From positions 44,518,001 to 44,582,000 of the forward strand of contig OZ076409.1 of the NCBI GenBank assembly GCA_964187785.1: 64,000 nucleotides of DNA, given 5' to 3'. Position 1 is the stretch's first letter; the number at the start of each line of letters is the position of its first letter. This DNA is from Amphiscolops sp. MND2022 (taxonomy: Eukaryota). Below the pieces are notes generated by a model. The model saw only the letters and a list, made by a program, of their open reading frames with translations. It did not search any database and had not been told where the DNA came from. Positions 1 to 64,000 of this stretch are shown here, one piece after another. Made by a program: the position numbers and the translations under genes.

Positions 1-703
1 CGCTTGTAGCGTGTTTCCTCGTAGCAGTGAGTGGAATCAATTTTTTTTCTGGACTTCCGTGAGATTGGGGTATATTTTAATATTGTTTCGGAATAGGTCC
101 TCAAAAAGTTCAAAACTTTTCGGACTTACCATCGAAGACTGGAAGCGAAGCGGTGAGTGCTTTCGGCATCGGAAGTTGATTGGTAGATGGGAATGTCTGC
201 GGTTGTGGCGCGAACAGTATCTTCGATGTAGAAGGACGGTCTCTAGTTGGTTCGCTAGGCGCTCGTTGTTGTTTTGGCCTCTTTGTGGGTTGATTGGTGG
301 AGTCATTGAGGACTCCTGTCACCATGTTACGACAGTTTACCGGTGTTGTTTTCGAGCTAGTCGCAGTGTGAACTTTGACGGGTGTGGACGTCCTCGTTAT
401 GGAGATGTTCTCTGGTTCAGAATCAGAGTCTTGAACATCTGAGCGGACAGTTTGTTTTTTATTCAAAGATGCTATTAGTTTAAGCATTTCTTTTTGGTTT
501 TCTGCAAGTATTTTAGTTAAATCAGACATGATTTCTTTCCTTAGAAATGTTTTTATCTCAACTAGACTCTCAGGCTCTACTCTAGGGACTTTGCTAGAAC
601 TAGCTACGAGGTTTTCCGACGGAGAGTTCTCGGCTAAAGAAACTTCTAAATCTTCAGGAACTAATTCAGCTACAGCTTTCCTCTTCTGACTTCTAGTTGT
701 CAT
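1..703 (-). pseudogene. gag: Gypsy family A gag, N-terminal part (frameshifted near 112; runs off the window start)
   Basis: ORF 110..793 from MTTRSQKRKA (ATG 703) ends LPVFDGKSEKF and continues ELFEDLFRNNIK in another frame; the same FDGKSEKFELFEDLF motif occurs in the CCHC-bearing gag at 36186..37343. Confidence 0.85.
313..324 (-). promoter_or_regulatory. Primer binding site of Gypsy family A (TGGTGACAGGAG)
   Basis: Starts with TGG directly after the LTR 3' end (...GTCGTAACA); an identical 12-mer follows the family B LTR at 37331-37342. Confidence 0.8.
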
Positions 704-3234
704 TTTGGATTGAAAACTCAAGGTCTTCGGCAAAATCGAATTCTTTGAAGAAATATTGATTTTCTGTTTTGAAAAGAACAGTTTGAACTGCAAAATATCA
801 CAAAGACTAACTGATTTTACATGTAAATTCTACATATTTATACCCTTTCAGCATCATTTGTTCGGATCACGTAAATAACTTCTAAATAAATAAGTTCTAA
901 AATTATATTAGTAAATAACTTCTAAATAAATAAGTTCTAAAATTATATTAGTAAATAACTTCTAAAATGCATTTGCGTCTGGTAACTTCTGAAATCATTC
1001 TAGTAAAGATTGCTATTCATTCTTCCGAAAAAAAATTAACCGTTCCATTATTCCGAAAATAAACTTACCGTTCTATTATTCCGAAAACTGTTATTTGAAA
1101 AGATAAGCATATTTGTTGTATGGCTCGGTCGCTTCGCTCCCTTCGCCAAGTAGCAACATTGAGGCATGGCCATATGGCACGTCGCTCCGCTTCGCTTCGC
1201 TCCTGCATTTAGGGCACTAGGGGTATGTGAACATAGCTAACGACGTTATAGAAATAATTACGTCAAAATAGCTGTTTGGAAGTTATTTACTAGATGCCAT
1301 TGCAATTTAGAAGTTATTTACTAAAATAATTTTAGAACTTATTTATTTAGAAGTTGTTTACTATATTAATTAGAAGTTATTTATTTAGAAGTTATTTACT
1401 TCCCCCATTTGTTCCTCACCTAAAAATTCCTAGGTATCACAAAAATCGGGTTTGTTCAGCAAGAAAAGCTTATAATTCAAATTATTTCAGCCCGGCATCA
1501 TAAAATCAGGTATCATAAATCCTAGTTGCGCCGCTATTCCGTAATATTTGTTGAAATCATTTTTGTTCAGGCAATTCCATTTCCTGTTTGAGTCTTAAAA
1601 TTGCGGCAAAATAAAAGTCTAGCTGAAATTTTCAATGACGAATGCACGCTGGCGTGAACAATTAGTTACTTCCCAAACTAGAAAATTAATGTTCGAAGCA
1701 AAAGTATGACACTCAAAAATATTAACGGAACTGAAACGAAATAAAGAAATTCGGAAATGGCAAATATTTAAATGCTAGAAAAGAACAAACGATGCCAATG
1801 CGGTATCAACACATGAGTGTTTGTTATGATAGCAACTGTGGTATATTGTGGCAACAGTGGTACAAATTAACAAAGGAACGTAAACAGTTATAACGGAAAC
1901 ATTCCGCTGGTATAATATAACATTTGTCACTGACAAATTCATGGATAGCACAAAATATCAGCCAATAGCTAACTAGAAAATAGAAGAAAATGGTGCAAGC
2001 ACCAAACAACGGCTGTTTAGAAATAGTGGAAATGGTATAAACATCAAGCGTCAACAGTAAATTATGATTACGGTAGTTACACAAACTTGGAAGATCACGA
2101 TAGTATATTTTAGATATGAGTTGCCCTTACGTTGCATATTCGTTCTCAAAAATAAACTTTGTGTTGTGAGAAAAACTCTTCAACTAGAAAATGTTTGCTA
2201 AATACTATGATTACAACGTAAGTTAACCGTGTTCTTCCCTTGACCTGTTTTAAGGTTAATACTTCAATTTGCCTTACAGTAGAGTTCATTTTGTATGAAA
2301 TTTTATCCGAAAACAATATCTAAATGCGTCGATTCGAAAAAAAGATGATCAATGTTAAATGTTCATTCAATTTAGTGCTTTATAATCATGATTTCTCATA
2401 TTGCTCCGTAAGTGCTTCGTACGTATTAAGATCAGCTATAGCTGAACAGCGGAATACAGTTTTACAATCCGCTCCATAGATGCTCCGTTCGTAATAAGAT
2501 TAGATATAGCTAGGCAGCGGCGATAGCAGGCGGAGCGAGAACGGAAAGCGTAGGTGAAATCATTCTTATTTTGTCAGTCAATTGGCGCTGCTAGGGGCAA
2601 CCAAGCATTGCTTTACCGACTTGAGCTCAAATATTTTAGCTGAGGAGCAATGCTATTGGTCCGTTAAAATAGAAATACTGGTTGCTTGTTTAGTCGAGTG
2701 ACGCTGTCATAACGTTGTAAACACTTGCTTAAAACTACTTGACTGTGGTATTAAGTGGATATTTGACAACTATTTTAATACTGGATTACAGTTCCACTAT
2801 ACTTTTGTATGTTCTTTCATTTTAGATTGTATGAACTCCGTTAGGATCTCGGGGTTAAGTATTATTCTCAATGTTTTCATTTTAGTGTGGAGCAGCAAGA
2901 AATGATCTCATTTTAGAAAATGTTTTTGTTTTAGTATTTAGATTTGTATGGAAACTTCAAAAGTCAAAACCGGAAATAAAAAGTGGCGTTGTACGTGAAA
3001 ATTTTTGACTGGAAGTTTTAGTTAGTTTAGAATCATTTCTGAAAATATTCCGTAACGCTTACGTTGGATTCTGTGTCCGGAAAATTATCTGCAATTATTT
3101 AGCTGTGCTGTAAGTAGAAATTGATTAGTTTAGCAAAGTTTAAAAGTATTTATTGTGTCCTTGTCCGCATCCTCTGCCGAATCCCGGTATGCCAGAGCAG
3201 CAAGTGAAATTACGACCGGGAGCGGGTCGTGACA
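325..3234 (-). mobile_element. Long terminal repeat of Gypsy family A (~2.9 kb including a 0.55-kb MITE insertion)
   Basis: Begins TGTCACGAC (3234) and ends GTCGTAACA (325), an 8/9 terminal inverted match; preceded by purine-rich AGGAGAGGGG and followed by the PBS; diverged inverted copy at 16533-17848. Confidence 0.8.
864..1405. mobile_element. Non-autonomous foldback/Mutator-like MITE with 9-bp TSD
   Basis: CATTTGTTC is duplicated at 855-863 and 1406-1414; arms consist of tandem ~40-bp GTAAATAACTTCTAAATAAATAAGTTCTAAAATT units, inverted at the other end; the empty site is visible in the paralogous LTR near 17670-17690. Confidence 0.85.
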
Positions 3235-3659
3235 GGGCCCCTCTCCTGGCTAAATAAGTTGGTAGTTCGTGACAGTGCGGGATTTCTTTTGTCACTATCA
3301 CTGAGAGTCGGCTGACATAGTTCCTTATCTGGTGGGGGCCACGTCCTCTCCCCGCCGTCTTGTATGCAAACTTTTTTCGTCCTCTTCTAGCTCCCGAACC
3401 ATTTTTTCGAAATGTTCTTGAGCTGCGGGGGAACACAATTCTTCGTGGTACTCTTGCGGAGTCTTTTTCCTTGAATCATTTAGAAGATTTTGGAAGTATG
3501 TGTGATTAAACGTTTCATTCTCCCTCGGAATGTTATATTCGTACCAGACAAAATTGTTGGAATTGTATATGTTAAGCGGATTACATGAATGGCGGTAAAA
3601 TTCCCGTGGGCAACTGCAGTGGTTGTTAGATGCATTTCTCTGTTTCATCGTGATCTATA

Positions 3660-6600
3660 TATTGAAAACCAAAAACTGACCACTCAATGGCAGTCAACAA
3701 ATCCAAACTACGATTAACGAAACAGCACGTGCAACTAAACTGTCAGCACGTTCCAAAGCTGTTCGTGATAAAGAAAGAACAATGTTACGACAAATACAAA
3801 CGTATCTCGATAAGGAAATGTAGGAAATGTCTCAAATGGATGAACAAACTTTTGCTGCTGCTGACGTTATTGGAAGCACTTATGAACGTCGTGATCGAAG
3901 ACGGAAGATCTTCTCCAGGTTTCGTTAGAAGTCGACGAGCTGAAAATGATTGTTTTCCCAGAATTTATAAAAACAGAATCCGTTTGAGACTGGCATGGAG
4001 ACCAACAGCGTAGATGTAGCAGGGAACAACCTCAATAATGAGACAATTCATTACATATTTCGCTTCGTAACAAATCCATTCACAGTCATTTTTTCGACAC
4101 ATCACTTTTCAACTAAGAGCACCGAAATTCCAGCCCACTCAACAGCGGGAACAACATCAGGTCAATAAACTTTGGGGAAGTAAAACCTCACAACGATGAG
4201 AGTAGCCAATTCCCAATTATGATTTGAAACACACGAGGTGACAAACACCCAGAAACATGCGTATCAGCGAAGCGAGGTCTGACAACAGGTCGAGCGAAAA
4301 ACGCATTTTAAAGCTTTAAATGCAATGTTCTTTTCCACAGAGCAATGGAAGAAGAACGTCAACGCCCCGGATACTCGTTAATGTTTTCATAGGAAAATTC
4401 TTCAATTGTCAACGACTCGGGACTTCATCATCACTACTGTACATACTTTGAAAAAATTTATGGTTTGATCTCGGACGTTTGTTCATCAGCAAATTTGATG
4501 CATACTACAGACAAGCAGCTTCACACAGATGCCGTCAAATGCATACAATTTCTTTTCAATTGGAGCCTTTATCTCCCCCATTGGAAACCTTAAGCAATTG
4601 GTTCAAAACAATTGCACAAGCAGCTGGAAGACTATCACCGTCCATACTCAATAGACAAATCTGAAAAGACACTCAAAGCTTCGAATGAGCGCTTAACAAG
4701 CTGAACAGACAGTTTTGGGTTACAGTTGATCGTTCTTTTGTACAACAGCAAAGACCTAAACGAATTGGAAACAGAAAAACTAATCAAAGTGACATTCAAT
4801 CCAAATTGTGATTTTCAGTTGGAGAACCTCTTGGAAGCAGAAATATCCTAAATGGAATACGTCCACTTGATGATGGAAGAAACCCAAATATCAACTGTCC
4901 CCTCTTCAGCGGAAAAAACTCAATAGAGCGTCAACAGAGTTTACAGCGGTCACAAATGTTTAAAATGCTTGAGTTCTTTACGCACGGTTTACCATGAAGA
5001 AGACTCTGGTGCTAGACACAATAATTTCGTCATAGGTGAAAAATCATTTTAGTAGGCAAAACGCTATGATCTTAAAGCACTAACGTTGAAACCAATGACT
5101 TCTGCCGCAGTGACGACTCAGTCATTTCCGCACAAGAACAATCAAACAAAACGTTCCATTGTGCAATTTGTATCTGTTGATCTTCGCAACATGGACGGTC
5201 TCGCACACCCTACGGTTTCCAGACCATGCAGTCTTCTCTCGGAGATTGCTGATTTTCCTGAAATTCATCTCATCTTCGTCATCTAAAGGAAATTAGGAAG
5301 AATGAACTACAACAGTTAAACTATCATTGAAGTGTATTTGGGGACCTCAAACAGCTATGCAACAAAACGGTACCCCTGAAAAAAGGTGTCGTTCTGGACA
5401 ACCCGCAAATTCCTCAAATGCGCACCAACCAGTGCAAGACCTTAGCTTCCTACGAAGCCTTGAAAAAGACTTCCCCAAAATCAGCAACCAGAAAGTCTGT
5501 TTTACTTGGAGTAGATGTCTTGAATTTAAACGTTCTTCGTGAAGTAAATACTGGACTACCTAACACACCACTAGGACGTTTTCCGTTGGAACGTCACAGA
5601 ACAACTTTCGGAATCAACACCAATGGGAATCAACGCCTTAAAATAAGTCCTAGCGACACGCTTTTGTGACAATTGCTTCGACAAAGGTGCTCTACTCAGC
5701 GACCAGGTGCCGCAGTCGTGGACAACATAAAAAAAAACGGAACAGATCCGGTGATCGAAATTCAGACGATTTCGAATCAGAAACTTTATTTACTTTGGAA
5801 TTGGAATAGACTGGTTATCAAAAATTAGGAGTTCAGTTCAAATCGTGCCTGCTTTGGAAAGACGATTCAATGTTACAAACAACAGACGTAGAGCCAAAAA
5901 CTCCCTAATATTTTTGTTGCTCGATTGGAAGAGAAGTCCAAAAAGAAACATCGTTACGATGCAGCAATTCAGAAGCATTTAGTAGCAGGATTCATCCGGT
6001 AAGTCACCCCGAAAGAAGATCTGGACATGAAATGGTATCTTTTTCATTACGAAACCGAACCAGAACAAGCCAAGCGTGCTTCGCCGTAGAGCGAACACAG
6101 CAGCACCAAAAAGTGGAGTTTGCCTCAATGACATTGTTACCAGGTGCGGGTTTGTGTGGTAACATGCTTGCAACCTGATGAGACACCGCGAAAGACAATT
6201 AGCCCTCTAACAAGATTTTGAAGGCTTTTTGTGCAGGTGAAAGTTCGAGAATAAGATCGGGAATGATTAGGGTCTATTTACAAATCCAATGCAGCATAAG
6301 TATTTCAGTACCAGCGTCATGTTTCTAGCGTCGCTGTTCACCATAGTAAATCATTTTCAGTGCATTGAAAATTAGTCGAGGCGGTAAATTGTAAATCTTT
6401 TCCTAGGTTCCTCCGATTCGGAGAAAGTTGTATTAATATTCAGAAAGAGCTACAGACAACATTAGCGCGAGGACAGTCCGATTTGGTGAAGTTGTGCAAC
6501 AACGATTAACCAGTTTTGCGATCGTGTGGACCCAACAAAAATGTGCGAACGCGTTAACGAAATTTCAACTAACGATAACTTCCACTGTGTCTTGTTTGGG

Positions 6601-8170
6601 TAAGTCGTGACACATCCCAACATCAAAACTTGCCTTTTTTCCACCTACCAACAGTTTAAAGACAAAAATACTTTAAACAATCCAGGACTATTTTTCAGCG
6701 TTATTCAGCAGCTGTTTGACCCCTCTGTTGAACAACACCTTAATCGAATTATAATTCTTCCGCAGCATCAATGGAGAAGCGGACATCACTGGTTCCGTCG
6801 TATCACCGACAGCAAATTGAGCGAAAACCTCATAGCATGGATTAAAGAACTAGCTCAATTCCCCAAGCTTCTGATTTCCCGCCAGCATGTTTTGGTGTGA
6901 ATCATCCTTTTGGTAAATTTCTTTTTATCTAAAGCTTCGCTTTCAGCGAGATCATTCGTTGAAATTCATTGATGATTTTGCCTGCAAGTTCAATTAACCT
7001 AGAATCTGAGTTAACTGTGTACTTGCAGAAGTTAAAGCGGCCCGACTGACATTTGAAACAATACGCAGCTGTGTATTGTATGTGGTTGAGTAAAATTGTA
7101 ATATCAATGCTTTTTCATGTCCATTTGCGAAAGTCTTTCATTGGATCTCAAGCTAATCTGTATTCTCATGGATCAAACGAAAGGCACAATTTGTTTGTAG
7201 CTAACTGTTTGAACGAGGATTTGCAAAACAGTTATTGCATTGGTTCTTCGTCCCAACCAATAAAAACCCAGCAGATAATGCTACAAGGGGTCTTTATGCA
7301 GTCATCGCTTTCACATCACATGCAAGGTTGGCTGGCTCTGGTTTTCTTGCAGACGAAAAGCGATGGCCGAAACACGTCAAAAACTTTTTGGCTCAAACTT
7401 GCTTAGTTACAACCGATTTTGTTCCAAGTAATTTCTTCAAAAGTCCTTTCATAACTTATCAAGCGTTCCGACAGTAGACTGGTCTATTGAAAGCTATCGT
7501 CATTGTCATAAAGTTCGCCGCAGGGTCAAAAAACCGGAACATCAACTACACAGAAGCCCACAAAGCTACAACTTTTGAGCTTTTTAGGGTTTCCCAACTA
7601 GGAGGTTTCGAAAAAAGTATCAAAGTTTCGTCAAACGAAATCATCAGGTTCTCCTAAATGCAGACCGATAAATTTTTCACCCTATCTTACGGACAAAAGA
7701 AATTTTTCAACAGACTCCAGAAGAAACTTTGTGACAGCCAACCCCATGTTGTAAGATGGAAAACATAACACTGTACGTCTTTTCCTCATACATCAAGACA
7801 AAGTGCATCGATGCGTCGAAGTTGAACACTTGCACAAATTATGATAACATTATTTCAAGATATTAGGATCTTTGGCCAACACGATTGGCTGACCTGTCGA
7901 ATTGCAGATTTCAACTTGAGCCAGCTATTTTTTAGAATGTCGGATTGGACCACTTTGGACCTTCTCCCGACCTCGTTGGTACATGGTTAAGAAGCGACTA
8001 GAAATTCTAATTTTGATTGACTTCGTTACGCTAAATTGCCATGTGTGGAAATTGCCTTTCAGTCCATGAAAGGAACATATTTTTGTCTGCAAAAGCACCC
8101 GTCATGCCAATTTCTAGAATCGTTAGGAACTCCCGGTCAAATAATCAACGTGATTTTCCGTCAAATTTTC
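3660..8170 (+). pseudogene. Heavily decayed BEL/Pao retrotransposon gag-pol
   Basis: Remnant motifs: RT-region WYL..H and GxxLxGN-like (~6030-6170), RNase H-like FFVPTNKNPADNATRG (ORF 7235..7477), integrase VGLDHFGP (~7940); many stops and frameshifts. Confidence 0.75.
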
Positions 8171-8189
8171 ACATAGAGAAAAAATCATT

Positions 8190-10440
8190 TTTCAGACAAA
8201 TACGATGGTTCGTGTTCCGCAATGTACGCCAGCAAGAGGATAGGGATCTTTAACTTCTCGGTAGCTATAGATCTTTGTTCCGGCGTTTATGTTTGGATGA
8301 ATGTGAACCGCTTTGTGATGGGTGTTGTTTCTTGCCTGGCCACAGATCCCCTCGGTGAATCGCTTGCATTTCACGTCGTTTGTCCCATGTATTCCAGCCA
8401 CAAATTTCTTCACCGTGATCGTTTAACTTGTCGGCCGAGGTCTTGTCTATGAACGATAGCCTTGCTCCAGAGTCGCACAACGCCAAGATTGATTCGTGCT
8501 TCTTTCCACTTTGGATGATAATAGGAATAACATTTGATAGAAATGTTTAATTCACTGCTGCTTTTTGTTGTGGGTCGTCCTCTACTCTCTTTCGGCCGTC
8601 CAGTTACCTCGTGATGTAGCAATCGATGGTGTCCCATGCTTGCACAGCCACACAACAAAAGCAGAGGTTCTTTTTTGGCTTCTTCAATTCGAGCTTGACA
8701 TGTCATTTTGAGAAACTTCTCGCGTTTCCACAAAGGATTTCCACCATCTTTCAGAGAAAAAACCTGACCGAGGGTTGCCGTCAGCGAAGGTTAAAAACTT
8801 AGAGTTGGTTGGTTCGTCTTCATCTGGTCATTTCGATTTGTCAGCGTTGGAATTGCCTGCCATGAGAACGTCTTCCTGCACGCTGCTAATTCTTGCAACT
8901 ATACGGCTGAAGGTTTCTAGCCCTATGTAGTAATTGGCAATTAGTCTCGCGTAAGTCAACCATATTGTCTTCATGTTCAGGGGAAATTTTCCTGTCGCAC
9001 TACTCAGGACCCCTTCTGACTGCAATTCGCCAATATAGTCTATCTGTCAGAATTTGTACACAACATGAAACTGTTCGCAAGTACTTGACCAATGCTAAAG
9101 AGTCGTACGCTTTCACTGGTGGAAAGGTATATATGCGTCTCCGTTGTGCGGTAACTGCCACTTGTGGTCTCCTAAAGTACGCAACCAAGGTATTCCAAGC
9201 AGTATCGTACATTTCTCCGGTGTAGCCTAGTACAGCGATGACTTTTTTGGCTTTCCCAGTAACTATTGTGTTAAGATGGTTCATGTTGAAGCTGGCGTCA
9301 ATTTTTGCAGCGTGTACGGTGCGACAGAAACAAACCGGACCACTCGGGCCATTCTAATAGGTCATCTGAGAACTCTGATAACTCCATTTCGGCAAACTGG
9401 CAGATAGATTCACGTTTTCGATTTTTGTGGGTCCAAAATGACTGTGTGGGTGCAGTGGAGGTCACTGGGGTTGCCACGTGTGGTGGTATTTTATCGTTTT
9501 TCGTCTTGTTAATCGTTTATGGTTGATTGGTGATAGAACGTTTGCAAACTGAACATGTGGTGGCGCAGCATACTTCAGCGTTAGAGGTGCCGCTTCCAAG
9601 ACGAAAAGCTTACCCGCGTTACTCACGTTTGCTACTCTTCGCTTTGCTATTTTGGCCGCTGGTTGGAATAGTTTTGCTGTCAGTGGCATCGTATCAGGTT
9701 TTCGTTGATTAGGTTCGCTGGCCAGTGCGATTCTGGATACAACATTCTCATTCTCTTGTAGCGTTTCGTTCATATTCGATTTGATCAAGTCAAGAAGGTA
9801 CATTTTTAAACTGAACGCTTTGAATGTGGACTGTAGTGACGCTCCAGAAATTTGTACTTGCTCGGCTACTCTCTGCTCGGGCTAATTCCGTTTTCTTTTC
9901 TGATATCCGTTTAGCCCTCGCCTTTTCTCCTTTGAGTTTAGCAATTTCCAGCTTTTCTGAAAATATCCTCATATTCATCTGTTGTTTCTTTTGGATCTCA
10001 GCTTGACGTTTTTTGACAGCTAGTTGTTCATCGATTTCTTCTTGTTTCTTCATTGCTTCCAAGTCTAAAAGAAGTTCAGGTTTCGCATTTGTTGACTTAA
10101 AACTCACTGTTGTTTTGCTTCCCTTCGAATGTGCCTTGCTTGCACGCTGGTTGAGCTTTTCAGCTAGCGATGTCACTTTATTGATGGAACGTATCAAACA
10201 CGAATTGAGTACAAGGGCGCCCCGTGCTCCTTCTTGATTCGTATTCTCTTGAGGAGAGTTGTCACAAGACTTTCGTTGTTGCTCTTGCCACTTCGCCCTG
10301 GCGCGGGCCATGGTTCCATCCATACGAGGAAATTCACGATAGATCGAATTAGACTCATTTGGTTTCAACAACCCATCCGTTTTAGCTACAATTTCCGCTC
10401 TTCTTTTGAGACTTTCTTTGTTGTTTTCCAACAAATTTTT
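8190..10440 (-). pseudogene. Second decayed BEL/Pao element: coiled-coil N-terminus, gag (DUF1759-like), zinc knuckle, aspartic protease
   Basis: EWPEWSGLF, MNHLNTIVTGKAKKVIAVLGYTGEMYDTAWNTLVAYFRRPQ, C..C...HHRLLH and ALCDSGARLSFI in ORFs 9000..9284, 8410..8733, 8265..8486. Confidence 0.8.
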
Positions 10441-11001
10441 GTAATTGTCAGAATTGCAAAGAGTATCCTGATCCTGTGCATCAATGTAAGCATCTGACCA
10501 ATGTTTTTATTTCGTCCTCCCAAGGAAGTTAATTCATCCTGATATCTGCATAATGGGTCGCCTTCAGTATCAATCCTGTTACTTGGTTTTCAAAAACGCT
10601 TTGTTCGCCGAGATGAGTTTCTCCCAACTGGTCAGTACGTCTTGTCGGTTTGGCTTAATGTCTGCAAGGTTCTCATTTGTCACCCAGCTCAACATTGTAT
10701 AACCTCCACTTTTGTCTCTATTGAATTGCTTTCATGTTGCTCTCCCATTGTGGTTTTTCCTTAGAACTCTCAAAATAGTAGTCTATTCTTTTGTAATCGA
10801 CTGTCTCAGGTTCAGCCATCTTTGAAGTAGCCTCAGACCCCAGATTCGCTATATAACCGAAGAGTTCAACTATTCCACTGCGAATACAATCCCCAGTAAG
10901 CATTTGAAGCAGCGCAAAACGCCAGAGGACACTGTACACCCAGGAAAGCCCAATTGAGAGCACTTGACAGCACGCAGTGTTTTGTATAGCTCACCAACAT
11001 T

Positions 11002-11217
11002 TGTTAAACAGTGGTCGTTCACAGTACACGTTCACGCGTTCGAATAATAGTTTTTTCTCGCTATGTAGCAACCAGATGATCATCCAGTTGTCCGCCCATT
11101 TGATGATGTCCGCCCATTTTAAGAAGTCCGCCCAATTGATCATATCCGCCCAATTGATGATGTCCGGGTCAGCGGACCAAATGTAACGGCTGTTTGATCC
11201 CTTCAATTGACCCAACA
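11002..11217 (-). mobile_element. Putative short LTR containing ~5 copies of an 18-bp repeat (TCCGCCCAATTGATGATG on +)
   Basis: TGTT...AACA ends on the minus strand, followed 5 nt later by TGGTGAGC (PBS-like); lies upstream of the minus-strand BEL gag. Confidence 0.4.
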
Positions 11218-11609
11218 TTATGCTGCCTTAAATTCGGTGCTCGATACCACGGATCGTTTCCGAACACTGCTTGTTCCGTAGAGAACAAGGACTGTATCTT
11301 GACTTAGACGCCATGCCACAATATGCATTACCTAATACTTGGATACCCAATTGTGATTCTTTCATATCGAAAAGGAAGGAGAAACCACATCCTTGAAAAA
11401 GTGTGAATAAGGTGTGAATTCGTAATTAGTTTTTGAGAAAGTGTGACGAAGAAAGGTCGAATTTGACTTTTTGACTGATAAATCAGAGCACATTAACCCT
11501 GTCCTTTAGTTCTGCACAATATTTCAGCATTAGTATTAACTAAGATAATTGCCCTCAAATTGATATGAAAATTGAAATGGCACAAAATCCGAATTAAAGA
11601 CCTGGGAAA

Positions 11610-12930
11610 ATGGCTGATGATAGTGATTCAACACAACCTGTGGACGATATTTGGGATGTTTCGAACTTATCCTAAATGAGCTTTAACTCAAAAAGAAGCT
11701 GTAACTGTGTAATCATATTGTGGAAACGCTGGATGCTGGGTCTTCAGGAGAGTGGTGACGAATTTTCAGCATGTAGTTTAGACATGTTTACAAACTTCCG
11801 GTCAGTTATTATTGATTATTTTCCCGTGTTTTTCAATGAATTACGAAGAGCCGCGGATTCCCGCTCCTGGTTTCTCTCCCTAGAACACTCCATCAAATAA
11901 TATTGAACATGCAGCTATTGGTAAAAGAAATGAATCTGCCATTCACATTGTTAACAGATAGAAATTGAGAAATCAATAAAGTTTCTGGATAATCGAATGA
12001 CTACTAACAGCAAAGAGATATCAACCAGTTAAGGAACGGGCCGAAATAATAACCGATGAAATGGAGCTACAACTGCAGAACAGATGCAATCTAGGCTCCA
12101 AAAATCCCAAACAGTTCTTGTGGACTGTTTCTTACATTGTTGGAAGCATTTCACCCTACGCTCAAAACGAGAACATTGAAATTGTTAGGTTCCGGATCAC
12201 AAATACAAATGGTTAGTAAGTCCCCGCTTGGAAAAGTGGTATACAATGAAACAAGGTCGAAGATGAACCCAGCTGGTATGCGGAACTTAAAACGTGAACC
12301 AAAAAGTATGGAATTAATGGCCACCAATACTAACCATTGTCCAGTTGAGATCAAAATTTACATTAGTAAAATTCCAGCTGGATACAAAGACTTCTACTGT
12401 TCTACCCAATCCAAATTTCGAGCCAGGTTGTTCTTTTTGGTATTGGAACCAACCAGTTGGAGAAAAAATGATGTGAAATCGTTAGAAAAATATCAATCAT
12501 TGCTGGGAGGGATCAAAATCTGTTCAGGTCTGGCCACTCCCTGCGTGCGTCAGCAATTACAGCTCTGGCCAAAAAAACATTCCCAGACTCCAGTATTCAA
12601 AAATCTAGTCGCCAACGAAGTGTTCAAGCATTGAACATATACAAGCGGTCGAAAGAGGTGCATGAGACGATTTCTAATACATTGACGAACCCAGTGTTGA
12701 CCCTGCAGCATGCCTCTACTGAAGTAGCAGTATGCACTGATCTAATTGCAGGAACGTCAAAAAGCCATCAAATAGTTTAATTCGAACGAGCGAAACCAAA
12801 AGACGATTATGATGACTGGAGTGACAATGATTTAGACCGTGAATTAGCAGTTGCTGCTGAAAAAGCCGAGAAAACTGAAATGGCTAAGAAAATTTGTAGA
12901 GACTATACAATTGAATTCATGTTCGAATTT
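11610..12930 (+). pseudogene. Crypton-type (DUF3504-like) tyrosine recombinase, disrupted
   Basis: Pieces in different frames: LGSKNPKQFLWTV, YNETRSKMNPAG, NHCPV, WYWNQPVG, GHSLRASAITAL...RQRSVQALNIYKR (HxLR ... H/R-S ... Y catalytic pattern). Confidence 0.8.
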
Positions 12931-13385
12931 TAACGTAAACATCAATATTAACTGAATTAATGTGTTGAAGTCAGAAGTTTGCTTTCCCTAGGTTATTTTG
13001 TGGCTATATGCCGTCTAAATACGTTATACCGCAATGTATTTGCAGAGTTTCATTCTAAAGAGGGCTTATGGGTGAATAAAAATGTTTACATATTGGCTCA
13101 ATGACCTTGAATAGCGCACAAGCGAGGGGTAAAGGGGGTTGAAATAGCTAAATGACCTTGAAACTTAGCCGCTGCGTTTGTGCTAGGTACCAGCATACAT
13201 GTGCCAAGTTTCATGGCTTTATGGTTTATAGTTGTGGAGAAGACCCGTTGGGGGGGGGGACTTTCGATTTTGTGATGGTCGATATTTCATCAAAGTTTCC
13301 AAAAGCTTAAGTCTTGTTTTTCAACCTGCATGTTTACAATCAATTTTTTTGCCTGCTGATGACTGGCGCCAACATGTACCGAAAA

Positions 13386-14201
13386 CACCAGAGCCGCATG
13401 TGCGGTAAAGGAGTCGGCTTAGGTATTTTTTTCTGAAGTCGAAAAATGGCCCTTTTTTGACCATTTTTGGGCTAATTTTGGCTATGTTGCTCACATCCCA
13501 GCCATACGATTTTGATGCCATTGCACATATACGACTCTAATATGGTGTAAAATATTTGTAAAAAAATTTCGTTCGAATCGTATGGACAGTTTTTGAGAAA
13601 ATCGAAAAAAGTCGAAAAATGGCTAATTTTTGGCCATTTTTGGGCTAATTTTGGCTATGTTTCTCACATCCCAGCCATACGATTTTGATGCCATTGCACA
13701 TATAGGACTCTAATATGGTGTAGAATATCTGTAGAGAATTTCGTTCGAATCGTATGGACAGTTTTTGAGAAAATCGAAAAAAGTCGAAAAATGGCTGTTT
13801 TTTGGCCATTTTTGGGCTAATTTTGGCTATGTTTCTCACATCCCAGCCATACGATTTTGATGCCATTGCACATATAGGACTCTAATATGGTGTAGAATAA
13901 CTGTAGAAAATTTCGTTCGAATCGTATGGACAGTTTTTGAGAAAATCGAAAAAACTCGAAAAATGGCTGTTTTTTGGCCATTTTTGGGCTAATTTTGGCT
14001 ATGTTTCTCACATCCCAGCCACACGATTTTGATGCCTTTGCACACGCGGGGGCCCCTTTGGGTGTAGAATGACTGTGCAAAATTTCGTGAAAATCGTATG
14101 GACAGTTTTTGAGAAATTTGAAATTTTCATGAAAAGGTCGGGAGAAAAAAAAAAAACATCACGATTGCATAAGTAGTCGAAGATTTTTTCCGACTCCTAA
14201 A
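13386..14201 (-). mobile_element. Helentron-associated non-autonomous element (HINE/DINE-1-like) with ~4 internal ~172-bp tandem repeats
   Basis: Subterminal inverted repeats AGGAGTCGG (13409-13417) / CCGACTCCT (14190-14198), terminal hairpin CCGCATGTGCGG, partial inverted copy AGTAGTCGA next to one subTIR, tandem units 13436-14120. Confidence 0.7.
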
Positions 14202-14306
14202 AACAAAACAACCAATGAAATTTTAGAAACTTGAGTGAAACTAGAGCTTTCCAAAAAAAAGGTCAAATATAAAAACAAAGGACTCTTCTGGGGAAAATCT
14301 ACTTAC

Positions 14307-15465
14307 GGAATAATCTGAGACTCGTTCGGAGTTTTGCAGCTGGGAGCAGAGAACACACCTGAAACTGACACAGGGGGACTGGCACCACTGTCACTCCCTG
14401 ACTCATTGTCCATCACCGAACCCAGGCCAGAGTCGTTGGGGGAGAGTTGACTGAAGGACGTCGAGAGATCTGCCATGCTCTTAAAAGAGCCCCTTTCTGA
14501 CCCAATTTCTCCTACTATCTGGACCGTTTTCTCGTTGCCGTTCGGAATGAAAGGTTTCGACGGGTAAAAGCAGGGCATTGTTGGATCCAATTCCTTCAAC
14601 TTTTTTTTCGGTTTGTCATCCATATCCATCCTGAATTGAACTGAATTGAATCAGGCTTTCTTTGAAATAAGACGTTCTTTGAGGTTAAACGTTATTCAGT
14701 ATCAAAGATGTATTTTAAAGTTCTGATGGTAGAAACGTTCAAAATTCGGAAAGCTAAGCATTTTTGGTACTATTTATCAACTTCATTGATGCCACCCTTT
14801 GTAAGCCAGAGCCGCATATGCGGTAAAGGAGTTGGATTAGGACTTTTTCCTTCTGTCTCGCTCGAATCTCAGTCATACGAAATTGATGAAATTTCACATA
14901 TTACGCTCCTATATGATGTGGAAAGACTTTATGAAAGTTCTTTCAAATCGTTAAAAATTTGTTTGACAAAATCGAAAAAAGCCCCAAATTGGTCATTTTT
15001 TTAAAGCAAATTTTGGCTATTTTTCTCAGATTCCAGGAATACGATTTTGATGCCATTACACAGATAGGACCTTCATATGGTGTAGAATGGTTGTAAAAAA
15101 TCCTTCGAACCGTATGGACAGTTTTTGAGGAAATCGAAAAAAGTCCAAAAATAGATGCTTTTGGCTGATTTTGGCTGTTTCTTAAATCCCAGTATAAAAA
15201 TTGTATGAGCAAATTCTGAGAGATTTGAAATTTTCTTTGAAAGGTCGGGAGAAAAGAAAGTTACGATTGCATAAGTAGTCGAAAATTCTTTCCGACTCCT
15301 AATAAAATGAAAATATCTCTTTTTATTCAAGAAACAATTTTTGAAATTTAATTTTTGCTAGATTGAATTTCTCTGCAACATATTGATGATGAAAGAAAAA
15401 ATTGCTTACTTTGGAATGTTGTCTATTGAGTCTTCGATAGTAATTCCATCATCCTGAGACGCCAT
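14307..15465 (-). CDS. Probable host gene, first two coding exons (15465-15410 and 14630-14307), Ser-rich protein of unknown function
   Basis: Exon 1 MASQDDGITIEDSIDNIP-AA|GTAAGC joins in phase to TTCAG|G-ATGGATATG (KMDMDDKPKKK...); exon 2 ends CC|GTAAGT; no stops; downstream exons not identified. Confidence 0.6.
14805..15302 (-). mobile_element. Second, more diverged HINE-like copy with fewer internal units, inside the intron of the host gene
   Basis: Same ends (CCAGAGCCGCATATGCGGTAAAGGAGTTGG ... TTCCGACTCCTAA) and the same internal unit as 13386-14201. Confidence 0.7.
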
Positions 15466-16532
15466 TTAAATGCGTTATTTTGAACCAGGATGTTCAAATC
15501 TTTTTTTGGAAAACAGTTAACAGCTTCTCAAGTTCACTTCAAACTTCCCAGTGAGAAAAAAATTGAGACTGAAAAGTCAACTGAATGACCATTAATAAAC
15601 GCGGGAATTTAAAAACTGCTTCTCAAGTTTTGTTCACTTCGTGTTTACGATTCAACTTTTTTTCCACTGAAAACTTTTTCATTCATAATTGACCAAATTG
15701 TTGTATCAAACTAATTTCTCTTGGCAAATTCTGAACGACGAAGTTGATCGATGAGAAATCCGGAGTGCCAAATTCAAGTCATCGGCACAATAACGTTTGA
15801 AACGAAAGTTGAAATACCGAGAAATAACGATAAGTCCAAAGCCCTTGTGATGATTTATCCGTGGAGATAAACAATATTGAATTGTTCAATTCCGCCTAAT
15901 TTGTTAAGAAAAGCCAAAACAACAAATTGGTTCTTATTTTTCATTTTAAAATAGGTGTCTAAACATTCAAATCTCAAATTTTCAAATTTGAAAGTGAAAA
16001 TAAAATACAAGTTCGGGATGATTATCTATGGGAGCGAATGTAAATAAACCATCATGACTGATTATCTACAGCAGATAAATTTCGATAATAGTCTATGGTT
16101 GTCATGATTTCAAAATGAAAGAAGCCTTGAAAAGTTGAGATCATGATGGAATGTCGAGAACGAGCAATGATTTGTTTTTCACCTGAGAGGTCAGGTAATC
16201 TTCAGTCTTATATTAAAATTTTTCGAATGAAAAACATTCAACAAATTGCTAGAAAATCTTCAGCTTTACCTTTCGAAAAACCAGCTATTTTTAAGTGAAC
16301 CAGTCCAGTTTAAATTCTGAACTCCAAAAATTACCACACAGCAGTCATTTCAATGAGTTTACAACGAACACCAAGCCTGTTAGGGTAATATACAATAGTG
16401 TGAACAAAGTTCCTGTGTCCTGTTTGTCTGAAAAGTTCCGTACAATGAATATTTTCAGAGATACTGAAAACCAGCAAAGTTCCGAACAAAATCAGTGAAA
16501 GTTTCATGAAGTTTCTGTTCATTTAAGTGTGT

Positions 16533-17848
16533 TGTCACAGCCCGCTCCCGGCTGTTATTGCTTTAAACGCTCTTGTTTTGGGTAAATATACTAGTGTGAA
16601 CTAATTGGAATGCTTTTTGTGACGTCATCGACACAGCTACGTTAGCAATACGTTATTATTTGGAATAATTTTGTGACGTCACTAATTCGACAATTGGAAT
16701 GATTTTCTAATGCGCAACGTAACGTCTCCGTAAACCGCTGGTCAGCTATAGCTAATTTTATTACGTACGGAGCGCTTACGGAGCAAATTGTAAAGTTCTA
16801 AAGCTATACCTAATCTTAATACGTACAGAGCGCTTACGGAGCAAATTGTGAAACTGTAAAGCTATACCTAATTTTATTACGTACGGAGCGCTTACGGAGC
16901 AATTGTAAGACTGTAATTATCAAATTAGGGTCTTAAAAACAATTTAGTAGGAATTTTCCTCAAGAATTGATGAAATTCAAAGATTTTCTGAATAGAATGC
17001 AACGTAAGGGCAACGTCATATTATTGGATATTTTCTTTTGAATGTAGTTTATACTAATATTTTCATTGAGTGTTCTGCATTTATACTATGAAATCGAAAT
17101 TGTCAATCGAAGTAATAACGTGTTAATGTCACTAATCGATGTTCTGATTAGCGTTTTCTCAAGTGTGGAATTTGTTGACCGAATGGTCTCCGTTGTTTTA
17201 GTATTTATGTGATTGTATGTTTATCTTAGATATTTTTACGTCGTTTTATGTTCGTGCTAAAAATAATGGCAATAACTTGAAACTGTTATTCCGGTATCAT
17301 TTGTTCCTTTTCATCAGTATTCAAATGTTTCCGCTCTCAAAATAACTCCGCTCCGTTTTTGTTGCGTTGCCATTTTTGCTCGTCATACTTTTATCTTGAA
17401 TATTTGGATTCTCAACTTGGAAATTGACTAATTGATCACGCCGGCGTGCCTCCGTCGTTGAAAATATCAAGCAAGCTCTCATTTTGCAGCCATTTTGACG
17501 CTGAAACAGGAAGTGTATCGTTTGAACAAAAATGATTTCAACAAATATTACGGAAGGTTGACGCGACTAGGAATTTCGATACCTGATTTAGTGACGCGGG
17601 ACTGAAATAATTAGAATCAACTGGGTTTTTGCATGAACAAACCCGATTTTTTTGATACCTAGGAATTTTTAGGTGAGGAACAAATGATGCTAGGAACGTA
17701 TAAATATGTTTGTTTTGTAAATTAAATCAGCTAGTTAATAGTGATCATTGTTGCATTGTTTTACTCCGTTGTTGAAACGAGTTTGGAAATTCAAATTCTT
17801 TCAATCTCCTTGTTTCAACTAAAATATGAAAACTCGAAGTCAGAAAAG
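16533..17848 (+). mobile_element. Truncated, diverged LTR related to Gypsy family A (opposite orientation), with 3 x ~57-bp internal repeats
   Basis: Starts TGTCACAGCCCGCTCCCGG (cf. TGTCACGACCCGCTCCCGG at 3234 minus); reverse-complement similarity to 700-2500; ends at the gag start MKTRSQK; repeats at 16745-16915. Confidence 0.75.
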
Positions 17849-18022
17849 CCTTAAAATATTTTCATTGCATCTACATCAACTTCCATAAAAAATTAAAACG
17901 ACTACCTAAAATAACACTGCGTTAGGTAGTCGTAACATGTGTTGGTGTTTTTTAAACACAAAAAATGACTGAAATTTCTACGGAGAGGATTCCACCTCGA
18001 TGTCGTAACTTTAAAGTAAACT

Positions 18023-18720
18023 TTACCCCAGTCGAACTCCCATACATTTCTTGCAAGAATCTTGCAGAAGTGGTACATATCAGACACTATCTGCAAGAAT
18101 CTTGCAAGTATCTTACATTTCAGACAAACCTGTCAGATTCTGGCAGATCAGACATTTCTTCCAGATGCAGACGTTTCTTGCTAGATTCTTGCAGGTCAAG
18201 ACATTTCTGGCAAGATTCCTGGACGGATGCTGTAAATATCTTTCAATTCGAAACTTTCATACTCTTTATCCGATTTACTTTCAAGATTCATGCATTTTCT
18301 TCCAAGTTACTTCTAAAATTCAGGCAGTTTCTTCCAAGTTACTTTTAAAAGTCAGGCATTTTCTTCCAAGTTACTTCCTAGATCAGACATTTTCCAAGTT
18401 ACATCCCAGATCAGTCATTTTCTTCCAAGTTACTTCCAAGTATCACACATTTCTTGCAAGATCTAGCAAAATCAGACTCTGTCGGACATTTTCTTCCAAG
18501 ATCTTCCAGCATACCTGCACTGACTATGATTAGAATAGATAATGAGTAATATCATTATTTTCCACTTCCTTGTTTCCTTCGGCACTTCCAATTCCTTTGT
18601 CCCGCCATCTTTGCAGCGGTACCCTAGTTGAGACTGCTGGAACTTTTTACATGCTGCAGGCCTGTATGCATGGTAATTTGTTATAAAACCTGGAAAATTC
18701 AGAAAGGTTCCGGTGGTAAA
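18023..18720. repeat. Low-complexity MITE-like segment with CTTGCAAG and TTCTTCCAAGTTACTTC sub-repeats
   Basis: Repeated short motifs visible at 18050-18510; TACC...GGTA-type ends are only weakly inverted. Confidence 0.35.
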
Positions 18721-20239
18721 TCTTGTAGAATTACACTGCATTTTCCACTACTGCAATCAAATTTGAAAATATGTCCGCCTTCTTTTACGGACACGATCAC
18801 GTTGTATTCACACATTGCTTTCTCAAATACTCATCTGATTTAGTCACCGCTTCTCAAAGAGGACGCTGAAGATGACGCTAGTTCGCTGTTTACATTGTGA
18901 ATGAATTTAGTTTGCATTAAAATGGCGGCAAAATTGTTAACGTCTCAGCTGCATTTAAAATTAGAACTGATGCGTATTGAAACTTGCAGAACTTCACGGC
19001 TTGAAATTGCCGCCAAAACTTTGATGATTCTTTAAAGCAGCCTGATAAAAGTTGGTGAAAACATGGAAATATTGACGCATTAAAGTTTCCGTAAGATATT
19101 TAGATTATCATATTAAAAGTTGCTGGTAACATTAAAGTACATGTAAAAAGTTCAAGCATGCTCAACAAGGGTATGTAGACCCTCGTCTTGCTCAGGGATG
19201 ATTGGTAAGACTTCTATAAGTATTCGTAGATTTTTGAATTATTTTGGTTATGACCAAATTGACTCCAGAATGACACCAAAATAGTCAAAATATTCACAAA
19301 AATTCATTATTTTTGGACAAGTTTTAGTGTTCAAATATTGTTGACAGTTAGAATTTCCACAAAGTTTGATGACGAAAAAAACAACCACAGCACGCTTTTT
19401 TGAAGCCGAATACGAATATTATAAATAAAAATGACTAATAATTGACCTCAAAAAGCCAAAATTTTTTTTGAAAATTCAATAGCATTTTTCAGACAGTTTT
19501 TGATTGGTTTTGGTAGTTAAAAGACTCGAAGAGTTCAAGAACTAAAAAGACAGCTGTACAATACGCTCATAACAAATGCGTTTTATTTCGAAGTTGAAAT
19601 GTCTAAACTAAAAGTCTCTCAGAACCTACACTTCTGATTTGCAAGGAAAAGTCTTCTGAGTTAATGAAAGATTTGCTTCGGATTTCCGTAGATAGTTTCA
19701 CATACAAAAATTGATCAAAAGAAGTTCGGAGAGTCCGAAGTTTGAAAATGTTTTTTTTTGCCTTTTCACAATGAATTTGTGCAATGTTCGAAAAAAATAT
19801 TGGTGTTTTGTTTTGAGAAAGACTTTGGGTAGCCTGTTGTGTTGACGTGGAACTCCATGAAATCCTAATCTCTGCCACAACTCAAAGACTGAACAAAAAG
19901 TGAATCAGTGGATGAAGTTTGGAAAATCTTGTTTTCTTTGGCTTGATTTGTCATCCAAGAACTCCAAATGTTTCATCGCAAAAACGTGGAAAATCCTTTC
20001 TGGCTTCGTCGTTTAGTTCTGTTGGTGTTTGATTTTTTCAAGAGTCACAAAAAATGCCTGAAGTAGTCAAAATATGGAGTTTTATCTGTTGATGAGGTAG
20101 TTTCGAGCCATTCTTTTAACAAAATAACATCAAAATGCTCTTGGTAACAGCGTAATTAGATAGTTCGCTGGACAGTTATTGAACGCAAGAGGCTTTCTTA
20201 AGAGATGCTATGTTTTCAAGCATTCGGAAGCAGTACAGA

Positions 20240-22050
20240 TGTCGTGAACATTTTAACTAGGGAAATCACCATTTTGGTGACCTTCGTCCTGTTCATTTCT
20301 CGAATTGTTTCTAGCATTTAGATTACGCTGTACTTCGGGATTAATTTCCGGTCTCTCAACTGGAGCGTCCCATCCTTTTCTAGTCACACGTCCTGATCCG
20401 GCCAAAATGACATTTTGAATTTGAGGCAGTACCTGATTGCTTATAGCGTCATTTGTGGCTCTCTGGATCTGAACGCTGACTGAATTCATCATCTCATCCA
20501 TTTCTCTGGATATTCTAGAGTTTAATTCACTAGACAGTTTATTGATCTCAGCTTGAGAACTCACGTCCACTGAATTTTGCCCATTAGCGGTGTTTGCTCT
20601 GACATTAGAATTCATATGATTAGAGTATGAACTACCTCCTTCATTTTCTAGATTATTGCTCGTAACACTATCATGTCTTCTGACAGAAGCACTATCTAAG
20701 CTCTCATCCCTTTCAGTTTATTGAAGTGATTCTCACTTAGCATGATGTCAAGGTTCTCAATATCTGAGAGGATTTCTAAGCCTCTTGATTTCCTGCTTTC
20801 TTTTGCTTTCTTGTGGTAGGTATTGAGAAAAGTCCGAATTAAACAATGAATTACTCAACTCGGAAAATAACAGTGGAACCGTTTGTAGAACAATCTTCAC
20901 TAGGTACGTTAAATATGATTTGTGTCCCACTCAGGCTAAACACCGGTATTTATACCCCTGAGTGGATGACACTCACATTTTCCACAAATTTCTAGTCAAG
21001 ATTGATATCATAAGGTATGTAATGCACATGACATTTCCCAATCTTTTACATATCCTGGGAATTTTGAAAGAGATTAAACTCATACCGCAACTTCAAACAA
21101 CATATTTAACAAAACATCATTATTAGGGTGTCAACAAATGTTAATATGCAACAATGGAATTTGACGCACTCAACTTCATAGAACGGTGTCGGCGCGTGCC
21201 GCCACATGAGTGGGGTTGAGTTCGCTAAAGAATGAAAACACATGCAAAGTCTTATGAATACTTCAAAACAATACTATTTACTAAAATAGCGTAAAATACA
21301 ACGTTTTCATAATAGGGCCGGAATTGGCCAAATCCAAATTATTAGATGAGCATCGGAAGAAAAGGGATAAAATGCCATATTCGTCCATTAATGAAATATC
21401 AGCCTCATTAAGTCATCAGAACAGCACAAGGGCGATTATTTGGTATCAAGATCACGGCTAAAGTAGCACCGGTTGATTGCAGTCACAATTAGAATAGCAA
21501 CATCGTGTTTTTTTGAAATGGCCGGAAACGACTATTTGACCAAAGCGTAGATTAAAATAGTTACCTTGTGTCAATTGGCCCTACTCGGCCACTCTTATAT
21601 TAAACCCGCGCTAGTACAACAAAATGAAGCAACATGATTGGTTGGAATGTTGAGCTCAAGTGACGTTTCCGGAATTAGAGTTGCGTTCACTTGAACTCGT
21701 TTCCGTATTGCCTTGCAGTTAATTCAATTCAGCTTTGCATTGACTTTATCATTACAGCACATTGAATAGCTAATTCACGTTAACAGACTAATGCGGACAA
21801 TTAAACTAAGATCTAAACAAACCAAGATTTACATCATTGAAACGTCTGTCGTAATATTGAAATGTGGGGTTATTTCTCAATAAGGCCATCTATCCGTTTA
21901 ATTTACAAAAGCATTGTTTCTAAAGGTAAAAGCAACATAAAAGTTCATGGAGTTTTAATTCTAAGTATATGGGTAACGTACCGGGTGCTACTTCTTGTCC
22001 GCTTGCCGTTGTAGTTATGTTAGTACCGTCACAAGCGGCAGCCTGCGACA
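20240..22050 (-). mobile_element. Gypsy family B LTR (duplicated copy of the 3' LTR)
   Basis: TGTCGCAGG...TTCACGACA on minus; nearly identical to 24061-25870. Confidence 0.85.
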
Positions 22051-24060
22051 CAGCGGGTGCTTTGAAAAGTAGACTGCCTGCATTAAGTCCGTTCGTGTAC
22101 GCTTCCTTTCTGAGTGCAGAGATATACGCTGGCTCACTCCGTGGCGTTGATAGTTCCATATTCTTCTTTATCTTCTGAGCCTTGATCTCGTCAACTGATT
22201 TCCTACACACCATGCAACTGGTGCATCTTTGAGTGCTAAAATTCCGCAAGTATCACACATTTCTTGCAAGATCTTGCAAAATCAGACTCTGTCGGACTAT
22301 TTCTTCCAAGATCTTCCAGCATACCTGCACTGACTATGATTAGAATAGATAATGAGTAATATCATTATTTTCCACTTCCTTGTTTCCTTCGGCACTTCCA
22401 ATTCCTTTGCCCCGCCATCTTTGCAGCGGTACCCTAGTTGAGACTGCTGGAACTTTTTACATGCTGCAGGCCTGTATGCATGGTAATTTGTTATAAAACC
22501 TGGAAAATTCAGAAAGGTTCCGGTGGTAAATCTTGTAGAATTACACTGCATTTTCCACTACTGCAATCAAATTTGAAAATATGTCCGCCTTCTTTTACGG
22601 ACACGATCACGTTGTATTCACACATTGCTTTCTCAAATACTCATCTGATTTAGTCACCGCTTCTCAAAGAGGACGCTGAAGATGACGCTAGTTCGCTGTT
22701 TACATTGTGAATGAATTTAGTTTGCATTAAAATGGCGGCAAAATTGTTAACGTCTCAGCTGCATTTAAAATTAGAACTGATGCGTATTGAAACTTGCAGA
22801 ACTTCACGGCTTGAAATTGCCGCCAAAACTTTGATGATTCTTTAAAGCAGCCTGATAAAAGTTGGTGAAAACATGGAAATATTGACGCATTAAAGTTTCC
22901 GTAAGATATTTAGATTATCATATTAAAAGTTGCTGGTAACATTAAAGTACATGTAAAAAGTTCAAGCATGCTCAACAAGGGTATGTAGACCCTCGTCTTG
23001 CTCAGGGATGATTGGTAAGACTTCTATAAGTATTCGTAGATTTTTGAATTATTTTGGTTATGACCAAATTGACTCCAGAATGACACCAAAATAGTCAAAA
23101 TATTCACAAAAATTCATTATTTTTGGACAAGTTTTAGTGTTCAAATATTGTTGACAGTTAGAATTTCCACAAAGTTTGATGACGAAAAAAACAACCACAG
23201 CACGCTTTTTTGAAGCCGAATACGAATATTATAAATAAAAATGACTAATAATTGACCTCAAAAAGCCAAAATTTTTTTTGAAAATTCAATAGCATTTTTC
23301 AGACAGTTTTTGATTGGTTTTGGTAGTTAAAAGACTCGAAGAGTTCAAGAACTAAAAAGACAGCTGTACAATACGCTCATAACAAATGCGTTTTATTTCG
23401 AAGTTGAAATGTCTAAACTAAAAGTCTCTCAGAACCTACACTTCTGATTTGCAAGGAAAAGTCTTCTGAGTTAATGAAAGATTTGCTTCGGATTTCCGTA
23501 GATAGTTTCACATACAAAAATTGATCAAAAGAAGTTCGGAGAGTCCGAAGTTTGAAAATGTTTTTTTTGCCTTTTCACAATGAATTTGTGCAATGTTCGA
23601 AAAAAATATTGGTGTTTTGTTTTGAGAAAGACTTTGGGTAGCCTGTTGTGTCGACGTGGAACTCCATGAAATCCTAATCTCTGCCACAACTCAAAGACTG
23701 AACAAAAAAGTGAATCACTGGATGAAGTTTGGGAAATCTTGTTTTCTTTGGCTTGATTTGTCATCCAAGAACTCCAAATGTTTCATCGCAAAAACGTGGA
23801 AAATCCTTTCTGGCTTCATCGTTTAGTTCTGTTGGTGTTTGATTTTTTCAAGAGTTCAAACAACTTCACAAAAAATGCCTGAAGTAGTCAAAATATGGAG
23901 TTTTATCTGTTGATGAGGTAGTTTTGAGCCATTCTTTTAACAAAATAACATCAAAATGCTCTTGGTAACAGCGTAATTAGATAGTTCGCTGGACAGTTAT
24001 TGAACGCAAGAGGCTTTCTTAAGAGATGCTATGTTTTCAAGCATTCGGAAGCAGAACAGA

Positions 24061-25870
24061 TGTCGTGAACATTATAACTAGGGAAATCACCATTTTGGTG
24101 ACCTTCGTCCTGTTCATTTCTCGAATTGTTTCTAACATTTAGATTACGCTGTACTTCGGGATTAGTTTCCGGTCTCTCAACTGGAGCGTCCCATCCTTTT
24201 CTAGTCACACGTCCTGATCCGGCCAAAATGACATTTTGAATTTGAGGCAATACCTTATTGCTTATAGCGTCATTTATGGCTCTCTGGATCTGAACGCTGA
24301 CTGAATTCATCATCTCATCCATTTCTCTGGATATTCTAGAGTTTAATTCACTAGACAGTTTATTGATCTCAGCTTGAGAACTCACGTCCGCTGAATTTTG
24401 CCCATTAGCGGTGTTTGCTCTGACATTAGAATTCATATGATTAAAGTATGAACTACCGCCTTCATTTTCTAGATTAATGCTCGTAACACTATCATGTCTT
24501 CTGACAGAAGCACTATCTAAGCTCTCATCCCTTTCAGTTTATTGAAGTGATTCTCACCTAGCATGATGTCAAGGTTCTCAATATCTGAGAGGTTTTCTAA
24601 GACTCTTGATTTCCTGCTTTCTTTTGCTTTCTTGTGGTAGGTATTGAGAAAAGTCCGAAATAAACAATGAATTACTCAACTCGGAAAATAACAGTGGAAC
24701 CGTTTGTAGAACAATCTTCACTAGGTACGTTAAATATGATTTGTGTCCAACTCAGGCTAAACACCGGTATTTATACCCCTGAGTGGATGACACTCACATT
24801 TTCCACAAATTTCTAGTCAAGATTGATATCATGAGGTATGTAATGCACATGACATTTCCCAATCTTTTACATACCCTGGGAATTTTGAAAGAGATTAAAC
24901 TCATACCGCAACTTCAAACAACATTTTTAACAAAACATCATTTTTAGGGTGTCAACAAATGTTAATATGCAACAATGGAATTTGACGCACTCAACTTCAT
25001 AGAACGGTGTCGGCGCGTGCCGCCACATGAGTGGGGTTGAGTTCGCTAAAGAATGAAAACACATGCAAAGTCTTATGGATACTTCAAAACAATACTTTTA
25101 CTAAAATAGCGTAAAATACAACGTTTTCATAATAGGGCCGGAATTGGCCAAATCCAAATTATTAGATGAGCATCGGAAGAAAAGGGATAAAATGCCATAT
25201 TCGTCCATTAATGAAACAGCAGCCTCATTAAGTCATCAGAACAGCACAAGCGCGATTATTTGGTACTAAGATCACAGCTAAAGTAGCACCGGTTGATTGC
25301 AGTCACAATTAGAATAGCAACATCGTGTTTATTTGAAATGGCCGGAATCGGCTATTTGACCAAAGCGTAGATTAAAATAGTTACCTTGTGTCAATTGGCT
25401 TTACTCGGCCACTCTTATATTAAAGCCGCGCTAGTACAACAAAATGAAGCAACATGATTGGTTGGAATGTTGAGCTCAAGTGACGTTTCCGGAATTAGAG
25501 TTGCGTTCACTTGAACTCGTTTCCGTATTGCCTTGCAGTTAATTCAATTCAGCTTTGCATTGACTTTATCATTACAGCACATTGAATAGCTAATTCACGT
25601 TAACAGACTAATGCGGACAATTAAACTAAGATCTAAACAAACCAAGATTTACATCATTGAAACGTCTGTCGTAATATTGAAATGTGGGGTTATTTCTCAA
25701 TAAGGCCATCTATCCGTTTAATTTACAAAAGCATTGTTTCTAAAAGTAAAAGCAACATAAAAGTTCATGGAGTTTTAATTCTAAATATATGGGTAACGTA
25801 CCGGGTGCTACTTCTTGTCCGCTTGCCGTTGTAGTTATGTTAGTACCGTCACAAGCGGCAGCCTGCGACA
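24061..25870 (-). mobile_element. Gypsy family B 3' LTR (1810 bp)
   Basis: TGTCG...CGACA terminal inverted repeat; homology to 37991-39817 stops exactly at 25870/39817. Confidence 0.88.
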
Positions 25871-26303
25871 CAGCGGGTGCTTTGAAAAGTAGACTGCCTG
25901 CATTAAGTCCGTTCGTGTACGCTTCCTTTCTGAGTGCAGAGATATACGCTGGCTCACTCCGTGGCGTTGATAGTTCCATATTCTTCTTTATCTTCTGAGC
26001 CTTGATCTCGTCAACTGATTTCCTACACACCATGCAACTGGTGCATCTTTGAGTGCTAATATCCGCATAGGGTAGTGAGCCTTGTATGTGGTAAGACGCA
26101 TGAAATCCACTACTCTCGGATTGCATTGAAGGTGTGTCTTGAGAAGTTCCCCTCTCATGAGCAGAGGGAGACATAGGTGATTCTGCAACTGGAAGAATTG
26201 TTTTGCACAGTTCGATCCTCCTTATAACATTGCCTCTTGGTGGCGCGTAACAGAGTTTTTCATCAAAGTAGTCCTTGTGCAACTTAAGCGTAATCTGCAT
26301 CAC
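25740..26303 (-). CDS. Accessory sense ORF of Gypsy B with a CxxCxxC motif; ends inside the 3' LTR
   Basis: 187-aa ORF; ATG overlaps the upstream stop (TGATG); last ~43 codons lie within LTR 24061-25870. Confidence 0.5.
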   Translation of the reverse strand: MMQITLKLHKDYFDEKLCYAPPRGNVIRRIELCKTILPVAESPMSPSAHERGTSQDTPSMQSESSGFHASYHIQGSLPYADISTQRCTSCMVCRKSVDEIKAQKIKKNMELSTPRSEPAYISALRKEAYTNGLNAGSLLFKAPAVSQAAACDGTNITTTASGQEVAPGTLPIYLELKLHELLCCFYF

Positions 26304-26674
26304 AGAGGACGAAGTACTAGTGCCCGGTTCGTCAATTTGTTTGTCATTCTCCTTCCCGCTATTGGTATAGAGCAGGCCTTCACTTGCGTCTCCACCTTCT
26401 TTATCATTTCCTCAGTGTCTGTTGACCAGTCTGAGTCCCATCCATCGGAAGCTTCTTCATCGCTACTTATGGAAATCACAGAGTCTGCTGAGGATTCTGA
26501 GCTGAAATCCATAGAGCTAAAGAGTTTCCTCGCTCTGTTGAATTTATCCATGATGATTTTCTTGGCAATTTTGAGAGTTTTGATGAGCATTTTGTCACTA
26601 GCAAGGTTAAAATCAGAATGAAATTGCCGTCTCTTCAGAGTAAGCCGAATCAGGCTTTTTCCCGAAGTTTCCAA
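26300..26674 (-). CDS. Accessory sense ORF of Gypsy B (acidic/Ser-rich, SDGWDSDWSTDTE)
   Basis: 124-aa ORF directly upstream of and overlapping ORF 25740..26303; may be one gene split by mutation. Confidence 0.45.
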   Translation of the reverse strand: METSGKSLIRLTLKRRQFHSDFNLASDKMLIKTLKIAKKIIMDKFNRARKLFSSMDFSSESSADSVISISSDEEASDGWDSDWSTDTEEMIKKVETQVKACSIPIAGRRMTNKLTNRALVLRPL

Positions 26675-27457
26675 TTTGACGGTTAAAACTTCGGTTGATT
26701 ACCCTGATCCGTCGTAAACTTTTCTGAATGGAATTCCGCTGACAGTTAATCGCCTTTGATAACTTGATGTTTACCCCTCATCAGCATCAACATCAAAAGA
26801 GGTGTGAATAGCACTTAAGCTATTAATATCAAATACACCCGTCTCAAGTGGGTAATTAACGGGCCGCTCGAAGGTAATTAACGGCTCGCGACACCAAACC
26901 TTATCAAAATGGCTTCAGCCAATCAGAATCGTCCATCAATAAAATGAAAAATGAATAAATGAAATGGCGAGAATAATAATTCTAAATAACTCAAAATGGC
27001 GAAATTCTAACTAAAGGTAACTAAGATAGCGGAACAAAGCGGCAAAACAAAACACGGCAAACGGCCATAATCGCCCTCTAACTAAATAAGCTGTAAGTAA
27101 TGTAAAATCCTTGTACATTTCGCTGGCAGACTCCATGTACAATTTTAAATATGTAGATAATCGCATAATATTAGTTTGGTAATTTCTTCAGCCACGAACT
27201 CCAACTTTTCAGTTCCATTATACCTTTATTCCAATTCCATTTATATTTCAATTGTTTCTTTACTTGGATTCATCCACTCGACACTCGTCTCTCACTGTCT
27301 TCAACTCTGTTGCCGACTCTTCCCTCTCAGAGTATTCCAGGTTCCCTTCATTCCGTTCCTCTTGGGCCTCCTCTCTAACAGCAGTCGTGTTCGGCCAATT
27401 TCCTCACCATTCTGAATCCCAATAGGACTATTGCCCAGTCGACGCAGAATCAACTAC

Positions 27458-30400
27458 ATGTCTCAAAACACAGGTGTGTCTGGGTTTTATTTTGAACTAA
27501 TTCAACTTGATCAAGGTCGAATTTTGTTCATATTCGCTTCCTGTTTTCCTTCGTAAGCCACGTTTAACACGTTTCTATCAATTTTTCAAAACACGTCCGG
27601 AAGATTTCAAAAGCGGTAAAATGGATTTTTTTCCAAGGAAGCACACCGCCAAATTTTCGTTTAGAAAGCATTCCGGAAGAGGATGAACAAACACCAGAAT
27701 CTACCAGTGCCGGTTCTGTGAGCATTATCTGCAGTCAACCGACAACGACCGCCACAGGGATTGAGCCCTTAGAGTCCCCTTTAAGTGTTGAAAGCGAGAC
27801 TGATGTAAAAGCTTTCGCAGAAGCAATGGTCCAGATTATGGAAAAGGCTCAATCTCCCATCCCTGAGGAGACTAGTCAAGAACAATCGGGTAGCAGCAAA
27901 CAAGTAGAAGGCTTTGAGCTAGAGGCCAATCTGAACGACACCAAAGACCGCAATCTGACAAGTACCCCTGTTCCCGAAGCCCAAACTGTTGGAGAAAACG
28001 CTAGTTCTACTTCCCTTGAGGCCAGCCTCCAGATTGCTCCCTCATCCAGAACTCAATTGACTGAACTACTTCCTGTCCAGACCAGTGATGAATTGGGTGA
28101 AGTTGGTGCCCATCACCAACTAGAGGACGATATTTCTTCTTCCCTTCATGATGCCCCCCACTGCCTGATGGGGTCAGTGTTGTCAGATACCTGAGTGACC
28201 CAAGTGAAGGCGGACAGTCCGAGGATAATGAGGGTTCTCGAGTCCCTCTCTTGTATGCAGGTATTCCCCAAGGCTTAGAATCTGGAACCGAAGGCGGGGA
28301 CGAATCACATTCTGACTCCCAGCATGGTGATACTAGTTTACCTGGCACCTCCGCAGGCCGAACAGGGTTCAAACTCCACGAATTGTCAGGCCAGAGCCGA
28401 GACTTACTTAAGGAGTACTTCGAAACAACTGAGCTGTTTTGATTACTCCTTGGACACCCGACAGTGGCTTTCTTGGAGACCCAACAGTACAACCTCCTGC
28501 GGATCCTCACTAATGAGACCTTGAGTCCTACCTATAACACCATGGAAAAATAGTGTTGGATGCTGTAAAAGGACAACCGACCACCTCGCAATCCCGCACT
28601 GACCATTTTCGATCCAGGGCGAGATCTCAAACCCCCGCTCGAGGGGCACGGAGTGATTCCAGCTTTGAGACAGAGTCAGATTCGGAGGTTTCTGGGCGTC
28701 CCCTCCCCGACGAGGGTCGCTAGAAGGGGTCACTAGTTGTGAGGAGAGTGATGGAGCAACCGAAATGGCACTCATCTCAGCTACATTCCAGAAATTGATC
28801 AATGTGGGCCCTTTGACTTCAGCCGGTGGAAGTCAGCCCGCGATCGTCTCCCCTGATGAGGCCGGAACTTCAGGGATCACCAGTCAAGACGTTACCCTAT
28901 CTGAAATCCGCGATCAAACTCGGTCAGGAAAATGTCAGGCCTCCAGCTAAAAGGCTAAAGAAAACCAGGAAGATATCTCACAGAGGCGTACCGATGCGGG
29001 AAGAGTTCTTCCGAAAGATCGGTTGGACGAGGTCTTTCATTTCCGGTCCTGCTGACCCGTTACATAACCCTCTCATGGTTTGGTGTCATGTTTGTAAGCG
29101 CTACTTCTTTATCGAGACCAAAGGGACTCTTGAGATACTGCGCCATCATCGGACTGAGAAGCATTTGCGGCGGTACCAAAGGTGGCGCTACGAACACCTC
29201 ATAACAGTTGATCCAAATACTAAAAGGGTCCAACACCGGGTTCGTGGATGATATGGGAAGCTTCTCTACAAGTTGAAACTAGCTGACGAATTACCCAAGT
29301 TCATTCACGCAGAACTTGTTGACATTAGAGAGAGGTTTCCCTTTTATGATGATTTCATGAAAGGACACACAACTGCTGTAGTCAACCCTGAAGCTCGAGC
29401 TCAAACCCAGATTTGCATTGTAGCTGACTTCATCAAGACTCAGGGCGATCTGTCAGTCCTTCGCAATTTATGGTCTCGAGTCAGTTCTTTTACAAATTAC
29501 CAGGCTGCTTTATGTGACTTCGATTGGGGAGAAGAAAGGCTCACTGTAAGTATTTCCATATGCGTTTTACCTGATCGTTTTAGGGTTGGTTTTCGCACTT
29601 ATTTTTCTTTATGTTTAGGCTTCCAACATTACTTCAACCGAGCTATGGAAGACATTGCTGAGCAAATCTCCTAAGAGCAGAGTTTTTCCATAGAATTTGA
29701 GAAGCGAAAATCCTTCCGCTTCATGTCGGTGCGGTTTTGGAAAGGCAATGATTTATGCCATGTCTTTGTGTGTCGAAGCGCCCTTCCTACTGCAGATCTA
29801 ACTGGAGAATTAGGGTGTCTAGCCCGTTTGCCCTCTGTCACTTCCACCCAGGTTGACATCGTTGCTTGCTCGGGACATCCCGTAGGCTTGATTCAGACCA
29901 TCAATCACTCAAGCGTTTTCAGCCGAGGAGTCCAGCATTGCTTCAGGTTCGACAGTCTCGACCTCCCTCCCTTAATGCACAAGCAGAGCTACTCCGTCTT
30001 TGGGAAGATCGATTTCTTCTCCGTCTTGCGTGCATTGTTGATCTCCCTTGGCAACTCACAAGGTGAAACATGGACTTTGAAGTCACCAAACCTCAGCAGG
30101 GTAAGTTCATTGTAAGGAGTTTGGCTCACTGGGCGAAACGGGCTAAGAGTGGGAAGTCGGTAATGGGAAAGTTTCGTATTCAATTTGGTTTGTCCTTTTC
30201 AGGCCATCACAACTGGCAGCTTAAATCTACAAGAGGTACCTGATCTTTGCCGCGAACTGGTTGTCCATTGAAAGCAGGTTGGACAGTATCTGACGAAATA
30301 TGCCCCCAGACAAGAAGGGCAGGGAGTTTACACTCGAGTAAGTCTGATATTATAAGTTCTATTTCTTCGGTCTTCTGTCTGGTACCACGCTACCCGACTT

Positions 30401-31800
30401 TGAGTTTCGCCAGGCTTGGCCTTACTGGATGTGGTTTGTTGCAGGTACAGAGCTTCGAGTGGTCACTCATTTGTGACGAGTTCTTCATGGCCAATTTGGA
30501 GCTTTTCCGACTTCTTGTCAGTGACTGTTAGTAGTTTTCCAATTGTATTTGGCACCAAAACCATGTTTGCGCTGGATCATTTGTTTATATCTACAGATGT
30601 CACTAGTTTCTCAGTCAACTTGAGCCTAAGACGAGATTCGTCAATTTTTCTGTGTGGAGAAATGTGCAAGTTTATTCACAAACTATGCTTCCGATGTTAC
30701 ACCCCCGACACTTCTCCTCTGGAGAATGCCTGGTTAATCCTTCTTGCATTCAGGACCTCAGAAGGTAAAAACATGACGACAGAAGAGTTTCTTGCCCGAC
30801 AGAAGTTTACTAATAAGGTTAATACCGCTAGTAAGCAGAAATCAGAAGGGATCCACTCCGGGACTGGCGCCACCCCTGCTACCATTCAAAAGACAGCAGA
30901 CACGGTGAAAACTGATTTTGTAAACAGCGCCCTCCAGTACATTGGCTATTTGCTAGAGACTACTTTGCGTCACTCTGGGCTAATTTCCGACCATGTCAAA
31001 GGTCTTGCAGCCTTTGATCCGTTCAATCTCTTCAGGCGCCCTACTGAAGTTGCACTGCGGCACTTTGAAGCCTTATTCACCACTTTCCTTTCGCGTTCCT
31101 GGGTGACTAGTGCAGATGAGCCTTCTTCTCGTTGTGAGTATCTTGAACTCTTGGATCACCTTCGCACTACGTATCCTCCGGATTTTGACTTCTTAGAGAC
31201 GTCACGAGACCTGATTGAGTTTCTGATAGGACTCGAATTCCTGCGAGAACGATCTCGTCTCCTGTACCTATTCAAGCTTTGTTGTCTTTGCGTTACCAGT
31301 AGTAGTTCTTCGGGAGTATTAATACATCAGACTTCAAAGGGCGTTTTACTGATGTAGCCTTCCATCTCAAAGTTATATGGTTGTGGTACATGATTCGATT
31401 GCTCACTGCAGTAATGGATGACAGTATGGCGAAGTTTTCCTTGCTGGCAGCTGAGTTCGGGCGGGCTGTGCTTGTCGACGAATATGACCCGTGGACGTAC
31501 GTCGATTCCTTCGGCCGTTCTCGCATCTACAAGTCTTTATTGTCTTCCTATAAAGCTGCTACCATTGCGCCTTCCGTTAGTGTCAGGACAGTAGAAGAGT
31601 CTAAGTTGGCGAGTGTTCTGGATAAGTCAGCCTTAACCATCCCCAGTAGTACCAAGAGAAGGCGTTCCGGTAGTGTTGGTTCCAGATCTACAACTTCTTC
31701 AGTGGGAAGCGCTCTGGACAAGGGCCCTCTAAAACTTATGTGTACATTTGTATTTATGTACACAGTCTTTAAACATTGTTCAATGTCCTGCGCTTTTCTG
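27458..31800 (+). pseudogene. Antisense, multi-exon gene inside Gypsy B: disordered acidic N-terminus, BED-like zinc finger, hAT/ZNF862-transposase-like body (several frameshifts and stops)
   Basis: In-phase splice ATGTCTCAAAACACAG|GT(27474)...AG(27637)|GAAGC; GTAAGT donors at 29546, 30101, 30338 with acceptors at 29618 and 30202; WCHVC..RHHRTEKH; FSIEFEK, VRFW, H*KQVGQYL, GLAAFDP, LFKLCCLC. Confidence 0.65.
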
Positions 31801-32019
31801 TAATTGTTATCTGCCCTTGTTAGTTTCTGCTATACTTGATCCCATGTTCATTTGTTTGTAAGGGATCTTTGTTGTGTTGCCCCTGTACTTCTTTTGTTCG
31901 AAGGGGTTTTCCGGCCGTCCCACTATTTATTCAAAAGATACTTTTTGGCCGGGGACGAAAAAAGAAAGATGAAAAGAAAAGCGAAATAACGCTCAATTTT
32001 GGACGAAATTCACTTCCTT

Positions 32020-35000
32020 TTAGTGTCTGAAGTCTTCTGAGTAGTTTGGATTAGTGTTAGGTCTGAGATTATATCTCCCACCTCTAGGACTCAGATTTTC
32101 ATTTCTATCATATTTTCTGATATTTGGGGCACGATATAATCATCCCCCCTGTTTGGAGAATTTTGTGCATCATTTTCATTCATCCGATTTCTTTCTGGAA
32201 AATTTTTATCCTTTTTCAGTCCTTCATAGATTTTCAGTCCTTCACGCTTCAACGAAGATTTTATTATTTTTGGGTAAACAGCCGGATTCTTCATTTCTAG
32301 TTGCTTCACTAGCTTCATTTCTCTTAGTGACGTCATCAATTAATCGTTCATTCCGGCTGTGCGCCGTGCGGTCAGCGTGATTTATTTCGTCTCTCGTGAT
32401 TATGTAATCCGCATCATTCTCGTGTGCGTCACTTGAATTCGTTTCTGCCGCATTCGGCCGTTCGCCATTTGGCAAGCTAGTCGGAATAGGTTCGGTGTCT
32501 TGTGTAACTAGCTGTTCACCAAAGTCTGATTCCCACGTTATAAGTCGTCCTGCGGAATGACAATTTCTTCGTCGGGCTGTAATCGCTGTTTTCGGAAATT
32601 GTCCTCAGGCGGTAGATTGGGAACAAACTTTTTAAGGCGAATGCGATGCAATATTTGAGTTTTATTTGTATTGATCTGTCGCACTATGTAATTTTCATTA
32701 GGTGACATTTTTTGCACTATAAATGGTCCAACCCATCGATAATCTCGAAATGGAATTTTTGATCCTTGATGATCCGGTTTCGGCTGTAATACGAAACAGT
32801 ATTCATTCTCCTTTAATGGAGCAGCTTTTGCTCTGCGGTCGTAATATTCTTTGTATTTGATATACGACTGCATGATGTTTTGTTTCGTTTTGTCAATCAA
32901 GATTTTTGTTCTGTTTTGGATTTCTTCAGGAAATTCGGCTGTTGGGTTGATCTGCTCGTTTGGATTATTTCCAAGCTTGTGATCCAAGACGTTGTATGGA
33001 ATTCTTCCATGGAACACTCTTGTCGGTTCACAACCGATACTGGCATGATAGCTGGTAATATGATTCAGGACTGCCAATGGCAATTATTTGTGCCATTGTC
33101 GGCGGTATTCTCCACATGCCATTTTGAGGTTTGTTTTCAATGAGGCATGAGTCCGCTCCAATTTCTCAAATGTTTGCGGATGCTTTGTCGTGGCGCATTT
33201 GAGTGTGATTCCCAAAATTTGCGTAATTTCCGCAATAATTGTGGAAGTGAATGCAGTACCTTTATCAGTAATAAGCGTCGTCGGTAGGTGTGAATGTTTG
33301 GTCATGATATCACCGTAAGAGGATAAGCGAATAGATATCCAGAGAATACATCAATTGCCGTTAGGACATTTTCATACCCTCCACTTGGGGGAAGATTCGG
33401 CAATAAGTCGATCTGCATGGCGTCCTCGGGTCCAAGGTCCCATTCCGGCAAGTTGAGCAGTTCAGGCGTAATTGTTGCATTAGGGACTTGTTTGTCTCTT
33501 GCGCACTGTTCACACCCTTCTACCCATTTTTTAACCAGTTTTGCCATGCTAGGGTAGTAATACCTCTGTCTGATTTTTTGCAACATTTTTGAGATTCCAG
33601 GATGTTTATGAGCTGTCCCATGTAGGGATTGAAGCAATTGCTGCAGTAGTTGTTGCGGGAGTAGAATTTGATGGTATTTTACATTGCCTTTTTCGTCAAA
33701 GTATTGCCTGGTCAGGATCTCGTCCTTGACCACAATTCGTTCCAAGTTTTTGGAGTAATGTCGATATCGGGCATCCTGTTGCAGTAGATTCTCAGGATGT
33801 TGCAGTAGAATTTTTTTCAAGGAAGTTCTGAACATTCTGCCTTTGAGGTTTGACGCCTTGTGAGGTGGTTGTTCTGCCGAGGAAGTCAATTTCCGTGGCA
33901 CCAAAATGACATTTGTGCATTGTCAATTTAAGGCCTGCCTCCTGAATGCATTTAAATGTTGCTCTCAGGTTGGCGATCAGGTGATCAGCATCGTTGGCTG
34001 CGATGCCGATATCGTCCACGTACTGATCCGCTTTGATGACTTTGTCAAGGTATTCCCTCATGAAGCTTGAAAAAGCGGACAGTGACCGACTAAGGCACTG
34101 TGCCAAACGTAGGTAGGCGAATATGCGGCTTGCAAAGTTGAATGCTAACATTTCGATTGAACGTTAGTCAGCCATCTGAAGGCAATGATACGCTTGTGAA
34201 CAGTCCGATTTGCAAAAGAGTTTCTTGCCTGCCATGTGCTGGGCAGCGTCGACTAGGGTACTGACTGTGTGATCATTGCTGATATAATCATCGGAGATTA
34301 GGTTGTTGATTTTTCTCAAGTCAACCAAGAGTCGCAGTTTCCCGTTTGGTTTCTCTTGTGCGAATATTGGGCTGGCAAATTTCGAAAATGGTAGGGTCGT
34401 TATAATTCCATGTTTATGGAGCATTGCTAGTTCGACTAATATGTCCTGCTTCAATTTTATTGGTGCTGGGAGGCTTTGGCTATAGGCTGGGGAATTGTCT
34501 TTAGGTGTGAGTTTTACCTTAAATTCCTCATTCATGCCTCTATCGAATCTGTGTCGAGCAAAGATGTCATGGAATTCCACTAATAAGTCTTCGATTTCTT
34601 CCTTGTCTTCAGAAATCAGAGTGGAGTCTTTCCAGTTGAAATTTACTAGGAACTTTGTCCGAGATTCTAGATCTTTTGTAGGATCAAGAGTCACCAGGTC
34701 CTGTAAGGCCTGTAACTCTCCCAAGATCCTTTTCTGTATTGGTGTATGTTCTTCTGAGTTGCCTGGGTTCTCCGGAGTAGGAAACCAGTAGTTTTCTTGA
34801 TTTTGCGGGTTTTCATTCGCTCTGATGGGACTGCTGACATAGTCAGCCGCTTGCTCTTGGTCCTGTTGTAGGAAATGCCAGGTTGATGCCGGGTCTATCG
34901 GTTTGACGTATTTCATTTGTTCCGGCGTCATGACAGAAAAATTGGCAAAATGAAGTCTTTTTTTTAAGTTGGTAGGGGTGGTCCGTGAAATTGTTCACTG

Positions 35001-35600
35001 GTATCAGTATGTTGCCATCATTCAGAGTAACCAAGGGTGGACAAAATGTGATGTCCCCTTCTTCATGTAGAAAGTCACTTGGTTGTAAAATGCCTGTAAC
35101 AGCATTCTCAGGATACAGTAAGGAGTTGGTCCTGATTAGGACTTTGTCATTTGGCGGAATGGTTATCTCAGTGGGGTTGAGAATCGGCTCTAGTACGTTG
35201 GAGTATTTGTGGTCAGCTGTTTTCAGCTGCATTGAAAAGAACGGGAAATTCAGTATTCCTTGCCTCATGTCCAGCACTGTATGATTTCTCTGAAGGAACA
35301 TTAGTCCAATAATCGGTCCTGTCAAATGATCCATTACTATAAAAATTTCGTGAAAATCAATGTCACCAACTTCAATTTGAGCTTTATCGTACTCTTAGGA
35401 GTCTCTAGTTGCCTGTTTGCGACCATGATTTGAAAATTCGGAGGTGGACCTTCCCGGATAACGGATTGTGGAGATTGGAGGCGGATTTTCCGGAGGCCAT
35501 TTCTGGGATTGCACTGGATAGTGCCCCAGTATCAAATAGTCCATCTATGGTCAATTCCCCCAAAATCCATTGGGAAATAGAGCATGCGTTTTTTAGATTT
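32020..35600 (-). pseudogene. pol: Gypsy B pol: aspartic protease, RT, (RNase H deleted), integrase; frameshifted
   Basis: GLFDTGALSSAIPE (~35530); RT SPIFAQEKPNGKLRLLVDLRKIN and QYVDD; integrase zinc finger H..AHKHPG...CEQC, QIDLL, ITDKG, ERTH, WVGPF; C-terminal YNLRP and stop at 32020. Confidence 0.93.
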
Positions 35601-36185
35601 TAGGATAATGTTGGTTGCCAGGTATTCAGTCTGGTTCGCCGTCTTTGGTAATGAGGATATTTTGGAATTGTTTTTCGTCTAATAATGGTTGTGCGGTTGG
35701 TTCAGCATAGGTTTCAGTATTCTCGGTTCCCAAGGGGTTTGGGAACACCGGATGGTTTATACCATCATTCATTTGTCAATTTTCAATTAGCGCTCTGGTT
35801 TTCTTCTTGTGGGTAATTGGAGAATTTTCGTGTGCTGTCTTGTTGTAGTGTTCGATGTCATCTAGGACATACTGGAACTGTACCAGGTCTTGATTGTATA
35901 GTTCAGTGTCCCAATAAGGATCTCGTCCATAATCTGGGTCAATGTACGTAGGGTTATAGTCATTTACCAGGGAAATGGGCCTGAATGGGGTGGTAAAGGT
36001 AGTTGTATAATCAGAGTCCCAAACAGGAATTGGTTTCTGAAATAGATGGGTGTTATTGTAGGTAATAATGGTAGCTTTTTCCCTCTGCTGCTGCCAGACA
36101 ACAGAAGGATAGCCCATCAATTGTTGTTGGTAATTGTGAAAGTTTCTAGTTAGAGGGTCCGATTTGATGTATTGTCGGACTGATA

Positions 36186-37343
36186 CTAGGTGGTTGTATT
36201 GGAGTCGTGGCGAAGCCAGTTTTTTGACTCATCGTTGGAAGATGAGAATTGGGGATTGGACAATGTTGGCTTATTCTGAGGTTTTTGAGCTTTGGAATTT
36301 GGCTTGTTATCGTTTGAATCCTCGGATCTAGTGCGCTTGTGTTTAAGGTGAGCAGGTGCGCCTTGCCAGCATTGTTCTTCCGGATGGTTCTTCTTGCCAC
36401 AAGTCCCACACTCGGGGTAGGTTTTCTTCTGAGTGGATTGGCCTTGTTGGGCATCTTTCTCTTTTTTCTTTTTCAGCTTTTCACAATCCTTGACCAAATG
36501 GCCCTTTTCCTTGCAGTAGTTGCAAGTTATGTCCAACATTTGCCCTGTGGAAAGAGGAGTTTTGGGCTTAGAGGATGAGGAGGTCATTGTTGCCATGGGT
36601 AGGTCATCTGACTCCTCGAGGGCATTAAGCTCTAGTTCTCTCTCCAAATGAGCACCTTCTTCGTCACAAGAGCCGTTTTCTAATCTGGCCATAATGACTG
36701 ATCTTTTGAGTTTGGGGGGCAGTTTTGCGTACAGGAGACTGTCAATCATTTTTTGTGCGTGGTCTCTGAACGCCTTTTCTGCGCCTTGATTCAGTTCTTC
36801 AAGGAAGTCTGGTAACTTCATTGTGTTGGGGTCGAAGACCAGGCGGCGCCATTTATGTTTGGTAGTCGCCTGAGATTCAGATTTGACATATTTACGTCGG
36901 AAATTGACTAATACGTTCTCAAGAGTTTGTCTGTTGGCTGAGCTGATGTTTCTGAACGCCTGGAGAGCGTTTTTTCTCAAGAGTGACCGAAAATGGTTGA
37001 TTTTCATCTTCATCTGTTCTGGCTGCATCTTGATCATGGTATGAAAGAGATCCTCGAACAACTCAAACTTCTCACTTTTGCCGTCAAAGGTCTTGGTATT
37101 AGAGTTGTTGTATGGTCGTAAGGTGAGTTGTTGGGCTGTTGGTTGATTCTGCATATTGGTCAAGACGTCTGCCAATCTGCTAATTGAATCAGGTTCGACA
37201 GCCGTGGCGATTCTCTCTTGTGCTGGGATCGTCGTGTCCAGATTGATGTCCTCATAGGACTGACTGAGATGTTTTCGAGATGGTATACGTCCCGTGAGAA
37301 ACTCAGGAACTGGATTTGGAGATTCGTTTTCTCCTGTCACCAT
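36186..37343 (-). CDS. gag: Gypsy B gag (capsid plus two CCHC knuckles), part downstream of the LTR
   Basis: 385-aa ORF with CNYCKEKGHLVKDC and CGTCGKKNHPEEQC; directly upstream of protease/RT. Confidence 0.92.
   Translation of the reverse strand: MVTGENESPNPVPEFLTGRIPSRKHLSQSYEDINLDTTIPAQERIATAVEPDSISRLADVLTNMQNQPTAQQLTLRPYNNSNTKTFDGKSEKFELFEDLFHTMIKMQPEQMKMKINHFRSLLRKNALQAFRNISSANRQTLENVLVNFRRKYVKSESQATTKHKWRRLVFDPNTMKLPDFLEELNQGAEKAFRDHAQKMIDSLLYAKLPPKLKRSVIMARLENGSCDEEGAHLERELELNALEESDDLPMATMTSSSSKPKTPLSTGQMLDITCNYCKEKGHLVKDCEKLKKKKEKDAQQGQSTQKKTYPECGTCGKKNHPEEQCWQGAPAHLKHKRTRSEDSNDNKPNSKAQKPQNKPTLSNPQFSSSNDESKNWLRHDSNTTT
37331..37342 (-). promoter_or_regulatory. Primer binding site of Gypsy B (TGGTGACAGGAG)
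   Basis: Immediately follows the LTR end ...TTCACGACA (37343); absent after the other LTR copies. Confidence 0.85.
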
Positions 37344-37990
37344 GTCGTGAACATTATAACTAGGGAAATCACCATTTTGGTGACCTTCGTCCTGTTCATT
37401 TCTCGAATTGTTTCAAGCATTTAGATTACGTTCTACTTCGGGATTAATTTCCGGTTTCTTAACTGGAGCGTCCCATCCAGTTTGAAAAAGCTTTTTTTTG
37501 CCTTTTCACGATAAATTTGTGCATTGTTCGAAAAAATATCGGTGTTCTGTTTTGAGAAATACTTTGGGTAGCCTGTTGTGTCGACGTGGAACTCCATGAA
37601 ATCCTAATCCCTGCCACAATTCAAAGACTGAACAAAAAAGTGAATCACTGGATGAAGTTTGGAAAACCTTGTTTTCTTTGGCTTGATTTGTCATCCAAGA
37701 ACTCCAAATGTTTCATCGCAAAAACGTGGAAAATCCTTTCTGGCTTGGTCGTTTAGTTCTGTTGGTGTTTGATTTTTTCAAGAGTTCAAACAAGTTCACA
37801 AAAAATGCCTGAAGTAGTCAAAATATGGAGTTTTATCTGTTTATGGGGTAGTTTCGAGCCATTCTTTTAACAAAAAAACATCAAAATGCTCTTGGTAACA
37901 GCGTAATTAGATAGCTCGCTGGACAGTTATTGAACGCAAGAGACTTTCTTAAGAGATGCTATGTTTTCAACCATTCGGAAGCAGTACAGA

Positions 37991-39817
37991 TGTCGTGAAC
38001 ATTGTAACTAGGAAAATCACCATTTTTGTGACCTTCGTCCTGTTCATTTCTCGAATTGTTTCTAGCATTTAGATTACGCTGTACTTCGGGATTAATTTCC
38101 GGTCTCTCAACTGGAGCGTCCCATCCTTTTCTAGTCACACGTCCTGATCCGGCCAAAATGACATTTTGAATTTGAGGCAATACCTGATTGCTTATAGCGT
38201 CATTTATGGCTCTCTGGATCTGAACGCTGACTGAATTCATCATCTCATCCATTTCTCTGGATATCCTGGAGTTAAATTCACTAGACAGTTTATTGATCTC
38301 AGCTTGAGAACTCACGTCCGCTGAATTTTGCCCATTAACGGTGTTTGCTCTGACATTAGAATTCATATGATTAGAGTATGAACTACCACCTTCATTTTCT
38401 AGATTATTGCTGGTAACACTATCATGTCTTCTGACAGAAGCACTACCTAAGCTCTCATCCCTTTCAGTTTCAATGAAGTGATTCTCACCTAGCATGATGT
38501 CAAGGTTCTCAATATCTGAGAGGATTTCTAAGCCTCTTGATTTCCTGCTTTCTTTTGCTTTCTTGTGGTAGGCATTGAGAAAAGTCCGAATTGAACATTG
38601 AATTACTCAACTCGGAAAATAACAGTGGAACCGTTTGTAGAACAATCTTTACAACGTTAAATATGATTCGTGTCCCACTAAGGCTAAACACCGGTATTTA
38701 TACCCCTGAGTGGATGACACTCACATTTTCCACAAATTTCTAGTCAAGATTGATATCATAAGGTATGTAATGCACATGACATTTCCCAATCTTTTACAAA
38801 TCCTCGGAATTTAGCAGACAACATTTTGAAAGATATTTAACTCATACCACAACTTCAAACAACATATTTAACAAAACATCATTATCAGGATGTCAACAGA
38901 TGTTAATATGCAACAATGGAGTTTGACGCACTCAACTTCATAGAATGGTGTCGGCGCGTGCCGCCACATGAGTGGGGTTGAGTTCGCTAAGAATGAAAAC
39001 ACATGCAAAGTCTAATGGATACTTCAAAACAATACTATTTACTATAATAGCGTAAAATACAACGTTTTCATAATAGGTTCGGAATAGGCCAAATCCAAAT
39101 TATTAGATGAGCATCGGAAGAAAAGGGATAAAATGCCATATTCGTCCATTAATGAAATATCAGCCTCAATAAGTCATCAGAACAGCACAAGGGCGATTAT
39201 TTCTTACTAAGATCACAGGTAAAGTAGCACCTTGATTGCAGTCACAATTAGAATAGCAACATCGTGTTTATTTGAAATGGCCGGAATCGGCCATTTGACC
39301 AAAGCGTAGACTAAAATTATTACCTTGTGTCATTGGCCTCACTCGGCCACTACTATATTAAAGCCGCGCTAGTACAACAAAATGAAGCAACATGATTGGT
39401 TGGAATGTTGAGCTCAAGTGACGTTTCCGGAATTAGAGTTGCGTTCACTTGAACTCGTTTCCTTATTGCCTTGCAGTTAATTCTATTCAGCTTTGCATTG
39501 ACTTTATCATTACAGCACATTGAATAGCTAATTCACGTTAACAGACTAATACGGAACAATTAAACTAAAATCTAAACAAACCAGGATTTACATCATTGAA
39601 ACGTCTGTCGTAATATTGAAATGTGGGGATTCCCAATAAGTTCCCAATAAGGCCATCTATCCGTTTAATTTACAAAAGCATTGTTTCTAAAGGTAAAAGC
39701 AACATAAAAGTTCATGGAGTTTTAATTCCTAGTTTATGGGTAACGTACCGGGTGCTACTTCTTGTCCGCTTGCCGTTGTAGTTGTTTTAGTACCGTCACA
39801 GGCGGCATCCTGCGACA
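37991..39817 (-). mobile_element. Solo LTR of Gypsy B, containing the gag N-terminus (ATG 38575)
   Basis: TG...CA ends; flanked by ACAGA (37986-37990) and ACGGA (39818-39822), a 5-bp TSD with one mismatch. Confidence 0.85.
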
Positions 39818-39822
39818 ACGGA

Positions 39823-42800
39823 GTTTTGGTAAAATCGTCAAAGTTTGAAAAAAATTGAAATTTTCTTGTATTTTGGGAGCTTTTTGGGTATTTTTTGAAA
39901 TGAAACAATTAGATGTTTTTGTCAATGAGCGCACAGTACAGCTCGCTTCTAGTTCTTGAACACTTTGAGTATTTTACCTGAACTTTAAATGAAAGACTGC
40001 ATAACAGTAATCAAAACTGTTTTGATTTAGGAGACCTTTTTCCAGGAAACCCGAATGCGAACATTGTTTGAAAATTGAATGGACTCAAAAAGCTTTTTTT
40101 CTTTTTCAACCTATCGATGTCATTTTCGTCCAACTTATTGTTTGCTTAGTGGGTTCACGTCACAGAAATTGAGAAACAAGACGCCCGCTGACCAGCAGGA
40201 TATTTTCCGTCCCAACTGTTCTAGCAATGACATATTTTTGAGACTCAAGAGTAGCCATTGCACTATGAAAACACATAGAGGTTTGATGAAAAAAAGTTTG
40301 ACACTTTTTGAATAATGTCAAGCCTTTTCAGAAGGGAATTTCAAGAAGACACCAAACACCTATTTGGTTTTTCGTCAGATTGTGTGTATTTCAAAACCTA
40401 ATCAATTGATTTTTCTTTAAATTTGCGCGAAGTCGCGAAAAACGTCAAAATTTCAACAATTTTGCTTTTTCGACAACTTTGCAGTCATTTGAGGAATTTT
40501 TATAAGCAACTGTAGATGTCTTTTTAAAAACGCCTATTGGATAACGGGTGTAAGTCATTCTTGAATAACAAAATTGCTCGAAATGTTTAGAAAAAAGTAT
40601 ATCAACATTTCAAAAACAAAAAATTGTTTTTCATTAATTTTCAAGTCATTCTGACGAACTTTTAGCATACACAATTGTAGATTTCTTTTTGAAAATTCTG
40701 CATGCCTACTCCAAAAGGTTAGACTTCTGGACTGGGCTATTAAAAAATTTTGGCAACTTTCAATAGAAATTCACTAATTTGTCGAACAACTGCCAAAAGT
40801 TTTTTCGACTATTTTGGGGTCATTTTGAGGCTCTTTTCTAGAGTGAAACTGCAATTAACCTTCAAAATATCTATTGAATAACGCTTTTGTTCGCTGTTGA
40901 GGGATTTCTTTCTTCCAACGATGGAAACTTCTAAAAAACTCCAGAACTTTGCATAGGAAACGTTGAAATTAGACATTACTTCCGACTCATCAGGGTCTTT
41001 TTTGAAGTACTTTTGAAGCAAAATACTGCAACTCTCTTCAAAATAGCATACTGCAAAGCTAATTTTTTCGCTTTTGAGTGTTTTGTACTTTCCTAGTCAC
41101 AAAAATTTTCAAAATTTGAACACAAACTGCAGGAAAAACTACAAAAATGAAGAATTTCTGAAGTAAAGCACTACGATTTCTCATCAAGAAGGGAAACTAC
41201 ATACCTGATTCTATCGCTTTCGATTGTTCTGAACAATCTAACTCAACAAATTCCTAAGGTTTTTTGACTATTTTGGTGTCCTTGTGGCAATTCTTTTTTT
41301 TCTACAAAACTGCATTTATCTCCGCAAACTACCCTATTGGACAACGAAATCATTCGTAGTTGAAGGTATTTAACGTTCTGATCCATGAAAGATTTAGAAA
41401 TTTGCCAAAAGTTGCATGAAAACGTGAAAAATCGGTACATTTTGAAGTTATTGTCATTTTTGGTCGCAAATTGTGCGTTTTTTTTCCTTACAGAACTTTG
41501 AAAAGTTTGATTCCTTGAAAAAGCCTTCCTGAGAACCAATTTGTTCCTTGTTGAACGTCTTTGAAATTTTAAGTTGCCAAGCTTTTCCAAAATCAGACAA
41601 AAGCTGCATAAAGTTTTTAAAATTTGAATTTTTTTTTGTTTTTGTCATTTTCGGTCTGAATTTGATGCATTTTTTCAACACCAATTGCTTTTTTCTCTTC
41701 AAAGAAGCCTCCACGACAACTAATTGGTTACTTTTTGAACGTCTTTAACATTCAAAACCACCAAGTCTTTCGAAAAGTACACAAAAATTGCACTAAAGTT
41801 TCAAAAATCTGAATTTTCAAGTATTTTGTCACTTTCGGTCCAACTTTGATGGATTTTTTCAACACAAATTGCTTTCATCTCTTCAAGGAAGCCTCGCGGA
41901 CAACAAATCATTTCCTTGTTTTTTGTCCATGACATTCTAAGCCACCAAGTTTTTCGAAAAATTGACAAAAATTGCATGAAATTTTCAAAATTCTGAGTTT
42001 TTTGAATATTTTTGTCAATTTCGGTCTGAATTTGAGGCATTTTTCATTAAAAATTGAATTTATTTCTTTGAAAAAGCCTCTTGGATAACAATTTTTTTCT
42101 CTTTGGATTGTTTTCAACATTCGAAGCCAGGAAATTTATCAATAATTTGACAAAAATTGCATAAAATTGGAAAATTGTGCAGTTTTTACTTTTTTGGGGT
42201 CATTTTTGGGTCGTTCTGGGGTCTTTGGGGTCAACCAAAAAAGTCCAAAAATCTCCACAAATACATACCGCATGATACTATTTTTACATCAGTTGAATTC
42301 TATGGGTGAAACCCTTTAGCTAGGATATAAATTTAATTCTTAGCAAATTTTGTAAAAAAACCGTTCGATTTAAATATTTTCCTTTTCCATATGAAATATG
42401 GACGGAAAATAACAAGAAATGAGTTTTTATTTAGCATATTCTATAGGGGAAAATTTCCAACGTCGTAAGTTAGAAAAGCCTCAAAAAACTTCCTAGAATC
42501 TTTTCGAAATTTTAGTGGCATTTCTTGTACAACTTTATATTTTTTATTGTGAAATACAGTATACAGCGAATGCATCGAAGAACAAATCAACAAACCAGTT
42601 CGTTTTTGAAGAGAAAGATTTCCTTTTTAGTTCAATGATGCCACAAAAGACTCACAAAAAAACACGTTTTCTCAAATTTCCATCCTAATAAGCAATACCG
42701 GAACATTTTTTCAACTCCTTGGTGGGTATGAATAGTCACAGCATTCGTGTCAAGACACAATAATGACTTTTCAGATAATTTGTCAAAATGAAAAAACTGA

Positions 42801-45800
42801 CGTTAAGTTTTTTTAGTTTACACGAAACGACCAGCCAAGCTAAAAAAACATCCATTCTTGAACGTTGGAAACTTTCTTTGTTAGGTTCAAAAATATAAAT
42901 GTTCTGGGAGAAACATTCATTGAGTTTTTCCAAAGAAAAAAAGCAGGACTTGAATTGAGATTTGACGAAATTTCTACGCTCGAGCCTCACGAAAATGTAA
43001 CTATTTTAGCTGGTTCACCAAAACGGTCGACGCCAGGAACATTAAGAGGCAAATGATTACGACAGTTTTGAAGTGCTGATATGATTTTTGCACAGATGTT
43101 ACAAACGACTCGTTTTTGAAGTCTTTGATATTGTTGATACCCCTTAATATTTTTTCAAGGGAATCTTGTTTGTATATTTTGATTTGAAGATTTGCAATTT
43201 CAATGTGATACCTCAAAAATGTATTTTTTTTATTTTGTAGTCCTAGAAAGCATAGCCACCTCGAGAAACGCTAGAAATGTTTGCGGTAGAACAGGGATTC
43301 CATAAAAGGGTCTCAGTATAAATTCATCAGTTGCATAATACACACGAGTCCATTAAAAACCCAAGTTCCATAAGAGGGCCATACTGACCATTTCTGTATT
43401 CCATAAAACGGCCACACATCGAAAACACGAGTTCCATAAGAAGGCCATACTGAAAAAAACAGGCCGTACTGAAGTCATAGAAATGTGCGAAAACATTTAG
43501 TTCATACAATGACCAGTCATTAAAACATTCAATTCATAGCATGATAAAATGTTTTTAGTCGGTGCTCTTAGAATAAAAGCCCGACTATTACAGTCACTTG
43601 TTTTTTTTATTGTATGGCATCTAGTTTTCATACATGAAAAATGAAAATATTGTATGGACTAAGTCTTAATATGTCAACGCGGGAGTGTTCTTCACCCAAT
43701 CAAAAAGAGTTGATTGTTATTTTCCGCCCATATTTCATATGGGAAAGGAAAAGATTAAATCAAACGGGTTTTTTAAACAAAAATGGCCAAGCACGAAATT
43801 TATATTTAACTTTAAGGGTGTTACCCTTAGAATTCAACTCACATAAATTTAGCTTCGTGCGATTTGTATTTGTAGAGGTTTCTGGACTCTTCTAGTTGAC
43901 CCCAAGGACCCCAGAATGACCCGAAGAAAACCCAAAAATGACCCCAAGAAAATTTGCGAAAATTTCCAATTTTTTACATTTTAATGCAATTTTTGTTAAT
44001 TTTTCGATAGATGTCATGGATTAGAATGTTGAAAAGGTTCAACAAGACAAAAACACGTTGTCCAGTAGTCGTTTGTGAAGAGATAAATGCGGTTTTCCAC
44101 AAAAGAAAAACACCCGAAAATGACGAAAAACCAAAAATTTTCCGATTTTTCACGTTTTTATGCAACTTTTGTCAAATTTTTGATAGACTTCGTGAATTAG
44201 AATGTTAAAAACGCTAAACATGGCACTTGTTCGTTGTCCAGTGGGCTTTTCCGAAGAGACGATTGCTGTTTTCCATTTGGAAAAACTCTCAAATTGACAC
44301 AGAAAATGACAGAAACCTAGAAATTTTTCAATTTTCAAAGTTTTCATTCATTTTTCCCCAAGATTTCGACGGACTCTGTAGATTGGACCGTTAAAAAAGG
44401 TTAACAAGGAAAGAATTCGTTTTCAGGTAGGGTTTTCCGAAGAGTTTATTGCAGTTTTCTAAGTGACAATGGTTAAATTGACACCGAAAAAGACAAAAAA
44501 CCCAAAACTTTCCAATTTTTAAAAATTGTTATGCAATTTTTCCTAATTTTTGAGAGATTTCGTCAATTAGAATTTCGTCAATTGGAACGTTGAGAAGGTT
44601 CAAAAAGGAAAAAATGTGTTGTCCAGTTTGCTTGGAAAAAAATAATTGCCGTTTTTTAAACGCAAAATATCCGGAATTGACATCGAAAAAGACAAAATTT
44701 CGAAAGTTTTCCAATTTTCACTATTTCAGTTCATTTTTTGTCAGAATAGTGATAGGCTTCGTAGACTAGGGTGTTAAAACGGCTAAGGCATGGAAAAAGT
44801 TGTAGTTTCTGTGATCTTTTGTTACTAGATAAGTTCCATTTGTAAGAGAAAATAACGTCAATTGACATGAATTGTCAAAAAATTTGAAGTTTTTGTCGTT
44901 TTTGATGCAATTTCTGTAAATCTTACGAAAGGATTCGTTCTAAGTTTCAACACAATCAACTCAACAACAAAAGAACGAGCTATGCATCATATGTTTTGAC
45001 GAGAACAATGCAGTGTGTTTTGCTTCAAAAACACTTCAGAATGACTCATAATCCAATGGGTTTTAATGGAATATTTGCAGACTTCGGTTGGAAAATGACT
45101 GAAAATTTACCGCAAAAAGTCAAAATTTCAGAAATTTTTGTCGATTTTTGACATTTTCAGTGAATTTTTATTTGAGATTGAAAAACTTCGGTAAAAGAAA
45201 AGCTTCGAAAACTCGAGATAATAAAAACTAGATTCGAAGCACGTTTTTTAATTGAAAAAATGCCCACTTTATTGTCGAAAGTTTCTTCAGAAGGACCCAA
45301 ATATTGGAAAAACTGAGAATTTCCAAGTTTTGTTACATTTAAGGCAGTTTTTGTTCAGTTTTTGAGCTACTTTCTTGCAAAAAAATGTTTTGAAAACTCA
45401 ACAAAGACTATTCCGGGTATCTCCCCGGAAGTGGGCTTAATTTTGAATTGACTTCTGTAGATTCATGTTGGAAATGTCCTCAAATTAACCCCAAAGTTGT
45501 CAAAACAATTTCCAATGTTTGACAATTCTGGAAAAACTATGTGCAATAATATAACAAACCGGAATCCCTCAACATTCCTAAATTTGCAAAGGACCTAGTT
45601 TCAAGCTTTTACCATTTTCTCAGTGCCAAAAAAACTCAAGAAGTACGCCTGAGACTAGGAAACCAATTGTTGCCCCACAGGAATAACAAAAACTCCGTGT
45701 TTCAAAGTTTTTCCGGCAATTTTCTATGATGGCGAAACGAGTTTCAGTTCGCAAAATTATTTTTCTGGAGCCGAGAACTGCTATGAAAGCAAGCGGTACA

Positions 45801-45900
45801 TTTTGATCAAATGAAAGTTTCGGAAAGACGCATAGAGTCGAAAAAAGGAGGTAATTTCTACAATCAATGAGAAACATCGTCAGTTCTATATGATCAAAAG
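39823..45900. repeat. Degenerate ~170-bp repeat arrays arranged as a large inverted structure around a ~1.3-kb spacer (foldback-like)
   Basis: 42190-42415 is the reverse complement of ~43710-43960 (e.g. GGGGTCAACC vs GTTGACCCC; CCATATGAAATATGG vs CCATATTTCATATGG); units flip orientation across the spacer. Confidence 0.65.
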
Positions 45901-46229
45901 TAACAAAGGAGTCACCCTCAAGACTCGGGAGTTTGTTTCTTTTACCAAAAATTTCAAAAACTTAAAATTGCGAAAAATGTTTCTCGAAAATTATTTTCAA
46001 AAAACTTTCTGAAAGTTTTCTCTTTTCTCGGTAAGTCGCATAGTGCCAAAAAAGCTAAAAGTGGCCAGCCATCACACAAATAATAAATTAGGGGTTTTCT
46101 GTAAAATGGGCTACGATGAATCAAAGCTTTCTTTGCTTCGAACTTCTTTGTGTTTTTTAGTGCATTGTCAGTAGTAGATGTACGTGGCATTATATGTGGG
46201 GGGGGTTGAGTGAGTAACCAAATATGGTC

Positions 46230-46511
46230 ATAACGCAGACTCCAAATGACCTCATGATTGCGACACAATGACGTAACCGAATGCAAAACATTTAGAATAA
46301 CGTCACCAATCATTACATTTCATTGGTTGATGAAAAAAACGACTAACAAAAGTGGAATGGTTTTTGTTAAAAATAACGCAGACTTCAAATAACGTCATGA
46401 TTGCGACACAATGACATAACCGAATGCAAAAACATTTGGAATAACGTCACCAATCATTGCATTTCATTGGTTGACGAAAAAGAGCGACTAACAAATATGG
46501 AATGGTTTTTT
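46230..46511. repeat. Two ~143-bp direct repeats in the Polinton left terminal region
   Basis: ATAACGCAGAC...GGAATGGTTTTT at 46230 and 46373; contain CCAAT/ATTGG and TGACGT-like motifs. Confidence 0.85.
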
Positions 46512-46778
46512 CCATGAGCCAAGCAAAAACTGAGTCTAAAAGTAGTTAGTTTGCTGGGTGATAAAGTAGTACTTTGCACAAATCCTAATTATCTTGCCTT
46601 CTTCCTTCTAGTGGGATCTGTTGGTATCCAGGTTTGAGCCTCAGCACATCCTCAATATTCTTTCCTAGTATTTGTGCAAGGGCTACGTTTCGGCAAAAAA
46701 ACACTGATGGTTCAAAACGAAAAGTGTAAATTCTCTACATTTGTGTTTTCGTGAATACTACTTTGAATTTAGAGATTT

Positions 46779-46994
46779 ATGGATATTGAGAATTTGAGCA
46801 ATGATTCGGACAGTCTTGCAACAGACAGCGGTTATAATTCAATGGTGTCATTTGACGAAGATGATGATGGTGATGATGGTCTGATGCATCTCAATGTTGA
46901 GGTTGTAGAACTGTTTGAACGCTTGTTGTCATGGCTGGATCAGGTTCAACAAATTGACGACATTTTGCAAGACTGGATGATTGATGATGAGTAG
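46779..46994 (+). CDS. Small acidic Polinton protein (hypothetical)
   Basis: 71-aa ATG ORF, D/E-rich, containing DSGYNS. Confidence 0.45.
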   Translation: MDIENLSNDSDSLATDSGYNSMVSFDEDDDGDDGLMHLNVEVVELFERLLSWLDQVQQIDDILQDWMIDDE

Positions 46995-47091
46995 TTTGTA
47001 TGATAATGTCGAAAAACCTGGAAAGAATAATATTTTCATGATTTCTGGCTGAACATGAAAACCAAAATTTTTAAACTCTTTTAACCTTTTT

Positions 47092-47915
47092 CACGAATCT
47101 GACGGATTTTTTCTTTTCCGAGACGCTAATTCAAACTGTTGAGCAAGCGTTTTTGCAGTCTCTAAGTCTTCCATTGTTAGCAAGGGCTCTCCCGACGAGT
47201 CAACCACGTCAGGAAATAATTCAGCAAACGTGCAAGTTTTGCTTTGCATTTTCTAAATAAAAGTAAAAAGCTTTACAAACATTCGTGAATTGAATACTCA
47301 CAGAGGACAAAAGTCAGCTACCATCACTTGTACCTCTAAATCTGAGGTTGTAGCTTTTGAAACTTTGTCTTCGAGCAGTTCCACTTTTTTCAGCAATTCA
47401 AGCTCCTCCATGTTCAAATTATCAGTGTTCTAAAGCAAAATTAACCTTGTCCATGTCAGAGACTTTTACAGCAAGAAAAAGCAAAGATTACCTTTAAACT
47501 TTGTTCAAGATAGCTACTTGTGGATGGCTTGTTGTTACCATCAGCTTTATCATCCTCAAAGTACCATGCGACCTTGTTTTTATCATCCTCTATGAACAAT
47601 TTCTCCCAAAGGTTCCTTTCTGATTCATCAACTTGGTATTCCGCAGCATCGTCCGAAAACAACACTTTATTTTGTTTGTTACTGTTAGGGGCAGTATTTT
47701 TTTGACTAACTGTGCTGTCATCACCAAGAGGTGTGTCTGAAACATCATTAATACAAACTCGCAATTGGACTATATTTCACCTCTGGTTGGATTATGTTTA
47801 AATGTTTACCTAAACCAATAATTGCTTGTCTCGTCCTGTTCTTCTCTTTGCGAAAAACAGTAGGAGGAACAGTTGTATTTTTTCGAGTCGGTGGTGTCCA
47901 TTCATTGTTAGCCAT
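47092..47915 (-). CDS. Putative four-exon Polinton accessory gene (hypothetical, charged protein)
   Basis: MANNEW... exon; TTTCAG acceptor ~47738; AAG|GTAATC ~47492; TTTAG acceptor ~47431; GTGAGT donor ~47301; the first three exons join in phase, the last junction is off by one base. Confidence 0.5.
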
Positions 47916-48008
47916 TTCTGAAAAGTTGATGAGCTTTCGTCGAAACTGAAAGAAAAAAAAACAAATATATTCAAACAAGTTTTATAGAGAAAAAACTTCA
48001 GAGTTACG

Positions 48009-51000
48009 TTATACATTTATTGGGGATGTTGTAACACCATCAGCATGCACAAATCGTTTGTAATAAAAATATGTTATAGACATTTTGTTTTGTTTATATG
48101 TGAACATGTTTCCTCGGTAGTAGCGAAATCCCTTGTTAGTTCCTTCGTAGAGCACTTTGTTGAACAAGACAGATTTAAATCTTTCCAATGGCGACTCTAG
48201 ATTTTTGTTGCTTCCCTTGAGAGCCATTTACATCTTTTTGTTGTTTTCGTCAAATGCACAGTAGGTTTTGCTGTTGAGACAAATCATTTCCGTTCCTTTC
48301 CATTCAATTTTGAAAAGTCCAGGTGTTCTTTTATCCATTGCACCGTGTTCTTTACAGCAGCTTCGTGTTAGAAAATTCAGTTGAGCATTTGGTAGATAGC
48401 AATCTTCTTGTTCATGATAATGCTTTGCATTTTCTTGCATTTGTGATTTCGCGACCTCATTGAAACATTCGTATAGATCGTTTTCTGTCAAAGCCATGTA
48501 GAAAGAGTCGGTGTCCATCTCTATAGCACGGAAAGACCTCGGTCTCACAATTCTGCCGAGAAAGTCGTAACGAAACTCCAACATTCTTTGTTTTCCATTG
48601 TTTAGTACTGTAAAACCAACGAGAATGGGTTCATCGTGCACAATTTTCCTTTTAGCCATGTTGATTTCGTATATTTTTTCATCCACCGTGGATGAAAAAT
48701 CAATTCTCCAAAATTCCGGTCCTATGACATTGTGACAATGTCATAGGACCGGAATTTTGGAGAATTGATTTTTTGATCAACTTTTCTTTCATCAACAAAA
48801 AGCGTGTTTTGAAATTTTGATTTGTTTATGAGTTGGATGCCATATGCGCTGTTTCCAATAAGTTTGGATGTTTCTGCAATCACACTGAGCGACTTGTCTA
48901 CATCTCCTCGACGCCTGTTTTCTGTTACAAAATCCAAAAAATCTTTGAAGGGTTGTGCTTTTTTGTAACAAAGAAACTGGTAGCATTTTGTTACAACCAA
49001 ACCATGTTCTAAACACCACTTGATGTAGTCGGTAGATAACATTATCTTTTCTCCAAAGTAGCTGGCGACAAGACATTTCCAATCGTTTTTCATCAAACCG
49101 AACTCTTTGGCATAATCTTGCATTTCCGCGGAAAGATGTTGCCTCTCGACAGTTGTATTTTTGAAGATGGGTGGAAGTTCTTCAAAGTGTTCCTTCAAGT
49201 GATCTGGAACGTGGATGTCAATTTCAGCTATTCCATAGACTTTTTCTTTCCAAACTGCATTGAGAAAAGTCTCCAACGTTGAAAACTTTTGTGGTAGACA
49301 ATCAAGTTTTCTCACAAACTCTTTTATTTCGGGGTCTGTTTCTTTAAGCTGATTCCATTGACACTCCCATTGCTCAATCACACGATATCCTGCATTTAGA
49401 ATAACTTCCGTACGCTCCTTGTCATTTTCACGTATTTTCGCCGGTGTTTTCCCATGAATTAGAGGCGGCTGAAACACTTAGCAGTTTGAAGCACTTCAAA
49501 AGAAAGTATGATTCATTATTTCAAAACTAAAACTTTGTCAACTAACCAAACTTATACAGTCATGGGCGTGATGATAACATCCCATAAATTCCCAAACAGT
49601 TTTACAGGACACACAGATAGCATCGGGAACGAGTGTTCTATCTTGGTAGCGCATATTTGTGAAACGAGTGGTCACTGAACAACTTGGGTTTTGGTGGTGA
49701 TGATGTTTGGAGATAAAAGCAACATACTGTCGTTCGGCTTGTAAAAATTTACTTTTTTCGGAAACTAGAGCGTTGTCGCTGTTGCACACGTAATGAGTCA
49801 ACGGTCCAGTTGGCATGTTCCCACCAATAGCAGATAAATACAAAGCGTTGGCATCATAACCAACTATTGATTTGACTATTTCATCATTGATGGCAGTTTC
49901 ATTAACTTTTTCGTAACGACTAAACACTATACTTGGTCCTCCAACAATGTTGTTTCGAACACTTTGATACAAATCCTTGTCTTTATAATTGAACAAAAAT
50001 ATTCCTTCGCCTTTGTTTGATCGATGTAAAATTTTGTTGGCGGCACCGCTGAGTGTTAGAGTTTCCTTCAGCAAGTCAATCGAGTGTTGTTCATAGAAAC
50101 GGGCCATTTTGGTCACAGCCTTGTGAAGGGGATAAACATCAAGGTTATTGTAATATTGTAAATAATCCATCATTGTTTGAAACCCTTCGTGGTCCCATGT
50201 TTGTTTAATGTCCTCATATACTTCCAACCCTGTCTTGGGTCTATTTGGATCGGTGAGGCTGCCTCCGTTCCGAACAAAACTGTTAATCTCGTTCTCCAAA
50301 ACGTTTTCATTCTTCAGTGAGGAAAAGAATGCTTCGTAGGGTGGTAATGAAGGTTCTTGTAAAATTTCAAAACTGGTTAGATGTTCGTAAGGAAAGAAAA
50401 ACTTGCTGACTTCACTACCATAGGCTTTCAAAAACTTGTCTAATGATGTACCAGCTGCAACAAAATGACTACAGTCCATGAAGCGCAGGTTTGGTGTCGA
50501 AAGGAGTAGGAAGCGAGTATTTCGTTTAATACACTTGATGGATGACGCTGCAGAGACTTTAAAAGGTATGACTTTATCAAGTTCAAATCGTAGAATCCAC
50601 TATTGAAACCAACAATTGGCAGCTGGACAATGTATTGTAAGAACTGTGTTCGTGTTCTTTTCAGGAATCTGTGCAATCTCTGCTGTGTGCTGGATACATT
50701 AGTAGTAGCGGTAGTGGTTTCGTTTAGAGCAGCTTCTTCATCATCTGAGTGTATGTTCTCTCCCATGGTGGTGTCATCTGGTTCAAATTCTAATAACATT
50801 TCATCAATTTGTTCTTGATAGGGTAAAAATTTTTGTCGCTGGTGAGAGATATTTTTGAGGGACAAGTCCATTAAATAGTCTACAAACTTGTCTACCAAAA
50901 CGTTAGGGTCTTTTTCCACTAACCATTTTGCAGCCGATTCCTCTGTTGTAATGTTTTGATATATTGCAACCGATACGGGAATATGTTGATGAGTAAACTC

Positions 51001-52524
51001 CAATTTTTTCGTCTTGATGAAACAATCATCTTGGTTGATATCAAATCCATTTGTTTGCTGTTGTAATGATGACTTTTGTCTCAAAATGGATTCAATATCA
51101 AAAGTAATAAAAGACTTGTAGAATCTATGCTCATGCGGAACACAGACATCAAACACGGTCTCTAGCGTCGTGAAAAAAGTGTCAGTGGGCGTGTATTTCC
51201 CACCTGGATAGGAATGATCTGACTTTTCCGAGAATGACTTTAGATGGCGATTCAACTCAAACAGTCGTGAAAAGTACTGTTCACACTTGAAGCACTTGAA
51301 TCGTCGAAAAAATACATTTAAATTTCGGATTAGACAAGTGTGATTATCGACTAGAAGCAGATCAACAAAATTGGATTGCATATCCATTTCCAATGTTTTA
51401 CTTCGGTATAACAATTCACCTTGTACTACATTATTTACATCAAGCTCAGCTGAAAACACTCGGATGGCGCAAGAACAAAACTTTTCAACGTCTGGCAGGT
51501 CCGTCAGCTCGATACCGGCAAAATCTTGAACGTTCTTTTGCACTCCGCGAATGTACTTTTGAAAAAGTTCCATTGTTTTAGATTCCAACCCATGCATAGA
51601 ATTTTGTTGAAAGGCAGCCAAGGCACGAAATACGCAAAGATTATCATTAAACTTTCGTTTCGTAGATCTGCTCTGGGTAAGTGTCCAAACACTCCTTGCG
51701 AATTTGATGAAATCCGGAATATCTATTACATCTTGATCGGTGCTGCCCATTGGCAGGCGTGACAAGTGTGTGGCATGTAGAGAGACGTTGGTTAAACAGA
51801 AGAAAGTCCATTTTGTGCTGTCGCGAAAGTTTGTAAATTTTTCAATGAAGTCAGTGCTGAAAATGTCTTGTTTTAACAGTTTGAAGTGTTCAAAGTTTTC
51901 TACAAGCTTTGGTTTGGGTAAGACCGTTGTATTGTCACTTGAGTAGTAGTACCGATATTCGCCTGTTTCGTTGTTTGAGAGAATGTATCCAAAACTGACA
52001 TTCATTTTGGATACCCTAGTTATTTTTGCAAAAGCTTCATCGAGTACATTACAAATATTATCAATCCCTTCATCCTTCAAAAGAAAATTGACAGTTGTTT
52101 GGTGGGGTAGCAAAACAATTTGATCCCCCATAATGTGTCTCTTTCTACGAACAAGTTCTTTCAGTGATTCATCATCGCCAAATTGGGCATCGTTCAGTTG
52201 AGAATTTGGTGATTTTAACATTTCATGTTCGGTATGTGTATGCTGTTGCAACTTGAGCATTGTTGCAAAGGTTGAATCACAGTAGCCGCATTTGAAGTTT
52301 TTCTTTTTCAAATGCTTCAGAGATTTATGAGTGTTGAGGTCTTGGCTACTTTTTGCAATATATTTGCACTGTCCGCAGTGTAAATCATCCTTGTCGTGGG
52401 TCTTTTCATGTCGGTTTCGGTTGTATTTGCGCGAAAACTCTTTTCCACATTTACTACAAACAAAAGTTACAAGGGATTGCTGAGAAGTTGAAGGAGTTGC
52501 TGTTGCGCCGTCAGACGACTGCAT
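48009..52524 (-). pseudogene. polB: Protein-primed family B DNA polymerase with N-terminal C2H2 fingers, OTU-like region and Vsr-like nuclease insertion; disrupted
   Basis: Exo I FDIES, Exo II GFNSGFYD, Exo III YNNLDV, GYDANALY, KLIGNSAYG, MDTDS; WEFMGCYHHAH...QWECQW; lesions: frameshift ~50530, 50-bp palindromic insertion ~48685-48735, stop at 48228; probable intron 49469-49546. Confidence 0.93.
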
Positions 52525-52525
52525 C

Positions 52526-53133
52526 GTGATGAATAGAGAGCAGCAGCAGCAGCACTTGCCGTCGTTCTTTCGGGAGAAATTCAATCTAAACAAGTGTCTG
52601 TTTGTTACTACAAATTCAAATAATTTTCAAAGTTTTCTGGTAACTCCTGAATTTGCTGTGGCTAAACATCAGACAAACAAGTTTTGTAACAAAAATAAGC
52701 AGTGCAAATATCACATCATGCTTTATGGTTTTGACAATATACAAAACAAGTTGATGCATCTGAATTATGATTTTGAAAATGTAAATGTCCCTACAGTTAT
52801 TTCAAATTCTTTATTATTCTTTCGGAAAAAGTTGTTTGTATTCATGGAAACTTCCTGATGGAACCTTTGTTATTGGCTACCAGACACAATCGTATAAATG
52901 GAAGCAAAGAATGTGTCACGAGTCTACTTTGGAGACGGATTGGTCGGAAAAAAAGGAGACGACACTCGCCAGCAACAACCAACAGAGGGCCACAACACAC
53001 TATAGCGTCGCTGATGAATATTGTTCAAATGCAGATTGTTGTCGCGACTCGTCTATTGGAAATTTTGCAACAACATTCTTCATCTGAAATTTCCACAACC
53101 ACCACAAATGACATCAGCACAATAACGGAGTAA
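52526..53133 (+). CDS. Hypothetical Polinton ORF pair (52526..52858 and 52858..53133), head-to-head with polB
   Basis: Two ATG ORFs coupled by a TGATG overlap; no recognisable motif. Confidence 0.35.
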
Positions 53134-53246
53134 TTTTCCTTTGCAAGCTTACCTTGCAACATCAAATCATTACTTTTGTTCACTACCTACAGTTCAGTTG
53201 TTATTTGCTGATTCAAAAAATTTTGACAAAATAAAAAATTTTCATC

Positions 53247-53882
53247 ATGTCATCAACTGCTGTCATCAACCCTGTTGATTGTAAAGTGTTGAAATGTTTT
53301 AAAGTTGAAGTTAGTACAAAACGTTACCTTTTAATTACAGTTAAAAGCTATCCGTCTTCTTCAGAAAGCTATACAAGTATTCAACTTTTCAAGTTAGATG
53401 AAGAGACCAAGGAATACACACCACAAAAGTATTTGACTCTCAAGTTTCAAGAATTAAACAAAATTCCTTGGGACGACGTTTACACCAACGTTGTCAATGT
53501 CTTCGACTTTTCACTAGACGTTCGCATGCCCTACCACAAGAATGATATGGACTATTTTGACTTCATCTTTGATGTTCAAGACTTTATCTCAAACAAATCG
53601 AGAGTCGTCAGAGTAGCTTCCAAGCGTTATCCTCAAGCAACCTACTTGTACTTAAAACTCTTTATTCAACATCAAAAGCGCTGGAAAATGCAACAAACAA
53701 TAGACATTTCTTGGATGGAGCTATCTCATTTATTGAGTGTTGTCAAAGAGATTCAGAGCTACCCAAATGGAATACCTAAAGAAGGAAGTCCAATCACAGA
53801 GACTGGCTTATTTCGTCCAATCGCAACATTGACTAACCCAGAAATCAGCAGCAGCAGCAGCGTCAGTAGCAATAACCATTAA
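53247..53882 (+). CDS. Protein with two PC4-like (ssDNA-binding) repeats
   Basis: Two internally similar segments (KRYLLITVKSY...IQLFK...LTLKFQELNKI and RVVRVASKRY...LKLF...IDISWMELSHL) resembling the PC4 pattern. Confidence 0.55.
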   Translation: MSSTAVINPVDCKVLKCFKVEVSTKRYLLITVKSYPSSSESYTSIQLFKLDEETKEYTPQKYLTLKFQELNKIPWDDVYTNVVNVFDFSLDVRMPYHKNDMDYFDFIFDVQDFISNKSRVVRVASKRYPQATYLYLKLFIQHQKRWKMQQTIDISWMELSHLLSVVKEIQSYPNGIPKEGSPITETGLFRPIATLTNPEISSSSSVSSNNH

Positions 53883-53942
53883 CAAATTTTTTGAGTGCTT
53901 CATTACCTCTCTTACTCCTACAGAATTTAGTTGCTTGCTAGC

Positions 53943-54557
53943 ATGATGGCTGATTTCAACTACATTATTACGTTTGTTTTGGATGTGGAGTTTTTAGAAG
54001 TTGACGTTGTTAAAGAAATTAGTGTAACCACACCGTACCACTCTGTATCTTTATCATTCAAACCTCCCAGACCATGGAAAGATCTAACCCGTGAAGAACA
54101 ACTGGAATACAACAACAATAACAACACTCTCAATGTTCCGTGGGATGAAGGCGCTATTGACTATAAGGAACTGAGGAACGCTGTATACACCCTCATTCCA
54201 CCAGGAGTCATGAAGTATGCAAAAGGAGTGCAAAAGTGTGACTTTTTCTCTCGTTTTTTCCATTTCAAAATTCACAATTTGGAAGACATGGGCTGCCCTG
54301 ACGCCTCTGCAATCCAATATTTGATAAATAAGATTATTAAGGAGAACAACGACAACGACGACAACGACGACAAGGAGAACAGGCCGTTGTGTCCCAATTT
54401 TCCCAAATATCCCAATCATTATGAAAAATGTGCAGCCATCAATAGTAAGCTTTATCTCAAGTGGTTAGCCAATAAAATTAAAGAAGATCCTGCTGCTGCG
54501 GAAATGGCGCGAAAGACTTCCCCGCTGCGCAACGATGCAGCACTCATACTTATGTAA
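53943..54557 (+). CDS. DEDD-family 3'-5' exonuclease-like protein common in Polintons
   Basis: VLDVEF..VKEIS, FKPP, W..G..DY, AKG..K, NLEDMGCP, C...H...CA. Confidence 0.65.
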   Translation: MMADFNYIITFVLDVEFLEVDVVKEISVTTPYHSVSLSFKPPRPWKDLTREEQLEYNNNNNTLNVPWDEGAIDYKELRNAVYTLIPPGVMKYAKGVQKCDFFSRFFHFKIHNLEDMGCPDASAIQYLINKIIKENNDNDDNDDKENRPLCPNFPKYPNHYEKCAAINSKLYLKWLANKIKEDPAAAEMARKTSPLRNDAALILM

Positions 54558-54586
54558 TTATCATCATCATTTGTTAAATTTGCAGC

Positions 54587-54850
54587 ATGACTGATCAGCC
54601 GGACCTTGCAGTGCAAGAATTCGTTTTTGATGAGAATAACCAAGAACGCAAGCCTTGGACACTTTGCGGCAAGCCTATTCCACGGTCCGAAATTGTCTTT
54701 TTCAGTCAATTACTTGTCATTCTTATGGTTATCTCATTTTGTATTTTCAAACTTTCTGTATCATCTTCAAACGATAAAGACAAGCCGGTTTGGATTGCCT
54801 TGCTGGCCAGTGCACTGGGATCTATTCTACCCAATCCGACACTGAAATGA
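54587..54850 (+). CDS. Small two-transmembrane Polinton protein
   Basis: Two hydrophobic helices (IVFFSQLLVILMVISFCIFKL; WIALLASALGSILPNP); its stop overlaps the ATPase ATG (ATGA). Confidence 0.7.
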   Translation: MTDQPDLAVQEFVFDENNQERKPWTLCGKPIPRSEIVFFSQLLVILMVISFCIFKLSVSSSNDKDKPVWIALLASALGSILPNPTLK

Positions 54851-55581
54851 ACAAGGTCATTCCCACTGACAACCATGTGTTTATGTCTCTTGTTGGTCCA
54901 TCCGGCTCTGGAAAGACTACTCTTTTGTATAAACTTTTAACCTTGCCAGTGTTTCAACCAAGGTACCAATCTGTAATTTTTTTCTATCAACATTATCAAG
55001 AAGCGTACGAAAAATTGAAGCGAGATGTTGAAGAAATTGAATTCATACAAGGACTAGACTTTGATTTGATCAATCAATCATTTACACATGACGGAAAAAA
55101 ACGCTTGCTAATTTTCGATGACTTTTCAGAGGAACTTTTAAAATCTAAAGATTTCACTCGGATTGCTACCGCTGGTAGACACTTGGGCTTGCATGTTTTG
55201 TATATTAAGCATAATTTATTTCATAAATCACCCATTGGAAGAGACGTAGAGTTGCAGTTGACTCATATTGTGCTTTTTCAATCTCCCCGTGACATTAATC
55301 AAATTGAACGACTTGGGCAACAGTTGGGCAAGCAGAAATTTTTACCTCTATGCTATAAGGATGCCACATCCAAACCTTTTGGATTTCTCATGATTGATCT
55401 GTCACCCAAAACATTGGATCTTTTACGATTTTGTACAAATTTGGAGCCAACAGTTTTCTATATACCCAGTGAAAAGGCCCGCATTACAGAGATTGACGAT
55501 GACTACACAAGAAGTTATTACGCTGCAGCATTTCAAGAGTCTTTCACTGGCCGACCGGTTGGACATGTTGAAAAGATGTGA
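54847..55581 (+). CDS. FtsK/HerA (A32-like) genome-packaging ATPase
   Basis: Walker A GPSGSGKT, Walker B LLIFDD, AGRH motif, KPFGFLMIDL. Confidence 0.93.
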   Translation: MNKVIPTDNHVFMSLVGPSGSGKTTLLYKLLTLPVFQPRYQSVIFFYQHYQEAYEKLKRDVEEIEFIQGLDFDLINQSFTHDGKKRLLIFDDFSEELLKSKDFTRIATAGRHLGLHVLYIKHNLFHKSPIGRDVELQLTHIVLFQSPRDINQIERLGQQLGKQKFLPLCYKDATSKPFGFLMIDLSPKTLDLLRFCTNLEPTVFYIPSEKARITEIDDDYTRSYYAAAFQESFTGRPVGHVEKM

Positions 55582-55804
55582 GGACAATTTCATTGAGTTT
55601 CTGGCCGAATCAGTTGTAAACATTTTGCAAGGTGTAGTGCCCGGAATCAGGCGGAAAGACATTGAAAAGTTCAAGCCACAAATTGTGCGAATCATTTCGA
55701 CCAAAGCAACTCTTGCGGAACAGCGGGCCATATTCACTTCCCGAAAGGGGCTCTTGTTGCTAGATGTTATTATCGAGCATGTTATTCAATACTTTTTAAG
55801 TTAG
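55499..55804 (+). CDS. Conserved small Polinton protein downstream of the ATPase
   Basis: FIEFLAESVVNILQGVVP...QRAIFTSRKGLLLL resembles the ECxxNxLxGxVP...KG-type ORF typically next to Polinton ATPases. Confidence 0.6.
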   Translation: MTTQEVITLQHFKSLSLADRLDMLKRCEDNFIEFLAESVVNILQGVVPGIRRKDIEKFKPQIVRIISTKATLAEQRAIFTSRKGLLLLDVIIEHVIQYFLS

Positions 55805-55809
55805 TAGTA

Positions 55810-56519
55810 ATGGAATTGAAAAAATTTGTATTGATACCTTTTTCACAGTACAAGAGTCAATTGGCATCGAGTAGGCCTGTCAGCACAGTATTGTACGATT
55901 CAAAATTGACCAATGAGGAAAAGACTAAAATTTTGCCTACATTGGACAGAAAAAAAGGAGAGCTGCTGCTGTTGTAAGCACGCCTACCACCACGGTCACT
56001 GCTAGCACCGTACCTGCAAGTAGTAGTAGTAGTAGTACAACAAAGACTATTGATCGTCAAAAGGAGGCAATTTTGTTGGATGTGGGTGGAAGCGAAACTA
56101 CTCAAAGACGTAGCGCTTCGTTGTACGACAAAATTTTGTCTAACCCAAAAATAGAATTGACAAGTGAAGGTACAATTAAGCTGGAAAATTCCGACACAGA
56201 CATTCCTCTCAGCACATTTTTATATAGATTACAGAACCCTTTTCCAAAAAGTAGTCCAGTAACACGACAGTTTTTGGACATTGTTGAAAATGTGAAAATC
56301 CCCGAACACTTGATTGCAAATCAGTCTCTGTTGAAACATCAAAGAAGTAGACAAAATAAAGCTCCTCCTCTCGTCGGCTCGGACGACGACGCCGACGATG
56401 ACGAAGAGGACTTTGAAAGCGTCGACGAAGGTGCAGGTAGCAGCAGCAGGGCAACAAGCGGCAAAGAAAAGAAAGGAAAAGAATGGTATTCAGTCAAGGG
56501 CGAAAAGAAACAATTTTGA
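55810..56519 (+). pseudogene. Polinton hypothetical protein, apparently frameshifted
   Basis: MELKKFVLIP... ORF stops near 55977; the downstream frame 56073..56519 continues (IELTSEGTIKL, acidic tail). Confidence 0.5.
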
Positions 56520-57447
56520 AAAAGACAGAGAAAAAAGATTGTTGGAGAAAGCTTGGAAGAGTGGTTTCTCAGCATATGGATCGCGTCAGAATTTGCAAAA
56601 AGCTACAAAATTGTCCGTGAAAAAAGTTGATGCCTTTTTGCAAGGTAAAAACTCCTACACAAAATTTTTCATTCCCCAGCGTAGATCCTATTCCCGATTG
56701 ACGACACTTGCTTTCGACATTAACGACATTTGGTGCATGGACGTTGCTTACGTCGATAAAATTGCCATGCCAAATGATGGTGTAAAATTTTTACTAGTCT
56801 GTGTAGATGTCTTGTCACGCTACTTGAGAGTGGAACCACTGAAGCGCCTGACATCTGTTGCTGTGAAAGATGGTCTAGTTGCCATGTTAAATAAATGCCC
56901 GACAGTACATCCCAACAAAATTTGGACCGATCAAGGTCGAGAGTTTGAGGGAGAATTTCGCAACTTTTGCAAAACTGTTGGAATACACCAATATAATTCG
57001 TTCAGCGGTACAAAAGCAGCGTTTGCTGAGCGAGCCATTAGAGCCTTGAAGGCCCAAATTGTTCGGTATCTCGAAGAGGAGTGGATGTGGCGCTATATTG
57101 ACAAGTTGCCAGACTTTGTAAAAACTCTCAATGATCGTGTGAATCGATCAATTGGTATGGCACCGTCAAAAGTTGAGAAAAAACATGTGCTCAAACTTAT
57201 CGCACTCAAACAAAGGTCTGCAGTGATGAAAGAAAAAAAGGCCAAGTACAAGTTGGGCGACATTGTACGCATTGCTTCAAAGAATGTACCCTTTAGAAAA
57301 GGATATCTACAACAGTTTACAAATGAAATTTTTTCCATTTCTACAGTATTCTCCACTCACCCACCCTCTTACATTTTGCGCGATGAAAAAGGCCAAGAAA
57401 TTCAGGGCAAATTTTACGAAGCTGAGATTATTAAAGTACTTAAGTGA
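56398..57447 (+). CDS. int: Retroviral-like (rve, c-INT) integrase of the Polinton
   Basis: DDE triad: WCMD, WTDQGREF, AERAIRALK; C-terminal GDIVRI..FRKGY..FTNEIF..GKFYEAE; true start may be downstream of 56398. Confidence 0.95.
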   Translation: MTKRTLKASTKVQVAAAGQQAAKKRKEKNGIQSRAKRNNFEKDREKRLLEKAWKSGFSAYGSRQNLQKATKLSVKKVDAFLQGKNSYTKFFIPQRRSYSRLTTLAFDINDIWCMDVAYVDKIAMPNDGVKFLLVCVDVLSRYLRVEPLKRLTSVAVKDGLVAMLNKCPTVHPNKIWTDQGREFEGEFRNFCKTVGIHQYNSFSGTKAAFAERAIRALKAQIVRYLEEEWMWRYIDKLPDFVKTLNDRVNRSIGMAPSKVEKKHVLKLIALKQRSAVMKEKKAKYKLGDIVRIASKNVPFRKGYLQQFTNEIFSISTVFSTHPPSYILRDEKGQEIQGKFYEAEIIKVLK

Positions 57448-57489
57448 AAAAAATACATTTCACAAATCATTTTTCAGCTTTAATCGACA

Positions 57490-57933
57490 ATGAGTGGTTC
57501 ATTCCACAAACAAAACCCATTAAACAATTATTACCGTGGTCCCGTTAGACAAAGAGGAAGTGGCATTGGGTCTTTAGCACTCAAAGTTGCACGTCATGCA
57601 CTACCACTTTTGTCCAAGTACGTTTTGCCCTCTGCCAAAAGAGTGGGAAAAGATTTTGCTTTGAATTTGTTGCCCGAAGTATTTGATGTTGTCACTGGTC
57701 GTGGTGGTGAACCAGCAACATCTTCAAGCATTAAAAAGGCAGTAAAGCGTGCAGCGGGAAAAACAGTAAAGAAACAATTGGGCACTGGTGCAGCAAAAAA
57801 AGAAGAGACGACAACAGTCAGTTGGAAAGAGTTCCAAGACCAAAAACAGTCGCACAGCAAAAAAGGGCCGCAAAAAAACATCAGGAGGCAAAACAACAAC
57901 AACGAAAAAAACTCAAAAACGCAAAAAGATTGA
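57490..57933 (+). CDS. Basic, core-protein-like (pVII/pX-like) virion protein
   Basis: YYRGPVRQRGSGIGS motif with Gly-rich adenain-type cleavage sites; Lys-rich; immediately upstream of MCP. Confidence 0.65.
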   Translation: MSGSFHKQNPLNNYYRGPVRQRGSGIGSLALKVARHALPLLSKYVLPSAKRVGKDFALNLLPEVFDVVTGRGGEPATSSSIKKAVKRAAGKTVKKQLGTGAAKKEETTTVSWKEFQDQKQSHSKKGPQKNIRRQNNNNEKNSKTQKD

Positions 57934-57990
57934 CATTTTTCAAAACTTGCCTTGACGGTCAATAACATTCGTAATATTATTCTCAAAACA

Positions 57991-59289
57991 ATGACGACGA
58001 CGGCGGCGCATATAATACCTAAACCGGCAACCCACTCTAGTCTGGACATTTTTTCTAAGCCAGAAGTGCTTGTGTCTTTTGACAATTCGTTTGAACAAGG
58101 AACGTTGCCAGTCACTGCACACGATGCACCAGTTTTTGAGTTTGTACTCACAACCGATCGAAACATTTACTTGGATTTGCAAAGCGTCGAATTGAAGTTG
58201 GAGGCAAAAATTGGAAAGGGTGCCAATGGCAATACTAATTTGGAGACGGAGTTGGCTGGAGGCAACACTGTAGCTAAAGCAACCGACAAAGTCAGCTTCA
58301 TCAACAACACTCTACACTCCTTTTTTTCCAATTGTGACATTTTAATCAACAATGAAATTGTACACACGTCCAACAATTTGTATGCACAGAGAGCTTTTGT
58401 TGAAACTGAACTGTCCCACACACAGGGCTGTGCCACAACAAAGCTCATTACACAAGGCTACAACTTTGAGCCCGCCACCGGTGATATGCTTGCCCACCGA
58501 GAAACATGGACCTTAGGCTCCGCTTCAAAGACATTTTATGGAAAACTGGCGGTGGATTTCCTGGCATGTGATCAACTTCTCATTCCCAATTGTTCTATGC
58601 GAATTCGACTGACACGGAACAAGCCCGAATACTTGCTGCAAAGTGCTGTCACCAACCCTGCCTTCACCCCAAAAATTGAACGAGTGTCAATTTTTGCTCG
58701 TTACTACACTGTTGCAGAAAACTATCACGTCAATTTACAACGATCTCTACTCAAGTGGCCTGCTAGATACAACTATTTTGAAGTACGCAGCAAGACATTT
58801 GTGATTCCAAAGGACCAAAGTCATTTCATTCGTGAAGATATTTTCAATGCAGAACCCATTAGACGCATGGTACTGGCCATGTGTCCCAACAATCAGTTTA
58901 CTGGACGTTGGACAGACACTCCGCTCGCATTCCACAAACACAATTTGAAGAAAGTACGAGTATTGCGGAATGGTGTACCAGTGGTGGAATATAGCACAAG
59001 TTCCAACACTCAACTGTACTTTAAGACTATTCAAAACCTCCATTTTGATCAAGACGGTCCCCTAATCAAGTTGGACAATTATGAAAATCACTACTATCTA
59101 GTTTTCGACCTTACCTCCACACTAAAGTGCAATCAAGAAATTTACTACCCCGAAATTGTGGGAGCACCAATACGGGTCGAGCTCGAATTTTCGGCCAACA
59201 CTAGCACGCCTTTGGAGCTGTTTGTGCTGGGAGAACGATTTACAACAGTTCAAATTGATCATACAGGCAAAGTGTTGAAACATGGATAG
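57991..59289 (+). CDS. Major capsid protein (double jelly-roll, PY/hexon-like)
   Basis: ~432-aa beta-rich ORF with SSLDIF, YLDL, NNTLHSFFS..DI.IN, LYAQRAF.ET.L, LLIPN..RIRL, VFDLT; located between core protein and protease. Confidence 0.88.
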   Translation: MTTTAAHIIPKPATHSSLDIFSKPEVLVSFDNSFEQGTLPVTAHDAPVFEFVLTTDRNIYLDLQSVELKLEAKIGKGANGNTNLETELAGGNTVAKATDKVSFINNTLHSFFSNCDILINNEIVHTSNNLYAQRAFVETELSHTQGCATTKLITQGYNFEPATGDMLAHRETWTLGSASKTFYGKLAVDFLACDQLLIPNCSMRIRLTRNKPEYLLQSAVTNPAFTPKIERVSIFARYYTVAENYHVNLQRSLLKWPARYNYFEVRSKTFVIPKDQSHFIREDIFNAEPIRRMVLAMCPNNQFTGRWTDTPLAFHKHNLKKVRVLRNGVPVVEYSTSSNTQLYFKTIQNLHFDQDGPLIKLDNYENHYYLVFDLTSTLKCNQEIYYPEIVGAPIRVELEFSANTSTPLELFVLGERFTTVQIDHTGKVLKHG

Positions 59290-59710
59290 TGCAGCATTGC
59301 TACAAGTTATTTCCAAAATTCCCGCACTAAAATATCGATACTTGGGTTGCTTCGACCCCAATACTTTCATTTTCCCAATGCCAATAGACACTTTTCAAAT
59401 TGTAAACACCACTACAGACGTTGAGGGACATTGGATAACGTTGATTCGCTTATCCAACGGTTTTCACTATTTTGGAGATTCCCTGAAAGCAACAAGCTTG
59501 AATCAGTACCCAATGTTGTTTACCCGACTGCCACCACCGCCAGAACAGAAAAAGACAACAACATTATTTCTACCTTTGAACACTTCAATAAAGCAGGTCG
59601 ATTCCTTGTGTGGTCTCTATTGTATTTATTTTGCATGGAACTTGTTTGATAATACACCTAAAGTAACGAATGATTTTGAATTGTATCAATTGTTTTGTAA
59701 TCTTTTATAG
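59282..59710 (+). CDS. Adenain-like cysteine maturation protease
   Basis: IVNT...GHW, YFGDS, Q..SLCGLYC (H-D-Q-C catalytic set). Confidence 0.9.
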   Translation: MDSAALLQVISKIPALKYRYLGCFDPNTFIFPMPIDTFQIVNTTTDVEGHWITLIRLSNGFHYFGDSLKATSLNQYPMLFTRLPPPPEQKKTTTLFLPLNTSIKQVDSLCGLYCIYFAWNLFDNTPKVTNDFELYQLFCNLL

Positions 59711-59745
59711 AAAAAAAATGTTTGTAAAGAAAGTTTTTTTTTCAA

Positions 59746-60642
59746 TCAGTAATTGCAGACACATGTTTTTTTACGAAAATGTAAATTTAAAACTACAAGA
59801 CCCAAACTGGTAAAGGGAATTAATTTTCCCTTCATATCTCGAATCTCAATCTGTATACTATTGAAATTATCCAAACAAACATTTCGATACTGCAAATTGG
59901 AAAAGGATCGGTTGTCGTAAGGGTATATGACAATCAAATCCTCATTTTTAGTTCGTTGACGAAATGTGAAGGCACGTAAAAGTTGGTTCTTCACATTGCC
60001 CACGTTACTAAAGTCTACAATATCACTGTATACAAAAATTGTGTGAAAACGTGCGATATCACAAGGGTAGGGAGCAATGATTTGGTCGGCCTCACAGTAC
60101 ACAGCATCCGTTCCCAATCCCAAAATTTGAGCCAAGTCATCACTTTGAATTTTGAAGTATACACGGCTCTGTCCTTCTGTAGTTCCTTCAAACGTGAATG
60201 AAAGGTTCAAAGTTTCCTCGTTGTAAGCAAAGGTCATTGTCCTCTCCATGTTTGTAAAAGTAGCAATTTGAGTATTCATTGCGTCAATAATTTGACCAAT
60301 TTCTGTGTAACAACCCTTTGGAATGTTAAAAGTACGATATTGATTCAAAAAGGGCACATCTGGATAACTATTTATAAGTTCCTTGCTGACAGTATCAGGT
60401 TTGTTTACAACAACACGATATCGTTGAAGAGTCGGTGTAGGAATATAGCCTAGCGTGAATTCACCGTCGGTGACATTGTATACTCGGTTTGGGAACGAAA
60501 TGTCTGTCAGTGCAACTTCCCATTCACTACCTCTGCCCAAATTGATTGGATTTGACATAAAGTTTGAAAAAAATGCCAGAGTATTATTTGGATAAATGTC
60601 CAAACTTGCATTAGACAATAGATCAATGTAAAAGGAAGTCAT
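59746..60642 (-). CDS. Minor capsid protein (single jelly-roll, PX/penton-like)
   Basis: FYIDLLSNAS...YPNNT..F.N....PINL...WEVAL..I; VYSDIV...VGN....LLR; I.IEIRD..G..IPF..G.V...LHFRK. Confidence 0.88.
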   Translation of the reverse strand: MTSFYIDLLSNASLDIYPNNTLAFFSNFMSNPINLGRGSEWEVALTDISFPNRVYNVTDGEFTLGYIPTPTLQRYRVVVNKPDTVSKELINSYPDVPFLNQYRTFNIPKGCYTEIGQIIDAMNTQIATFTNMERTMTFAYNEETLNLSFTFEGTTEGQSRVYFKIQSDDLAQILGLGTDAVYCEADQIIAPYPCDIARFHTIFVYSDIVDFSNVGNVKNQLLRAFTFRQRTKNEDLIVIYPYDNRSFSNLQYRNVCLDNFNSIQIEIRDMKGKLIPFTSLGLVVLNLHFRKKTCVCNY

Positions 60643-60701
60643 TGTTTTAGGGAACTGTATAGGAAACACAGAATTTGATTGAATGAGAGTCAATCACTCA
60701 T

Positions 60702-61334
60702 TCATTCATCTTCACTGCTGCTGCTGGAGCCAATCATCAGCTTTACCCTCTTTAGTTTTTTCTTTTTCGGTTGGCGAGAACATTTTTCGTCGTCGACATC
60801 CGCCGAAGTTTCTGCGTTGCTATCTGTATTATCGGATATCGACCAATAAGATCGTAAGGATTCTTCGTATTCTTGTGTTCCCAATTGATTCTCCGTAATG
60901 GGCACTAGTGTGTTTTCCAAACGATTGAACTCTCTTCTCAATTCCAGACTCAAACAACCTGGATGTGTGCATTCCATTTCTTTCCAGTCATACGTTTCCA
61001 ACAACATCAAATCAACAGAGTATTGACGGGGCAGTTGCGGCGGACTAGGAGCTGTCAAGTCAAAAACACTTTGGTCGTCAGTGTCACTTTCTCCTTGCTC
61101 GTCGTCGTCGTCGTCGTCGTTCGATCTGAGCATTTTTTTTGCCGTATCAACTGTAACTTGAGCACTAATTAAGTGCAATAAATGAACCGGTAGGAGAAAA
61201 GACTCAACAATTTTCCATTCATCATTTGTTGCTGAGTTTTTCACTTCCTTTATTAGGATTGCCGACGCTCCGAAATGTGTCTTGTAGGCAAATATACGTT
61301 CGACGTCATTACGTTGTGTGAATATGTAAATCAT
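60702..61334 (-). CDS. Hypothetical acidic Polinton protein with NLS-like PKKKKLK
   Basis: ~210-aa open frame directly upstream of the minor capsid gene on the same strand. Confidence 0.55.
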   Translation of the reverse strand: MIYIFTQRNDVERIFAYKTHFGASAILIKEVKNSATNDEWKIVESFLLPVHLLHLISAQVTVDTAKKMLRSNDDDDDDEQGESDTDDQSVFDLTAPSPPQLPRQYSVDLMLLETYDWKEMECTHPGCLSLELRREFNRLENTLVPITENQLGTQEYEESLRSYWSISDNTDSNAETSADVDDEKCSRQPKKKKLKRVKLMIGSSSSSEDE

Positions 61335-62172
61335 TGTTTCCAACAACAACAAATTTATTCTGAAAACAATAATGTTAAAACCACTGCAAAAAAAACAACA
61401 ATCATTTTGTGTTAAGGAGATTCAGCAGTGACCAGTAGAATGGATGAGAGCTGCTTGCTTGAAGAAGCGTGTTTTTAATTGATGGAAAAAAGTTTATAAA
61501 AATTATACGTTCTAATGCAAAAATTTTTGCAGTGTGGAAAAAGGGTAGAATTTGCTATGTTACGTTGATCATTGTGAATCTTGTATAGTTGTCGGGTGGT
61601 AAACAAGAGCTACTCTAACTGCTATTCTCAGTCAAAAAAGATGAAAACAAAAAAATTTTTTGAAAAAAAAATTCAGAACAAAATATTGAGTGAACCCTAG
61701 ACATGGCCACATCAAATTCGTCTAATTTTTCGTCCCGAATCTAAATTTTGCATCAAAACAGCGTTTCTCGTGAAATTGGGGTTTTTCAAAAATTTTGCCC
61801 TATGGGGGATTTTTCCCCTTTCGGAAAATAATTTTTCAAATGGTTATTTTTTGGTCTTTCCAATGATATATATGACAATGGGTGTTCGTGATAGTCATTG
61901 ACAAGTGAAATTTCGAGTTTTAAAATTGAAAAAAAATGACTGAAACTAAGTTTTTCCGTGAATCGAAACCATGCATTCATGTTTAAATTTTAATTCCAAC
62001 CAGAATATGACAAAGATACCTCATTTCAGAATTTTTCATTTTTCTCCATGATAAGGGGTTGTTGACGTTACAGTTATAAGTAGACATTGAATATGTACAA
62101 AACTAGATTCACATCCATAAAGTGAGTCTTGAAGAATATTAGTGTTAAATGAAGAAAACTACAACTTAGCTA

Positions 62173-62884
62173 TTAGTTGTTTTTGGGAGACGCCAATTGA
62201 AGAACATCGAGCAAAGTTCGTTCCAAAAACTGCCGAGTGTAGTGAAATTGGTCAGTCATGTCGACGCCCCTGGTACGCATCTTGTGCACGTTCAAAGATT
62301 TGCACTTTTCGAGCTGTTTCTGCAAAACTTTATCGACCCTTTTCTTGTTCGAATTGGGAAGAAGTTGATTACGTCTCGCCAGACCAATCACTAGTTTGAC
62401 ACCTTTAGTTCTGCAAACTCTGTTCCAGAGCATTAGTTTTTCCGTAAGGTCTTTAGGTGACAGTGTTGAAACACTATTGTTCCCTTAAACACATTGTTTC
62501 CCAATCAACAATCTTTTTTTAATCGCAAAAAAACTCACTTTTGTTGCTACGGGGCAACAGGGTTAGGGTTAGGGTTAGGGTTAGGGTTAGGGTTAGGTTT
62601 GAAAAAAAAACAAAAGAGTACAACTAACTTGGTGGCATTGTGAGCGAATTGTAGAGAATGTCGGGAAAGATAAAGACGAACTGACACTCTGGTCGAGAAA
62701 GGGCTCGAAACAACAAAGAGTCAAGTGTAGGTTTTGAAAAGTTTCGTTTAGAAGAGGAGGAGGAGGAGTATTCATGTCGACCGCCACTTTCGGCGAGAAT
62801 TTGGATATGTTTATAATGAGATGAATCCTTAATGATTCTAGAAAGATTTGAAGCACCAATAACAATCGCGTGCTTTTTTTCCAT
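62173..62884 (-). CDS. Two-exon SGNH/GDSL-hydrolase-like protein (exons 62884-62629 and 62483-62173)
   Basis: IVIGASNL (block I-like), ESGGR, DILYNSL, DQFH (DxxH); intron GTTAGT(62628)...TTTAAG(62484) joins in phase (PP-R-NNSV). Confidence 0.6.
62559..62599 (+). repeat. Interstitial telomere-like (TTAGGG)n tract, ~6 units, next to a GTTGC-N6-GCAAC hairpin
   Basis: AGGGTTAGGGTTAGGG...GGTTAGGTTT read directly from the sequence. Confidence 0.9.
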
Positions 62885-64000
62885 AAAACCTGAAAACAGA
62901 TGATGTGTTATTTCATTGTCAGAGCAGAATAGTTTTGGTACTAGAACAAATCGTGCAAGTACAGACAAAAACAAAAAAACATGCAAATATTCATATTAGA
63001 ACTGATTTTTGATACAAAAATACTTATGAGAGTTGTTTATGCGTTTTTGGAGGGCCTGGAGGATACCCACATCAAGGGTACCTTTCCTCCAGGCCTCCAC
63101 ACATGCGCGCAGGAGCCCGCGCTCGTGCTTTCTGATCGCCCAGAAGGCGAACAGATCGAGCACGGGCTCCATCGCCGTCCCATCGATGTAGGATTGGATT
63201 CCCTGCAGCAAAAAGGTAGTGGTTATTTTAACGAGTGTTTAACCTGAAGTTTCGAAAACAAAACTTAACGTACCTCGTGACGACAAATCATCAGCAAAGC
63301 GTCCCATGTCTCCGTCGATATTTCAGTGAGGCAGGAACCTCTACATTTTTTGTTAATTAACCCCCAAGAATAATGATCCAAAAGGTCCAGTTCTTGGAGA
63401 TTTAACATTTTGTTTAGGAATTGGTCTCAAGAATTGTTGCTGGTAACTTTTTGTTGCTGGTTGTTCAGTATTGTTGCTGGTGTTTAAATTTCTGAGCAAG
63501 GAATGAATTTTCCGTGCTCGTCAGGCTCAACCCACTAAGCACCTCCTCCGATTTTTTTGAGTTTCACTTTTATCTGGGAAACATCAAAGATTTTAACCCA
63601 GGCACAATTTCCATAATTAATCATTTGGAAACTCGGATAAACAACCATATTCACTTTTTAGGGCCCATAAGACCTCGATCAAAGGCTCGGCTATCTTTTG
63701 AACCTGCTTTCAAAGTGTTGCAGGGTCCACCTTTATTCCTTTGAAATTCAGAACCCACCAAATTTGAGTTTCCAAGTGATGAATCAAAGAAAAGACCGAC
63801 ACTCTGTTAATTGGCATTGTTTTTTTTCAGTTATAATTAACAAAAAAATGTTGCCTTCACAATTCCAAAACAAATTAGAAGGCATTTTGATTGCTTTTTT
63901 TCCAAAAATTTAGCATTTTTTCCCGAAATTTTCATGCTTTTCTCAGACATTTTAGGTCATTTTGTCTCTTTACAGAATGTGAAAATTCGGTGTAAAAAGA

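Follow-up and report, generated by a model that had tools for sequence, protein, structure and literature searches.

The window analyzed here is a 64,000-nt stretch of Amphiscolops sp. MND2022 (GCA_964187785.1, contig OZ076409.1, 44,518,001 to 44,582,000, forward strand) containing a minus-strand Gypsy retrotransposon that carries an additional gene, here called the cassette, in the opposite orientation. The 5′ LTR (37343 to 39817, minus strand) adjoins at its inner end a primer binding site (37331 to 37342, minus strand; TGGTGACAGGAG on the element strand), and young copies of the element carry the same motif. The element encodes gag with a CCHC knuckle (36189 to 37412, minus strand) and pol (32020 to 36100, minus strand; protease, dUTPase-like, reverse transcriptase [RT], and integrase domains), which ends at a stop at 32020. 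RNase H is missing from pol in the window copy and present in intact copies; in an intact copy, gag is followed by protease, RT, RNase H, and integrase by Pfam domain order, as in Ty3/Gypsy elements. The 3′ LTR (23538 to 25870, minus strand) is short by ~120 nt at its outer end, which makes the target duplication of the window copy unreadable; the LTR pair is 94% identical over 2,362 columns. Between the cassette and the 3′ LTR lies a second accessory open reading frame (ORF) in sense to pol (26572 to 25743, minus strand), with a likely splice acceptor at its start (KIAKK) and an H..CxxC..C motif; it runs into the LTR and is broken in the window copy. The spacer from this ORF to the cassette (26700 to 27457, assigned to no strand) is a likely internal promoter region. 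One 400-nt block within it is 65 to 80% identical between copy L051 and other subfamilies, compared to 31 to 65% for the flanking coding blocks, and AAATGGC repeats and CCAAT are present in both lineages.

The cassette occupies positions 27458 to ~31740 on the plus strand, antisense to the element, and consists of six exons and five introns. A first-pass annotation of the window had placed an antisense gene between the pol stop (32020) and the 3′ LTR (25870), and this position was confirmed; of the span it proposed (27458 to 31800), the start held, and the coding end instead aligned near 31737. Exon 1 (27458 to 27473) comprises an ATG plus 13 nt with a phase 1 donor; of 39 copies, 38 have the ATG at the aligned position, whereas GAG stands in its place in 5 of another 20. 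Exon 2 (27638 to 29545) encodes an acidic Ser/Thr/Pro-rich region of ~460 amino acids with one conserved helical-looking island, followed by a zinc finger and ~125 conserved residues. Exon 3 (29619 to 30100) measures 486 nt in intact copies, exon 4 (30203 to 30337) measures 135 nt in most copies and carries a W..V..YL motif retained in distant lineages, and exon 5 (30445 to 30526) measures 82 nt. Exon 6 (30597 to 31740) encodes a helical domain, LFKLCCLC, YDPW, and a basic KRRR tail. The frameshifts and stops previously noted are real: in the window copy, the frame changes near 28190 and 28550 (breaking exon 2), in exon 3, and near 31305 (exon 6), and stops occur at 29249, 29672, and 30269.

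Splice sites were compared in an alignment of 59 copies, from which L025 and L027 (2 of the first 40 loci) were omitted because indels shift the region. With intron 4 set apart, splice dinucleotides were kept in 53 to 59 of the 59 copies: GT and AG, respectively, in 58 and 53 for intron 1 (27474 to 27637; 164 nt), 58 and 58 for intron 2 (29546 to 29618), 57 and 58 for intron 3 (30101 to 30202), and 59 and 58 for intron 5 (30527 to 30596; GTTAGT donor at 30527). Intron 4 (30338 to 30444) is present in 47 copies, and its GT and AG were kept in 46 and 44 of these, respectively. Introns 1 to 4 had all been annotated at these coordinates, and the fifth had been overlooked. Overall conservation was 90 to 100%; for 26 control GT/AG dinucleotides internal to the introns, it averaged 0.19 and never exceeded 0.69. 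This conservation suggests that the antisense mRNA is spliced to ~1,270 to 1,295 codons. Intron 4 was precisely absent from 12 of the 59 copies, with the frame unchanged, and the four such copies in the tree form one group (support, 87/99), indicating that one clade of copies lost this intron precisely. Intron 1 was more conserved than the others (identity of 0.73 versus 0.40 to 0.51 for introns 2 to 5). Since a second in-frame ATG lies 16 nt before its acceptor in 53 of the 59 copies, intron 1 may be optional; because a CCGGAAG motif (46/59) is found within it together with this ATG, it may also bear a promoter.

All exons were open in 18 of 40 young copies (~1,270 to 1,295 amino acids). Over three exons, dN/dS was 0.05 (last 190 codons of exon 2, young copies), 0.08, and 0.12 (exon 6), compared to 1.9 to 4.1 in shifted frames; these values come from 27 to 37 pairs that are nonindependent, and copy picking favored open frames. 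The zinc-finger region was the most constrained part of the cassette. These ratios indicate that the gene is under strong purifying selection and, together with the conserved splice sites, support the earlier proposal that it is repurposed cargo.

The cassette recurs at the same position in sibling elements, a check that the first-pass annotation had proposed. In 69 of 70 loci picked by the cassette (20/20, 20/20, 19/20, and 10/10 in four sets), it lay antisense just behind a Gypsy integrase. Conversely, counting presence from pol to cassette in 400 kb of unselected neighboring DNA, we found a related stretch there in all 6 other Gypsy pol loci, clear in 3 of them and distant or truncated in the remainder. 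Young copies span 15.5 to 16.5 kb, and every LTR-complete young copy (18/18) showed TG..CA LTR ends and 5-bp target duplications. The cassette lies inside these LTR-bounded, duplication-flanked elements and was therefore copied by reverse transcription, introns included; introns facing away from the genomic RNA survive reverse transcription. Cassette edges are common to the backbone in all copies. Block comparison and the tree showed that the cassette has been exchanged as a block between element backbones; its alleles are many and deeply diverged, with synonymous sites saturated, and RT identity among cassette-bearing Gypsy lineages falls to 45%. Taken together, these comparisons indicate that a Gypsy clade carries the cassette as a fixed accessory gene under selection. 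A weak search for full-length fused relatives over 677 amino acids found none among 4,646 candidates, and of 100 pattern matches in metagenome contigs none was confirmed. Three distant proteins (P0202, P0146, and P0137) had no match in the Amphiscolops genome at strict thresholds, and a fourth (P0133) had a best match of only 40% identity there; all four may come from other species.

The predicted protein contains a BED-like zinc finger (29081 to 29164, plus strand; W-C-x2-C-x17-H-x4-H), in which both cysteines and the first histidine are present in 39 of 39 copies and the last histidine in 37 of 39. The motifs that had been read from the window, WCHVC..H..H, FSIEFEK, VRFW, W..V..YL, AAFDP, and LFKLCCLC, occur in that order. 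The model of exon 3 (from L051; pLDDT of 51.6, low confidence) has a helix-strand-strand-strand-helix-strand-helix topology, a predicted RNase H-like core, and aligned with Hermes residues 153 to 259 (Z of 3.7; rmsd of 3.4; 98 aligned). The exon 6 model (pLDDT of 91) aligned with Hermes 368 to 608 (Z of 5.1; rmsd of 6.2; 164 aligned). Both matches fall below the trust mark of the structure search (Z of 8) and within background. The exons were folded separately, and their Hermes ranges are nonetheless colinear and nonoverlapping, with ~70 residues (exons 4 and 5) between them. Hermes gave the longest or second-longest aligned length among the 50 matches listed in both wide structure searches; for exon 3, the matches listed included five Hermes entries and several retroviral integrases, and Foldseek placed Hermes at ranks 2, 4, 10, and 19. 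Foldseek with exon 6 against PDB and viral structures returned nothing at an E value of 0.001, and the rows re-examined were without Hermes. In the Atlas, the ten best family-bearing matches share one family or clan (DUF659, DUF4371, ZBED1 RNase-like, and zf-BED were listed) at scores of 0.78 to 0.82, a level that a third of shuffled proteins also reach; exon 3 alone gave no usable Atlas match.

Sequence-profile searches, in contrast, were negative. Pfam gave no meaningful match in any cassette frame (zf-BED, hAT, the C-terminal dimerization domain PF05699, and PF04195 included), and PDB sequence searches with the cassette gave none at an E value below 0.5. The structural alignment of exon 6 reaches Hermes 608. 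Profile-profile tests against 15 hAT frames of the Amphiscolops genome gave probabilities of 3% or less outside the finger, and the cassette finger aligned with the fingers of hAT transposases encoded in that genome at E values no better than 0.014 to 0.025. Structure searches thus returned Hermes colinearly if weakly, with no counterpart in sequence profiles; going by the weak fold matches and the Atlas lead, the cassette is likely of hAT ancestry. No transmembrane segment was found in exons 2, 3, 4, and 6 (highest 19-residue hydropathy, 1.61), and an env reading was ruled out, as the cassette is antisense and lacks such a segment.

The acidic catalytic residues had been described as apparently missing, which seems to hold for two of the three sites. 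The Hermes DDE triad is D180, D248, and E572, and the register was set from motifs and predicted secondary structure, without residue-level superposition. In this register, all 48 copies compared from two lineages have C-[S/T]-G at the second site, and the third has no acid common to both lineages, so that the second and third catalytic acids appear to be absent. Near the first site, however, Glu27 of exon 3, on the first strand, is invariant in the same 48 copies.

Our leading explanation, which we hold tentatively, is that the cassette is an accessory gene, likely hAT-derived and predicted to be catalytically dead, whose product would act as a nuclear DNA-binding regulator and aid transcription of the element or its escape from silencing. 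The antisense mRNA, whose splicing is suggested by site conservation, would start from a promoter inside the element, either in the spacer or in intron 1. The predicted protein would then begin with a long acidic disordered region and the BED-like finger, continue with an RNase H-like core and a helical insertion domain, and end in a basic tail, which is the hAT order. Lacking the catalytic triad, it would not cut DNA and would probably retain DNA binding and oligomerization, so that the dead transposase could act on transcription or chromatin much as ZBED/DREF proteins do. Cassette alleles have been swapped as blocks between backbones, and the protein would therefore need no allele-matched LTR. 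A fuller history, to which we commit ourselves more loosely, is that an ancestral Gypsy element captured an entire hAT transposase gene with its introns and abolished its catalysis. Most Gypsy lineages of the Amphiscolops genome would then have received the gene from this element, and it would now serve them as an exchangeable module for anti-silencing or transactivation. The present data fit activation, targeting, or repression alike. Free-riders on a purely trans-acting factor should lose the cassette, and just one of the six unselected elements (element E) is clearly truncated in it, an observation that speaks against such a factor.

The same hAT-derived dead protein might instead tether the integration complex, binding element cDNA or integrase and steering or assisting insertion. 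Retention of the DNA-binding and scaffold parts of a transposase would suit this role, and strong selection on each copy fits a cis-preferring function. However, the 18 insertion sites differ in target sequence, their 1-kb flanks have no more in common than scattered pieces of repeats, copies are present on all 13 large contigs, and access to the particle is unexplained for a protein made from a separate spliced mRNA; we consider tethering unlikely. Self-repression or immunity, in which the protein or an antisense RNA converging on pol limits the element's own or competitors' activity, we regard as rather unlikely. The antisense, convergent layout and the keeping and reshuffling of many deeply diverged alleles are in its favor, and antisense RNA regulation and retroviral antisense proteins are discussed in the available text of PMC7264820; yet the clade is abundant and young (LTR pairs of most young copies are 98 to 100% identical), alleles are untied to particular LTRs, and a role of the RNA alone fails to explain a dN/dS of ~0.1 over three exons.

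The cassette might also be a real accessory gene of non-hAT origin, derived from a zinc-finger gene of the host or from some other protein with an RNase H fold, and resemble Hermes by chance. The uniformly negative sequence-profile tests and the background-level Z values agree with this, but two independent models match consecutive Hermes ranges in the right order with ~70 residues between them, the family-bearing Atlas neighbors all belong to one hAT-related set, and domain order agrees with hAT, and we judge such an origin improbable. Continued activity of the protein as a nuclease or recombinase, with changed residues at the catalytic sites, is very improbable: the invariance of Glu27 and the conservation of several other acids would fit, but the second and third sites read as described above, four distant elements have F, Q, H, or L instead of Glu27, and terminal inverted repeats (TIRs) are lacking. 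On this last point the first-pass annotation was borne out, the longest inverted word between the cassette flanks being 9 nt in the window, compared to a shuffled mean of 8.7; inverted words were at chance level in 3 of the 4 copies checked, and the 12-mer seen in L045 is AT-rich. A DNA transposon simply nested in the element, or ORFs open by chance, to which the broken window copy taken alone might point, has a negligible probability given the cassette in sibling elements, splice conservation, and purifying selection. Nested insertion was ruled out by the lack of TIRs and by fixation in siblings, and chance ORFs were ruled out by the frame-shift controls.

Antisense accessory genes have been described in Gypsy elements of plants, and the cassette adds a new variant to them. 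In the available parts of PMC7264820 and PMC11963269, antisense ORFs between pol and the 3′ LTR are described in maize Grande (gene23), rice RIRE2, and Retand, the last with TRP28/Transposase_28 (PF04195); their products are nuclear or predicted DNA binders, and for Grande an own promoter and a nuclear product are shown and a regulatory role is proposed. These ORFs share with the cassette their position, orientation, and presence in most copies of a lineage. Unlike the Retand TRP28 ORFs, the cassette has no PF04195 match, and unlike the plant ORFs generally it has five introns, ~1,270 to 1,295 codons, and a predicted full transposase layout; the word "intron" was not found in the available text of PMC11963269. 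The same portions of both papers state that the origin and function of such genes are unknown and report no similarity to other transposons. The cassette offers a candidate source, a hAT transposase.

In hAT transposases (Hermes and ZNF862/Buster-like proteins), a BED-like finger, an RNase H-like core, a helical insertion, and a C-terminal region follow one another in the order predicted for the cassette, and Hermes is the fold match that recurs. The cassette differs from hAT in having no TIRs, 8-bp duplication, DDE triad, or C/DxxH motif at the expected place, no Pfam hAT match, and an extra N-terminal region of ~460 amino acids. ZBED genes, such as ZBED1/DREF and ZBED6, likewise represent transposases turned likely regulators, and Atlas neighbors of the cassette include ZBED1-like clusters. 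The analogy is imperfect because, according to the available text of PMC3606216, which describes ZBED genes as hAT-derived regulators, these domesticated host genes keep DDE, whereas the cassette is owned by another transposon and appears to have lost the triad. The plant mobile domain, a regulatory domain common to Gypsy and MULE elements for which anti-silencing is proposed, differs in not being a transposase itself and, as described in the parts of PMC5418596 available, in having moved from Gypsy or a host gene to MULE. Extra genes and module exchange are reported for invertebrate LTR elements in accessible sections of PMC5408684 and PMC6431247 (bdelloid ORF3 [DEDDy/GDSL] and planarian Burro, the latter with a dUTPase-like domain between protease and RT, like the element here); these are ORF3s or polyprotein domains, in contrast to a transposase-derived, spliced antisense gene. 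In the literature covered, mostly nonsubscription papers without supplements or Repbase, no LTR element was found to be described as carrying a spliced antisense gene of hAT derivation.

If the hAT derivation is correct, a retrotransposon has domesticated a DNA transposase as hosts do, one class of transposon having taken over the central enzyme of another, which may have fueled a large expansion of retrotransposons. The cassette is a large gene under selection, predicted to be spliced, and its many young copies differ naturally in their alleles; with it, the ways in which an element overcomes or exploits the chromatin control of its host become open to testing. The cassette further provides a natural example of antisense introns that pass through reverse transcription, one of them precisely lost in one clade.

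The Gypsy element that contains the antisense gene lies on the minus strand of the window (G000:C1:44,518,001-44,582,000 of a 1.07-Gb eukaryotic assembly) and begins with a 5' LTR at 39817-37343 and a PBS. Next come gag, which encodes a CCHC knuckle, and pol, whose end lies at 32020; the 3' LTR follows at 25870-23538, and the two LTRs share 94% identity. The copy is old and in poor condition: its pol lacks RNase H, stops and frame changes occur in both gag-pol and the antisense gene, and the 3' LTR lacks its outer end, beside a 3.8-kb tandem duplication. The duplicated units (18437-22248 and 22247-26067; 98.4% identity) span the 3' LTR together with 197 nt from the element interior and 1.3 kb of flanking DNA, and represent either a real event or an assembly artefact.

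The antisense gene, here called the cassette, occupies 27458 to ~31740 on the plus strand. Every intron and motif reported for it in the first-pass annotation was located, and an additional fifth intron lies at 30527-30596. With the window introns mapped on other copies, donors and acceptors were retained in 53 to 59 of 59 natural copies (intron 4, 46/47 and 44/47), compared to a mean of 19% of copies for 26 control GT/AG dinucleotides within introns; loci L025 and L027, where indels shift the region, were omitted from this alignment. Most copies share exon lengths of 486 nt (exon 3), 135 nt (exon 4), and 82 nt (exon 5), and intron lengths were variable. Intron 4 was exactly absent, with the frame intact, from 12/59 copies. 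Because the four such copies placed in the exon-3 tree cluster together within the intron-bearing copies, and because a distant lineage has the intron, its absence is most simply read as a precise loss, which would require spliced antisense RNA as template. Intron 1 (27474-27637) was conserved to the same degree as the exons, with CCGGAAG, which we take to be an ETS-like motif, in 46/59 copies and a second in-frame ATG in 53/59; it may provide an alternative promoter and start.

The cassette is real and family-wide. Genome searches with exon 6 and exon 3 returned 5,819 and 6,477 first-look candidates, respectively, of which 150 each were scored; these figures are not copy numbers. The first-pass annotation had proposed checking sibling Gypsy copies for the cassette at the same position, and at 69 of 70 cassette-picked loci the opposite strand carried a Gypsy integrase ~1 kb downstream: 20/20 close siblings, 20/20 younger copies, 10/10 in a lineage with just 27% exon-6 identity, and 19/20 in a further set, the exception (L100) being interrupted by an RT fragment. 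All 18 LTR-complete copies had TG..CA ends and a 5-bp duplication (length, 15.5-16.5 kb). For the reverse test, 400 kb of unselected DNA adjoining the window yielded six other Gypsy pol loci, A to F (RT identity to main-lineage locus L051, 45-86%). Three of these (A, B, and D) gave clear cassette matches (HMM E down to 1e-89, 5e-11, and 1e-25, respectively, among 11,680 frames), and the other three carried a related antisense gene in the same position (mutual E, 1e-9 to 1e-27) that connects weakly to the window cassette via C (finger E, 0.003; exon 4 E, 0.001; exon 6 E, 0.085). Element C has donor motifs at the corresponding places, and E retains the last part of the cassette alone. No TIRs were found flanking the cassette, in agreement with the earlier annotation. 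A reading of the cassette as a hAT element was rejected, with TIRs absent and the cassette fixed within Gypsy elements.

Element D (window 325-3482 and C1:44,504,949-44,518,000) has its PBS at 317 and its 5' LTR within the window; its cassette lies just beyond the window edge (exon 6, 21-28% identical). Element F (C1:44,731,794-44,747,374) shares just 57% RT identity with C and E, compared to 63-75% for integrase and 71-74% for the cassette finger, and its PBS differs; it is possibly a recombinant between Gypsy lineages.

Among young copies 2-15% apart, which came from searches favouring open frames and whose pairs share ancestry, dN/dS was 0.05 in the finger region (31 pairs), 0.08 in exon 3 (37 pairs), and 0.12 in exon 6 (27 pairs), versus 1.9-4.1 in shifted-frame controls; the N-terminal region was under looser constraint (~0.2). 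In the same search-biased sample, all exons were open in 18/40 copies (total, 1,269-1,295 codons). Judged by these substitution patterns, which the first-pass annotation had called for, the cassette is selected as a protein.

The predicted protein opens with a stretch of ~460 residues enriched for D, E, S, T, P, and G, including one conserved island, followed by a zinc finger (W/Y-C-x2-C-x17-H-x4-H), exon 3 (predicted helix, three strands, helix, short strand, helix; model pLDDT 51.6), and exon 6 (helical domain and basic tail; confident model, pLDDT 91). We compared the models against 48,161 solved chains, every score being singly within background. The low-confidence exon 3 model matched Hermes 153-259 end to end (rank 6; Z 3.7; rmsd 3.4; 98 residues), with retroviral integrase cores further down the list, and exon 6 matched Hermes 368-608 (rank 14; Z 5.1; rmsd 6.2; 164 residues), nearly all remaining rows being helix pairs of 45-76 residues. 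Foldseek placed Hermes chains at ranks 2, 4, 10, and 19 for exon 3 (E, 0.4-1.3, likewise within background) and returned no match for exon 6; the Atlas pointed to hAT-related clusters (0.78-0.82), which we treat as no more than a lead. The hAT reading is argued from the agreement of these separate results and their standing in hAT order. A non-hAT origin would fit the Pfam, PDB-sequence, and profile-profile comparisons, which were negative outside the finger, but is opposed by the concordant Hermes matches of exons 3 and 6 in consecutive ranges. The hAT-like product first annotated is weakly supported by fold and, outside the finger, not by sequence profile, and on the models we consider hAT ancestry quite probable, the origin being likely rather than proven. 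Loci L111-L126 of the same genome encode a varied set of hAT transposases whose long open frames span 600-700 aa, and none of the frames tested resembles the cassette by profile. Six distant exon-6 relatives (P0133, P0137, P0142, P0146, P0127, and P0202) were also noted on other contigs, five of them on contigs 2-5 kb long; since the four searched against this genome were poorly matched (three without a strict match, one at 40%), the family may reach other species.

Catalytic positions were placed by motifs and secondary structure. The hAT second acid (xDG), present in the genome's own transposases, is C-[S/T]-G in 48/48 cassette copies; at the third site, expected after LFKLCCLC, no acid is common to both the main and the second, more diverged lineage, and no CxxH motif was found at the expected place. 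Acidic catalytic residues appear to be lacking at these two sites, as first annotated. Within the first strand, all copies of two lineages keep Glu27 and those of one keep Glu29, and four distant elements have neither. Residual catalysis is the rival reading; most likely, the protein would be unable to cut DNA.

Outside the cassette, loci L051 and L053 shared 89-99% identity, falling to 72-82% in the two boundary windows; within it, they shared 46-66%, and L069 and L063 repeated this pattern. Conversely, L045 and L047 had cassettes 96-99% identical, with the LTR and sense ORF at 34-66% over most of their length. RT, integrase, and exon-3 trees conflicted within the main lineage and agreed on its split from the second. 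Template switching in conserved flanks would account for such exchange. Because cassettes are swapped between backbones, the protein needs no allele-matched LTR.

A second accessory gene, sense to pol, is conserved in both lineages (window 26572-25743, minus strand; L051:2999-3800; second-lineage locus L127:2843-3700). It begins at a likely splice acceptor (KIAKK) and has an H..CxxC..C motif and an acidic VIYISSDEE stretch, presumably resembling a SUMO-interacting motif; Pfam gave no match. Its end lies ~29 codons within the LTR, with which it moves as a block. In young copies (L051/L052 element), the gag ORF spans 14494-16236 and the LTR starts at 15621, the frame opening ~600 nt inside the 5' LTR; no clear polypurine tract was found before the 3' LTR in main-lineage young copies.

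Genomic RNA from the 5' LTR carries the cassette in reverse orientation. Because this RNA reads the cassette backwards, the introns remain unspliced and are copied into every new insertion, the sole step of the proposed mechanism demonstrated here. A spliced antisense mRNA would arise from a promoter located either in the conserved spacer or in intron 1, and its product would enter the nucleus and bind DNA via the finger on a transposase scaffold; the acidic region could recruit or repel chromatin factors, increasing element expression. An expression-raising, DNA-binding regulator would be the most likely role. The protein might instead target integration, and the 18 insertion sites, which have no common target, argue mildly against a sequence-specific form of this; self-repression is a further rival to a role in raising expression.

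Antisense ORFs at the same position are known in plant Gypsy lineages, and the cassette may work like these accessory genes; the portions of the reports consulted describe their origin as unknown and likeness to other transposons as lacking (PMC7264820, PMC11963269). ZBED proteins, according to the consulted part of one report, are hAT transposases turned regulators with DDE kept (PMC3606216), whereas in the cassette the second acid is replaced and no third acid is shared by both lineages. Similarly consulted excerpts describe PMD as connecting Gypsy and MULE elements and not itself a transposase (PMC5418596), other extra genes in bdelloid and planarian elements (PMC5408684, PMC6431247), and antisense mRNA of a mussel Steamer-like element (PMC10974842). 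Within the literature covered, we found no account of an LTR element carrying an antisense gene that is both spliced and derived from hAT.

Elsewhere in the window, 48200-61400 holds a degraded Polinton-like element with DNA polymerase B, A32 ATPase, and rve integrase, 13400-15200 an array of 172-nt tandem repeats, and 41250-44720 two inverted arrays with repeats of ~185 nt.
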